NCBI RefSeq assembly: GCF_964213995.1
Contig: NC_135808.1
Location: 50,592,001-50,656,000, forward strand
Length of the DNA: 64,000 bases
Source of the DNA: Mustelus asterias
Lineage: Eukaryota
Direction of reading: 5' to 3'
Shown: piece after piece, positions 1 to 64,000 of the stretch
How the letters are laid out: each line of letters begins with the position of its first letter
Numbering within the stretch: position 1 is the stretch's first letter
Translations under genes and position numbers: made by a program
The notes under the pieces: generated by a model
The model's input: the letters and a program-made list of their open reading frames with translations, nothing else
What the model was told of the DNA's origin: nothing
Databases searched by the model: none

Positions 1-297
1 TATCACTCCCCAGCCACATCCTCCTTCCACACCCCCAACCCTACCCCCTTCTGTATCCATCCCTGCAAAAACCTATTCCCCAATTCACTTACAACCGCAC
101 TTTCCAAATCCCATCTATCTTAAATTTCATTTTACCAGAAGCCAGTTTATTCTCAGACCAGCTGAGCAGAGAGAAAACCCCTTTGTTTCTCCACACCCAA
201 CTCTTCCAGCTGTGTCCATTGATCATTGAGCCAATGATCATCACTTGTCTTCATCAATCTAATTGGATGAACAATATAAATATCAAAGGATAATGTA

Positions 298-1360
298 ACA
301 GCCTTAACCATCTCACTTGGCAGTGCATTCCAGGCCACTACCACCCTCTGTGTAAAAAAACTTCCCCTGCACATCTCTACTGAACCTTTCCCCCCTGACC
401 CTGAACTTGTGCCCCTTGTAATTGTCATTTCTACCCTGGGAAAAAGCTTCCAACTCTTCACCTTATCTATGCCCCTCATTATTGTATAAACTTCTATCAG
501 GTCCCCCTCAACCTCCATCTTTCCTGGGAGAACAGTCCCAGTTTATTCAATCTCACCTCAAAGCTAATGCCCTCCGTACCAGGCAACATACTGGTAAACC
601 TTGTCTGTCCTCCCTCGAAAGCCACCACGTTCTTCTAGTAGTGTGGCGACCAGAATTGAACACAGTATTCCCAATGTGACCTAACCAACGTTTTCTATAA
701 CTGGAACATAATTTGCCAACTTTTATCCTCGATGCTCCAGGCGATGAAGGCAAGCACGTCATATGCTTTCTTCATCAGATTTCCACCTGTGCTGCCACTT
801 TTAAGGATCTGTGGACCTGTCCTCCCAGATCTCTGTTTGTCTCTGCTCCTGATGGTTCTGCCATTTATTTTATAGCTCCCACCTGAATTGCATCTACCAA
901 AATGCATCATCTTGCATTTGGCTGGATTAAATTCTACCTGTCAATTCTCCACCCAATTTTCCAGCCTATCTGTATCCTGCTGTATTCTCTGACAATCTTC
1001 ATCACTATCCGCAACTCCAGCAATCTTAATATCATCTGCAAACTTTTTAATCAGACCAACTATATTTTCTTCCAAGTCACTTGTATATATTACAAACAAT
1101 AGAAGTCCCAGCACTAATCCCTGTTCAAGACCACCAGTAAGAGTTTTAACAACACCAGGTTAACACCAGTTACAGACTGCTTCTTGAAAGCATACAACGT
1201 TTTGGCCTCAACTGCTTTCTGTGGTAGCAAATTCCACAGGCTGACCACGCTCTGGGTGAAGAAATTTCTCCTCATCTCTGTCCTAAACACTCCGTCCTTA
1301 ATCCACAGGCTGTAAGCCCTGGTTCTAGACACCCCCAACATCGGTTATATCCTTCCTTAC
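298..1360 (-). mobile_element. CR1 RT/3' fragments
   Basis: MHFGR, KKAY..LAFI, DLIEVY..MRG, FFTQRVV..WNALP, with frameshifts. Confidence 0.85.
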
Positions 1361-1861
1361 CAATCTCATATCATCTGGTTCACCCAGGGCTGGGAACTTG
1401 AGTGTGCATTTCTCCAAGTTTAGTTCCTTCAATGTTTTGTTTGCTCTCAGAGCTTCCCCTCTCGCCTGGCCTGCTTCATCATGTACTCTGCTCCAACACC
1501 TCACAACTGGCATCAGGTCTGGTCTGAGTACACAACCAGGTCAACTGTCCAATCAAACTTCTCCAAGGATCCGTTTCTTCCTTGGACACTGGATTCTCTT
1601 TTTGTGAGGATCTGACCCGATTTATTGGATGGGATTAACATTTACCAAATGATTGTCGGTTCAATGTCACACCTGACTTCTTTTGCTTCATGTTTTAACC
1701 GATGTGTTTAAAAGCTCCTGAAGCCTGGCTTCCAACCTGGAATTCCTTCTTGATTTCATTGATCATCCATTGATCAAATTCAACAAAACCTCCCCACAGA
1801 AAATCACCCACATTGATGATAAAGATTCCTGCTGCTCTCTCCTTGTGACACCAATTGAACA

Positions 1862-2210
1862 ATGAACGGCTTAGATAGGATGGACGTAGGGAAGTTGTTT
1901 CCATTAACAGGGGAGACTAGGACGCGGGGGCACAGCCTTAGAATAAAAGGGAGTCACTTTAGAACAGAGATGAGGAGAAATTTCTTCAGCCAGAGAGTGG
2001 TGGGTCTGTGGAATTCATTGCCACAGAGGGCTGTGGAGGCCGAGACGTTGAGCGTCTTCAAGACAGAAACTGATAAATTCTTGATTTCTCGAGGAATTAA
2101 GGGCTATGGGGAGAGAGCGGGTAAATGGAGTTGAAATCAACCATGATTGAATGGTGGAGTGGACTCGATGGGCCGAATGGCCGTACTTCCGCTCCTATGT
2201 CTTATGGTCT
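1862..2210 (+). mobile_element. CR1 3' end, same young subfamily as 60097-63274
   Basis: Nearly identical to about 62914-63261. Confidence 0.93.
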
Positions 2211-2280
2211 AACATCGCAGAGTCTGCTTTTATCTGGAAACAACCCATTTTCAACAGGGCCAACCTCAGAGAGAAATACC

Positions 2281-3100
2281 AAGAACAAAGAAAATTACAT
2301 CACAGGACCAGGCCCTTCGGCCCTCCAAGCCTGCACCGACCATGCCGCCCGACTTAACTAAAACCCCTCCCCTTCCAGGGACCATATCCCTCTATTCCCA
2401 TCCTATTCATGTACTTGTCAAGACGCCCCTTAAAAGTCACTACCATATCCGCTTCCACTCCCTCCCCCGGCAACGAGTTCCAGGCACCCACTACTCTCTG
2501 TGTAATAAATCTGCCTTGTACATCTCCTTTAAACCTTGCCCCTCGCACTTTAAGCCTATGCCCCCGAGTATTTTACTCTTTTACCCTGGGAAAAACCTTC
2601 TGAATATCAACTCTGTCCATGCCTCTCATAATCTTGTAGACTTCTATCAGGTCTCCCCTCAACCTCCGTCGCTCCACTGAGAACAAACCAAGTTTCTCCA
2701 ACCTCTCCTCATAGCTAATGCCCTTCATACCTGGCAACATCCTGGTAAATCTTTTCTGTACCCTCTCCAAAGCCTCCACATCCTTCTGGTAGTGTGGCAA
2801 CCAGAATTAAACATGAAATTCCAAGTGCGACCTCACTAAGGTTCTATAAAGCTGCAACATGACTTGCCAATTTTTAAACTCAATACCCCGGCCGATGAAG
2901 GCCAGCATGCCGTATGCCTTCTTGATTACCTTCTCCACCTGCATTGCCACTTTCAGTGACCTGTGTACCTGTACACCCAGATCCCTTTGCCTATCAATAC
3001 TCTTCAGGGTTCTGCCATTTACTGTATATTTCCTATCTGTATTGGACCTTCCAAAATGCATTACCTCACATTTGTCCGGATTAAACTCCAACTGCCATTT
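2281..3100 (-). mobile_element. 5'-truncated CR1
   Basis: WQLEFNPDKCEVMHFGR through the C-terminus, with a (TTCTTTG)n tail. Confidence 0.9.
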
Positions 3101-3294
3101 CATATTCATAATGCGGACAACACAAAGGTTGGTGGATTTGCGGATAGTTCATAATCCCCTATTCATAATACATCATTCAATCCATAAACACCTATTTAAT
3201 TTCACAATTTTCCTTCTCGTTAACAGGCTTCTTTAGATGCTTCAAAATATTTCCCTTTGAAATTTCTCACCCCACAAAAATGCTGCATTTAAAT

Positions 3295-3625
3295 CTTAGA
3301 ATCCCTACAGTGCAGAAAGAGGCCATTCAGCCCATTGAGTCTGCACTGACTCTCCGAAAGAGCATCTTATCCAGGCCCACCCCTCTAACCCTATCCCCAT
3401 AACCGCATACATTTACTATGGCTAATCGACCAAACCTGCACATCTTTGGACACCAAGGGCAATTTAGCATGACCAATCCACCAAACCTGCATATTTTCGG
3501 ACTGTGGGAGGAAACCAGAGCATCCGGGGGAAATCCACGCAGACATGGGAAGAACGTGCAAACTTCGCACAGAGGGTGACCCAAGACCGGAATGGAACCC
3601 AGGTCCCTGGCGCTGTGAGGCACCA
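3295..3625 (-). mobile_element. HE1/V-SINE-type tRNA-derived SINE
   Basis: tRNA-like head, GTTTGCACGTTCT..GGATGCTCTGGTTTCCTCCCACAGTCC core and CR1-like tail. Confidence 0.88.
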
Positions 3626-4059
3626 GTGCAAACCAATGTCCCACAGTCCCATATCAATCTGCACTTCCAGGAGTATGTCACTAAAGTGGCGAAAAATATC
3701 TTCAAGCTTACTTTCCCGACAGGTGGGGATTCCACCCTGAGAACTTGTTCCCCAAGTCTCTCCTCAAATTCCCGAGTTCCCAGTCTAGCTTTAGCCTTTC
3801 AAGTGCTGTTAGGGAGAGATGTTTCTGTACATATCCACTGTGAGTCAAGTCTGACTGTCTCCTATCTGATATTTTAGTGGAAACTTCAAATTTTCTCCAA
3901 CTCTTTTTGTTTTGCTTCTTTTATCAACTTATCTTTCAATTGATTAGCGTCTATTGATACCTTTCCACACGGAAGGCTTCTGTTTCTAGTGACAATCTAC
4001 CTTGTCCCACAGTTCCTTTTCTTAACATGCTCTGACCTCTACTCTTCCCCTCTCTCTAT

Positions 4060-7000
4060 CTGGCACATATAGGCAATTCTGTGGATGCGAAAGAGACTCC
4101 AGGATGGTATGTTGCCTCCCTGGTGCCAGGGTCCAGGATATCTTTGAATGGGCAGGGAGCATTCTGAAGGAGGAGGCTGAACAACCAGAGGTCGTGGTAC
4201 ATATTGTAACTGACGACATAGGTAGTGACATAGTCACTATGACTATGGGTCAAATCATCTTTCCCACATGTGATCAGATTCCTGATTCCAAGTTCATGAT
4301 CTTTTCCTGGGATCACGACCTCTTTCTGTTTCAGAACTTACAGTGAGCTTCCTGGTCTTTCCCATCCTGGCCTTATTTCCCAATCCACTGCCCGGATTTA
4401 GAACAAAGAACAAAAGAAAATTACAGCACAGGAACAGACTCTTCGGCCCTCCAAGCCTGCACCGACCATGCTGCCGTCTGAACTAAAACCCCCTCCCCTT
4501 CTTGGGACCATATCCCTCTATTCACATTCTATTCATGTATTTGTCAAGACCCTTAAAAGTCACTATCGTATCTGCTTCCACTCCATCCCCCAGTAGCGAT
4601 TTCCAGGCACCCACCACCCTCTGTTTAAAAAAGTTGCCTCGTACATCTCCTTTAAACCTTGCACCTTGCACCTTCAACCTATGCCCCCGAGTAATTGACA
4701 CTTCCACCCTGGGAAAAAGCTTCTGACTAATCATTCTGTCCATGCCCCTCACAATCTTGTAGACGTCTATCAGGTCGCCCTCAACCTCTGTCGTTCCAAT
4801 GAGAACAAACCACGGTTCTCCAATCCAAGCTCTAAGTTCATCTGCCTTACCCATTACACTTCTCGCATTGAAACAAATGCTCTTCAGTTCACCAGACCCT
4901 CTTTGATCAGCAACCCCACCTTGCCTCCTCTTTCACTGAGTCTTACTGGCCCGACTCTCTCATTCCCCTTCGGTCAATTCACCTTTGCTTTAGTAGCACC
5001 CACCTCCCCCCCCCCCCCCTCCCTCCCCCGCCCACCCCCCCTCCCGCGTGGCACTCGCAAACCTACCGGCCAGAATATTTACACCCCTCCAGTTTAGACG
5101 CAACCCGTCCTTCTTGTACTGGTCCCACCTGTCCTGGAAGAGATCCCAATGGTCCAGATATCTGAAACTCTCCCTCCTACACCAGCTGTTCAGCTGCGTG
5201 GAGCCTGAAGAGATAGGAGAGGCGCTAAATGAATATTTTTCATCAGTATTCACGCAGGAAAAAGACAATGTTGTCGAGGAGAATACTGAGATACAGGCTG
5301 TTGGACTGGACGGGATTGAGGTTAATAAGGAGGAGGTGTTAGCAATTCTGGAAAGTGTGAAAATAGATAAGTCCCCTGCGCCGGATGGGATTTATCCCAG
5401 GATTCTCTGGGAGGCTCGGGAGGAGATTGCAGAGCCTTTGGCTTTGATCTTTATGTCGTCATTGTCTACAGGAATAGTGCCAGAAGACTGGAGGATAGCA
5501 AATGTTTTCCCCTTGTTCAAGAAGGGGAGTAGAGACAAACCTGGTAATTATAGATCAGTGAGCCTTACTTCTGTTGTGGGCAAAGTTTTGGAAAGGATTA
5601 TAAGAGATAGGATTTATAATTATCTAGAAAGGAATAATTTGATTAGGGATAGTCAGCACGGTTTTGTGAAGGGTAGGTCGTGCCTCACAAACCTTGTTGA
5701 GTTCTTTGAGAAGGTGACCAAAGAGGTGGATGAGGGTAAAGCAGTTGATGTGGTGTATATGGATTTCAGTAAAGCATTTGATAAGGTTCCCCACGGTAAG
5801 CTATTGCAGAAGATACGGAGGCATGGGATTGAGGGTGATTTAGCGGTTTGGATCAGGAATTGGCTAGCTGTAAGAAGACGGAGGGTGGTGGTTGATGGAA
5901 AATGTTCATCCTGGAGTTCAGTTACTAGTGGTGTACCGCAAGGATCTGTTTTGGGGCCACTGCTGTTTGTCATTTTTATAAATGACCTGGATGAGGGATG
6001 GGTTAGTAAATTTGTGGACGACACTAAAGTTGGTGGAGTTGTGGACAGTGCGGAAGGTTGTTGCAGGTTACAGAGGGACATAGATAAGCTGCAGTGCTGT
6101 GCTGAGAGGTGGCAAATGGAGTTCAATGCGGAAAAGTGTGAGGTGATTCACTTTGAAAGGAGTAACAGGATTACAGAGTACTGGGCTAATGGTAAGATAC
6201 TTGGTAGTGTGGATGAACAGAGAGATCTGGGTGTCCATGTGCATAGATCCCTGAAAGTTGGCACGCAGGTTGATAGGGTTGTTAAGAAGGCGTACGGAGT
6301 GTTAGCTTTTATTGGTAGAGGGATTGAGTTTCAGAGCCAGGAGGTCATGTTGCAGTTGTACAAAACTCTAGTGCGGCCGCACTTGGAGTATTGCGTACAG
6401 TTCTGGTCACCGCATTATAGGAAGGATGTGGAAGCATTGGAAAGGATGCAGAGGAGATTTACGAGGATGTTGCCTGGTATGGTGGGAAGGTCTTATGAGG
6501 AAAGGCTGAAGGACTAGAGGTTGTTCTCGTTAGAGAGAAGAAGGTTAAGAGGTGACTTAATAGAGGCATACAAGATGATCAGAGGATTAGATAGGGTGGA
6601 TAGTGAGAGCCTTTTTCCTCGGATGGTGATGGCTAGCATGAGGGGACATAGCTTTAAATTGAGGGGTGATAGATATAGGACAGATGTCAGAGGTAGGTTC
6701 TTTACTCAGAGAGTAGTAAGGGCATGGAATGCCCTGCCTGCAGCAGTAGTGGACTTGCCAACATTAAGGGCATTTAAATGGTCATTGGATAAACATATGG
6801 ATGATATTGGAATAGTGTAGGTCAGATGGGCTTTAGATTGGTTTCATTGGTCGGCGCAACATCGAGGGCCGAAGGGCCTGTACTGCGCTGTAATGTTCTA
6901 TGTTCTATGTTCTACGTGTTGAGCTGTACTATCTTCCTATTTCTAGCTTCACTGGCACATGGCACAGGGAGTAATCCTGAGATTACAACCCTCGGAACCC

Positions 7001-7650
7001 TGCTTTTTAACTTTCTACCTAACTCCCTAAACTGCTGCTGCAGGACCGCATCACTCTTTCTACTTATGTCGTTAGTACCAATATGTACCACAACCTCTGG
7101 TTGTTCAGCCCCTCCCTTCAGAATGCTCTCTGCCCGTTCAAAGATATCCTGACCCTGGCACCAGGGAGGCAACATACCATCCTGGAGTCTCTTTTACGTC
7201 CACAGAATTGCCTATCCGTACCCCTAACTATAGCGTCCCCGATAACTATTGCTCTCGTGCTCTTTATCCCTCCCTGCTTAGCAACAGAGCCAGCCATGGT
7301 GCCACTGCTCTGGCTGCTGCTGCTGTTATCCCTGATAGGCCATCCCCCCAACAATGTCCAAAATGGTAGACTTGTTAGAGAGGGGATCGACCACAGGGAA
7401 TTCCTGCACTGAATGCCTGCCCCTTCTAGCGGTCACCCATCTATCTGCCTGCACCTTGGGTGTCACCACATCATTAAAACTCCTGCCTATGATGCTTTCC
7501 GCCATCTTCATGCTCCGAAGTGCATCCAACTGCTGCTCCAACCTATCCATGTGGTCTGTGAGGAGCTGCAATTGGGTGCACTTCCTGCAGATGTAGTCAT
7601 CCGAGACGCTGGAAGCCTCACGGATCTCCCACATCTCCCAAGTGCCAGCA
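4060..7650 (-). mobile_element. Nested CR1 cluster: old minus-strand CR1 ORF1 (Zn finger + SGNH esterase) and ORF2 start, with younger CR1 insertions
   Basis: CRKCTQLQLL, VIGDAIVRG, CCLPGAR, VHIGTND and DGLRLN esterase motifs. A CR1 3' end lies at 4400-4820. Confidence 0.8.
5197..6914 (+). mobile_element. 5'-truncated CR1 (RT domain + 3' UTR) nested in the older CR1 ORF1
   Basis: RT motifs DFSKAFD, GVPQGS and FVDD, one premature stop at 6515, and a (TTCTATG)n tail. Confidence 0.93.
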
Positions 7651-8179
7651 TTTGACCGACATTTCTATCACCAATTAAATTATTGAAGAAAATTTATTAA
7701 ACTCTGACCTTCACTTCTCACATGAGGTTGGTCTTCATATCACTTACTTTCCCAGGATACTCTCTGGATTTCTCCCTGCAGAATAAGAGTTACGAAGCAA
7801 GAAGAAAGAAAACAAAACAAAAAGGGAAAACAGCATCTCCTCCCACCCTGCACTGAATTACCGCACTGTTCCAAATGGCCAAGTTTCAATCCCACTCTGG
7901 CTGCCTCAGTCACGCTGTCTCCCATTTCAAGTGCGCAAAGCTCTGATTTCCGGACCTTCCCTTTTTAATTCATTTTTACAGGATGTGGGGATCGCTGGCT
8001 TGGCCAACATTTATTACCCATCCCTATTTGCCCGTGAGCTGCCTTCTTGAACCGCTGCAGTCCATGAGTTGTAGGTACATCCACAATGCTGTTAGGGAGG
8101 GAGTTTGAGGATTTTGACCCAGTGACAGTGAAGAAACGGCGATATATTTCCAAGTCAGGATGGTGAATGAGTTGGTGGG

Positions 8180-8507
8180 TGTGGTGAACCATCTTTGGTT
8201 CCCACTAGATAGTACTGAGCCAGGGTCTGGCCAGTACTACAAGTATGTATATATGTTGCTGTTGGGGTTAGGGATGGGTTGTTCTACTTGTTGCTGTTGG
8301 GGTTAGGGTTGGGCTGTTACACCTTGTATTATAGTTATTGTGGTACATCCCAGTCGGGCTCCGCCTCCTGGGAGAGGTATAAAGGTCTCTGCTCTGTCTG
8401 GGACCCCTCAGTCTGGGATCGTGTATATAATTAGTAGCTGCCTTGTTACAGCAAATAAAAGCCTTTATTTCCTGAGCATCAAGCCTCGTGTGTGTTAACG
8501 CGCATCA
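8180..8507 (+). repeat. Gypsy 5' LTR
   Basis: Direct repeat of 13014-13341, with TATATAA at 8424-8430 and AATAAA at 8454-8459. Confidence 0.96.
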
Positions 8508-8555
8508 ATTTTATTTGCTGTAAATAAACTCTCGTCGAAGAAAAAAAAAGAGAGT

Positions 8556-11500
8556 ATGGAGCAGATACTGAAGCCTGAACGCCTTACACTAGATCCACGT
8601 GCGGTGGGCGCCTCTAACACCTTCGACCACTGTTTGAAATGTTTTGAGGACTACCTGGCAGCCTCCGCAGCGGTCACCACAGATGATGACAGACTCCGGG
8701 TCCTCCATGCGAGGGTAAGCGACACCGTCTACCTCGCGATCCGTGCGGCCACCGACTACACAAAGGCCCTCGAGCTTCTTAAGAAGCATTATATTAAACC
8801 GTCCAACGAAATACACGCTCATTACCTCTTCGCCACTCGACGACGGTAGTCTGGCGAAACGATGGAGGAATACGCGAACGAGCTCCTACAGCTAGCCAGG
8901 GTCTGTAACTGCAAAGCAGTGTCGGCAGAGCAGAATATGAACGACCTCGCTCGAGATGTGTTTGTGGCGGGAGTCGGATCATCTTACATCCGACTCAAAC
9001 TACTGGAGAAAGGTAACCTTGACCTTACCCAGGCAATCGAGCTAGCGGAGATGCTGGAGACGGCCTCCAAAAGCCTAGTACTGTATCCTGAAGACCACGT
9101 GGAGACAACGTGGCAGGAGCAGTCGCCAATCCCTCCTCGTCCCTCGGGTTCGAAATGCTGCGTAATGGCGTGCTCACACTCGGGCCAGACGACGGCAGCA
9201 GCTCCGGGCGGCCCGCGGTGTTACTTCTGTGGGGGAGCGAAGCATACTCGGCAACGGTGTCCCGCTAAAGTTGTGTTGTGCTCCGCCTGCGGTAAGAAGG
9301 GGCACTATTCGAAAGCGTGCCGATCTAAATCTGCTTCTCGGAACAGCAGTGCGGCCTGCGATTCCTCAGAGCCCGGTTCTTCGTCGTCGACATCGTCGAG
9401 GGTTTCGTCCACGTGCGAGGCCAGGACGACGCCATTACAGTCGACGGAGTCGGAGATGTGTGACCACCAGGGGTCGCTGAGTTTGGCGCCATCACCCACG
9501 TGTGACCTATGGGAGCGGCCATGTTGGTCGGCACCGACCGCGAACGACCAGCAGGGGTCATCCTCGTCGATTTCAGCTGCCTGCAGTGGCGCTCATGAAC
9601 CAACGGTGGCGTTGATCATCCTGGACCAGGCCAAGCCTCATAGACTTGACAAATCTATGATGGACATTCAGGTAAACGACCACTTGATTTATTGTCTGTT
9701 TGACAGCGGGAGCACTGAGAGTTTTATCCACCCAGACGCTGTGAAGCGGTGTGGACTCCGGATTCAACCTGTCAAACAGACAATTTCTATGGCATCAAGG
9801 TCCCGGTCTGTCACCGTGCTAGGGAGTTGCGTGGTAACTTTAACGGTGCAAGGCACAGTTTACGAGCGTTTCAAGCTCCTGGTGTTGCCGCACCTTTGCG
9901 CGCCAATACTTCTCGGACTAAACTTCATGGTCCACCTGAGGAGTGTAACCCTACAGTACGGTGGGTCACTCCCTTCGCTTTCAGTGGGAGAACAGCAGCC
10001 TCCAAAGTGCCCTGTAGCCTCTCGACGCTGAAGATTACCACACCCTCCCTGTTCCAGAATCTTGTGCCAGGCTGCAAGCCCATTGCGACTAAGAGTAGGC
10101 GTTACAGCGCTGAGGATCGGATCTTCATTCGATCTGAAGTTCAGCGGCTCCTCACGGAAAGGATCATACAACCTAGCGCTAGTCCGTGGAGAGCGCAGGT
10201 CGTGGTGGTCAAGAGTGGGAACAAACCCCGGATGGTCATTGACTATAGTCAGACCATTAATAGATACACGCAGCTGGATGCGTATCCCCTCCCGCGCATA
10301 TCTGATATGGTCAATCAGATTGCGCAGTACCGGGTGTTCTCCACCATAGACCTCAAGTCTGCCTGCCACCAACTCCCCATTCGCCCAGAGGACCGACAAT
10401 ACACGGCTTTTGAGGCGGATGGTCGCTTGTATCACTTTCTCAGGGTTCCCATTGGTGTCACCAATGGGGTCTCGGTCTTCCAGCGTGCTATGGACCGAAT
10501 GGTGGACCAGAACGGGCTGCGGGCTACCTTCCCGTACCTGGATAACGTCACCATCTGCGGCCATGACCAGCAGGACCACGGCACAAATCTCCTGAATTTC
10601 CTATGCACTGCATCTCGCCTGAATCTGACCTACAACAGGGAGAAGTGTGTGTTTCGTACGCGCCGTTTAGCCATCCTCGGATACGTGGTGGAAAACGGGG
10701 TCATTGGCCCTGATCCAGACCGTATGCGCCCCCTCTCTGAACTTCCCCTGCCCACTAGTGCAAAAGCACTGAGAAGTTGCTTAGGCTTCTTCTCTTATTA
10801 TGCACAGTGAGTTCCCAATTACGCGGACATAGCCCGTCCGCTCATCAAGTCCACTTCTTTTCCCCTAACACCAGAGGCCCGATTGGCCTTTGATAAATTA
10901 AAAGCCGACATCGCGAAAGCTACGATGCACGCTGTTGATGAGTCCATCCCCTTTCAGGTGGAGAGCAATGCATCTGATTTCGCCCTGGCCGCCACACTTA
11001 ACCAGGCGGGCAGGCCCGTCGCCTTTTTTTCCCGCACCCTCCAAGGCCCCGAAATTCGGCACTCCGCGGTGGAAAAGGAGGCCCAGGCCATTGTGGAGGC
11101 CGTTAGGCACTGGCGCCATTACTTGGCGGGAAAACGGTTCACCCTGATCACGGACCAGCGGTCCGTGGCGTTCATGTTTAATAACACGCTGAGGGGCAAG
11201 ATCAGGAACGACAAGATCTTGCGGTGGAGAATTGAACTCTCCACCTATATCTATGACATCATGTATCGTCCAGGGAAACTCAATGAGCCCTTAAGAACAT
11301 AAGAACATAAGAAATAGGAGCAGGAGTAGGCCATCTAGCCCCTCGAGCCTGCCCCGCCATTCAATAAGATCATGGCTGATCTGACGTGGATTAGTACCAC
11401 TTACCCGCCTGATCCCCATAACCCTTAATTCCCTTACCGATCAGGAATCCATCCATCCGCGCTTTAAACATATTCAGCGAGGTAGCCTCCACCACCTCAG

Positions 11501-12949
11501 TGGGCAGAGAATTCCAGAGATTCTCCACCCTCTGGGAGAAGAAGTTCCTCCTCAACTCTGTCTTAAACCGACCCCCCTTTATTTTGAGGCTGTGTCCTCT
11601 AGTTTTAACTTCCTTACTAAGTGGAAAGAATCTCTCCGCCTCCACCCTATCCAGCCCCCGCATTATCTTATAATGATGTGTATATAATTAGTAGCTGCCT
11701 TGTTACAGCCCTTGGATGCCCTCTCACGTGGAACATGCGCCAGTATACAGGAGGACCGTTTGCAGGCTCTCCATAATGACCTATGCCATCCTGGGGTCAC
11801 TCGGCTCTACCACTTTATAAAAGGCCGCAATCTGCCCTACTCGGTGGAGGACATCAGGTCCGTAACAAGAAGCTGTCGGGTTTGCGCGGAATGCAAACCG
11901 CACTTTTACCGACCTGACCGGGCACAATTAGTCAAGGCCACTCGTCCCTTCGAGAGACTGAGTGTCGATTTTAAGGGCCCTCAACAGATCGAAATGTGTA
12001 CTTCCTCAACATCATTGATGAGTACTCGAGGTTCCCTTTTGTTGTTCCCTGCTCTGATACATCCGCTGCCACGGTTATCAAGGCATTCCGTGATCTTTTT
12101 ACCCTGTTCGGGTACCCCAGCTACATTCACAGCGACAGGGGCTCGTCGTTCATGAGCGATGACTTGAGGCAATACCTGCTCTCATACGGGATTGCCTCTA
12201 GTAGAACCACGAGCTACAACCCTAGGGGTAACGGACAGGTGGAACGGGAGAATGCTACAGTCTGGAAGGCTGTCTTACTGGCGTTGAAGTCAAAAAGCCT
12301 TCCAGTCTCCCGTTGGCAAGAGGTGCTCCCTGATGCGCTCCATTCCATACGCTCACTCCTGTGTACGGCAACCAATGCTACTCCCCATGAGAGGATGTTT
12401 TCATTCCCTCGGAAGTCTTCCTCTGGGACCTCATTACCGTCTTGGTTGACGTACTCAGGACCTGTCCTCCTGCGGCGACATGTAAGGGCCCGCAAGTCCG
12501 ACCCTTTGGTCGAACAGGTCCATCTCCTCCACGCCAACCCTCAGTATGCCTATGTAGCATACCCTGACGGGCGAGAGGACACGGTCTCGATCCGAGACCT
12601 GGCGCCAGCAGGGGACGTGGAAACCCCTGTCGCTCCCATACCCCCTGTTACAACCCCCATAACTCTTGTTTCCCCACCGGACACGGCGCGGGCAGCATCG
12701 GGACCATTACTTAACCCTTTTACTCCCGTGTACAGCTTGCCTGAGTCCAGAGGACGGTCGCCACTTCAGGGCGTGTCGGAACTCCATGGATTACCATCAA
12801 CTCAGGGTCAACCGGCCCGTGAGTCTGTGGAGGAACAGTTGGACGTCGCCTTGAGGAGAACGCCACTGCAAGTGCCTACTCCGGTGTCATCGCCGGTATT
12901 GAGGAGGTCGCAACAACGGTGCGGTCCCCCTGACCGTCTGAACTTATAG
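8556..12949 (+). pseudogene. Gypsy gag-pol pseudogene
   Basis: Motifs: two CCHC-like knuckles, protease LFDSGS, RT YLDN (YxDD variant), RNase H (NASDF...EKEAQAIV...TDQ) and integrase HHCC plus HSDRGS...NGQVER. Lesions: stops at 8847 and 10808, frameshifts near 10000 and 11980, and a CR1 insertion. Confidence 0.93.
11293..11677 (-). mobile_element. 5'-truncated CR1 inserted in Gypsy pol
   Basis: CR1 ORF2 C-terminus (TRGHSLK...FFSQRV..WNSLP) with a (TTCTTATG)n tail. TSD AGCCCTT at 11286-11292 and 11707-11713; removing the insert restores NEPLDALSR. Confidence 0.93.
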
Positions 12950-13013
12950 ACTGATGACAAATTATTCTGTTTTTTTGTACCCCGCCGGCCTTTGTCTTCA
13001 AAGGAGGGGTGAA

Positions 13014-13341
13014 TGTGGTGAACCATCATTGGTTCCCACTAGATAGTACTGAGCCAGGGTCTGGCCAGTACTACGAGTATGTATATATGTTGCTGTTGGG
13101 GTTAGGGATGGGTTGTTCTACTTGTTGCTGTAGGGGTTAGGGTTGGGCTGTTACACCTTGCATTATAGTTATTGTGGTACATCCCAGTCGGGCTCCGCCT
13201 CCTGGGAGAGGTATAAAGGTCTCTGCTCTGTCTGGGACCCCTCAGTCTGGGATCGTGTATATAATTAGTAGCTGCCTTGTTACAGCAAATAAAAGCCTTT
13301 ATTTCCTGAGCATCAAGCCTCGTGTGTGATAACGCGCATCA
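13014..13341 (+). repeat. Gypsy 3' LTR
   Basis: Direct repeat of 8180-8507, followed by the TSD. Confidence 0.96.
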
Positions 13342-13751
13342 GTGGGGAATCTCCAGGTGATGGTGTCCCAGGTGTCTGCTGCCCTTGTCCTTCTAGGTGG
13401 TAGTGCTTGTGTGTTTGGAAGGTGCTGTTGAAGGAGACTTGGTGAGTTCCTGCAGTGTATCTTGTAGATGGTACACACGGCTGTCACTGTTCATTGGTGG
13501 TGGAGGGTTTGTGGAAGGGGTAACAATCAAGCAGGCTGCTTTGTCCTGATGGTGTCTAGTTTCTTGAATGTTGTTGGAGCTGCATTCATCCAGGCAAGTG
13601 GAGAGTATTCCATCACACTTGTGTCTTGTAGATGGTGGACAGGCCTTGGGGGTCAGGAGGTGAGCGTCTCACTGCAGGATTCCTAGTCTCTGACCTGTTC
13701 TTGTAGCCACGGTTTTCCTATGGCTCACCCAGTTCAGTATCTGGTCAATGA

Positions 13752-14427
13752 TGAAGTCGGGAATGGGTTAATGAACTTCAATACTCGAAGTGTCACAGTG
13801 ACCTCTGTGATATTTAGAGCTTGTGTGAGAAATACTGTAGAACTCATGTTTACGTTAGGGCTTCCATGCTCATGTTTCCAGAACAGATAAGAGCACAGCT
13901 GTTGTATGTATTTCTGTTCAAGAATGTGGCTAATCCGCCATTTTGTATTCTTTAATTATGTATTGCTGTGTAACAATGGACGCCTATATCTCTGCCTTTT
14001 GTGACGTATTATGATACCTTCATATATATTCATCATAACCTGTACCGATATACATTATACAAGTACCTACGAACGTATATAAATTGTTGTATGCCAATTA
14101 ACTTGTTTGTGCGAAGACTGTAACTTTGTACATTAGTAAGATACCCCACCTGTGCTCACAGAGAACAACAACACTCACGGCCTTGGGATAACCGTGAAGA
14201 AAACACCAAGGCAGCAAGGTTCACACAGGAAGATGTGCAACCGCCTGGGAACCTGTGAGCCTGGGAAACTGCGGACTTGCAAGGTGGGGCATAAATGTAT
14301 GTGTTTAGCCTGTATTTGCTGAGACATCTGAGGCCATGTTAGGCATCGGACGGTCTCCCACAATTGTGCAAATAAACCAATGTATTTTGACCTACGAATA
14401 GACTCAGAGGTATCTTTACCTGCGACG
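13752..14427 (+). repeat. ERV 5' LTR
   Basis: Starts TGAAG..GGGAATGGGTT, has AATAAA at 14371-14376 and ends 2 nt before the PBS. Both ends are homologous to the solo LTR at 50656-51607. Confidence 0.85.
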
Positions 14428-14429
14428 AA

Positions 14430-14447
14430 TGGTGCCGAAACCCGGGA
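14430..14447 (+). promoter_or_regulatory. Primer binding site, tRNA-Phe
   Basis: TGGTGCCGAAACCCGGGA is the 18-nt complement of the 3' end of vertebrate tRNA-Phe(GAA). Confidence 0.92.
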
Positions 14448-14897
14448 CTCTTTACGGGACCAGTCGAATGGCCACGAATGGGAGACCGGAATAGTTACTG
14501 AACTTGATGAAGTGGGTCAAAATACATTGGGTGACCATCTGTGATGAGAGAGTGTCTGAACTGATGAAAGACGTCTGAACTGAGCACATACGGACAAGGA
14601 GGCAATTGGCTCTGACACCCTGCCGTAAACTGACTGTTAAGAGCAGGAATCTCCCACACTGATGTTCGGATTTGAAATGGGTGTCAGGGTTGCCTGAGGT
14701 GTGATGTTCAGACGTGAGTGATGAGTGATAGATAGAGACTGTCTGAGTGGTCCCGGAGTGGAAGGAAAAGCCTTCATGTGAAAGCCAGCTGAATAAAAAT
14801 ATTGTGTAAGTGGTGGTACGGAGGGATCTGATCACCCCTGACAGGTATCACCGAACTCAGATAAGAGAAACCTGGGAGGGAGAGAGCGAGAAAGGAG

Positions 14898-16519
14898 ATG
14901 AGAAGACTCCAAGGTGGTGAGTATGACCTTATCAATGATATGGCGGGACAAGGACAGTGGGGCCCGGGGTCCCTGATACCTGAATATATAATTAAGAGGG
15001 ACAAACTCATTAAACAGATGATAAAAGAGGGATCGGATTTAGACCACCCGCTAGACCAATAATGAAAGTGGTTGGAAAAAGAAAAGAAAGATAGAACTAA
15101 GAAAATTGGGGTTCTCTTAGTTCACCAATTGGCTGGATTAATTGGACAGGTCTCAGTCTCGAGTAAGAAATGGGCTGACGACAAAGCAAAAATTAAAATG
15201 TTGGAAACACGCGATAGCAAATTAGAGAAGCGGAACCAACTTTTAGAGGACCCTGCCGGGGGATTCTTGCTTCCCTATGGGCCGGCCGTACAACCCACGG
15301 CACCAGTGGGAGACCCTGATGAGGAAGAGGTCCATGATCTCACTCCCATAACTCGGACCGGGACGTTACAGCATCCCACTGCCCGATATAAACCCTTTAC
15401 CCCAGGTGAACGACAACAGATTTTTGGCACCCCTGGGAAGGCTCCAGCCCCGGAGTAACAATCGCAAATTTTGGGCAGAACTGGACACCCTTTGGGTTGG
15501 ACACCAGTTACATTTGCGGGATATACACCAGTTGGTACGGGCTGTTTGCCCGTGGGATAAGTGGAGACTAATGGGTGACGGTGGGGTCCAGGCTAATGTC
15601 GCTGACCAAGCTCGGTTGGATTACCGAGGCGGAAGGTGGACGTACGCGACAGAGACAACCGCCGAGATCGAGGCAATGATTGAGCCATTTACTCGGTTTA
15701 AGGCGGAAGTCCAATGAGTCTTGGGTAATGCACCAACCAATTGGTCCAGACTTACCAATATTAAACAACAAAGGGGTGAAGGAGCCTCCGAATTTGGGGA
15801 ACGACTCTGTAGAGTATACCAAGAACGTTCGGGAATACCCGAACAGATAGAGCCTTTTTCCAAGCATTTAAAGATGGGCTATCGCCAGCTCACCAGAAAA
15901 TCCTTAAAATGGGAGTTCTCAATACCCAGGCTTATGATAGAAACCCTACAGTGCAGAAGGAGGCCATTCGGCCCATCGAGTCTGCACCGACCACATTCCC
16001 ACCCAGGCCCTACCCCCACATATTTTACCCGCTAATCCCTCTAACTACACATCTCAGGGACAATTTTTAACCTGGCCAATCAACCTAACCCGCACATCTT
16101 TGGACTGTGGGAGGAAACCGGAGCACCCGGAGGAAACCCACGCAGACACGAGGAGAATGTGCAAACTCCACACAGACAGTGACCCGAGCCGGGAATCGAA
16201 CCCAGGACCCTGGAGCTGTGAATTAGTAGAATGGGCATCTGGAATTAGAGATGGACCAGATGAGAAACCATACCCACGAATAAAACAGGAAACAGTTAGT
16301 GCAAACAGTGGAGGGGCTAAACCCAAGGGTGCGTGCTATAATTGTGGGAAACCGGGTCACTTTGCCAGAGGCTGTAGAGCTCCAAAGGGGGGCAGTGGAA
16401 AAGCCCCTACCTGCCTGTTTTGTAATAAGGTTGGCCACACTGAGGCCACCTGTTGGAGCAAGCACGGCAGACCGAGTCAACTGCTTCGCCCTCCCCTCAT
16501 TGACGAGGGAGGGAATTGA
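14898..16519 (+). pseudogene. gag: ERV gag, disrupted
   Basis: MHR-like IKQQRGEGASEFGERL and two zinc knuckles (CYNCGKPGHFARGC, CLFCNKVGHTEATC). It carries stops, frameshifts and a SINE insertion, and the start codon is tentative. Confidence 0.85.
15938..16218 (-). mobile_element. HE1-type SINE inserted in ERV gag
   Basis: Same core and tail as 19844-20190. Confidence 0.9.
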
Positions 16520-19500
16520 CGGGAGGCAGCCCCCACAAGCCTGGGCACAAAAGAGGGTAGAATCTACGTGTCTGCACTAGTAGGGGGAAGGCAATGTGAA
16601 ATGCTGGTGGACACGGGAGCCTCCATATCTATCACTGATCTACCCTTGCCCACCACCAATAAAATGATCTATATAAGGGGTGTTAACGGACAGAAGACCC
16701 CTGCCTACTTAAGTGAAACCACCCTAGTAGAAATTAATAACCTGTATATATCTATGCGATTTTATGTGTGTAGAAATAATGAAGGAACTATTATGGGAAA
16801 TGACCTAATGAAGGAATACAAAGTCTGAATAGATTGTGGGAAAGGTGAATTGATTTGGCCCCGCCCCGATGGGAGAAAAGACAGGGTAGGAACATATGTA
16901 AACCATTTAGGGACCATCCATGCAGCATCTGTAACGGGACGCGACTGGCAGTTAGAAGGTACTGGATTTGGTGCCATCTGCGCCTCCGTCCCCGGCGTGT
17001 GGGCGGAAACGAAACTGGATACTGGATTCATCAAAATTGACCCTATAATAGTGGTAGGGCCAGAACACAAACCACATCGGCAAAACCCGATTAAGCCCAA
17101 AGCCAAAAAGGCAGTGGAGGAAATTGCGACGGGATTGGTAAAGAGAGGGATCCTACGGGAAACCACTCGTACCACCAACTCCCCCACCTGGCCCGGTGTC
17201 TAAACCGGACGGGAGCTATAGATTAACCATTGATTATACAGCTTTAAATAAAGTGACCCCCAAGCAACACCCTATCGTGGCCTCGCCCCTCCACCATTTT
17301 AAACGGGTTGTCACCATCCCATGGAATCTTCACGGGATTGGATATCGCCAACGGTTTGTCGTCCATTCCCCGGACCCTAATTCGCAAGATAAATTTGCAT
17401 TTACCGTGGGCGATAAGCAGTGCACATGGACTCGGCTCCCGCAAGGCTTCCATAACAGCCCGGCTATATTTCACCGGGTAATGAGTAAGATATTAGAACA
17501 GGTGGGAGTCCCAAAAGGGAGCACAATTCTGCAGTATGTGGATGATATCTTAATAGCCTCCGAAACTAGAGCAGAACATCAGACGGTGCTATACTCAGTC
17601 TTGAAACACTTAGAAGAACAGGGACTAAAGGCGAGCCCCAGGAAAGCCCAAATAGGGAAAGAGCAGGTGTTATATTTGGGACACCTGATATCTCAGGGGA
17701 CCAAAGAAATGCCACTGGACAGGAAAACGGCCATTCAGCAAATGCCAAGACCAGTAACCGTCCGAGGGGTCAGGAAGGTTTTGGGACTGTTTAACTACAG
17801 TTGCAACTTTATACTGGAATTTGCCAGGCTAGCCGAACCAATACAAAGGCTAGTAAAAGGGGGGAAACCCGCGCTTGGGGTTATAGAGTGGGGATCAGAA
17901 CAGGAAGAGGCATCTCGTAAACTAAAAGCAGAACTAATGACAGCTCCGGGACTTGGACTGCCCAACGCTAATAAAGATTTTCACATCTATTGTAATAATG
18001 AGGGGGGGGTTTATTCGGCAGTAGTTACACAGGTCCATGGGGACAAGCAGCGGCCAGTGGGTTATTATTCCACAGCGGAGGGCCCCGTAGTAGCCGGGTT
18101 GCCCAGATGTATAGCCGCACTGGATTGAGCAGCATGGGCAGTAAGGGTCAGTGAGCCCATCATAATGACGGGGAATATTGTTTCACACACCAAACATACC
18201 TTAGTGGAAGTGCTGAACACAGGAAAATTGCGGTCTGTCTCAAATGTGAGAAGGGCAAAGTGGGAGGCAGTGCTTCTCCCACCCACTAAGTCCATCACCA
18301 TTGTACGAGACATGGGAACGAACCCCGCAGAAGGAATGTTAGGTGAAGGGGACCCACACAACTGTGGGGACGTAGATGAGGAGGTAGACGAAGGTAGAAT
18401 AAAAGATGTGCCCCTGGAGGCACCAGATATGGTCCTATTTGTGGATGGATCAGGGAAATATGTCGATGGGTCACCACGAACAGGATGGGCGGTAGTGAAT
18501 GCGGATTTACAAATTGTTCAAGCAGGAAGAATAGAGGGAGGCATGTCAGCGCAAGTAGCGGAACTGGTAGCCTTGACTCAGGCTTTTACAGAGGCTGTGG
18601 GGAAAAGGGTCAACATTCACACCGATAGTAGATATGCGTTTGGAGTTATTCATGACTATATGACAGTTTGGGGGAGAAGGGGATTTATCACAATGGGAGG
18701 CACTCCAATTAAACATGGCCAGACAATAACAACCTTATTGGGAGCCAGCGAGCTCCCATTGGAAGCCGCAGTATTGAAGGTAAAAGCACACCACAAGGAA
18801 CCAGATAAGCAAAGTCCTGAGTGGTATATGTTTAAGGGAAACCAGGCAGCCGACAGAGCGGCACGAGCTGCCTTGGAAACAGGGGAAGTGCCGGCCTTGC
18901 CAGCTGCCTCGAGTAAAATCAAAACCCCGATAGACATCTCACAGCTCCATGCTGATACCCCTGAAGAAGAACGTGTGAGGGGAAAAACTCAAAAGGAGCT
19001 ACACCTGATGGAGGGTGGGGGGGGGGGGGGGGGGGGCGGGGGGGGGGGTGGGGTATGAAGATTAAATGATAAAGTGCGAGCCCCGGAATGTATCCAGCAT
19101 ACTCTGATGCGGTTACATCATGGGCTGTCACATGTGGGGAGGGATGCCACGGTGACCAGTGTGGGGAAGGAATGGTGGTGGAAAGGAATGGGACGGGACA
19201 TTGCCCGATATTGTCACCGGTGCATAACCTGTGCACGGTATAACCCTGGAAGACCCGTAAAAATCAAGATGGGGCAACAGCCTCGTCCTAAGGGTCCCTG
19301 GGAACACCTGCAAGTTGACTTTACAGGACCTCTCCCGCAGTCACACGGGAGAACCTGCTGCTTGGTAATTATTGACCAATTCACCAGATGGGTAGAAGCA
19401 TTCCCGATGAAAAATTGTACTGCCACTACAGTGGCCAGAATACTAGCTGAGGAAGTTATCCCAAGATGGGGGGTGCCTTTGCAAATAGACTCCGATCAAG

Positions 19501-20495
19501 GCACGCACTTTACGGGGAAGGTTGTAAAAACCACATGTCAACTGATGGGGATAAGACAGATATTTCACATACCCTACCACCCTCAAAGCTCGGGGATGGT
19601 GGAACGTATGAATAGGACACTTATGATCTCCTAGGCAAAGGCCATGCAGGAATCAGGAAAGAGATGGACAGAAGTATTACCCGCCATATTAACGGAACTC
19701 AGAGCCACCACAAATCAGACCACTGGGCTGATACCATATGAGCTAATGACCGGAAGGGCTATGCAACTGCCCGAGTCCATCATTACCGGAGGGACAGATG
19801 TAGGCCCATTACGGGACAAGATTAGACGATATGTGTTAGAATTAGGGCAGCACGGTAGCACAGTGGTTAGCACTGCTGCTTCACAGCTCTAGGGTCCCGG
19901 GTTCGATTCCCGGCTCGGGTCACTGTCTGTGTGGAGTTTGCACATTCTCCTCGTATCTGCGTGGGTTTCCTCCGGGTGCTCCGGTTTCCTCCCACAGTTC
20001 AAAGATGTGCGGGTTAGGTTGATTGGCCAGATTTTTTAAAAATTGCCCCTTAGAGTCCTGGGATGCGTAGGTTAGAGGGATTAGCGGGTAAAATATGTGG
20101 GGGTAGGGCCTGGGTGGGATTGTGCTCGGTGCAGACTCGATGGGCCGAATGGCCTCCTTCTGCACTGTAGGGTTTCTATGATTCTATGATAATTAAGCTC
20201 CCAATTAATAGATATGCGGAAAAAAGTACGGGGCAAACAAATAGCGGTAGATGAGTACAATGAACTAGAACAGACCCCGGAGATACCCCCGGCGGGCAGC
20301 AAGGTTACGGTAAAAACCTTACCCGAAAAACCTGGATTCGCCCCCGAAGGGAAAAGCCCCTATGAGGTTATCATTAGTGGAGACACCTGTGCCTGTATAG
20401 ATATGCAAGGCAGAGGCGTCTGGAAACACTGGACCCAGTTGAAAGAATACACTGGCACCAATCGGAAAACATGTAATGGACAACAAAACAGTTAA
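16520..20495 (+). pseudogene. pol: ERV pro-pol, disrupted
   Basis: LVDTGA protease; RT WTRLPQGFHNSP and LQYVDD; tether; RNase H FVDGS/SAQVAEL/TDSRY/KVKAH; integrase HHCC, VDFTG, DSDQG, PQSSGMVER. Several stops and frameshifts, a poly-G run at 19011-19053 and a SINE insertion. Confidence 0.93.
19844..20190 (+). mobile_element. Full-length HE1-type SINE inserted in ERV integrase
   Basis: GGGCAGCACGGTAGCACAGTGG A-box, GGTTCGATTCC B-box, CR1-type tail and TSD AATTA. Confidence 0.93.
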
Positions 20496-22702
20496 GAGGG
20501 GAGTAAAGGGTTAAACACCAGCAGGCTGAGAGTTTCTCTCTCTCTCTCTCTCTTGACAAGGGAAAGAGAGAGAGAGAGAGGGGTGAAAGTGTGCGATCGA
20601 GAGCCACATGCGGTGGAAGAGGGTATCGCAGATCAATGTTTAATAAACTATTCTCCCCAGTTGAAATTTTACAGGCGTGCATTACATTACAGCTGAAGAG
20701 TTGTAAGGAGAGTTAACCATTTAAGAGAAATAATTAATTATGTGCTCATCTTGAGCTTAAACCGGAGAGTCTGTGAGAAAGTGTAAACGTCTTAATAAGT
20801 AGAGATATTTAAAAAGTGACAAAAATAAATGGATTGTTTGGATCAGGCTTTTGTTATAAAATGTACTCTTGATAGAATTGACAATGAAAAGATAAATGGA
20901 AAGAATTATTCCTGCGTATTTGAAGTGATGATTAATCACTTGTTTATGTTCAGCTGAGTGAACTTACCCCTCCGGCTCTCTGCTGAAACGAGCAGAGAAC
21001 TAATCCATCCTTTCCGCCACAGGAAATTCATGTTATAAGACTTGGAGTAATCTTAAGATATAGAGTCAAAACTTAAGAGAGAAGGGAGTTACAGAAGGTA
21101 GAATGGGAGTGTGTGTGTGTAATGCTGGGAATCATTATACGGCCATAATGCATTCTAATTAAAATGTGTTACACGGATCAACCATGAAACTGTATTAAAT
21201 GCCAGACAGGCTAAAAGAGAGTGCCCGCCTATAATACCAAATTGGCAAATCCATATAATTGAGATAAGAAAATGCTGGGAAAGTGTTTGTTACAAACTGT
21301 TCGAAATTAAAGTGATAAGATTTCTTGAATTTACTTCTGTTTTGAGTTGAATTACAGTTTGGAAAACAGCAGAATAAAAGCGACTGTTAGTCAACGTTCA
21401 GTTTTCTTCAATGTTTTATTTTCATCCCAGTTTAAGATGTTAAGTCTGAATAAAGGTTGGAAGCTTCCATGTGTATCTGTGTGTTTAACAACGTGATTGC
21501 GTGAATGTTTTGTTGGTGTTCGCTTGAATGTTTTAATGTTGAGAAAGGAGTTAAACCTTGGAAGGACCATGTGCTCTTTCCTTGTCTTGAAGTTGAAATT
21601 ATAAGAGTGTAGTTGAGAAGTTAAAAGAAAGGCAATTTTGTGAAAACAAAGAAAAGCAGGAACAAAAGAATAAGATGAATATACTGTCTCTGAGTCAGTT
21701 TAAAGTGTATCAAATTAGTGAAATGAATCGTAGTTCTGATTACCCCAAGTTACAGCAGGAGATTAAACTCATTTGTTAATACAAATAAAGATGTTGTCCT
21801 TGAGTATTTTTAAACACCATGAATTGTTGGAACTTGTGTTACCAGTTAGTTATTTTTAAATAAAATGATAATAATATGAAATTTGTGATGTTCCGATAAC
21901 ATGCAACAAATTACATCATTTAAACCATCTCACATTGATGATAGTTCTGTAAAATTAGATACTGCCGTTGGAATTGCGTGTGCCATCTATTGTTCAAGGT
22001 TTTCCAGATGTAAAAACACTGCAAAGCTTAAAACCTAGCCAGCTAGGAATCAAACCAAAACATTTCTAATCAACTAACAATTGTTATTGTTATATGTATT
22101 GTGCTTGTTATTGTTCTAAAATGCAGGGATTCCGATCTGGAGCAGCTTAAAAATAAAAACGACTTAAATTAAGAGGGTTTTGATATACCCGAGAGAATCA
22201 AATCCTGGAGAGCCTTAACCAATTTTATATGTTGATATATATTGTGTATTGATACAACATAATTCTGTGGAAGAAAAGGCTATTTATTCCAAACATTTAA
22301 CCATAATTTGTCATAATTTGTAATAACTTGCACAACTAACATTAACATGACAGGAAGTGAAACCGGATGACTTGAGAGAGAGAGAGAGAGAAAGAGTTGG
22401 TGACTGGCCTTACAACCAGACTCAAAAATCTTGCAGCATTCGACTGGACACAACAGATAGCTCATTCGGTTATCTGTGTTTTTAAAGAGCTGTGTCTGGC
22501 TCAGTGACCACGTAACACTGTTGTTTACCTTATGAGACAATCTGTCTATAGAGGGATCATTTCTGCTCAAACAAATGATCATATTAGATATAATGTAAGA
22601 TACATCATACAAAGATCGGAGCTATATAGTATATGATTTTAAGTACACTAAGCTTTCTATGCAAGGGGGGTATGTAGTTAAATGTATAATGCACTGGCTT
22701 TT

Positions 22703-23140
22703 GTGGCCAAAGGTATTGCCCACCATACTAATGAGATTAAGGGTTTCCACAAACCGAACAACCGGATTAACCCCTTATGAGCTAATGACTGGACGGGCGA
22801 TGCAATTACTAGAAAGCATTATAACAGGTGGGACCGATGTAGGTCCACTAAAAGATAAAATCAGGAGATATGTTTTGGAACTAAGCACCCAACTAAAAGG
22901 GATGCGTAAATTGGTAAAAGACAATTAGGAGATAAGAGACACACAGAGAGAGAGCTTGAAATGCTCCCTGACATCCCAACAGCGGGACGTCCGAGTGAAA
23001 ACACTACCTGACAAATCAGGGTTTGTACTAAAATGGGATGGGCCGTATGAAGTTATAATTAGTGAAGATACCTGTGCCTGCATAGACATAAGGGGGAAAG
23101 GTCATTAAACTCAGTTGAAAGAATATGCTGAAACTAATTG
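22703..23140 (+). pseudogene. Second, diverged copy of the ERV integrase C-terminal region
   Basis: WPKVLPTILMRLRVSTNRTTGLTPYELMTGRAMQLLESIITGGTDVGPLKDKIRRYVLELS matches 19665-19843 (WTEVLPAILTELRATTNQTTGLIPYELMTGRAMQLPESIITGGTDVGPLRDKIRRYVLEL). Similarity continues through GPYEVIISEDTCACID. Confidence 0.9.
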
Positions 23141-23917
23141 GGAAATTATGTGATATCCTCCCATTGCAGGAATGTACAGACAATGACCAACCTCCAAGCA
23201 AGCTGAACGGGTGCGCGGTGTTTCGCGCGGGCGGTATAGCCTTTGGACCGTTGTATAACGGTCGCGCAGGTTATTAGTAAGTGATAAGATGCTTTTCATG
23301 CTACTTCTCACGACCCTGGCCCTGTTAGCTATAGTGGGAAAATATAGATGGAATTATGAGAATTTGGGGATTTGACACAGTGAACATCTCTGTGACGATG
23401 ACTCTGTCTATTGTATGAACACCTCTGTGTATATGTCTTATCTGTGTGCATCACAATTGAATTTGAGCAAGTGCTGGGTCTGTTCACACATTCCCACGCA
23501 CGGAGGAAAGGGAGGAATTCCTTTATTCCCTATCCCTTTATCAGCTCCAGATACACAATATCGGGACCTCTCAGGCCAGTTTTGACGTTATCAGTAAAAA
23601 CAGAACTGTTATACATTTTCTCAATCTGATTCTCCGCCTTACATTAGTTTAAAATTAATTTCATTTAATGTCCATATGTTAACATAAATTATTGCCAAAT
23701 ACCTCAGTCAACCACTTAGTACTTTCCAGCATGATGGTTTCTCATTCGTCCATTACAACAGGACATTACTCACTTCTTGACTAAAGCTATTTCCCTGTTG
23801 CCTGGATGCGGTAGATGCTACCGTAAGGATCAAAGTGGAGGTTCCTACCAGCTCACTGCCAAGCTGAATAGACATGTGTTGCTGTATCCAGGGTCATGTC
23901 TATTCAATGTATGTATT

Positions 23918-24240
23918 GGGCGGCACGGTAGCACAGTGGTTAGCACTGCTGCTTCACAGTTCCAGGGACCTGGGTGCGATTCCCGGCTTGGGTCACTGCC
24001 TGTGTGGAGTTTGCACATTCTCCTCGTGTCTGCGTGGTTTTCCTCCGGGTGCTCCGGTTTCCTCCCACAGTACAAAGATGTGTGGGTTAGGTTGATTGGC
24101 CATGCTAAAATTGCCCCTTAGAGTCCTCGGTAGGTTAGAGGGATTAGTGGGTGGATATGGGGGTAGGGCCTGGGTGGGATTGTGTTTGGTGCAGACCTGA
24201 TGGGCCGAATGGCCTCTTTCTCCACTGTAGGGTTTCTATG
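23918..24240 (+). mobile_element. Full-length HE1-type SINE
   Basis: Same structure as 19844-20190. Confidence 0.92.
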
Positions 24241-24645
24241 TCTGGGCCGTGAATTGATTGAAACATTATGTTGCACAATGTGTTCCCTCATCGGGATCTC
24301 CCAGATATGAGTTTGCAAACTAATGGGTTCCAGGCCTTTGGCTCGAAACATTTTACCTTTCCCACCATGCCTTTCAGTACCTTGCATTGGCCAAAGTGTA
24401 CAATCACAGTAGAATACTTGAAATACATTTAGAATATCAACTTCTATGTCTTAAAATCATAGTTGTTTTAATTCTCTTACTGTGCTCACATGTGGGTACG
24501 TTATCATTTAACTCCTTAATGTTCACTCTGCCAGTGCTTGTACTCTCTCTAAAAATGAAGAGAAATATAAAATAATCCCTTTCATCTCCCCATGGGGCTC
24601 GGTCTCAGATTGTTCTTGTGAAGCACGTTGTATTATATTGGCAGT

Positions 24646-25040
24646 TGTGTGTGTGGTGTGTGTGTGATGCCTCCCATGGTTGATGAGCTGGGAATTATGT
24701 GTGTGTGTGTGTGTTTTCGTGTGTGTGTGTGTGTTTTCGTGTGTGTGTGTGTTTTCGTGTGTGTGTGTGTTTTCGTGTGTGTGTGTTTTTGTGTGTGTGT
24801 GTTTTCGTGTGTGTGTGTTTTCGTGTGTGTGTGTTTTTGTGTGTGTGTGTTTTCGTGTGTGTGTGTTTTCGTGTGTGTGTGTTTTCGTGTGTGTGCGTGT
24901 GTTTTCGCGTGTGTGTGTGTGTGTGTGATGCTACCTGTTGTTGATGAGCTGGGAGTTGTGTGTGTTTGTGATGCCTCCTACGATCGATGAGCTAGGAATT
25001 GTGTGTGTGTGTGTGTGTGTGGTGCCTCCTGTGATTGATG
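24646..25040. repeat. Interrupted (GT)n microsatellite
   Basis: (GT)n runs punctuated by TTTTC and by GATGCCTCC..GATGAGCTGGGA spacers. Confidence 0.95.
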
Positions 25041-25699
25041 AGGCAAATGCTTTAGGGGGTAAGGGGGGGTAAGATGGCACGGGGGTGGGTGAGGGTTTGG
25101 ATGCGTTGTGGCTTGAGGTGAGTTTGAGATTGGGGGATATTCTGAAGGGCTGGTCAGGTCACGGGGTGGTTGGTGTTTTTTGGTGCTGCCAATCGAGTCA
25201 GGGCGGTATTCAGGAAGGTGAGATATCAGAAGGACATATTTTACACAGAGGGTGGTGGGGGCCTGGAATGCGCTGCCAGGCAAGGTGGTGGAGGCGGACA
25301 CACTGGGAACATTTAAGACTTATCTAGATAGCCACATGAACGGAGTGTAAATGGAGGGATACCAAAGAATGGTCTAGTTTGGACCAGGGAGCGGCACAGG
25401 CTTGGAGGGCCGAAGGGCCTGTTCCTGTGCTGTATTGTTCTTTGTTCTTTGTGAGGGGGTCAGACAGGTGCCCTTTGGAGTCAGGGGACATGTTTCAGTT
25501 TTACACTGACCCCGGTGTTGGAACTGCTCTGAATCGTTCTAACTTTTCCTGGGTAACTATTCTGGGCAGGGAGTCAGAAACATCTGAATTCTCCAGATTT
25601 CAGTCCGAGATTCAGAGGGTTCCAGACTCAGGGGAATTCCCCATATAGATCCGGGATACGACCATCCGGAGATTGGAAGTTCTGGGTCAGGAGCTCAGA

Positions 25700-28490
25700 C
25701 CAACCAAAGATGAGATAAAGAGGTGGACAATGAGAGTTTGAAAGGATCAAAGTGAGTTGGAGAGGTGGAGGGGGTTATGGAGGGAATTCCAGAGCTTGGA
25801 ACCCAGGCAGCTGAAGGCTTGGCCACCAATGGTGGAGACATTGGGCCTGATTTTACCATTTTCATTCCAAGTGCCGAATCTGGGCGCAATTCAGATCCGA
25901 CTGAGAAATCTGCTTTCAGGCACCCCCCATACGCACCCAGCTTGAAAAAAAAAACCGCGGGTCTCATTCGCGGTGTGGGCGGGGCTTAGCGCGCGCGAAA
26001 CGATCGGAGCTCTGAACTGCGCATGCGCAGTTGGAAACAAATGTGAAAAAGTGTGCCCAAGTCAGATCGCTCCCGGACCGCAGAAAGCGGAGAAAGTGGC
26101 TCGGGAGCGAAAAGCGGGAGCGTTGGCCCCCACAGACATCACTGTCCCCCTTATCAACCCCCCAACCCCCCGCTACCCAGACCGATCGCGACTCCTGCCC
26201 CCTTCTCCACCCCCCCTCCCCGGCCCCCACCGATCACCCGCAGAGTGGCAGCGGACTCCCCTGTCCCCCTCCCCCGCCCCACCAGTGATCCATCTGCGCC
26301 CCCCCTGACCAGTGCCCCCCCCGACCAGTGAGCGATCGGGCCTCCCACCCCCCCCTTCACCAGAGATACATCTTACCCGCCTCCCTCCTCCGCCCCCCAC
26401 CTCAGAGAAGGATCGGGCCTCACTCCCCCCACCCAGAGGAACATCTGACCCGCATCCTCCTCCCTCCCCACCAGACAACGATCAGCCCTCCCCGCCCTCC
26501 CCACCACCGGACAATGATCGGGCCTCCCTCCCCCCCCCTCCCCATCTCCCCACCAGAGATACATCTGACCCGCCTCCTCCTCCTTCCCCCCCCCAAACCA
26601 GACAACGATCGGGCCTCCCTCCCCCCCACCCTGCCCCCCACTCCCCACCAGAGATACATCTGACCCATGTCCTCCTCCTGCCCCCCCCCTCCCCACCCCC
26701 CACCCCCAACCAGACAACGATCTGGCCTCACTCCCCTCCCCCCACCCCCCCAACCAGAGAATGTTCTGACCTGCCTCCCTCCTCCCCCCCACCACCGATC
26801 TGAGTCAGGGAGCCGCTGGAAGCTCTGAACTCGCTCTTCAGCAGCTGGAGCGCCCGATTCAGACTTTTATTCAGCATGTCCGTTTCGGCGCGATTCCGGA
26901 TCAGCGAACGTGGCGGTAAAGGGGGAAATGCTGATAAAGGTGGGCGGGCAGTTCATTAATTCAATTGAAATACATGCAAATACATTTAAATCACCGTTGC
27001 GCCCATTTTGGGTGCGAAGCGGATCGCCGCCATTCCCGCGTTTCGGTAAAGTAGCCATCTGCGCGGGCGCGGGCGCAGATCGCGTTAATGGCCTCACACC
27101 CGACTTTACCACGTTCCCCACCCAAAAACGGGCGCGACGCAATGGTAAAATAGGGCCCATTATGATCAGGAATGTACAAGAGGCCAGGATTAGAGGAACA
27201 CAGATATCTCGGAGGGTTGTGGGGCTAGAGGAGATTCCAGAGAGAGGGAGGGGGTGAGGACATGGAGGGATTTGAAAACAAGGATGAGAACTATAAAATC
27301 AAGACATTGCTTGATCAGGAGCCAGTGTAGGCCAGTGAGCACAGGGGGTGATAGGGGAACGGGACTTGGTGTGAGTTCAGACTGGGACAGCAGAGTTTGG
27401 GATGAGCTGATGTGTGCGGAGGGTGGAATGTGGGAGAGCAGCAAGGAGTGTATTGGGATAGTCACGTCTAGAGGAACAAAGGCATGGATGAAGCTTTCAG
27501 CAGCAGATGGACTGAGAACAGCAGGTAGCTCTCATGGACAAGATGAGCTCAGAGAAGTCACGAGTGGGGGATCGGAGAGAAACTAGAGAAAGATGTGAGT
27601 TCAGGGCTCGGGCGGGGGGGGGAGAATTAGAGGATGTTTGTCCAGATGGTTAGAGGAAGGAAGGGACGTGGCAGAGGCAGCTGATTGGATTGTCTCAATC
27701 TTAGTCACAAAGACCTCGGTGAGATCCTCACACTTGTTGCTGGAGGTGAGGGGGGAGGGGACAGGGGAGAGGGGTTTAAGAAGTTGGTCTGCAGTTGGGT
27801 AAAGAAGCCGGAGCTTATCTTCTCATTCCAGGATGATCCTGGAATAGTCAGCAGTTTTAGCAGATGAGAGTAGGAGCCGGAAGTGTTTGAAGTGCTCCAG
27901 CCAGATCAGCCAGTGGATGGATAAACCAGTTGTCCACCAGATCCTTTCAAGTCTGTGTCCCTGGGATGAAGTGAGTGGAGATGAGGCCGGAGCAGGGGGA
28001 ACGGCCGGGGGGAGAGGGAATCATGGTTTTATTGGGGATTAGGATATCAAAGGTGGGGGTGAGGGGGAGCCAATCAGTCGCTGCAGAAATGTTGTGGTGA
28101 TCGGAGGGCCAGAGACGAGATAGTTGGGATTTGGAAAGTGCGGTTGTAAGTGAATGGACACAGCTGGAAGAGTTGGGTGAGGGGAAACAAAGGGGTTGCC
28201 TCCCCACAGAGCTGGTCTGAGAATCAACTGGCTTCTGGTAAAATGAAATTTACGATAGATGGGAATTGGAAAGTGCGGTTGTCAGTGGATTGGGGAATAG
28301 GTTTTTGCAGGGATGGATACAGAAGGGGGTAGGGTTGGAGGTGTGGATGGAGGATGTGGCTGGGGAGTGATACAAGGAAGTGATCAGAGATGGTCTGATC
28401 TCTGATTGAAACTATGGGAGCAGTGAGACCACGTGAGATTGTTAAGGTCAAGGGGGAGGTGGTGAATATGGGGTGGAGAATTGTGATTGT
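25700..28490 (-). mobile_element. Old L2-like LINE remnants hosting the MITE
   Basis: PVL..LHWL....DF..LILVFKSLH C-terminal motif at 27250-27350 and the APE motif ISDHFLV at about 28380. Confidence 0.6.
25843..27158. mobile_element. Non-autonomous PIF/Harbinger-type DNA transposon (MITE-like)
   Basis: 18-bp TIRs GGGCCTGATTTTACCATT / AATGGTAAAATAGGGCCC match at 16/18, with a 3-bp TSD ATT on both sides. The interior is CpG-rich, contains C-rich tandem repeats and has no transposase. Confidence 0.85.
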
Positions 28491-28825
28491 GATGGTTTGA
28501 TCCCAGCAACTTTCAGTTTCTTTTCTGTTTTCAATCTTGTCACTCAAGAGATCCCAGATCAAACTGATCATTTTCAAATGAATGATCATTGGCTTTGAAT
28601 CCAATCTTCTGCTGATGTGTCATTGATTGACAGGCCAAGCAGCCAATCAGGACAATCTCTTGGTGAAATGCAGCCAATCAGCTGATGGGGAGGTGGGACA
28701 TTTCCAAAGCACTCACCAGACAGAAACTGAATATTCTTAATGTTTATTACCTTTTACACATTGACATTGACAGAAAAAACAGCCCAGCCAGAGGAAGCTG
28801 GAGAAATTCACAGGGAGAATGGAGG

Positions 28826-28831
28826 TTTATT
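28826..28831 (-). terminator. Candidate poly(A) signal of the IgL transcript (second candidate at 28743-28748)
   Basis: AATAAA on the minus strand about 490 nt after the C stop codon. Confidence 0.55.
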
Positions 28832-29029
28832 AAAACACTTGTGGAGATTTTCTCAATAACATGAGAATCCTGTCCCTTTAAACAGTGACTAAAGCTTCAA
28901 TTGTAACTGCAGGGTGAGCAGGAAGGAGGTCTGGTTTACTGAAGCAGACACTTCACAGGGTCACATTATTATTGTACAGCTGACACTCTTCAGCATCTTC
29001 CAGAGGTTATACTTGTTATCACGAGTCTA

Positions 29030-29161
29030 CACTGTCAGGACAGGAACAGCACGGGGTTAGATATAGAGTAAAGCTGCCTCTGCACGGTCCACATCAAATA
29101 CTCCCAGGACAGGAACCGCACAGGGTTAGATACAGTGTAAAGCTCCCTCTACACTATCCCA
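29030..29161. repeat. Two copies of a ~68-bp repeat in the IgL 3' UTR
   Basis: CAGGACAGGAAC.GCAC.GGGTTAGATA.AG.GTAAAGCT.CCTCT.CAC occurs twice. Confidence 0.8.
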
Positions 29162-29316
29162 ATAACGTGCTTTAACTCCTGACCCTCAGAAGTGTCTCAG
29201 ACTCAGTCCCGAGAATGACGAGAGTTGTAATTCAGTGCTGACAATGACCTTTGCCCTCCCAGCTCACCCCTGTTCTATTCCAAGTTGTGTCTCCTCTGTG
29301 GACTGTCTCTAACACT

Positions 29317-29645
29317 CTAGGCACATTCTGATCTCCTGACGCTCTTGCTGAGGGGAGAGGAGAGGCTCACGTGGGTGAGGGCACAGGAGAAGCGGGCGTT
29401 GGACTCCCAGTCGGAGCCAGAGAGGGTCAGCAGGCTGCTGACGCTGTAGGTGTTGTCTGAAGCTCGCAGGTAGTTGCTGGTCTGAATCCCGTTGGAAATG
29501 GCTGCACCATCCTTCTTCCACTTCACCTCCACCTCATCGGGATAGAAGTGATTGGCAAGGCACACCAGGGTGGCAGTGCCCTTGGTCTTGACCTCCTCCG
29601 GGGAGGGGGGCAGCAGGGTCAGCGTGGGTTGTGAATTCTCACGGG
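29317..29645 (-). CDS. IGKC: Ig light chain constant exon
   Basis: A tctctttcag acceptor precedes (T)RENSQPTLTLLPPSPEEVKTKGTATLVCLANHFYPDEVEVKWKKDG...YSVSSLLTLSGSDWESNARFSCALTH...RSECA*. The C1-set Cys/Trp pattern and the penultimate interchain Cys are present, and the exon is in frame with J. Confidence 0.96.
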
Positions 29646-30002
29646 CTGAAAGAGAAGAGAAGGAATTTTAATCACTGCCATTTTCAGGCTTTCAACTTCC
29701 CGAATATAAACTGGGATCAAATCAGTGTCAATGTTTCAACATTGCACAATTCCGAAAATCCATTCCGGGGGAACTTTTTTAACCAGCACGGAACAATCCC
29801 AACAAGAGAAGGGGCAGTTTTGGGCAGTTTTAGCGAATGAATCTGGGCAGTGGAAGGTGTATCAGTGGGAGAGCATTTGGGTAATAGTGATTATAATACA
29901 GTTAGATTTAGAGTCGTTATGGAAAAGGGGAAAGAGCGATTGAGAGTAAACATTGTAAATTGTGAAAAGGCCAATTTCACGAAACTGGGATTTGCCAAAA
30001 TG

Positions 30003-30378
30003 ATAGCCAGGTTCCGCACGCATGGGGACGGCCTCAACCGGGAACTTGGGTTCATGTCACACTATCTGTAACCCCCACAACCTGCCTGGATGTGCAAAAT
30101 CTCACTCGCTGTCCTGTCTGGGGACAATACACATCTCTTTAACCTGTGCTTAATGCTCCCTCCACTCACATTGTCTGTACCTTTAAGACTTGATTAGCTG
30201 TAAAGACTCACATTCCAATCATTATTCATGTAAATTGAGTTTGTGTCTTTGTGTCCTGTTTGTGATCACAACTCCTACCCACCTGACGAAGGAACAGCCT
30301 GTTCTGAAAGCTAGTGGCTTTTGCTACCAAATGAACCTGTTGGACTTTAACATGGTGTTGTGAGACATCTTACTGTAA
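30003..30378 (+). mobile_element. Penelope-like element 3' end (GIY-YIG C-terminus + pLTR)
   Basis: IARFRTHGDGLNRELGFMSHYL*, a hammerhead-like core and flanking direct repeats TTGCCAAAATG. A related pLTR fragment lies at about 56468-56587. Confidence 0.8.
30278..30317 (+). ncRNA. Minimal hammerhead-ribozyme-like motif in the Penelope pLTR
   Basis: CCAC-CTGACGA-aggaacagcctgttct-GAAAGCTA-GTGG: both core boxes, a stem II and a short stem I. Confidence 0.6.
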
Positions 30379-31469
30379 TTGCCAAAATGGACAGGAAACA
30401 GCGACTTGAAGGTAAATCAGTGTCAGAGCAGTGGGAGGATATTGGAGCTGGAGATGGAGTTCAGGACAAATATGTTCATCAAGCAATAGCGTGGGACATT
30501 GCAAGGAGGATAACTAAGGATTAAATCGGGCTGATGAGAGAGCAAAAAGATAACTTGTGTGTGGAGGGAGAAGACACGGTGATGGTTCTTAATGAATAAT
30601 TTACATCAGATATCACAAATGGGAGGGACAAAGTTGACATTGTAGTTCAGGAGGAGAGGGATTGTGAAATAATTAATGGGATAATGATAGTGAGAGAGGA
30701 GATACTAATGTGCTTATCATCTTTGAAAGTGGAGAAATTCCCAGGCCCGGGTGAAATGTATCCCAGGATGCGAAGGGAAGCACGGGAAGAAAAAGCAGAG
30801 ACTCTGACCATTATTTCCCAATCCTCTCTGGCTACAGGTGTGGTGTGGGAGGACTGGAGGACGGATAATGCTGTTTAAAATTAAAAGCTGATGGGATCCA
30901 AGGGATGGATTTTTGGAGGGCCGAAGGGCCTGTTTCCTGTGCTGTACTGGAAAGTGGCAAGTTGGATTTCAAGTTAGTTCAGGGTAAAGGTTTGATTTGA
31001 AGCTGGTTCAATCATTTTGCAATGTAACTAAAACATCTGTAAAGAAGATTACTACAAATTCAGCACTGAAATGGTTAATAGTGAGAGTATTTAAAGACAG
31101 AGTGTCCCTTTAAGAGACTGTTAACCAGTCAGGAAGCTGGAACTATTGTTCAGTCTGTCTGGGGGATACAGGTTGAGCATCAACAAACCTCAGATCACAC
31201 ACAGATCAGGAGAACTTTATCCCAGAACATTGCAGCAGACTTGGATCAACACACTTCACACAGCATTCTGATTGGCTGTCAGTGTAGAAGCTTCTAAATT
31301 TCATTTCAAACCTTACTGCCCAGCACTTGGCTGAGGTCAAGGGTGAGGTTAGAATTAGTCTCAGTGTCCAGGAGTCAGACAGGGTCACTGCTCCGAATGA
31401 CCCCATGAACTCTGGAGGGTGTGAGTGTGTGGATAATGAGTGAGGGTTAGGATCAGGAATCTCCAACCT

Positions 31470-31800
31470 CAAAGACAGAATTACATTTCTATAGCACCTG
31501 TCACCACCTCAGAATGTCCCAAAGTGTTTTACAGCTCATTGTGCACAGCAAGATCCCAGGGAGCAGAGTGAGAATGAACAGATAAGCAGATTTGTAGTGA
31601 TGTTGATTGAGGGATAAATATTGACCAGTACACTGGGGAGAACTCCCTGATCTTCTTCCAATGGTACCATGGAATCTTTCACACCCCCTGAGAGGACAGA
31701 TATCAGATTGTCTCATCTGAAAGACGGCACCTCTGACAGTGCAGCACTCGCTCAATACTGCACTGGATCTCAGCCTGGATGATGTGGGATTTGAGGTATC
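31470..31800 (-). mobile_element. Deu-domain SINE (SacSINE1/AmnSINE1-like) in the J-C intron
   Basis: The minus strand reads GTGCTGCACTGTCAGAGGTGCCGTCTTTCAGATGAGAC...TTTATCCCTCAATCAACATCAC, recalled as the DeuSINE core. Confidence 0.7.
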
Positions 31801-33044
31801 AGTCTGTTTCTGTGGATTCTCTGCTGCTTTCAGTTGAATGAAGAGTGCAGGAGGACATGCCAGGAGCAACAGCAGACATACTGAAAAATGAGGAATGAGG
31901 CCACTTGGGGAGGGTGGAGCTGTTCCCCAGCCAGAGAGAGTGTCTTCAGGAGAGAGATGGAGAGCAGATTATGGGAGGCCTGTAGTCTAGAGGGGGGACA
32001 TTTAACCAGTCGCTGACAGGTGCTGAGCCCTTTCCCCATGAGGATTTGGAAGTGGATGCGGAAAGTGGGAGGTGAACTAGAGAAATGTCTTTGTTGCTGC
32101 TGAAACTCTTGCTATCTGCTCAGTCACATCTAATAAACACACAGACAAATCAGACAAACATCAGTCTGTTTCTGTGGATTCTCTGCTGCTTTCAGTTCAA
32201 TGAAGAGTGCAGGAGGACACGGCAGGAGCAACAGCAGATGTACTGAAAAATGAGATATTGACCTGGTGAAGCTACAACACAGGACTGTGTGTCAAACAGC
32301 AGAAGCAGCAAGTGATAGACAGAGCTAAACCATCCCACAAACAATGGATCAGATCAAAACTCTACAGTCCTGCCACATCCAGCCGTGAATGGTGGTGGAC
32401 AATTAAACAACTCACTGGAGGAGGAGGCTCCACAAATATCCCCATCCTCAATGACGGAGGAACCCAGAACATCAGTGCAAAAGATAAGGCTGAAGCACTT
32501 GCAGCAATCTTCAGCCAGAAGTGCCACGTGGATGATCCATCTCGACCTCCTCTGGAGGTCCTGAAGACTTGTGCTCCAGAACTTCCAGCGTCCCTAGCCA
32601 AGCTGTTCCAGTACATCTACAACACTGGCATCAACCCAAGATTGTGATAAATTACCCGGTTATGAACTGTGCACAAAAACCAGGACAAATCCAATCCGCA
32701 CAATAACCGCCCCATCAGTCTACTCTCGATCATCAGCAATGTGATCTGAACATATCCAGAGCGATTACCAAGCAGCACTTACTCAGCAATAATCTGCTCA
32801 CTGACACTCAGTTTGGGTTCCGCCAGGGTCACTCAGCTCCTGACCTCATTACAGCCTTGGTTCAAACATGGACAAAAGAGCTGAACTCTAGAGGTGAGGT
32901 GAGAGTGACTGCCCTTGACATCAAGGCAGCATTTGACCGAGTGTGGCATCAAGGATCCCTCGCAAAACTGGAGCCCATGGGAATCAGGGGAAAACTCTCC
33001 GCTCTTTGGAGTTATACCCAGCACAATGGAAGATGGTTGTTGTT

Positions 33045-35525
33045 TGGGGTTTTACTCTACAATCTATATTAATGAGCTGGATGAAGGGAATGAGAGGAAT
33101 GTCACTAAACGTGCTGATGATAAAATGAAAAGTAGAAATACAAGTTGTGAGGAGGATGCAGCATCTGAAAAGGGATAGAGATAGGTTCAGTGAGTGGGAA
33201 AACATTGACAGATGGAGTATAATATGGGAAAATGTGAGGTTGTCCACTTTGGCAGGAGGATAGAGCAGAATACTAGTAAACTGGAGAGATTCTATCGAGT
33301 GATCTGGATGTCTTTCCATCCAGGAACAGCAATAAATTAGGAAGACAAATGGAATGTTGCTCTTCATTGCAATGAGGATGAGTATAAAAGTAGGGATGTT
33401 TTGCTGCAGCTGTACAGCACCTTGAGAAAATCACACCTGGAATATTGTGGACACTTTTGGTCTCCATACTTAAGGAAGGATATAGTAGCATTGGAAAGAG
33501 TTCAGAGAAGGTTCACGAGGCTGATTCCACTGAGTAATGGATTGTCTTATGAGGAAAGCTTGAGCAGGTTGGGCCGATACTCATTGGAGTAGAACTTATT
33601 CCACCACCTCAGCACCATCTTCACCAGGGCAATTAGGGATGGGTGATAAGTGCAGGTCTGCACAGAATCACAGAAAATAGGAACAGGAGGAGGCCATTCG
33701 GCCCTTTGAGCCTGCTCCACTATTCATCATGATCATTTCTGATCATCCAATCAGTAGCCAGATCCTGTCTTCCCCCGCAAATCCTTTGATCCTATTCACC
33801 CCAAGAGTTAAATCTAACTCCTTCTTGAAAACGTACAATATTTTGGCCTCAACTGCTTTCTGTGGTAGTGAATTCCACAGGTTTACGCCTCTCTGGGTGA
33901 AGGAATTTCTCCTCACCTCAGTCCTAAAAGGTTTACCCCATATTCTCAGACTATGACGCCTCAAACTGGACGCTCCCAGCACTGGGAACATGCTTCCTGT
34001 ATCTACCCTGTCTAGTCCTGTTGGAATTTTATAGATTTTTATACGATTCTCCCCTCATTCTTCTGAACTGCAGTGGGGGCAGCACGGTGGCACAGTGGTT
34101 AGCACTGCTGCCTCACAGTGCCAGGGGGCTAGGTTCGATTCCCGTCTTGGGTCACTGTCTGTGTGGAGTTTGCACATTCTCCCCATGTCTGTGTGGGTTT
34201 CCTCCAGGTGTTAAGGTTTCCTCCCACAGTCCAAAAGGTGTGCAGGTTAGGTGAATTGGCCAAGCTAAAGTCTCCCTCAGTATACCCGAACAGGCGCCAG
34301 AATGTGGCCACATGGGGATTTTCACAGTGACTTCATTGCAGTGTAAATGTAAGCCTATTTGTGACTCATAAATAAACTTTAAAAAAAATATAATCTTAAC
34401 CAACACAATCTCTCCTCCTACATCAATCCCACTATCGCAGAAATCATTCCAGTAAACCTTTGCTGCACTCCCTCTGTCGCAAAAACATCCTTCCTCAGAT
34501 AAGGAGAGTAAAACTGTACACATCATTCCCAGTGTGGCCTCACCAAGGCCCTGTATAACTGCAGAAAGACAGAATTACGAGGGACAGAGATAGGGTAGAT
34601 ATGAGGAAACCTTTCCCCTTAATCACAGAGGCAGCAGATTTTGAGGGACTTGAGGGAAATCTTTTCACCCAGAGGGTGCTGGGAATCTGGATCTCACTGC
34701 CTGAAAGGGTGGTGGAGGTGGGAGCACTCACAACATTTAAGAAACATTTAGATGAGCGCTTGAAATTCCAAAGTATACAAGGCAACGGACCAAATGCTGG
34801 AGAATGGGATTGGAATAGATAGGTGCTTGGTGGCCGGCACAGACATGGACAATAGAATCCCTGAAGTGCAGGCGGAGGCCATTCGGCCCATCGAGTCTGC
34901 ATCAACTCTTACCCCATAACCCCATGTATTTACCTCACTAATCCCCCTCACCTGTTAGGTCTCCATGAGTTGCCTCTGAACTCCAGTGAATACAAGTCTT
35001 AACCAACTCAATGTCTCCTCATACATCAGTCCCATTATAACAGGAATCAGTCTGGGATACCTTCTCTGCACTCCCTCTGGAGCAAATATATCCTTCCTGA
35101 GATAGGGAGACCAAAACTGCGCACAATATTCCCAGTGCGGCCTCACCAAGGACCTGTATAACCGCAGCAGGTCAGAATTATGAAGACATAGAGCAGATAC
35201 GAAGAAACTTTTCCCCTTTTAGCAGCAGGTTCAAAAACCAGGGAGCATAGATTTAATCTCAGAGGCAGAAGATTTTGAGGGATTGGAGGAAAAACTTTTT
35301 CACTCAGAGGCTGTTGGGAATCTGGAACTCACTGCCTGAAACAATGGTAGATACAGGAACCCTCACAACATTTAAGAAGTATTTAGATGAGCATTTGAAA
35401 TTCCAAACCATACAAGGCTATGAACCAAGTGCTGGAAAATGGGATTAGAATAGTTGGGTGCTTAATGGCCGGCAGAGACAGGATGGGCTGAAGGGCCTCT
35501 TTCTGTGCAGTAAATTTCTATGAGA
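33045..35525. mobile_element. Cluster of old CR1 fragments in both orientations (J-C intron)
   Basis: HLEYC..FWSPYLRKD and FTQRV..WNSLP motifs. Confidence 0.8.
34076..34385 (+). mobile_element. V-SINE variant with a different 3' tail (also at about 42971-43270 and 55795-56095)
   Basis: HE1-like head and core, then TCCCTCAGTGTACCCGAACAGG...ACTTCATTGCAGTGTTAATGTAAGCC...AATAAA. Confidence 0.85.
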
Positions 35526-37000
35526 CGATGACTGAGCCAAGATGGCCGAGAATGTAAAGTGACCAGCTTCTGGAAAATTCCGATGTGGGTTATATTTGAC
35601 TGATTGTCCTGAGAGAAGATGGAATGTCACACCTGAAAGATGTCAGGGATTTCATCAAACAGGAAATAGAAATGGAGATAGAAAAAATGTCTCAGACTAA
35701 ACTTTAATCTCCTTTTGTTACGGAAACAATGGAGACTGATTGTCACATCTCAGCAGACATTCAAAACCCATCTGCTGTTGAGTTATACCTCAGAATGTGG
35801 AAATGGTCTGAGTTCAAAGTAAACTGACTCGAGGGTGAAAGACATGTTTGTTTGTTACCTTTCAGGAAACAACAGGGAAATGGGTTAAAAATCCAACTGC
35901 ACACCTGAGCTCTGTGTACTGGTGCGGGTGTGACAGAATGTGAGTTGAGACATTCCTCCGGATGGTCCAGTTTCCTCCCACAGTCCAAAGATCTGCAGGT
36001 TAGATGGATTGGCCATGCTAAATTACCCCTAGTGTGTTCTTTTGGTGGATTAGCAATGGTAAATGCGCAGGGTTACAGGGATAGGGTGGGGAGCCTGGGT
36101 AAGAAGCTCTTTCAGAGAGTTGGTACAGATTCGATGGACTGAATAGCCTCCTTCTGCACTGTAGAGATTCAAAGGCTAATAAAGGACTATGTGGACTGTG
36201 TAAGGTTTCCACGGGTGAAGGGATCCATTTTAAATGAACCCTGTTGTGACCAATCGAGTGCAGGGTTCCAGCTGATTACTCCTCACCCAGGAGCAAAACA
36301 AAATTTGGATCCAGTTCAGGAAGTTAACAAATGAGGGACCTTGTCTGAGGACTGGTCACAACATGTACACAGCAAGATCCCACTCACAGCAATGAGAACA
36401 ATCAGCATTTTCAGTGATGTTGGATCCGGGATAAATATTGGACTGAACTCGTCCCAGAGAGAAAGTAACTGAGAGTCTCCCCAAAAGCCTGGAACACTGA
36501 AGCCACTGGATTGTGGGCCCTGCTGTAGCTGTTTGTCATCAGAACGTTAGCAAGAGATAAGCAGGGAGTGGAGAGAGCAGAGTGAAAGCTGGGGGAGGTG
36601 GCACCTCGGTGTCTCACTGTGCTGGTGCTGTGATCAGTTATATCAGAGAGTGTGACAGGGAGTCCGACTTCACATCAAACTCTGCCTGTGTGTGTCACAC
36701 TGAGACTGACAGGAGTCTAGAGAGTGATTTCACTCCATGCTGCAGGAATGTGAGCACAGTCTGCAAACGTCCAGATCTCCTCCACACGGTGAGTAAAAGC
36801 TGCTTACTTATATCTTGCTGCTTAAAGGGGGGAATGGAAGTAAAGAAATACAGCTGGGCTCCCTGTTCCACACAATGTTCTTCAATCAACCATTTCATTG
36901 ACTGCAGCTTCCTCACCAACACCTTCAACTATTCAGCATTTGTGTTTGAGAAAGTTTCAGCATTGAAAGAGTTAATAACGGAGGATTGGGCTTTACTTAC

Positions 37001-37035
37001 TCAGTCTGAGTTTGGTTCCTTTACCGAACGTAAGG
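37001..37035 (-). CDS. IGKJ: Ig light chain J segment (LTFGKGTKLRL)
   Basis: FGxGT motif, preceded by a 23-RSS and followed by a GTAAGT donor in phase 1, which is compatible with the C exon. Confidence 0.95.
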
Positions 37036-37074
37036 CACACTGACAGCTTCCAGTGCAGGAGCTGTACAAAAACC
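37036..37074 (+). promoter_or_regulatory. 23-bp-spacer recombination signal sequence of J
   Basis: The plus strand reads CACACTG-acagcttccagtgcaggagctgt(23)-ACAAAAACC. The heptamer has one mismatch at position 5 and the nonamer is consensus. V12/J23 is the kappa configuration. Confidence 0.95.
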
Positions 37075-37389
37075 TCTGCTCTCTGCCTCACTCACTCACT
37101 CACTCATCTCTTCTCTCTCACTCTTTCTCTCTCACTCTTTCTCTCTCACTCTTTCTCTCTCTCTGTTTCTCTCTCTCTGTTTCTCTCTCTCTGTTTCTCT
37201 CAATGTCTCAGTGTTTTGTCGGGAGAGTTGAGAATTCTAATTTGAGATGATGAATCTTTCAGCTGCTCTTCATATGTGGACATGGAGAGTAAGAGGGAAA
37301 CTCGAGGCCTTCAGCGAGCGGTGGACACCACAGGGACTGGAGTGTGTAGTGGACAGTGCAAATAATTTGTCCAGTTTCCTTTCTTGTCT

Positions 37390-37630
37390 TTATTATATAT
37401 TATATAAAACTGTGGGATGTGTCAGTACAGGAGGTGGGACTGTGTGTCCATTATTATATATTATATAAAACTGTGGGATGTGTCAGTACAGGAGGTGGGA
37501 CTGTGTGTCCATTATTATATATTATATAAAACTGTGGGATGTGTCAGTACAGGAGGTGGGACTGTGTGTCCATTATTATATATTACATAAAACTGTGGGA
37601 TGTGTCAGTACAGGAGGTGGTGCTGTGTGT
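37390..37630. repeat. 61-bp minisatellite x4 between V and J
   Basis: CTGTGGGATG recurs at 37410, 37471, 37532 and 37593. Confidence 0.95.
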
Positions 37631-37635
37631 GTTGG

Positions 37636-37663
37636 GGTTTTTGTAAGGCTCTGTATCACTGTG
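37636..37663 (-). promoter_or_regulatory. 12-bp-spacer recombination signal sequence of V
   Basis: The minus strand reads CACAGTG-atacagagcctt(12)-ACAAAAACC, a consensus heptamer and nonamer directly abutting V. Confidence 0.97.
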
Positions 37664-37961
37664 TAGGGGGAGCTGTAACCGTACTGACAGTAATAATCAG
37701 CGACATCCTCATTCTGTACATTGCTGATTGTCAGGGTGTATTGTGTCCCAGATCCACTGCCGGTGAATCGGTCGGATATTCCTGTGAATCGTGTTGATGC
37801 ATAGTAGATCAGCAGAGCCGGTTTCTGTCCTTCACGCTGTTGGTACCAACTCACGTAACTGCTAGCAGATTGACTGGCCGTACAGGTGATGGTGGCGGTC
37901 TGGCCCAGGCTCACTGACAGCACCGGGGGAGACTGGGTCATGATGATGTCTCCATTGATAC
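37664..37961 (-). CDS. IGKV: Ig kappa-type (shark type III/NS4-like) light chain V exon, germline and unrearranged
   Basis: A polypyrimidine-CAG acceptor precedes an open frame: [27 protein letters not shown]...WYQQ...LLIY...[35 protein letters not shown]. Both Cys and the conserved Trp are present, and a 12-RSS follows. Confidence 0.97.
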
Positions 37962-38147
37962 CTGAGGGGTAATAAAGAAACAGAGTGAAGTAAGAACTGT
38001 CACAGAAAGACGCTGTACAATGAGATATTGTTGGAGACACTGACTGTTCCTCTCCTTTCAGCATTTTCCCTTCAATCACAAGTCAGGAGAATTGGATTGA
38101 AATGGAGAGCAGGAAAATATTCAAGGTGGAAGGAGAGAGATTTGTAC

Positions 38148-38196
38148 CTGCGATGCAGAATGCCAGAGGCCAGAGCAGCTGGATGGCTGAAATCAT
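38148..38196 (-). CDS. IGKV: Ig light chain leader exon (MISAIQLLWPLAFCIA + phase-1 G)
   Basis: ACC-ATG at 38196 starts 16 hydrophobic codons. A CAG|GTACAA donor is followed by a 186-bp intron that splices in frame to the V exon. Confidence 0.92.
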
Positions 38197-38256
38197 GGTG
38201 TGTGGTCGTGTCCCTGTGCCTGGTTACTGATAAACTCTCCCTTCACTGGGCTCTGC

Positions 38257-38335
38257 TTTATAAAGCTGCAGCCTGTCAGAGTCTCACTGCCTGTTCCTCA
38301 GTTTGTAAATGGTCTGACCCAGAGAAACCACGTCA
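38257..38335 (-). promoter_or_regulatory. V promoter: TATA-like box and CRE-like site
   Basis: TTTATAAA at 38257-38264 lies about 60 bp upstream of the ATG, and TGACGTGG (minus) is at 38328-38335. No ATTTGCAT octamer was seen. Confidence 0.55.
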
Positions 38336-38344
38336 GCACCTTTC

Positions 38345-38765
38345 ACTTCCTCTTCTTCTCTCTCCCTCCCTCAGTCTCTGTCCCTCAGTCTCTGTCCCTC
38401 AGTCTCTGTCTCTCGAAATCTCTCCCTCACTCATTGTCTCGCTCTCTCTCTCTCTCTCTCAATATTTGTCCCTCAGTCTGTCTCCCTCACTCTATTAATA
38501 TCTCTCCCTCACTCTCTCTCTCTCTCAATATCTGTCCCTCAGTCTCTGTCTCCCTCACTCTATTAATATCTCTCCCTCATTGTTGTCTCTTTCACTCTCT
38601 GAGTAACTCTCCATTAGTCTCTGTTTCTATCCACCACACTCTCGCTGTCTCCCTTTCTTGTCCTTCCCGTCTCACACTCCTTGTTTACCCTCTCATTCAC
38701 TCTTTCTTTCTCTCTTCTCATTCTCCCTCCCTCTCTTCCTCTCAGTTTCTCCATCACTTTATCTC
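38345..38765. repeat. CT-rich low-complexity tract upstream of the V promoter (similar tract at 37080-37200)
   Basis: (CT)n and CTCAGTCTCTGTCC repeats. Confidence 0.85.
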
Positions 38766-38766
38766 A

Positions 38767-40735
38767 TAGAGTCATAGAGGTTTACAGCATAAAAACAGGC
38801 CCTTCAGCCCAACTTGTCCATGCCGCCCTTTTTTTAAAAACCCCAAACCCCAATTGCTGCATTTGGCCCATATCCCTCTATACCCATCTTACCCATGTAA
38901 CTGTCTAAATGCTTTTTAAAAGACAAAATTGTACCCGCCTCTATTACTATCTCTGGCAGCTTGTTCCAGACACTCACCACCCTGTGTGAAAAAATTGCCC
39001 ATTTGGACACTTTTGTATCTCTCCCCTCTCGCCTTAAACCTCTGCCCTCGAGTTTTAGACTCCCCTACCTTTGGGAAAGGATATTGACTATCTAGTTGAT
39101 CTATGCCCCTCATTATTTTATCGTCCTCGATAAGATCACCCCTCAGCCGTCTACGCTCCAGAGAAAAAAGTCCCAGCCAATCCAGTCTCTCCTTTATAAC
39201 CCAAACCATCAAGTCCCGGTAGCATCCTAGTAAATCTTTTCTGCACTCTTTCTAGTTTAATAATATCCTTTCTATAACAGGCTGACCAGAACTGTACACA
39301 GTATTCCAAGTGTGGCCTTACCAATGTCTTGTACAACTTCAACAAAACGTCCTGACTCCAGTATTCAATGTTCTGACCAATGAAACCAAGCATGCCGAAT
39401 GTCTTCTTCACCACTCTGTCCACCTGTGACTCCACTTTCAAGTAGCTATGAACCTGTATCCCTAGATCTCTTTGTTCTGTAACTCTCCCCAGTGCCCTAC
39501 CATTAACTGAGTAAGTCCTGCCCGGTTCAATCTACCAAAATGCATCACCTCGCATTTATCTAAATTAAACTCCCGCCACTATTTGTCATCCCACTGGCCC
39601 AATTCCGGTTGGAATCGGAGATTACCTTCTTCACTGTCCACTATGCCACCAATCTTGGTGTCATCTGCAAACTTACTAACCATACCTCCTATATTCTCAT
39701 CCAAATCATTAATATAAATGACAAATAACAGTGGACACAGCATCGATCCCTGTGGCACACCGCTCATTCTCTTTGTTCTTCTGTATTCTCAGCTCGCTCT
39801 GCCCCAGAAGAGATACCATCCTCCTGGTATCCACTCTGTCAGTCCCCTCACAATCTGATATGTTTCAATAAGATCACCTCTCATTCTTCTAAACTCCAAT
39901 GGGTTCAGGCCCAACCTGTCCAACTTTTCTTCATAAGATAACCCCTCACCCCAGGAATGTGTCGAGTGAATCTTCTCTGAACTGCTTCGAACACAATGAT
40001 ATCCTTTTCCAAATAAGGAGACCTAAACTGTACACAGTATTCCAGATGTGGTCTCACCGAGACTCTGTACAGCTGCAGTAAAACTTCCCTATTTTTATAT
40101 TCCATTCTCCTGGTAATAAACACCAACATTCCATTTGTCTTCCTAATCACTTGCTGTAGCTGCAGACTAACTTGTTGTGATTCATGTCCCAGGACAGCCA
40201 GATCCCTCTGTAGCACCGAGTTGTGCAATCTCTCTCCATTTCAATAGTTTACTGCTGTTCTATTCTTCCTGCCAAAGTGGACACCTTCACATTTACCCAG
40301 GATATACTCCAGATGTTTCGCCATTCACTTCCCCTGTCCCTATCCCTTTGCAGACTCTCTACCGCTTCTTGATAACTTACTTTCCCACCTATCTTAGTGT
40401 CATTGGGACATCAGCTCCATTCACTCCCTTCATCCAAGTCATTGATACGGATTGTGAATAGTTGTGGTCCCAGCACTGATTGTTCCAGAACTCCACTAAT
40501 TACAGCTTCCCAACCCCAAAACAATCATTTATCCTCTCTCTCTGGTTGGTTAGCTAACCAATCCTCTATCAATGCTAATATGTTACCCACACACCATCGT
40601 CTTACCCACACACCATCGTATCTTGTGTTGTAACATTTGAAGTGGCAATTTATCAAATACCTTTTCGAATTCCCTGTACATCACAGCTACAAGTTCCCTT
40701 TTATCCATTTTGTGACCTCCGCAAAGGTGGGCAAT
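38767..40735 (-). mobile_element. Two tandem CR1 fragments upstream of the V promoter
   Basis: GVPQGS, FADD, HLEYCVQFW and the CR1 C-terminus. Confidence 0.85.
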
Positions 40736-40780
40736 GACATGTTTACAACAGAAAGAAACTGCTCCACATCGACCATGATG

Positions 40781-41104
40781 TCCCACTGGAGCCTCCAATA
40801 GGGAGCAGTAAACATGGGCCTCCTTCCCACTGGAGCCTCCAATAGGGACCAGTAAACATGGCCTCCTTCCCACTGGAGCCTCCAATAGGGACCAGTAAAC
40901 ATGGCCTCCTTCCCACTGGAGCCTCTAATAGGGACCAGTAAACATGGGCCTCCTTCCCACTCGAGCCTCCAATAGGGACCAGTAAACATGGGCCTCCTTC
41001 CCACTGGAGCCTCTAATAGGGACCAGTAAACATGGCCTCCTTCCCACTGGAGCCTCCAATAGGGACCAGTAAACATGGGCCTCCTTCCCACTGGAGCCTC
41101 CAGT
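40781..41104. repeat. 43-44-bp minisatellite, about 7.5 copies
   Basis: TCCCACTGGAGCCTCCAATAGGGACCAGTAAACATG(G)GCCTCCT starts at 40781, 40825, 40868, 40911, 40955, 40999, 41042 and 41086. Confidence 0.95.
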
Positions 41105-41346
41105 AGCTGAGCTTCAAACTCCACATCTTCTCCATCATGTAGGCCTCTTATTTCCATCTCTACAACATTGTCTGTCTCTACACTACATCAGTCCCTTAAG
41201 TACAGAAACCCTTATCCCTGCATGTCCCGCCTACTAACTCCATTATTCCGATATCCTCACCCAGCTCCCCACATCCATAAACCCCAACTTGTCCCAAATG
41301 CAGTGGATCCGGATCCTGTCTCATACCAAGTGTCGTTCCAACGCCA

Positions 41347-41522
41347 CCCCTGATCTCAGTGACCTATCACCCCTGACCTCAGTGATCTATCACCCCTGAC
41401 CTCAGTGATCTATCGCCCCTGACCTCAGTGATCTATCGCCCCTGACCTCAGTGATCTATCGCCCCTGACTTCATTTACCTGTTACCGCTGGCCTCACTGA
41501 TCTGTTACCCCTGACCTCACTG
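41347..41522. repeat. 23-bp minisatellite, about 8 copies
   Basis: CCCCTGACCTCAGTGATCTATCG units. Confidence 0.9.
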
Positions 41523-41999
41523 CCCTCCAATTCCCTCCATGACCTCACTCCTCCCTACCCTGCGTTCCTGCTCCAGACTCACATTTCTCCCTCACCTTCC
41601 ATCTGCTGACTCTGCTCCCCGACCCATCACTGCTTCCTTCATCCCACCATTGACAGCAGAGCCTTCAGACGCCCAGGCCCTGCTCTCTGACCTCCCACCC
41701 CTAATCCCTCCCCCTCTCCTTGTCTCTCTCCCCATCAAACTCCATTCTTTCACCTAAGCCTTCGATCTCTCTTCCTAAACTACCCCCAGCCCCTCCCCCA
41801 TTCCTCTTATGCTGCTCTGTGAAACATAACGGGCTATGTTGTACACTAAGGTGCTATATAAATTCAGGTTCTGTGTGGATTTTGGTTGGGGACAGAATTA
41901 GACACAGTGGTGAAGGCTCTTGCAGTCAAATATCCTGCTGACAGGATCCAGATTTTAACAGATCGAATGGGACATTGTATAAAGTAGGAATTATTAAAA

Positions 42000-44800
42000 A
42001 TGTATTCATTGACGGGGTGTGGGTGTCACTGGTTATACCAGCATTTATTCCCATCCCTAATTGTCCTTGAGAAGGTGGTGATGAGCTGCCTTCTTGAGCT
42101 GCTGCAGTCCATGAGGTGTACATACACCCACAGTGCTGTTAGGGAGCGTTTTCAGGATTCTGACCCAGCGACAGTGCATGAATGGAGATGTATTTCCACG
42201 TCAGAATGGCGTGTGGCTTGGAGGGGAATCTCCTGGTGGTGTTGATCCCAGGGATCTGCTACATTTGTCTTTCCAGATGATAGTGGTCATGGTATTCGAA
42301 GGTGCTGCCTCAGGAACCTTGGTGAGTTCATGCAGGGCATCTTATAGATGGTACGCACTGCTGCTGCTGTCCGACAGTGGTGGAGGGATTTAATGTTTGT
42401 GAATGGGTGCCAATCAACTGGGGCTGCTTTGTCCTGGATGATGTTGAGCTTCTTGAGTGTTGCTGGAGCTCTACTCATCCAGACAAGTGGAGAGTATTCC
42501 ATCACACTCCGGACTTGTGCCTTGTAGATGGTGGACAGGCTTTGGAGAGTCAGGATGTGAGTTACTCACCGCAGGATTCCTATCCACTGACCTGCTCTTG
42601 TAGCCACAGTATTTATAGGCTGGTCCAGTTGAGTTTCTGGTCAATCATATCCAACAGGATTTTACAGTGGGGGATTCAGCAATGGTAATGACATTGAATG
42701 TCAAGGGGAGATGTTAAAATTCTCTCTTGTTGGAGATGGTGATTCCGTGGCACTTGTGTGGCACGAATGTTCCTGCTTCAATATCTGAGGAGTTGTGAAT
42801 GGTGCTGAGCATTGTGCAATCATCAGTGAACATCCCCACTTCTGAAGGTTATTAATGAAGCAGCTGAAGATGGTTGTGTCTCAGACACTACCCTGAGGAA
42901 CTCCTGCAGTGATGTCCCAAGGCAATCTCAGATTGCAATCCGCTAACCACAACCATCTTCTCATCATATTGGGTGGCACGGTGACACACTCGTTAACACT
43001 ACTGCCTCACAGCGCCAAGGACCCGGGTTCAATTCCTGGCACGGGACACTGTCTGTGTGGAGTTTGCATGCTCTCCCCGTGTCTGCTTGCGTTTCCTCCG
43101 GGTGTTCCGGTTTCCTCCCACAGTCCAAAAGACCTGCTGGTTAAATGCATTGGTCATGCTAAGTTCTCCCTCAGTGTCCCCGAACAGGCGTCGGAGTGCG
43201 GTGACTAAGGGATTTTGCTGGTAACTTCATTGCAGTGTTAATGTAAGCCTACTTGTGACACTAATACTGACACTTAAACTTAAAAGTCCAATAACCACAA
43301 CCATCTTCCTTTGTGCTGGGTGTGACTCCAGCCAGTGGAGAGTTTCCCCCTGATTTCCATTGGTTCCAGTTTTGCGAGGGCTCCTAGATGCCACACTCGG
43401 TCAAATGCTGCCTTGATGTCAAGGGCAGTCACTCTCACCTCACCTCTGGGGTTCAGCTCTTTTGTCCATGTTTGAACCAAGGCTGTAATGAGGTCAGGAG
43501 CTGAGTGACCCTGGCGGAACCCTAACTGAGTGTCACTGAGCAGGTTGTTGCTAGTAAGTGCCGCTTGATAGAACTGTCAACAATTTAAATCACTTCACTG
43601 ATGATTCAGAGTAGATTGATGGGGTGGTAAGTGGCCAGAATAGAATTATCCTGTTTTTTGGTATACAGGACATGTCTGGGCAATTTTCCACATTGCCGGG
43701 TAGATGCCAGTGTTGTAGCTGTACTGGAACAGCTTGGCTAAGGGCACGACAAGTTCTGGAGCGCAAGTTTTCAGGACTATTGCTGGATTATTGTCAGGAG
43801 ACAGAGTCATTGCTGTATCCAGTTGTAAATGTATCAGCCTTTTCTTTTCACTGATGTGCTGGGCTCCTCCATCATTGAGGATGGGGATATTTGTGGAGCT
43901 CCTCCTCCAGGGGGTTGTTTAATTGTCCACCACCATTCACGGCTGAATGTGGCAGGACTGCAGAGCTTAGATCTGATCCATTGGTTGTGGGATGGTTTAG
44001 CTCTGTCTATCACTTGCTGCTTCTGCTGTTTGACACACAGTCCTGTGTTGTAGCTTCACCAGGTTAACACCTCATTTTTCAGTATATCTGCTGTTGCTCC
44101 TGTCATGCCCTCCTGCACTCTTCATTGAACCAGGGTTGATCCCCTGGCTGGGTGGGAATGGTAGAGTGGGGGATATGCCGGGCCATAAGGTTACAGATTG
44201 TGGTTGAGTACAATTCTGCTGCTGCTGATGGCCCACAGTGCCTCATGGATGCCCAGCTTTGAGTTGCTCGATCTGTTTGAAATCGATCCCATTTAGCACG
44301 GTGGCAGTGCCACACAACACGATGGAGGGGTTCCTCAATGTGAAGATGGGATTTGATCTCCACAAGGACTGTGCGGTGGTCACTCCTACCGATACTGTCA
44401 TGGACAGATGCATCTGCGGCAGGCAGGTTGGTGAGGATGAGGTCGAGTATGTTTCTCCCTCTTGTTGGTTCCCTCACCACCTGCCGCAGTCCCAGTCTAG
44501 CAGCTATGTCCTTTAGGACCCGGCCAGCTCGGTGTGTGGTGGTGCTACCGAGTAACTCTTGGTGATGGACATTGAAGTCCCCACCCAGAGTACACTCTGT
44601 GTCCTTGCCACCCTCAGTGCTTCATCCAAGTGCTGTTCAACATGGAGGAGAACTGATTCATCAGCTGAGGGTGGACAGGATGTGGTAACCAGAGGAGGTT
44701 TCCTTGTCCGTGTTTGACATGTTACTGAGAGACTACATGGAGTCTGGAATGTTGTTGAGGATTCCCAGGATAACTCCCTCCTGACTGTATCCCACTGTGC
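42000..44800 (-). mobile_element. LINE of a second CR1-group family (APE + RT), fragmented, with a SINE insertion
   Basis: EPTRGRNILDLILTN, IGRSDH, PWFNEEC, ALDIKAAFDRVWH. A plus-strand copy lies at about 32195-33040 and a 3' part at 56950-57920. Confidence 0.8.
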
Positions 44801-47045
44801 CTTCTGTGCTGGGAGATTAGAGGTAGTGGACACGGTTCACCATTTTCTCCCGTCTCAGTAACAAACATCCAGCTGCTCTGAGCTCCTTCTTTCACTTCCT
44901 CTGTTGGTTACGTTTCAATCTTCCGATCTGACAGTCTTTGCAGTTATTTTTGACACTGGGGATTTGTGCTGTGGTCTGAATCTCTAACAATAACTGTCCA
45001 ATCAGTGAAAAGAACAGCAGCTCAGAGCAGTCAGGACTGAGGAGCCAGGCTCACTGGGAAACACATTGGGAAGATCAAAGCCATTGGTCTTCAGCTCCCG
45101 ATACAAACTCCATCCCTCCCCCTGAGCACTGTCTGCTGCTCAACCAGACTCTCTACAACATTGGCCTCATCTTTGACCCCGATCTGACCCTCCAAATCCT
45201 CCACATCACAAAGATTACACTGCTCTCTCTTTCTTCGGTTGAAAGTGGATGTTTTCACATTCTCCACATTGAACTCCATCTGCCATTGTCTTCAGACCCC
45301 ATCACAAACTCTGTTCCCTCAACACTGATTCCATCCCTTCCCCATTGGAGTGTCTGACACTGAACCACACACTCCACAGCCATGGTGTCCTATTTGACCC
45401 TGAGATGAGTTTCCCACCACATCATCCACTCCATCACTAAGACCACCTAGTTCCACCTCAGTAACATCTCCCGAGTCCCCCCTGCCTCACATCATCCTCT
45501 GCTGAAAATCTCATCCGTGTCTTTGTTATCTCTGAACATTACTATTCCAATGCTGTCCTGGCCGACCTCACACCCACCACCCTCCGTTATCATCAGCTCA
45601 CCCAGAACTCTGCTGCCCGGATCTGAACTCACACCAAATCCCGTTCACCCGTCACCCCCTGTGTTCACTGACCTACACTGACCCCCGGTCCAGCCATGCC
45701 CCGATTTTAACATAAACATCCTGCCTCTCAAATCTCTCCCTATCCTGCACCCTCCCTATCTCTGTAACCTCCTCTAAGCTGCCTAACTTAGTGTGCTCAG
45801 TAATCTTGGATATGTGTCTCTCTATTGCTTCATCCAAGTCATTGTCAAATATAGTGAAAAGCTGAGGCTTCAGCACAGATCCCTGGGGACATCACTATTC
45901 ACAGCTTGCTGATTGGAATACACACACATTATCCCTACTCTCTGTCTCCTACCTCCAAATCAATTCCTTATCTATGGCAAAAGCTTTCCTCAAATTCCAT
46001 ACGCTTCCATTTTTATTCACAGCCTCTCATGTGGCACCTGCCCGAATGTCTTCTGGAAATGCATAGAAATAACATCCAGAGACATTCCTTTATGAGCACA
46101 TTAGTGGCTCATTCACAAATGTAAGCGGCTGAGTTGAACATAAATGACTCTTTTGAAATCCGTGTTGACTCTCTCTGATCCGTTCATGTTTCTCACTCGT
46201 CCTGCCTCTAAAAAAACATTCCAGTCACTTTCCCACAACACACATTAAACTGAGCTGTTAGTTGTGAATGACTCTAATAAAACAGCTAGTACAGACATGA
46301 AGAGTTGAATGGCCTCCTCCTGTGTTATAGACCTACTGAGTCCTTGACTGAAACATCTGGATTGGAACAGGAGGTGGGCTGGAGGTTAAACAATGAGTTG
46401 AAGGTAGACGGAGTGTTATTAGTGGGTCATGTCCAATGTACATTGTGTCCATCACTCTCTCCAAAAGATGGGGGCAAATTTCCCAGAAAATAATGTGCCA
46501 TCGGGGCGGAAAAATGGGAGATTTTCCTGCCGTTTTCTGGGTGTATTTAGTTGAATTTCCAGCACTCGGTGTTTCACAAAATCCGTCAGGGATTTACACC
46601 AGTGGACGGGGTTAATCCCACCCGTGAGGACTGGATCAGCAGCCCCGCATCCCTGCCTCGCGATGGTTTCCCCAACCTAATTCCCCACTCCCCTGATCAC
46701 AGCCCCCAACCCCCCCACCCCCACCTCCCCTTCCCCAATAGACTGGCCTCCTGATGGCTTCCCCAACCCCCACCCACCCCTCCAATTGCCGGCCCCAACA
46801 CCCCCACTCCCTGATCACCAGCCTCCCAATGGCTTCCTCAACTGGAAGGTTCCTGCTGAACTCAGCAACAATTCTGGTCCCCCCCTCCCCACACCAGCTT
46901 CTAAACAAACATCAGCGATGGAATTGGGGAGAAGCGCAGAAAGAAACTTTAGTAAAAGTCAAGCCAGCTTTACAATCATCGTCATTGCTCGTGCACTTTG
47001 ACCCGAGCAAACCATTCGGAATCACTTGTGACGCCTCGCCATACT

Positions 47046-49678
47046 TTGCAGGGGGATGGGACACACTGTAGATGTACAGTTTGGAGTGAGATTCAGTCAG
47101 ATATAGAAGGAAAACTCGGTCAGTCCAGCAGGCAGAGAAGACTTGGGCATGATAAGGCACATGGGAAGATTGGAAGGCTAAACTGCATCTATTTTAATAC
47201 AAGGAGCCTGTCTGGTCAGGCAGATGAACTTAGAGAGTTGGTCAGCACGTGGAAATATGAGATTGTTGCAATCACTGAGACATGGTTGAAAGAATAGCAG
47301 GACTGGCAACTCAACACTCCAGGGTATAGAAGTTTCAGGTGTGATGGGGGTCGGGGGGGAGTGGGGTATGTAAGAGAGGAGGGGACATTGTTTTATTGAT
47401 TAAAGAGACCAAGCCTGCAGTAATGAGGGAGGAGATATTGGAACACTCTTCAAATGAGGCCATATGGGTGGAGCTGAGAAATATAAAGGGCGATCATTGT
47501 GCTGGGATTACACTACAGGCCTCCCAACACTCAGAGGGAGATGGAGGAGCAGATATGTAGGCAAATCACAGAGAGAGGTGTGAGAGGAATAGGTCTGCAG
47601 TAGTCGGGGATTTCAACCTCACCAATATTAATGGAATCACCTCAGTGTGAAAGGATTAGACAGGGTGGAGTTTTTGAAGTGATTCCAGAGCTTTTTATGT
47701 CAGTAGATCGATAATCCAACTTGGGATGGCCCGTGCTCGACCTAATCCTCGAGAATGAAGCTGGGTAAGTTGTTGAAGTATCAGTGTGTGAGCATTTTGG
47801 GGATAAGAACAAAGAACAAAGAACAATACAGCACAGGAACAGGCCCTTCGGCCCTCCAAGCCCGCGCCGCTCCCCGGTCCAGGATTGAATCCTGAATCCA
47901 GGATCCCCGCCCAATTTTCCAGCCTATCTACATCCTAATATCCTATCCACCGAGCTGTCCCTCACAGCTACGATGCTTTGTTCATCACAACCTATTAACT
48001 CACCCCCACCCCCCCATTCCAGACCATGTGATCTCCAGGGAGAGGCGAAAACCCAGAGTGAAAACCCCAGGGCCAATATGGGGAAAAAAAAATCTGGGAA
48101 ATTCCTCTCGACCCCCTGAGGCGATCGAAACGAGTCCAGGAGATCACACTGGCCCTGATCAGAAAATGCTTCCCAACCCTATTCATTTCCACTTCTGCTT
48201 TACGAACACCATCTGAATTCCCTGCCCCCGAGACAGGTTCCCAACTATCCGCAGTCTCGCTCTGTACTGGCACCAGCAAGATGATCATAGAATGAAGCCT
48301 TGAAACGAGAAACAAAGAACAATTAGCCCGCGCCGCTCCCTGGTCCAAACTAGACCACTCTTTTGTATTCCTCCATTCCCACTCCGTTCATATAGCTGTC
48401 TAGATAAGTCTTAAACGTTCCCAGTGTGTCCGCCTCCACCACCTTGCCCGACAACACATTCCAGGCCCCCACGACCCTCTGTGTAAAATATGTCCTTCTG
48501 ATATCTGTGTTAAACCTCCCCCTCTTCACCTTGAACCTATGACCCCTCGTGAACGTCACCACCGATGGGGAAGGTGGACAGAGCAATGAAACGTGGAATT
48601 TAATCCTGATAAGTGTGAGGGGAGATTTAATAAAGGTTGGATATACAAAATGAATGGTAGGTCCCGAGGGAGAATTGAAGAACAAAGGGACTTTGGTGTA
48701 CAAGTCCATGAATCCCTGAGGGATAGTGCGATGAAGAAGGCAATTGGAATACTTAGAGTTCAATCCTGATAAATGCGAAGTGATGCATTTTGGTAGAACT
48801 AATGTAGGGAGGAGCTATACGATAAATGGCAGAACCATAAAGGGCGTAGATGCGCAGAGGGACCTGGGTGTGCAAGTCCACAGATCCTTGAAGGTGACGT
48901 CACAGGTGGAGAAGGTGGTGAAGAAGGCATATGGCATGCTTGCCTTTATAGGACGGGGCATAGAGTATAAAAGTTGGGGTCTGATGTTGCAGATGTATAG
49001 AACGTTGGTTCGGCCGCATTTGGAATACTGCGTCCAGTTCTGTTCGCCACACTACCAGAAGGATGTGGAGGCTTTGGAGAGAGTACAGAGGAGGTTTACC
49101 AGGATGTTGCCTGGTATGGAGGGGCTTAGTTATGAGGAGAGATTGGGTAAACTGGGGTTGTTCTCCCTGGAAAGACGGAGGATGAGGGGAGACTTAATAG
49201 AGGTGTATAAAATTATGAAAGGCATAGATAGGGTGAACGGTGAGAAGCTTTTCCCCAGGTCGGTGGTGACGTTCACAAGGGGTCATAGGTTCAAGGTGAA
49301 GGGGGGGAGGTTTAACACAGATATCAGAAGGACATATTTTACACAGAGGGTGGTGGGGGCCTGGAATGCGCTGCCAGGCAAGGCGGTGGAGGCGGACACA
49401 CTGGGAACGTTTAAGACTTATCTAGACAGCCACATGAACGGAGTGGGAATGGAGGGATACAAAAGAATGGTCTAGTTTGGACCAGGGAGCGGCACGGGCT
49501 TGGAGGGCCGAAGGGCCTGTTCCTGTGCTGTATTGTTCTTTGTTCTTTGTTGTTTGTATTAGCCGGGGTTCGAATATGGGAGCAGGTAAATGGGATTAGT
49601 ATAGATTGGTTTGGATGGCCAGCATAGACATGGTGAGCCGAAGGACCTGTTTCTGTGCTGTGTGACTGTATGACGCTA
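47046..49678. mobile_element. Nested CR1 insertions inside the old Gypsy (young plus-strand copy at about 48760-49550, minus-strand composite at about 47806-48565)
   Basis: APE motifs YFNTRS/ITETWL, a 243-aa RT C-terminal ORF and (TTCTTTG)n tails. Confidence 0.85.
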
Positions 49679-50655
49679 TATGGAGTTGGAGCAGTTCTAT
49701 CCCATAGACTGGCAGATGGGACGGAGAGGCTAAATTCATTTGCTTTGCGGACTTTGTCAGACATTGAGAAAATGTACTCACAAATCGATAAAGAAAGCCG
49801 AGCAGTTATCTACACAGTGAGGAATTTCACCAATACGTCTATGGGCGGCATTTCACCATCGTGTCAGACCGTAAGCCATTGTTGGGGCTTTCCCGGGAGG
49901 ATAAGCCAGTGCCACCTATTGCCTCTGCCAGGGGGCAGAGATGGGCATTGCTGCTGGCACTAAACATCTAAACCTTCCAGCTTAGGCCAGGAACACAGCT
50001 CTCAAATGCAGATGCATTGAGCCGCCTGCCACTACCCCAGACCATACCGTCACCGCCTGTTCCACAGGAGATAGTATTGGCTCTGCATTATTTGGACACC
50101 CTGCCTGTCTCAGCAGCCCACACTCAGACGTGGACAGATAGGGAGCCGGTGTTAGCAAAGGGCAAGAAAATGGTACTGACCGGGTGGCACTTGGACAAGG
50201 CAGAGCAAATGAAGCTGTATTTACATTGCAGGGACCAGATACCCTGCGAAGATGGGGTGCTATTGTCGGGGGGTCTGTGTCAGCGTACCACCCCTTGTGC
50301 AATGGCCACTGCTCCAAGAGTTACATGATACCCAAACTGGCCAGAGCAGAATGAAAGTGTTGGCCAGAAGTTATGTCTGGTGGCCTGGCATTGACAGAGA
50401 CATTGAACAAACGGTTGGGCAGTGTGAGAGTTGTCTGACTCAGCAAGCGTTACCTCCACCAGCGAACATGCTCCCTTGGGATGTCCGGCCCGTCTGTGGA
50501 AAAGGTTTCATGTAGATTTGGCTGGACATTTTTGGGGGCAGATGTTCCTGATGTCAGTCGATGCCCATTCCAAGTGGCTGGACGATCAGCTCATGAGACC
50601 CATCACAGTCTCCATTTACCATCGATAAACTGAGGCAGATCTTTGTGATCCATGG

Positions 50656-51607
50656 TGAAGATGGGAATGGGTTCATGAACTTTGTAACACTTAAGCATTG
50701 AGACCCGAACTCTGTAATACTTAGAGATTTGTGAGACTCACTGTGGAGCTCATTGTTTTTGTGTCTGTAGAACTTGTTTTCGTCACCCAGATAAGGGAAG
50801 CAGCTGCTGTGTACAAGTTCATGATTTTTCCCAGCTAATTGTATGTCAGGAATGTGGCTAACCCAGCTGGTATAAGCTAAGCTAGACTCCATTTTATGTT
50901 CAGTTATATTATGTATCTTTGTTTTACACGGTGGAGCTGACATGTATGCCTTCTGTGATCGTATAATCATAGATTCATATATATTCATTATATACTATTC
51001 ATCCTCACCGATATAAAGTGTTATATAGGCCCCTGTACATCAGTTAACTTGTTTGTGCAAACTTATAATCTAAACAACCCACAGGAGTCAAAGAACAAAG
51101 AACAAAGAACAGTACAGCACAGGAAACAGGCCCTTCGGCCCTCCAAGCCTGTGCCGCTCCTTGGTCCAACTAGACCAATCGTTTGTATCCCTCCATTCCC
51201 AGGCTGCTCATGTGACTATCCAGGTAAGTCTTAAACGATGTCAGCGTGCCTGCCTCCACCACCCTACTTGGCAGCGCATTCCAGGCCCCCACCACCCTCT
51301 GTGTAAAAATAACTGTGTAATATAACTGAACATAAAATGTCCACATAGAGATGACAAAACAGACAGCCTTGAGATGGCCATGATTACGCGGACTATGTGA
51401 AGGATGGAATCGCTGAGGCAGCAATAATCATGGGAAGATGCGGACGTGACCAGGGACGAAAATATATGTATAAATATTTGATCTTAACTCATATTCGGTG
51501 TGAAGTCTGGAGACCGCGTTAGGGATCGGACTTCTCCCACAATTGTGAAAATAAACCACTATACTTTGACTCACGACTAGTCTCAAAGGTATTATTTACC
51601 TCCAACA
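50656..51607 (+). mobile_element. Solo ERV LTR related to 13752-14427, containing a CR1 3' fragment (about 51090-51308, minus)
   Basis: TG...CA ends, 4-bp TSD ATGG (50652-50655, 51608-51611) and AATAAA at 51550. It splits the Gypsy integrase sequence IFVIHG|LPEALLSDSG. Confidence 0.9.
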
Positions 51608-52829
51608 ATGGTCTTCCTGAAGCGTTGCTATCAGACAGCGGAGCAGCATTCACGCTGATGAATTTCAGACTTTGGTCAAGTTTAATGACATTTGTCCTGT
51701 CAGGTCAGCCCCCGACCATCCTGCCTCGAATGGGTTGGCGGAGCGAGCCATGCTGACGTTCAAGGCTTCATGTGAAGCAGGTTCAAATGGCCGTTCCATT
51801 GTGATTGGGCAGTTATTTGCTGTCATACAACACTACACCTCACGCCATCACTGGGGTCATGCCGAGGTCACACCTGCAGAGTTGTTAATGGGTCGGTGCC
51901 TGTGTACCTGTTTAGATTTAGTGTCTCCAAATTTGTCGGGGGGTGGGGGTGGAGGCTCGGCAAGCCTCTCAGAAAGAATATTGTGACTCTCAGAAAGGGG
52001 ACGGATTGTTTAATGATGGCGACCTTGTGTTGAGAGGGAATTTGGGTGGCGGACCCACCTGGGTACCAGGGAGAGTTGTGGAGAAGACAGGACCAGTCTC
52101 ATATTTGGGGGAGACACCGGGCCGAAGAGTTAAGGAGCATGTTGGCTACCTACGCAAGAGTTTAGAGCCAGTTCCAGGAGCTGAGCAAGTGGGCCCTGTA
52201 TCCAGTTTGTGTGTAGCAGCCTCTGAACAAGACAGCTCCATGTCCATGGTGAGGCCAAGGCAGCCTCTGGCTTGGGTGGGTGAGTCAGAGGAAGGGGCCG
52301 TCCAGGGCCTAGCTCCAGAGGTGGTTAGCACATCCACCCCATCAGTGGATCCCGTGTCGATGGCTGCTGAAGAGCCCCTGACAGAGTTGCAGCGTTCCGC
52401 AAGGTTCTGGAAATCTCTGGACCAGCTGACATTATGAACTGTCTTTCCCTGGTGTCCCTTCTGTAATATTGTTGTTTCTCTGCCTATGTGTTAACTGTTT
52501 TACTTGGTGTTTTATCATAGGGAGTCCAAGATGTTACTGGGGAAGGAGTGTGTGAGCCTGGCCCCTTTAAGGGGCAATCCTTCACGGGCCACATGACCAG
52601 GCTGGAGCCAATGGAGTGTGAGGATGTGATATTGGGCCAATCGGGAGTGAGGGTGATCATTCCTGGGGCTGGAGGCTTCAGTTGGAGTCAGGATGTTGTT
52701 GGGAGTAGACCTGTATCGTTGTGCTGTTAAACCCTTCATTGTAAATAGTTCTCATCAATAAAGCCTTTAGTTAGTTATTTCCAAATCGAGTCTCCTCCAG
52801 TTATTACAATGAGCATCTGCACCACTTTG

Positions 52830-55700
52830 GATCACAACAGCTCTCTGATAACAGCAAATACACAGACTAACTATTAAACTGTAACAGTTTCACCAGCTGC
52901 TGTCACCCTCCCTACTTCCCTCCATTTATTCTGCATTCTCACCATCTCCCCTCGATTTCTCACTGAATCCTCCGGTTTCCTAGTCTTTCCTGTGGCCAGG
53001 TTCACCTGCCCCCTTCCCCTTGGGATTGTTCGATTGCTTTGTTCCATCAACTTTCTGGTTGTGGTCAGGGTTCTCTCCACTGCTCCCCGAGACATTCGGT
53101 CTGGGGCAGCGTCGATGTTTAACCTCCTGTCCCACCTTGGACTGAATACATAACCAGTGAGGGTCCGACCCACACGATGAGAGTTTGTCACCGTAAAGGA
53201 GTCAGGGATCTGTAGCAGAAAGTGTGAATAATGTCAGTCTCTAATCCTGCGGATAGGAATCTCATCCTGTCCATGGAAGCCTTTCACTGAAAGGTTAAAT
53301 CTCTGTTAACTGATCCTGTACTGACTAAACTGTCAATTCTCTGTCACTGCTAATTTGTGTTGGATTGTTTTTAATCTTTCAATCAATTGTATTTTGTCAT
53401 TTCTGTTGCTGTGGCGATAGCCTCTTGGTCAGGTTGTTGTTGTAAATGAGAATTGGTTCTCAACTGACTCACCTGGTTAAATAAAGATTCAGTAAAATAG
53501 ATGTCTAAGATAAAAGCAAAATACTGCGTCTGCTGAAATCTGAAACAAATCCCGGGCGTTCCGGTTCCCGGTGAACCATTACCTTATCCCTCACTCTGGC
53601 ATCTCCTGGGTCGTCGCTCGCCCTCAAGACTCTAGACTTGAAACGTTGACTCTGCTCTCTCTCCACAGATGCTGTCAGACCTGCTGAGATTTTCCAGCAT
53701 TTTCTGTGTTTGTGTGTGAACTTAATGACTCGGGAGACACAATGGCTCAGTGGTTAGCACTGCTGCCTCACAGCGCCAGGGACATGGGTTCAATTCCGGC
53801 CTGGTGTGACTGTGTGGAGTTTGCACATTCTCCCGGTGTCTGTGTGGGTTTCCTCCGGGTGCTCCAGTTTCCTCCAACACTCCAAAGGTTAGATTGATTG
53901 GCCAAGCTAAATTGACCATGAGTGTCCCAAGATGTGTAGGTTAGAGGGATTAGCAGGGTGAATAAATGGGGTTATGGGGATAGGGGCTGGGGAGGATTGT
54001 TGTCGGTGCAGATTAGCTGGGTCGATTGGCCTCCTTCTGCACTGTAGGGGTTCTATGAGGTAGAAAGCAATCTCCTGTGAGAATGCAGCAGTGTGTAGGG
54101 GAGGTTTGGACTGTCTTGAAAGTCTTCAAGAAGTTTCTATCCCTCTGCCCCTGATATGTTCCGTCATTATCTTCCTGTGATAAACTGATCAGAAATGTGA
54201 TTGTGTTTCTCCCAGCTCCTGTCACGGGCTGTGTAACTACTAATTCCTGTCAGTTTTCCTGTACATTGATAATATGGAATTTCTCCACAGTCTGATATGT
54301 GTGTGGAGGCACCGTACTAAATCTTATATCTTCAATATCTGTCCTAACATTATCTATCAATTCCTGAGACAACATGTCCCATCCCCTCCCTTCAGACTGT
54401 GAGTCAGTCATATTAATGAGTTGGAAGCCCTCTGGTCTACTGTCCCCCTGAAGTTGTATGTCTGTCATTGGATTCACTTCCTGCTCTGTCACTCACACTC
54501 CTCGTGACTCTTTTCTTACCCAGGGGGCACAAGTTTGGTCACTTTTCTGTAGCCCCATCAGCCAATAAGGTCAGAACGAGGCTGGTCAAATTGTCGCTCA
54601 CCTCCAGGCTCCCGATTGGAACATCCTGGTACTTGCCATCATTGGAGGGTAAATCCCGGGCATTCCGGTGCCCCCTTAACCATGACCTTATCCCTCACTC
54701 TGGCATGTCCTGGGGAGTCGCTCCCCCTCATTTCATTCTGCTCCTCCTGCTGCTGTGGGAGCTCAGACCTCAATTCCTGAAGCTGTCTACACAACTCTAC
54801 AATGTAGCTTCTTCTCCTCTCTTTCAATGGCCCAGTATCTTCACTTCCAGTGAGGCTCCCAGCTCTGCCTGTCATCATGGTGTTAATCCTGTGTTCCTAC
54901 TTTGTGTAGCTGATTAATACACTCACTAATACACCCACCCACCCTTTGTCCAGCTCTCCCTTTACCTGAACCCAACTTGTGGTCAGTTGTTGGGAAAAAT
55001 TATTTTTCCAGACCCTTCAATTGTCTCAAACACAGATTCCTTCTCATTTCTTGTTTTTTATTCCTTCTGGCCACGATTCTCCTCAAGTCAGTTTCTCTAT
55101 TGCCTCGATCGTTTAAAAAACTGTTTTCTTACTCTTTAGGCCATATTAACCATTTCATGTCAAAGGCGGTGTGGGGGGTGGGGAGGTCTCTCACTCTGGA
55201 TCTTTGCTTATCTCCCCCTGTCTGGTTCCAATGTCACAGCTGATGGCCAGATTATTAAATTCAGGTCTCTTCAGTAGTTTGTATGTTGTGTCCTTTTTCC
55301 CGCACTCCATCTCTGACCCTGAATCATTTGCTCAGAACCTTTTACACAGACAATAGTTCGCAACTTATCTGGTTCAGTTTGTCTGGAGGGACTTTCCAGT
55401 CCAATAAAGTGCTTTCATGTAAGGAGCGGTGAGAGTTCCTTTCAGAGTCTCACTGAGGTTCAGAACCGGACTCTGGACGGAACAGGAATGAGCGACTGGG
55501 ACAAGTTTTGTGTTAAAACAACCATTTTATTGAATAATGATAAAAAGAATATATAAGAAAGATAATGTGTATGAAAAGGAAGAAAGATAACTTTATTGAA
55601 AGGAGAAAGCACTCTGTATATATCTGAAGAATAGAAGACAGTCGGATGTTTGTTTAAACACAAACGATAACCCCAATTTGCTCTGTTCCATGACAGCTCC
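52830..55700 (-). mobile_element. Internally deleted, old ERV-related element in reverse orientation (boundaries uncertain)
   Basis: 54600-54960 (minus) encodes TGLTP..MMTGRA..DTGPLKERRRSYIVELCRQL..DKVMVK..PGF, homologous to the ERV integrase C-terminus. The flanks show only weak remnants. Confidence 0.55.
53731..54058 (+). mobile_element. HE1-type SINE (further partial copies at about 35950-36170 and 59603-59670)
   Basis: tRNA head, core and CR1-like tail. Confidence 0.85.
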
Positions 55701-58599
55701 CCCAGAATTGGTACACGTTACCCTCCCCTGGGTACACACATGCCCAAGTTGCTGAGTAACCTCAATGGGTGAACACTACAGTCAGTCACTTAAGGGGCGA
55801 TACGGTGGCACAGTGATTAGCACTGATGCCTCACAGGGCCAGGGAACCGGGTTCGATTCTCATCTTGGGTCACAGTCTGTGCTGAGTCTGCATGTTCTCC
55901 CCGTGTCTGTGTGGGTTTCCTCCGGGTGCTCCGGTTTCCTCCCACTGTCTGCAAGATGTGCTGGTTAGGAGTATTGGCCATGCCAAATTCTCCCTCAGTG
56001 TACCCAAACAGGGGTCAGAGTGTGGCGACGAGGTGATTTTCACAGTAACTTCATTGCAGCGTTAATGTAAGACTAATTGTTGCATTAAGAAATAAAATTT
56101 TGTTTAAACATTTCTGTTTCTAACCCTTCCTCCTGTTGTCCCTGGGTGACTATTCCACCTTGGCTGCAGCACTCAGTCTCTGAAACAATGTCTCTTTAAC
56201 CTGGATTTCTGGCTCCATTCCAGTCTTGTGAAGACTGTGACACTGTCTGTCCCAAAACAAATCTCAGTTCTTCCCACAGGGACCTCAATGTGAAGCAGAC
56301 TTTGTAATATTCAGCTTGTTGACGGAGCTCTTGATGATGTCTTCACATCTGTCATCAATCAGCTGTTATGTCCATCAATTAAACGTCATCTTCTGATGCT
56401 TCAGGTGAGCACTCCAGATAAGATTCCTCAGCGACTTGGTCTGTAGACCAAGGCTCACAGAATGCATCAGGTGATGAAGGAGCAGCGCTCAGAAAGCTCG
56501 TGCTACCAAATAAACCTGTTGGACATTAATCTGGTGTTGTGAGACTACTTACTGTGCCTACCCCAGTCCCACACCGGCAACACCACAGAATGCGGTAGAA
56601 CAGTACCTGTAATAAACAAGAAACAACTTATTTTAATATTCTAGCTTGAGAAAGTGGAGAAACAAAAGATTGAGTCTGAACAGCAGTTGTGTGGCCAGTC
56701 CAGAGAGAAAACACAATCTGGAAAAACAGCTCACCCCTGATTCTTCTTCTGAATGAATCAGAGCACAATCACAGCTGGGTTAAGATCAGTGTGGATCAAA
56801 TGAGAAAATACAAAATGAGTTCAAATATTAAAAATCAGAGCAGGGCAGAAATAAAATGTAAAATACAAAATTATAAAACTTAGTGGCAGCAGCAGGCCTC
56901 AGGCCGACACTCAGAATATTTTAAAAATAGAAATCAGGCCGATTTGACTTTTTTTCATTCATTCATGGGACATGGCATTGCTGGCTGGCCAGCAGTTATT
57001 GCCCATCCCTAGTTGCCCTTGAGAAGGTGGTGCTGAGCTGCCTTCTTGAATCACTGCAGCCCACGGGCTGTGGGTTGACCCACAATGCCACGAGGGAGGG
57101 AATTCCAGGATTTGAACCCAGCAACTGTGAAGGAACGGCGATATATTTCCAAGTCAGGAAAGTGAGTGGCTTGGAGATGAACTTGCAGGTAGTGGTATTC
57201 CCATGTATCTGCTGCCCTTGTCCTTCTAGATGGAAGTGGTCGTGGGTTTGGAAGGTGCTGTCTAAGGATTTTTGGTGAATTGCTGCAGTGCATCTTGTAG
57301 ATAGTACACACTGCTGCTACTGAGCGTCGGTGCTGGAGGGATTGAATGTTTGTAGATGTGGTGCCAATCAAGTGGGCTGCTTTGTCCGGGATTGTCAACC
57401 TTCTTGATTGTTGTTGGAGCTGCACCCACCCAGGCAAGTGGGGAGTGTTCCATCACACTCCTGACTTGTAGATGGTGAATAGGCTTTGGGGAGTCAGGAG
57501 ATGAGTTACTCACCGCAGTATTCCTTGCCTCTGACCTGCTCTTGTAGCCACTGTGTTTATGTGGTGCGTTCAATTGAGTTTCTGGTCAATGGTGACCCCA
57601 AGGATGTTGACAGTGGGGGATTCAGTGATGGTAACACCATTGAATGTCAAAGGGCATTAGAGTGTCTCTTATTGGTGATGGTCATTGCCTGGCATTTGTG
57701 TGGCGTGAATGTTACTTGCCACTTGTCAGCCCAAGCCTGGATATTGTCCAGGTCTTACTGCATTTGAACATGGACTGCTTCAGTATCTGAGGAGTCATGA
57801 CTGATGCTGAACATTGTGCAGTCATCAGCAAACATCCCCACTTCTGACCTTATGATGGAGGGAAGTTCATTGATGAAGCAGCTGAAGATTGTTGGGCCGA
57901 GGACACGACTCTGAGGAAGTCCAGACATTAACATGTTTTGTGTCTTTATCATCTTCCCCTCTGTTAAGAATTGGGGAAAATGAAAATAAACAAATGACAT
58001 TGGGATAAAACAGGGAGATGTCTGAAGAGATGTTGAGATGTGAATTGGCATCTCAGTGAGAAAAGCAAGTGTTTACTGAGGTACCTGAGGAAAGCAATGG
58101 GGTTTAGAAAAGATAACTTCAAAGTGGAGGGATAAGGAAATCGACACTGAAATGCCCAAAGCCGATTCCACAGGGTGGGTAACATCAAAGGGAAAGAATG
58201 ATATATCCATAGCACAGTGACTGGGGAAAAGGGGAGACAGACACAGACACAGCTAACATCAGCACACACTCAGCTGCAGAAACAGTCTCCTGAAAAGAAG
58301 CAGCAGGTTTCACCTTCACTGAAACTGAAGACAGTTTTCCCGAATGCTGACACATAACCTGTGTGTGGTAATTATTCACTGGATTTAGCTCACAGAGTTA
58401 CATAATATTGGATGTTGTTTTGGAACAAAGGGACATCTCAGTGTTCAGGAAACGTAGGTGATTGAGAACCAAGGGGTAGCTTCATGTAATAGTGTGTGTG
58501 TCTAGCCCTCAGTGTAGTTAAATATATTGTCGTGTATTCTCGAGCTTGTGTGTTTTTTTTCTTTTACCTGGATGAATATTCTGTATTAATTGTTCACAC

Positions 58600-60080
58600 A
58601 AAGACTGGACTATTTCTCCCTGGTTCACACACTTTTCCTCACAGGATGCCAGAGTGAAAATCGACACCACTCAGAACCAATGTTCCATGTTCCCATTCTG
58701 AGCTTTGAGATCCTCTCACATTTAACATCAGCGCGGTTCTTAACACCTCAAACAACATTCTCTTCTCTGGAAAGTAACTCTGGAGATTGTTGCTGGTGAT
58801 GTTTACATTTTAAAATGATTCCAGATCCGAATAGTTTTGTTGTTGAGCTGCCTGCTTTAACTCTGATACAAGTTACATTTCTGACAAACTTCAAGCTTTC
58901 GGGTTCATATTTTGGGAAGAGACAAACACATTTTAAACTCTTCCTTCAGCACAGAAGCTTTCAGCATTTGGATTTGTGTCAATTGTTGTCAAACCTTTTA
59001 AAATAAACATTTCCTGTTGAGAACTTGATCAGGACCCAAAGCTCAAATCTTTAAACTTTGTAAGAATTATAATTTCCACTTTCAAAACTGAAACTCCCTC
59101 TTCCTGATGTGTGTGGCTTTGTATCCAGATTGAAAATCCCACATGTTTATCAACACATGTTGGTGGTGTTGTGGAAAAGTTTGGAGGGATGTCAGAAGCT
59201 GCAGCGCGACATAGATAGGATGCAAGACTGGGCGGAGAAGTGGCAGATGGACTTCAACCCGGATAAATGTGTAGTGGTCCATTTTGGCAGGTCAAATGGG
59301 ATGAAGGAGTATAATATCAAGGGTAAGACTCTTAGCAGTGTAGAGGATCAGAAGGACCTTGGGGTCCGGGTCCATAGGACTCTTAAATCGGCCTCGCAGG
59401 TAGAGGAGGTGGTTAAGAAGGCATATGGTGTGCTGACCTTCATCAATCGAGGGACTGAGTTTAGGAGTCCGGGGATAATGATGCAGCTATATAAGACCCT
59501 TGATCAGTGTGTCCATATCAGATCCCCTGTCCCCAAGCAAAAGATACCATTGGCCCTGAAGGGGTTAAATCATTTTCTTTCAACATAAAGTAAAGGTTCT
59601 AAACCAATGTGCAAACTCCACACAGACAGTGACCCAAACCGGGAATCAAACCCAGGTCCCACTGTGCCACCTGGTTCTAAACCATGACCATGCTGTGGGA
59701 ATAAAAATCTTCAGATCAATTCTCAGAGTCTTAACGTTGCTGGCAATCTTGTTCCATTTGTGGATCTCTGGAAATAAAGACACAAGGTCCATTCTGCTCA
59801 GGGGAATGGATTCAGCAATCTGAAAGTTCAAGCTGTTGTTGCAAAGAGTTCACTCTGTGTTCGTCTGCAAGAGGTTGCTGCAAAGCTGCTTCATTTTCAA
59901 CACAGGGAAAAGCTGGTGTATCTTTAGAGAACAATCAAACTCTGCTTTCTGGACAGAAATCTCAACTCAAACCTTTTCACTTCAAACTTTGCTTTGTGTC
60001 ATTATATTGTCCTTGAATCCAACTCATTATCCACATTGTGAAGCTTCAAATTGCTGAAACTTCACACACAAATGAGAAAT
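58600..60080 (-). pseudogene. Possible ancient hAT transposase remnant, interrupted by CR1 59161-59500 and a SINE piece
   Basis: The minus strand at about 58780-58690 reads FPEKRMLFEVLRT.. and, in another frame, KCERISKLR, resembling the hAT dimerisation motif (CERSFSKL). It is heavily decayed. Confidence 0.35.
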
Positions 60081-60096
60081 TAGGGAAGGAAACACA

Positions 60097-63000
60097 TGGT
60101 CTCCACCTGGACCGAGCTGGGTTCAGTGTTCTGGCGAAGAGAGTAAATGGGGTGGTCAATAGGACTTTAAACTAGAGATTGGGGGGGAAGGGAAAGTCAG
60201 GGAACCAAGAGGTGAAGGAATCAGTGGGAAGCGTAGCTGCTTAGGATTACAAAAAATCACGAAAAGACAGCGCTCAGGAGAGGTTACGATAGTCCCCATC
60301 TCACAAAATATGACACAGTGTCTGGAAAGGCTCAGTAAACCAAGGTCCACCACACTACGAAAACAAAAAGGGACGGTCAATAGGGAATTAAAGGTGCTAT
60401 ATTTAAATGCCCGCAGTGTCCGGAACAAGGTAGATGAGCTTGTGGCCCAGATTGTGACTGGCAGGTATGATGTGGTAGGCATCACAGAGACATGGTTGCA
60501 GGGGGTTCAGGACTGGCAGTTAAACATCCAGGGATTCACAACCTATCGAAAAGACAGAGGGGTGGGTAGAGGGGGCGGGGTTGCCTTGTTAATTAGAAAT
60601 GAAATTAAATCAATAGCACTAAACGACATAGGGTCAGACGATGTGGAGTCTGTGTGGGTAGAGTTGAGGAACCACAAAGGCAAAAAAACCATAATGGGAG
60701 TTATGTACAGGCCTCCTGACAGTGGTCAGGACCAGGGGCACAAAATGCACCACGAAATAGAAAGGGCATGTCAGAAAGGCAAGGTCACAGTGATCATGGG
60801 GGATTTCAATATGCAGGTGGACTGGGTAAATAATGTTGCCAGTGGACCCAAAGAAAGGGAATTCATTGAATGTTTACAGGATGGCTTTTTGGAACAGCTT
60901 GTGATGGAGCCCACGAGGGAACAGGCTATTCTGGACTTAGTGTTATGTCATGAGCCAGACGTGATAAAAGATCTTAAAGTAAGGGAACACTTAGGAAGCA
61001 GTGATCATAATATGGTAGAATTCAGTCTGCAATTTGAAAGAAGGAAGGCAGAATCAGATGTGAAGGTTCTACAGTTAAATAAAGGTAATTACAGGCGCAT
61101 GAGGGAGGAACTGACAAAAATCGACTGGAAGCAGAGCCTAGTGGGAAAGACAGTAGAACAGCAATGGCAGGAGTTTCTGGGAGTAATTGAGGACACAGTG
61201 CAGAGGTTCATCCCAAACAAAAGAAAGGTTATCAGAGGGGGGATTAGGCAGCCATGGCTGACAAAGGAAGTCAGGGAATGCATCAAGGCAAAAGAGAGAG
61301 CCTATAATGTGGCAAAGAGTAGTGGGAAGTCAGAAGATTGGGAAGGCTATAAAAACAAACAGAGGATAACAAAGAGAGAAATAAGGAAGGAGAGGATCAA
61401 ATATGAAGGTAGGCTAGCCAGTAACATTAGGAATGATAGTAAAAGTTTCTTTAAATACATTAAAAACAAACGGGAGGCAAAAGTAGACATTGGGCCGCTC
61501 CAAAATGACGCTGGTAATCTCGTGATGGGAGACAAGGAAATAGCTGAGGAACTTAATAAGTACTTTGCGTCAGTCTTCACAGTAGAAGACATGAGTAATA
61601 TCCCAACAATTCAGGAAAGTCAGGGGGCAGAGTTGAATATGGTTGCCATCACAAAGGAGAAAGTGCTAGAGAAACTAAAAGGTCTGAAAATTGATAAATC
61701 TCCGGGCCCAGATGGGCTACATCCTAGAGTTCTAAAGGAGATAGCTGAAGAAATAGTGGAGGCGTTAGTTATGATCTTTCAAAAGTCACTGGAGTCAGGG
61801 AAAGTCCCAGAGGATTGGAAAATCGCTGTTGTAACCCCACTGTTCAAGAAGGGAACAAGAAAAAAGATGGAAAATTATAGGCCAATTAGCCTAACTTCAG
61901 TTGTTGGCAAAATTCTAGAATCCATCGTTAAGGATGAGATTTCTAAATTCTTGGAAGTGCAGGGTCGGATTAGGACAAGTCAGCATGGATTTAGTAAGGG
62001 GAGGTCGTGCCTGACAAACCTGTTAGAGTTCTTTGAAGAGATAACAAATAGGTTAGACCAAGGAGAGCCAATGGATGTTATCTATCTTGACTTCCAAAAG
62101 GCCTTTGACAAGGTGCCTCACGGGAGACTGCTGAGTAAAATAAGGGCCCATGGTATTCGAGGCAAGGTACTAACATGGATTGATGATTGGCTGTCAGACA
62201 GAAGGCAGAGAGTTGGGATAAAAGGTTCTTTCTCAGAATGGCAACCGGTGACAAGTGGTGTCCCGCAGGGTTCAGTGTTGGGGCCACAGCTGTTCTCTTT
62301 ATATATTAACGATCTAGATGACGGGACTGGGGGCATTCTGGCCAAGTTTGCCGATGATACAAAGATAGGTGGAGGGGCAGGTAGTATTGAGGAGGTGGGG
62401 AGGCTGCAGAAAGATTTAGACAGTTTAGGAGAGTGGTCCAAGAAGTGCCTGATGAAATTCAACGTGGGCAAGTGCGAGGTCGTGCACTTTGGAAAAAAGA
62501 ATAGAGGCATGGACTATTTTCTAAAGGGTGACAAAATTCATAATGCTAAAGTGCAAAGGGACTTGGGAGTCCTAGTCCAGGATTCTCTAAAGGTAAACTT
62601 GCAGGTTGAGTCCGTAATTAAGAAAGCAAATGTAATGTTGTCATTTATCTCAAGAGGCTTGGAATACAAAAGCAGGGATGTACTTCTGAGGCTTTATAAA
62701 GCACTGGTTAGGCCCCATTTGGAGTACTGTGAGCAATTTTGGGCCCCACACCTCAGGAAGGACATACTGGCACTGGAGCGGGTCCAGCGGAGATTCGCAC
62801 GGATGATCCCAGGAATGGTAGGCCTGACATACGATGAACGTCTGAGGATCGTGGGATTATATTCATTGGAGTTTAGGAGGTTGAGGGGAGATCTGATAGA
62901 AACTTACAAGATAATGAACGGCTTAGATAGGATGGACGTAGGGAAGTTGTTTCCATTAGCAGGGGAGACTAGGACGCGGGGGCACAGCCTTAGAATAAAA

Positions 63001-63274
63001 GGGAGTCACTTTAGAACAGAGATGAGGAGAAATTTCTTCAGCCAGAGAGTGGTAGGTCTGTGGAATTCATTGCCACAGAGGGCTGTGGAGGCCGAGACGT
63101 TGAGCGTCTTCAAGACAGAAATTGATAAATTCTTGATTTCTCGAGGAATTAAGGGCTATGGGGAGAGAGCGGGTAAATGGAGTTGAAATCAACCATGATT
63201 GAATGGTGGAGTGGACTCGATGGGCCGAATGGCCTTACTTCCGCTCCTATGTCTTATGGTCTTATGGTCTTATG
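60097..63274 (+). mobile_element. Young 5'-truncated CR1 (HER1-like) LINE
   Basis: Begins in the ORF1 esterase C-terminus (GLHL), continues through ORF2, and ends with a 3' UTR carrying the GATGGGCCGAATGGCC motif and a (TCTTATGG)n tail. Confidence 0.93.
60310..63186 (+). CDS. Intact CR1 LINE ORF2 (AP endonuclease + reverse transcriptase), 958 aa
   Basis: Uninterrupted ORF with YLNARS, ITETWL, MGDFN, SDH, KSPGPDG, YRPISLTS, DFQKAFD, GVPQGSVLGP and FADD. Confidence 0.96.
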   Translation: MTQCLERLSKPRSTTLRKQKGTVNRELKVLYLNARSVRNKVDELVAQIVTGRYDVVGITETWLQGVQDWQLNIQGFTTYRKDRGVGRGGGVALLIRNEIKSIALNDIGSDDVESVWVELRNHKGKKTIMGVMYRPPDSGQDQGHKMHHEIERACQKGKVTVIMGDFNMQVDWVNNVASGPKEREFIECLQDGFLEQLVMEPTREQAILDLVLCHEPDVIKDLKVREHLGSSDHNMVEFSLQFERRKAESDVKVLQLNKGNYRRMREELTKIDWKQSLVGKTVEQQWQEFLGVIEDTVQRFIPNKRKVIRGGIRQPWLTKEVRECIKAKERAYNVAKSSGKSEDWEGYKNKQRITKREIRKERIKYEGRLASNIRNDSKSFFKYIKNKREAKVDIGPLQNDAGNLVMGDKEIAEELNKYFASVFTVEDMSNIPTIQESQGAELNMVAITKEKVLEKLKGLKIDKSPGPDGLHPRVLKEIAEEIVEALVMIFQKSLESGKVPEDWKIAVVTPLFKKGTRKKMENYRPISLTSVVGKILESIVKDEISKFLEVQGRIRTSQHGFSKGRSCLTNLLEFFEEITNRLDQGEPMDVIYLDFQKAFDKVPHGRLLSKIRAHGIRGKVLTWIDDWLSDRRQRVGIKGSFSEWQPVTSGVPQGSVLGPQLFSLYINDLDDGTGGILAKFADDTKIGGGAGSIEEVGRLQKDLDSLGEWSKKCLMKFNVGKCEVVHFGKKNRGMDYFLKGDKIHNAKVQRDLGVLVQDSLKVNLQVESVIKKANVMLSFISRGLEYKSRDVLLRLYKALVRPHLEYCEQFWAPHLRKDILALERVQRRFARMIPGMVGLTYDERLRIVGLYSLEFRRLRGDLIETYKIMNGLDRMDVGKLFPLAGETRTRGHSLRIKGSHFRTEMRRNFFSQRVVGLWNSLPQRAVEAETLSVFKTEIDKFLISRGIKGYGERAGKWS

Positions 63275-64000
63275 GAAAGCTCACACACACAAATTCTTCA
63301 TTGTACACAAACACACACAAATAGAAAGATATGTATATTTCCATTCTGATAACAATTATATGAACAACATTAAACTTTCAGACTCAAAACAAAGCTACAA
63401 GTAGTAGTGGAGGGGGTGGGAGGAATCTTGGAGACTTCCACCGACAGGAACAATCTAAACAGCCGAAGCTCCCATTTCCTCAGTCCCTGCCTGTCACTGC
63501 TCAAGGACGCCCCGAGGGGAACCCTCTCGGTCTGTCACTCACTTGCCCTCTCTCATGCTCTCGCTCCCTCTCTCTCTCTCTCTGTGTCTCTCACGATCTC
63601 TCTCTCTCTCTCCTGGATGAAAGCTTTAGCGATTTGCAGCAAATGAATTCATTTTCACCTTTTTAATTGTTTGAAACAATTCAGTGAGTGACATTTTGAG
63701 TCCCCAATCTAAATTTTTCCCTCTCACTCACTACACTTGACACCAGGAAACGGTTAATACCATTTTACTGCACTATGTCTCTCACTACACCTGTCACTAG
63801 GAAACGGTCAATACTGTTTTACTGCACTGTGTCTTCTCACTGCACCTGAAGTGGGGTGAATGAAATGATTTTACTGAGATTGAAGTTAAAACATTCATTA
63901 TTAGCTAGAGAATGGACAAATGTAGAGATGAAGGCATGATGGGAAATTGAGCCAATGTTATTGGAATGAACAAGGTCACTGAATCTTCAAATCCCAGCCC

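Follow-up and report, generated by a model that had tools for sequence, protein, structure and literature searches.

The stretch analysed here, hereafter the window, comprises 64 kb of Mustelus asterias DNA and carries a degraded LTR retrotransposon whose features are collected in Table 1. The element shows the gag-protease-RT-RNase H-integrase content, TG...CA LTRs, polypurine tract (PPT) and short target site duplication (TSD) of the Ty3/Gypsy group, and in Pfam its domains follow the order protease, RT, RNase H and integrase. The gag-pol region of this copy is disrupted by stops, frameshifts and one insertion. In the secondary insertion listed in Table 1, the LINE-like part is an antisense tail of AAGAACAT repeats, joined to 32 nt (11678-11709) that are identical to LTR positions 8421-8452 and were probably captured from a nearby LTR via AGC microhomology. 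A perfect 16-nt inverted repeat (9691-9706 / 9769-9784) lies within the protease coding region, and another one (14377-14392 / 14515-14530, arms ~125 nt apart) lies outside the element. The window also includes a second, broken retrovirus-like element at 15941-19634, with a zinc knuckle, RT, a tether plus a separate RNase H, and integrase, for which no LTR pair was found across 13301-26000; six copies of a tRNA-like SINE (19838-20130, 23911-24203, 34070-34362, 42964-43256, 53725-53887 and 55788-56080); and LINE RT frames at 4997-6517 and 60163-63186.

Table 1. Features of the Gypsy element and of its putative priming region; positions are those of the window.
Feature	Position	Strand	Remarks
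Gypsy LTR retrotransposon, degraded copy	8180-13341	+	5-bp TSD
5' TSD, GTGGG	8175-8179		partner copy at 13342-13346
5' LTR, TG...CA, 328 nt	8180-8507	+	98% alike to 3' LTR
TATA box, TATAAA	8378-8383	+	GC-rich box at ~8355-8368; in 76/79 family and 20/20 sister copies
Initiator-like (Inr) TCAGTCT	8408-8414	+	predicted start at A8410; in 78/79 family copies
TATATAA	8424-8430	+	probably not the promoter; in 60/79 family and 0/20 sister copies
Putative self-primer segment in R, TTACAGCAAATAAAA, then GCC	8446-8460	+	3' end is the predicted priming point
Poly(A) signal, AATAAA	8454-8459	+	within the primer segment
Putative poly(A) addition site, GAGC/A, end of R	8477-8478	+	from locus L360, n=1
Spacer A, one base	8508	+	between LTR and primer site
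Primer-binding site, TTTTATTTGCTGTAA	8509-8523	+	reverse complement of 8446-8460; without TGG
gag-pol	8556-12949	+	two CCHC knuckles, protease, RT, RNase H, integrase; without chromodomain
Secondary insertion between two AGCCCTT	11293-11706		LINE-like tail in antisense and LTR-derived 32 nt
PPT, AAAGGAGGGGTGAA	13000-13013	+	
3' LTR	13014-13341	+	

Among 1,398 homologues at E 1e-40 or better, the closest named proteins are those of catsharks and rays (best 76-82%), followed by cnidarians and a nematode. The family is abundant, given that a single exact 19-nt LTR/primer-site junction is present 1,235 times in the 3.68-Gb host genome. In sister subfamilies (L031-L050) many copies have open frames of ~1,330-1,400 aa and LTR pairs 98-100% alike, which points to very recent activity of the clade in the host genome. 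The insertion site of the window copy was found three times within 300 kb of one contig (L001-L003 on C8), and thus the region is segmentally duplicated. As the preliminary description of this DNA had proposed, the integrase has no recognizable chromodomain: Pfam gave no Chromo or SH3_Tf2-1 match in the integrase ORF of the window or, at E 0.05, in three long relatives, and no chromodomain is annotated across 120 homologues.

The 5' LTR ends in CATCA (8503-8507), and the primer site that follows the spacer starts with ATTT instead of the TGG of a tRNA-type site. It had been suggested that an exact 15-nt complement of the LTR replaces the tRNA site, and the sequence bears this out; the motifs on which the suggestion was based (TATATAA at 8424-8430, TTACAGCAAATAAAA, AATAAA at 8454-8459 and the LTR end) are all in place, and the complement is exact over 15 nt with no extension possible on either side. 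In the whole 64-kb window there are only two other non-microsatellite exact inverted repeats of at least 15 nt with arms within 150 nt. The predicted fold of 8446-8545 has z = -3.68, with 1 of 200 shuffles equally good; in the fold of 8410-8560 the helix is retained and the overall value is not unusual (z = -1.11). Among the best-matching 30 copies the site is perfect in 20 and carries one mismatch in nine with a common flank and another mismatch in the remaining one; nine copies on small contigs (L013-L020, L022), which share flank and primer-site mismatch, are a single insertion amplified along with its surroundings. Two Gypsy elements of another clade in the same genome (L318, L321) have TGG primer sites without self-complement. 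An inverted duplication private to the window copy was excluded, since thousands of copies, as well as distant relatives, have the pairing.

Whether LTR and primer site covary had been raised as a test of the proposal, and across families they do. Of the 1,235 junctions, the first 90 were taken and comprised 86 ordinary, two palindromic and two other ones, and pairing was counted in the 79 ordinary junctions with a whole 5' LTR, for which the search pattern fixes only the first three T's. The unbroken match was 15 nt in 46 copies, 14 in 5 and 13 in 16, and in the other 12 it did not exceed 11 nt, so that 67 of the 79 copies pair over 13-15 nt. The same length of pairing, with different letters, was observed in 20 of 20 sister copies, which were chosen via RT similarity to a coral protein and whose RTs are 93-95% identical. 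More distant relatives (46-64% RT identity) were taken from metagenomes, where 47 of 80 loci had sufficient upstream DNA; a complement of at least 11 nt just past a CA was present in 24 of these 47, and in none of 41 pol-internal control windows. The 23 loci without pairing were counted regardless of whether each keeps a 5' LTR. The spacer base is A in 22 of the 24 metagenome matches, and it is trimmed off at integrated ends of the U5 type.

Within the family, positions 8452 and 8517 are C-G in 50 copies and T-A in 28, both mixed combinations being absent (0 and 0). Position 8452 is in conflict with nearly all other sites and yet coupled to 8517, and three changes are required to explain the distribution of T-A on a 70-copy gag tree, two of them forced by strong branches, i.e. 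the coupled change had at least two independent origins. The pair 8449/8520 is split 65/2/1/11, with unpaired intermediates in 3 of 79 copies. Judged from these sequences, covariation is decisive evidence against a chance complement. A set of 29 lineage representatives had been picked by their complement, so that pairing in 29 of 29 is partly built in and was not used as evidence of pairing; this set includes 26 distinct primer-site 12-mers, 11 of them inside the host genome; when segments and sites of different lineages are combined, only 6 of the 812 pairings fit. The triplet after the segment is GCC in 22 of the 29, ACC in 4, ACT in 2 and GCA in 1.

A probable record of the copying process itself was found in insertions where U5-A runs on into the LTR in inverted orientation. 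A genome-wide search with this pattern, in which all matches were read individually, gave 69 read-through junctions; the control gave none. Fifty of the 69 consist of LTR, A and inverted LTR (8460 back to the U3 start) within an exact 5-bp TSD, and five more have one TSD mismatch, for a total of 55 TSD-flanked LTR palindromes; four junctions (three loci) extend through the PPT into integrase, and the remaining 10 are of other kinds. All inverted arms start at 8460; the element's copying machinery joins strands exactly at the LTR/primer-site pairing. The 55 palindromes occupy 54 flank pairs, a few being possibly haplotype duplicates, and the 54 sites have 49 distinct 5-base left flanks, so an assembly artefact was rejected as the source of these TSD-flanked structures. 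Sister families contain 18 such junctions, and the 12 that were read comprise four TSD palindromes, three PPT read-throughs and five others. Four complex products (L276, L291, L292, L299) have outer TSDs. An origin of the arms from two different parents was dropped, as they share one haplotype; their divergence in U3 and R (1.1-1.7%) is like that of ordinary LTR pairs, and for this reason they cannot separate a 5' from a 3' primer. The first strand-transfer point is not mappable from recombinants, because the family is almost tree-like. We regard the palindromes as likely fossils of primer copying.

Other insertions start with the reverse complement of U5. In three TSD-flanked loci of this type (L167/168, L178 and L265) the fold-back lies at 8453, 8476 and ~8460, and U5-A is recopied, followed by R and U3; in a fourth fold-back locus (L176) the turn lies farther upstream. 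In such fold-backs, the sequence past the A should be a copy of the molecule to which the minus strand was joined at its start. At L148 (938-1527) the left end consists of U3(1-50) and an inverted PBS-U5-R-U3, with the fold-back at a 22-nt U3 palindrome, ahead of a normal LTR and gag. Another insertion (L212) ends after LTR-A and 16 copied bases. In pattern searches, no junction was seen to begin exactly at 8461, and none at 8410, a result that is uninformative. The end of R was located from one natural insertion (L360, 1227-2398, TSD CACTG), in which U3-R gives way to ten A's at the position that corresponds to 8477-8478, 17-18 nt downstream of AATAAA, and the poly(A)10 is joined to the 3' end of integrase, the PPT and a full LTR. 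This locus is an integrase-type insertion of a copied polyadenylated RNA end, and since it carries U3-R-poly(A), at least one 3' R remained uncut.

The preliminary description placed the start of transcription near 8446 (8446-8455), driven by TATATAA, and this part of it is not supported. TATATAA is kept in none of the 20 sister copies, and the TATA at about 8378, which the description itself had named as the rival of that start, is the conserved one in these comparisons. It lies 32 nt from the Inr in the window copy and every sister copy (21 of 21); of 75 family copies with both motifs scored, 67 have this spacing. Transcription likely starts at 8410, which would place the segment at +37 to +51. 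The segment ends 50-51 nt past the Inr A, and its start keeps a constant distance of 35-37 nt to CAGTCT. Because TATATAA is not conserved and the pair formed by the TATA at 8378 and the Inr at 8410 is, the primer is probably internal to R.

We consider some form of self-priming highly probable. The group likely self-primes because relatives keep the pairing despite letter changes and inverted insertions join there; the self-priming core of the preliminary description is upheld as likely by a pairing that is clade-wide and covarying and by read-through junctions that join exactly at it. For the exact route, with an internal segment of the 5' R as the primer, we see about an even chance. In this route transcription would start at A8410, driven by the conserved TATA and Inr, and R bases +37 to +51 are predicted to pair with the primer site 48 nt downstream, in a duplex of about -16 kcal/mol. 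By analogy with Tf1, which primes with its initial 11 bases after cleavage by RNase H (PMC7175516, PMC4600332), the RNA would be cut after ...TAAA(A), ahead of (A/G)CC, probably by the RNase H of the element. The new 3' end would prime the minus strand across A-U5, and this strand would transfer via the ~17 nt of R from the cut up to the poly(A) site (~8477). The insertions suggest that the plus strand copies the primer, and changes in the LTR could thereby be carried over to the primer site. At ~2% of the junctions the strand would continue into R and U3 and integrate as an LTR palindrome. Templated inheritance is not automatic, and selection alone could give the covariation, because neither Ty1 nor Ty3 derives its primer site from the primer (PMC5371799). 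Against this route stands the length of the primer: a capped primer of 51 nt has no natural stop for the plus strand, yet the match is only 12-18 nt. In addition, 8410 is not the end of any of the 69 read-through arms, two short arms stopping 16 and 22 nt downstream of it, and no more than four events, the fold-back and poly(A) loci, point to the 5' copy of R. The unpaired states at 8449/8520, the 12 family copies whose match does not exceed 11 nt and the 23 metagenome loci without pairing weigh on the same side.

The short and fairly constant match (12-18 nt) is accounted for if the mechanism is identical to that of Tf1, i.e. if the 5' end of the RNA lies at ~8446, or is trimmed to it, and the primer consists of the first 13-16 bases of the transcript. 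Such a primer would give templated inheritance of the primer site without an extra stop signal, it agrees with the known Tf1 geometry of the first 11 bases (PMC7175516) and with the constant position of the segment start relative to CAGTCT, and the insertion that ends after LTR-A and 16 copied bases (L212) would be its product. We nevertheless hold it to be rather unlikely, given that the sole conserved promoter-like layout is the one formed by the TATA at 8378 and the Inr at 8410, and that the TATATAA required for a later start is missing in all the sister copies. Somewhat less probable still is a primer supplied by the 3' R, in which the genomic RNA would circularise on the primer site, be cut after TAAA(A) and lose its poly(A) tail, while the 36 upstream nucleotides of R would serve the first-strand transfer. 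The 36 nt that separate the segment from the predicted start would thereby have a role, and this primer fits the arms that run unbroken from 8460 into U3, as if the attached primer were the 3' end of an RNA, as well as the read-through into PPT and integrase in three family and three sister loci, with outer TSDs in four of the structures checked. However, a 5' primer followed by transfer to the 3' R yields identical products, a mere 48 nt separate the 5' copy from the primer site, the polyadenylated 3' R of L360 is uncut, and three fold-back points fall within 8453-8476, with none in 8410-8452. The internal 5' R segment is the route that we favour.

The duplex might also have nothing to do with priming and only hide the promoter-proximal poly(A) signal, or form some other RNA structure, with another molecule as the primer. 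In the four copies that were folded the 5' signal is predicted to be fully paired, in the 3' LTR of three sister copies it is mostly free, and AATAAA or ATTAAA persists while the remaining segment changes; all shark families seen have it inside the duplex. On the other side, only 8 of 13 distant metagenome lineages, in our own grouping, carry the signal in the duplex, for which reason we regard masking as secondary. The other five, which form three groups on the RT tree, lack a canonical signal there, and three of them have a separate one 7-28 nt downstream. Moreover, the duplex always begins one base past the LTR end, where a primer must sit, and no alternative primer site is visible. The idea that the duplex masks the 5' signal agrees with the predicted 5' pairing and with the eight lineages and does not fit the five; its further claim, that masking is confined to the 5' LTR, sits badly with the window family, in which a local hairpin is predicted to pair the 3' signal too. 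Masking is possible in the modelled folds but not general, and may be a side benefit in some lineages outside the conserved core of the mechanism; as the only function of the duplex it is very improbable. Least probable is priming by a host tRNA half or another small RNA, with the LTR match as a by-product. Half-tRNA priming is known in copia-type elements (PMC6317226), but the 11 distinct primer-site 12-mers of a single genome each fit their own LTR and lack TGG, and with so many variants no single host tRNA could presumably serve all.

A more far-reaching reading is as follows: in a large animal Gypsy clade outside the chromoviruses, an internal cut in R, possibly at the 3' and not the 5' end of the genomic RNA, would prime reverse transcription, the primer would be copied into the primer site so that the pair evolves as one unit, and dozens of palindromes per genome would have been integrated as a record of the mechanism. 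As a whole this is tentative, and falls a little short of an even chance.

Membership of the Mag lineage would call for two CCHC knuckles in Gag and an RT that groups with it; two CCHC motifs are visible in Gag of the window element. The RT of the element scores 120 bits against Ty3, with about one third identity by eye, and 348-476 bits against members of its own clade. The RT tree was built without any Tf1 or sushi RT and without a named Mag or CsRN1 reference, and three usable RTs from SH3_Tf2-1 loci formed its outgroup; no chromovirus-type RT was obtained from 20 SH3_Tf2-1 loci and 8 Chromo loci of the host genome. Scans of viral contigs revealed no relative, and an atlas search returned only generic RT clusters. 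Two candidate names for the clade were discarded: Selgy denotes a Selaginella clade, and no paper was found under the name Selfy. Repbase entries reportedly mention self-primed Gypsy families. In the CsRN1 clade the 5' motif of the LTR is TGTGGYG (PMC3601003, Table 3); LTRs of the window family start with TGTGGTG, and those of relatives with TGTTGTG or TGATGTG. In the accessible portions of the open literature, i.e. outside subscription journals, supplements and Repbase texts, there was no report of self-priming in a chromodomain-less animal Gypsy clade, nor of such palindromic insertions, and the portions seen of PMC6238403, PMC12801592 and PMC2774666 contain nothing on such priming.

Self-priming has so far been established by experiment in yeast Tf1; self-primers are described for Tf1/sushi and predicted for chromovirus kin such as Tcn1 and for one plant copia lineage, TAR (PMC6317226). 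If our reading is true, a very abundant chromodomain-less clade of sharks, rays and marine animals would make tRNA-free priming common and repeatedly reached; its members would not rely on tRNA from the host, and the target site through which tRNA fragments act in silencing would be missing from them. The TSD-flanked palindromes provide a test of self-priming that needs only a genome and is applicable to any LTR family. The coordinates predicted here (cut after 8460, poly(A) at ~8477, start at 8410) make the question of the primer end directly testable.

The Mustelus family shares with Tf1 and Tf2 of Schizosaccharomyces pombe, Tj1 of S. japonicus and the Tf1/sushi and Tcn1 chromoviruses a primer site that is complementary to the element's own 5' LTR (PMC7175516, PMC4600332, PMC6317226), as well as the Ty3/Gypsy domain order. 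In contrast to the Tf1/sushi chromoviruses, it has no chromodomain or SH3_Tf2-1 match. With respect to Tf1, the match is 12-18 nt instead of 11, and the predicted position of the segment is 36 nt into the transcript instead of base 1; the segment ends in a conserved TAAA/(A/G)CC and often overlaps the poly(A) signal. The TAR lineage of plant Ty1/copia elements (Houba, Osr-1) is another case outside the chromoviruses in which LTR-PBS complementarity predicts self-priming (PMC6317226), although it belongs to another superfamily and other hosts, and the portion of that source available gives no covariation or intermediates. As for the copying of the primer, plus-strand strong-stop DNA of Ty3 and Ty1 includes ~12 nt of primer and can accumulate as a dead-end product (PMC5371799); by analogy, a dead-end molecule of this type would yield the palindromes seen here. 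In Ty3 and Ty1, unlike in the Mustelus family, the primer is a tRNA, and its copy has no LTR complement and is not inherited. Finally, an RNA helix over AAUAAA near the 5' end is also known from the HIV-1 polyA hairpin and from poly(A) occlusion in other retroviruses (PMC2645353, PMC3694450); there, a local hairpin and U1 snRNP exert the control, whereas here the signal is predicted to pair with the primer site, and not clade-wide.
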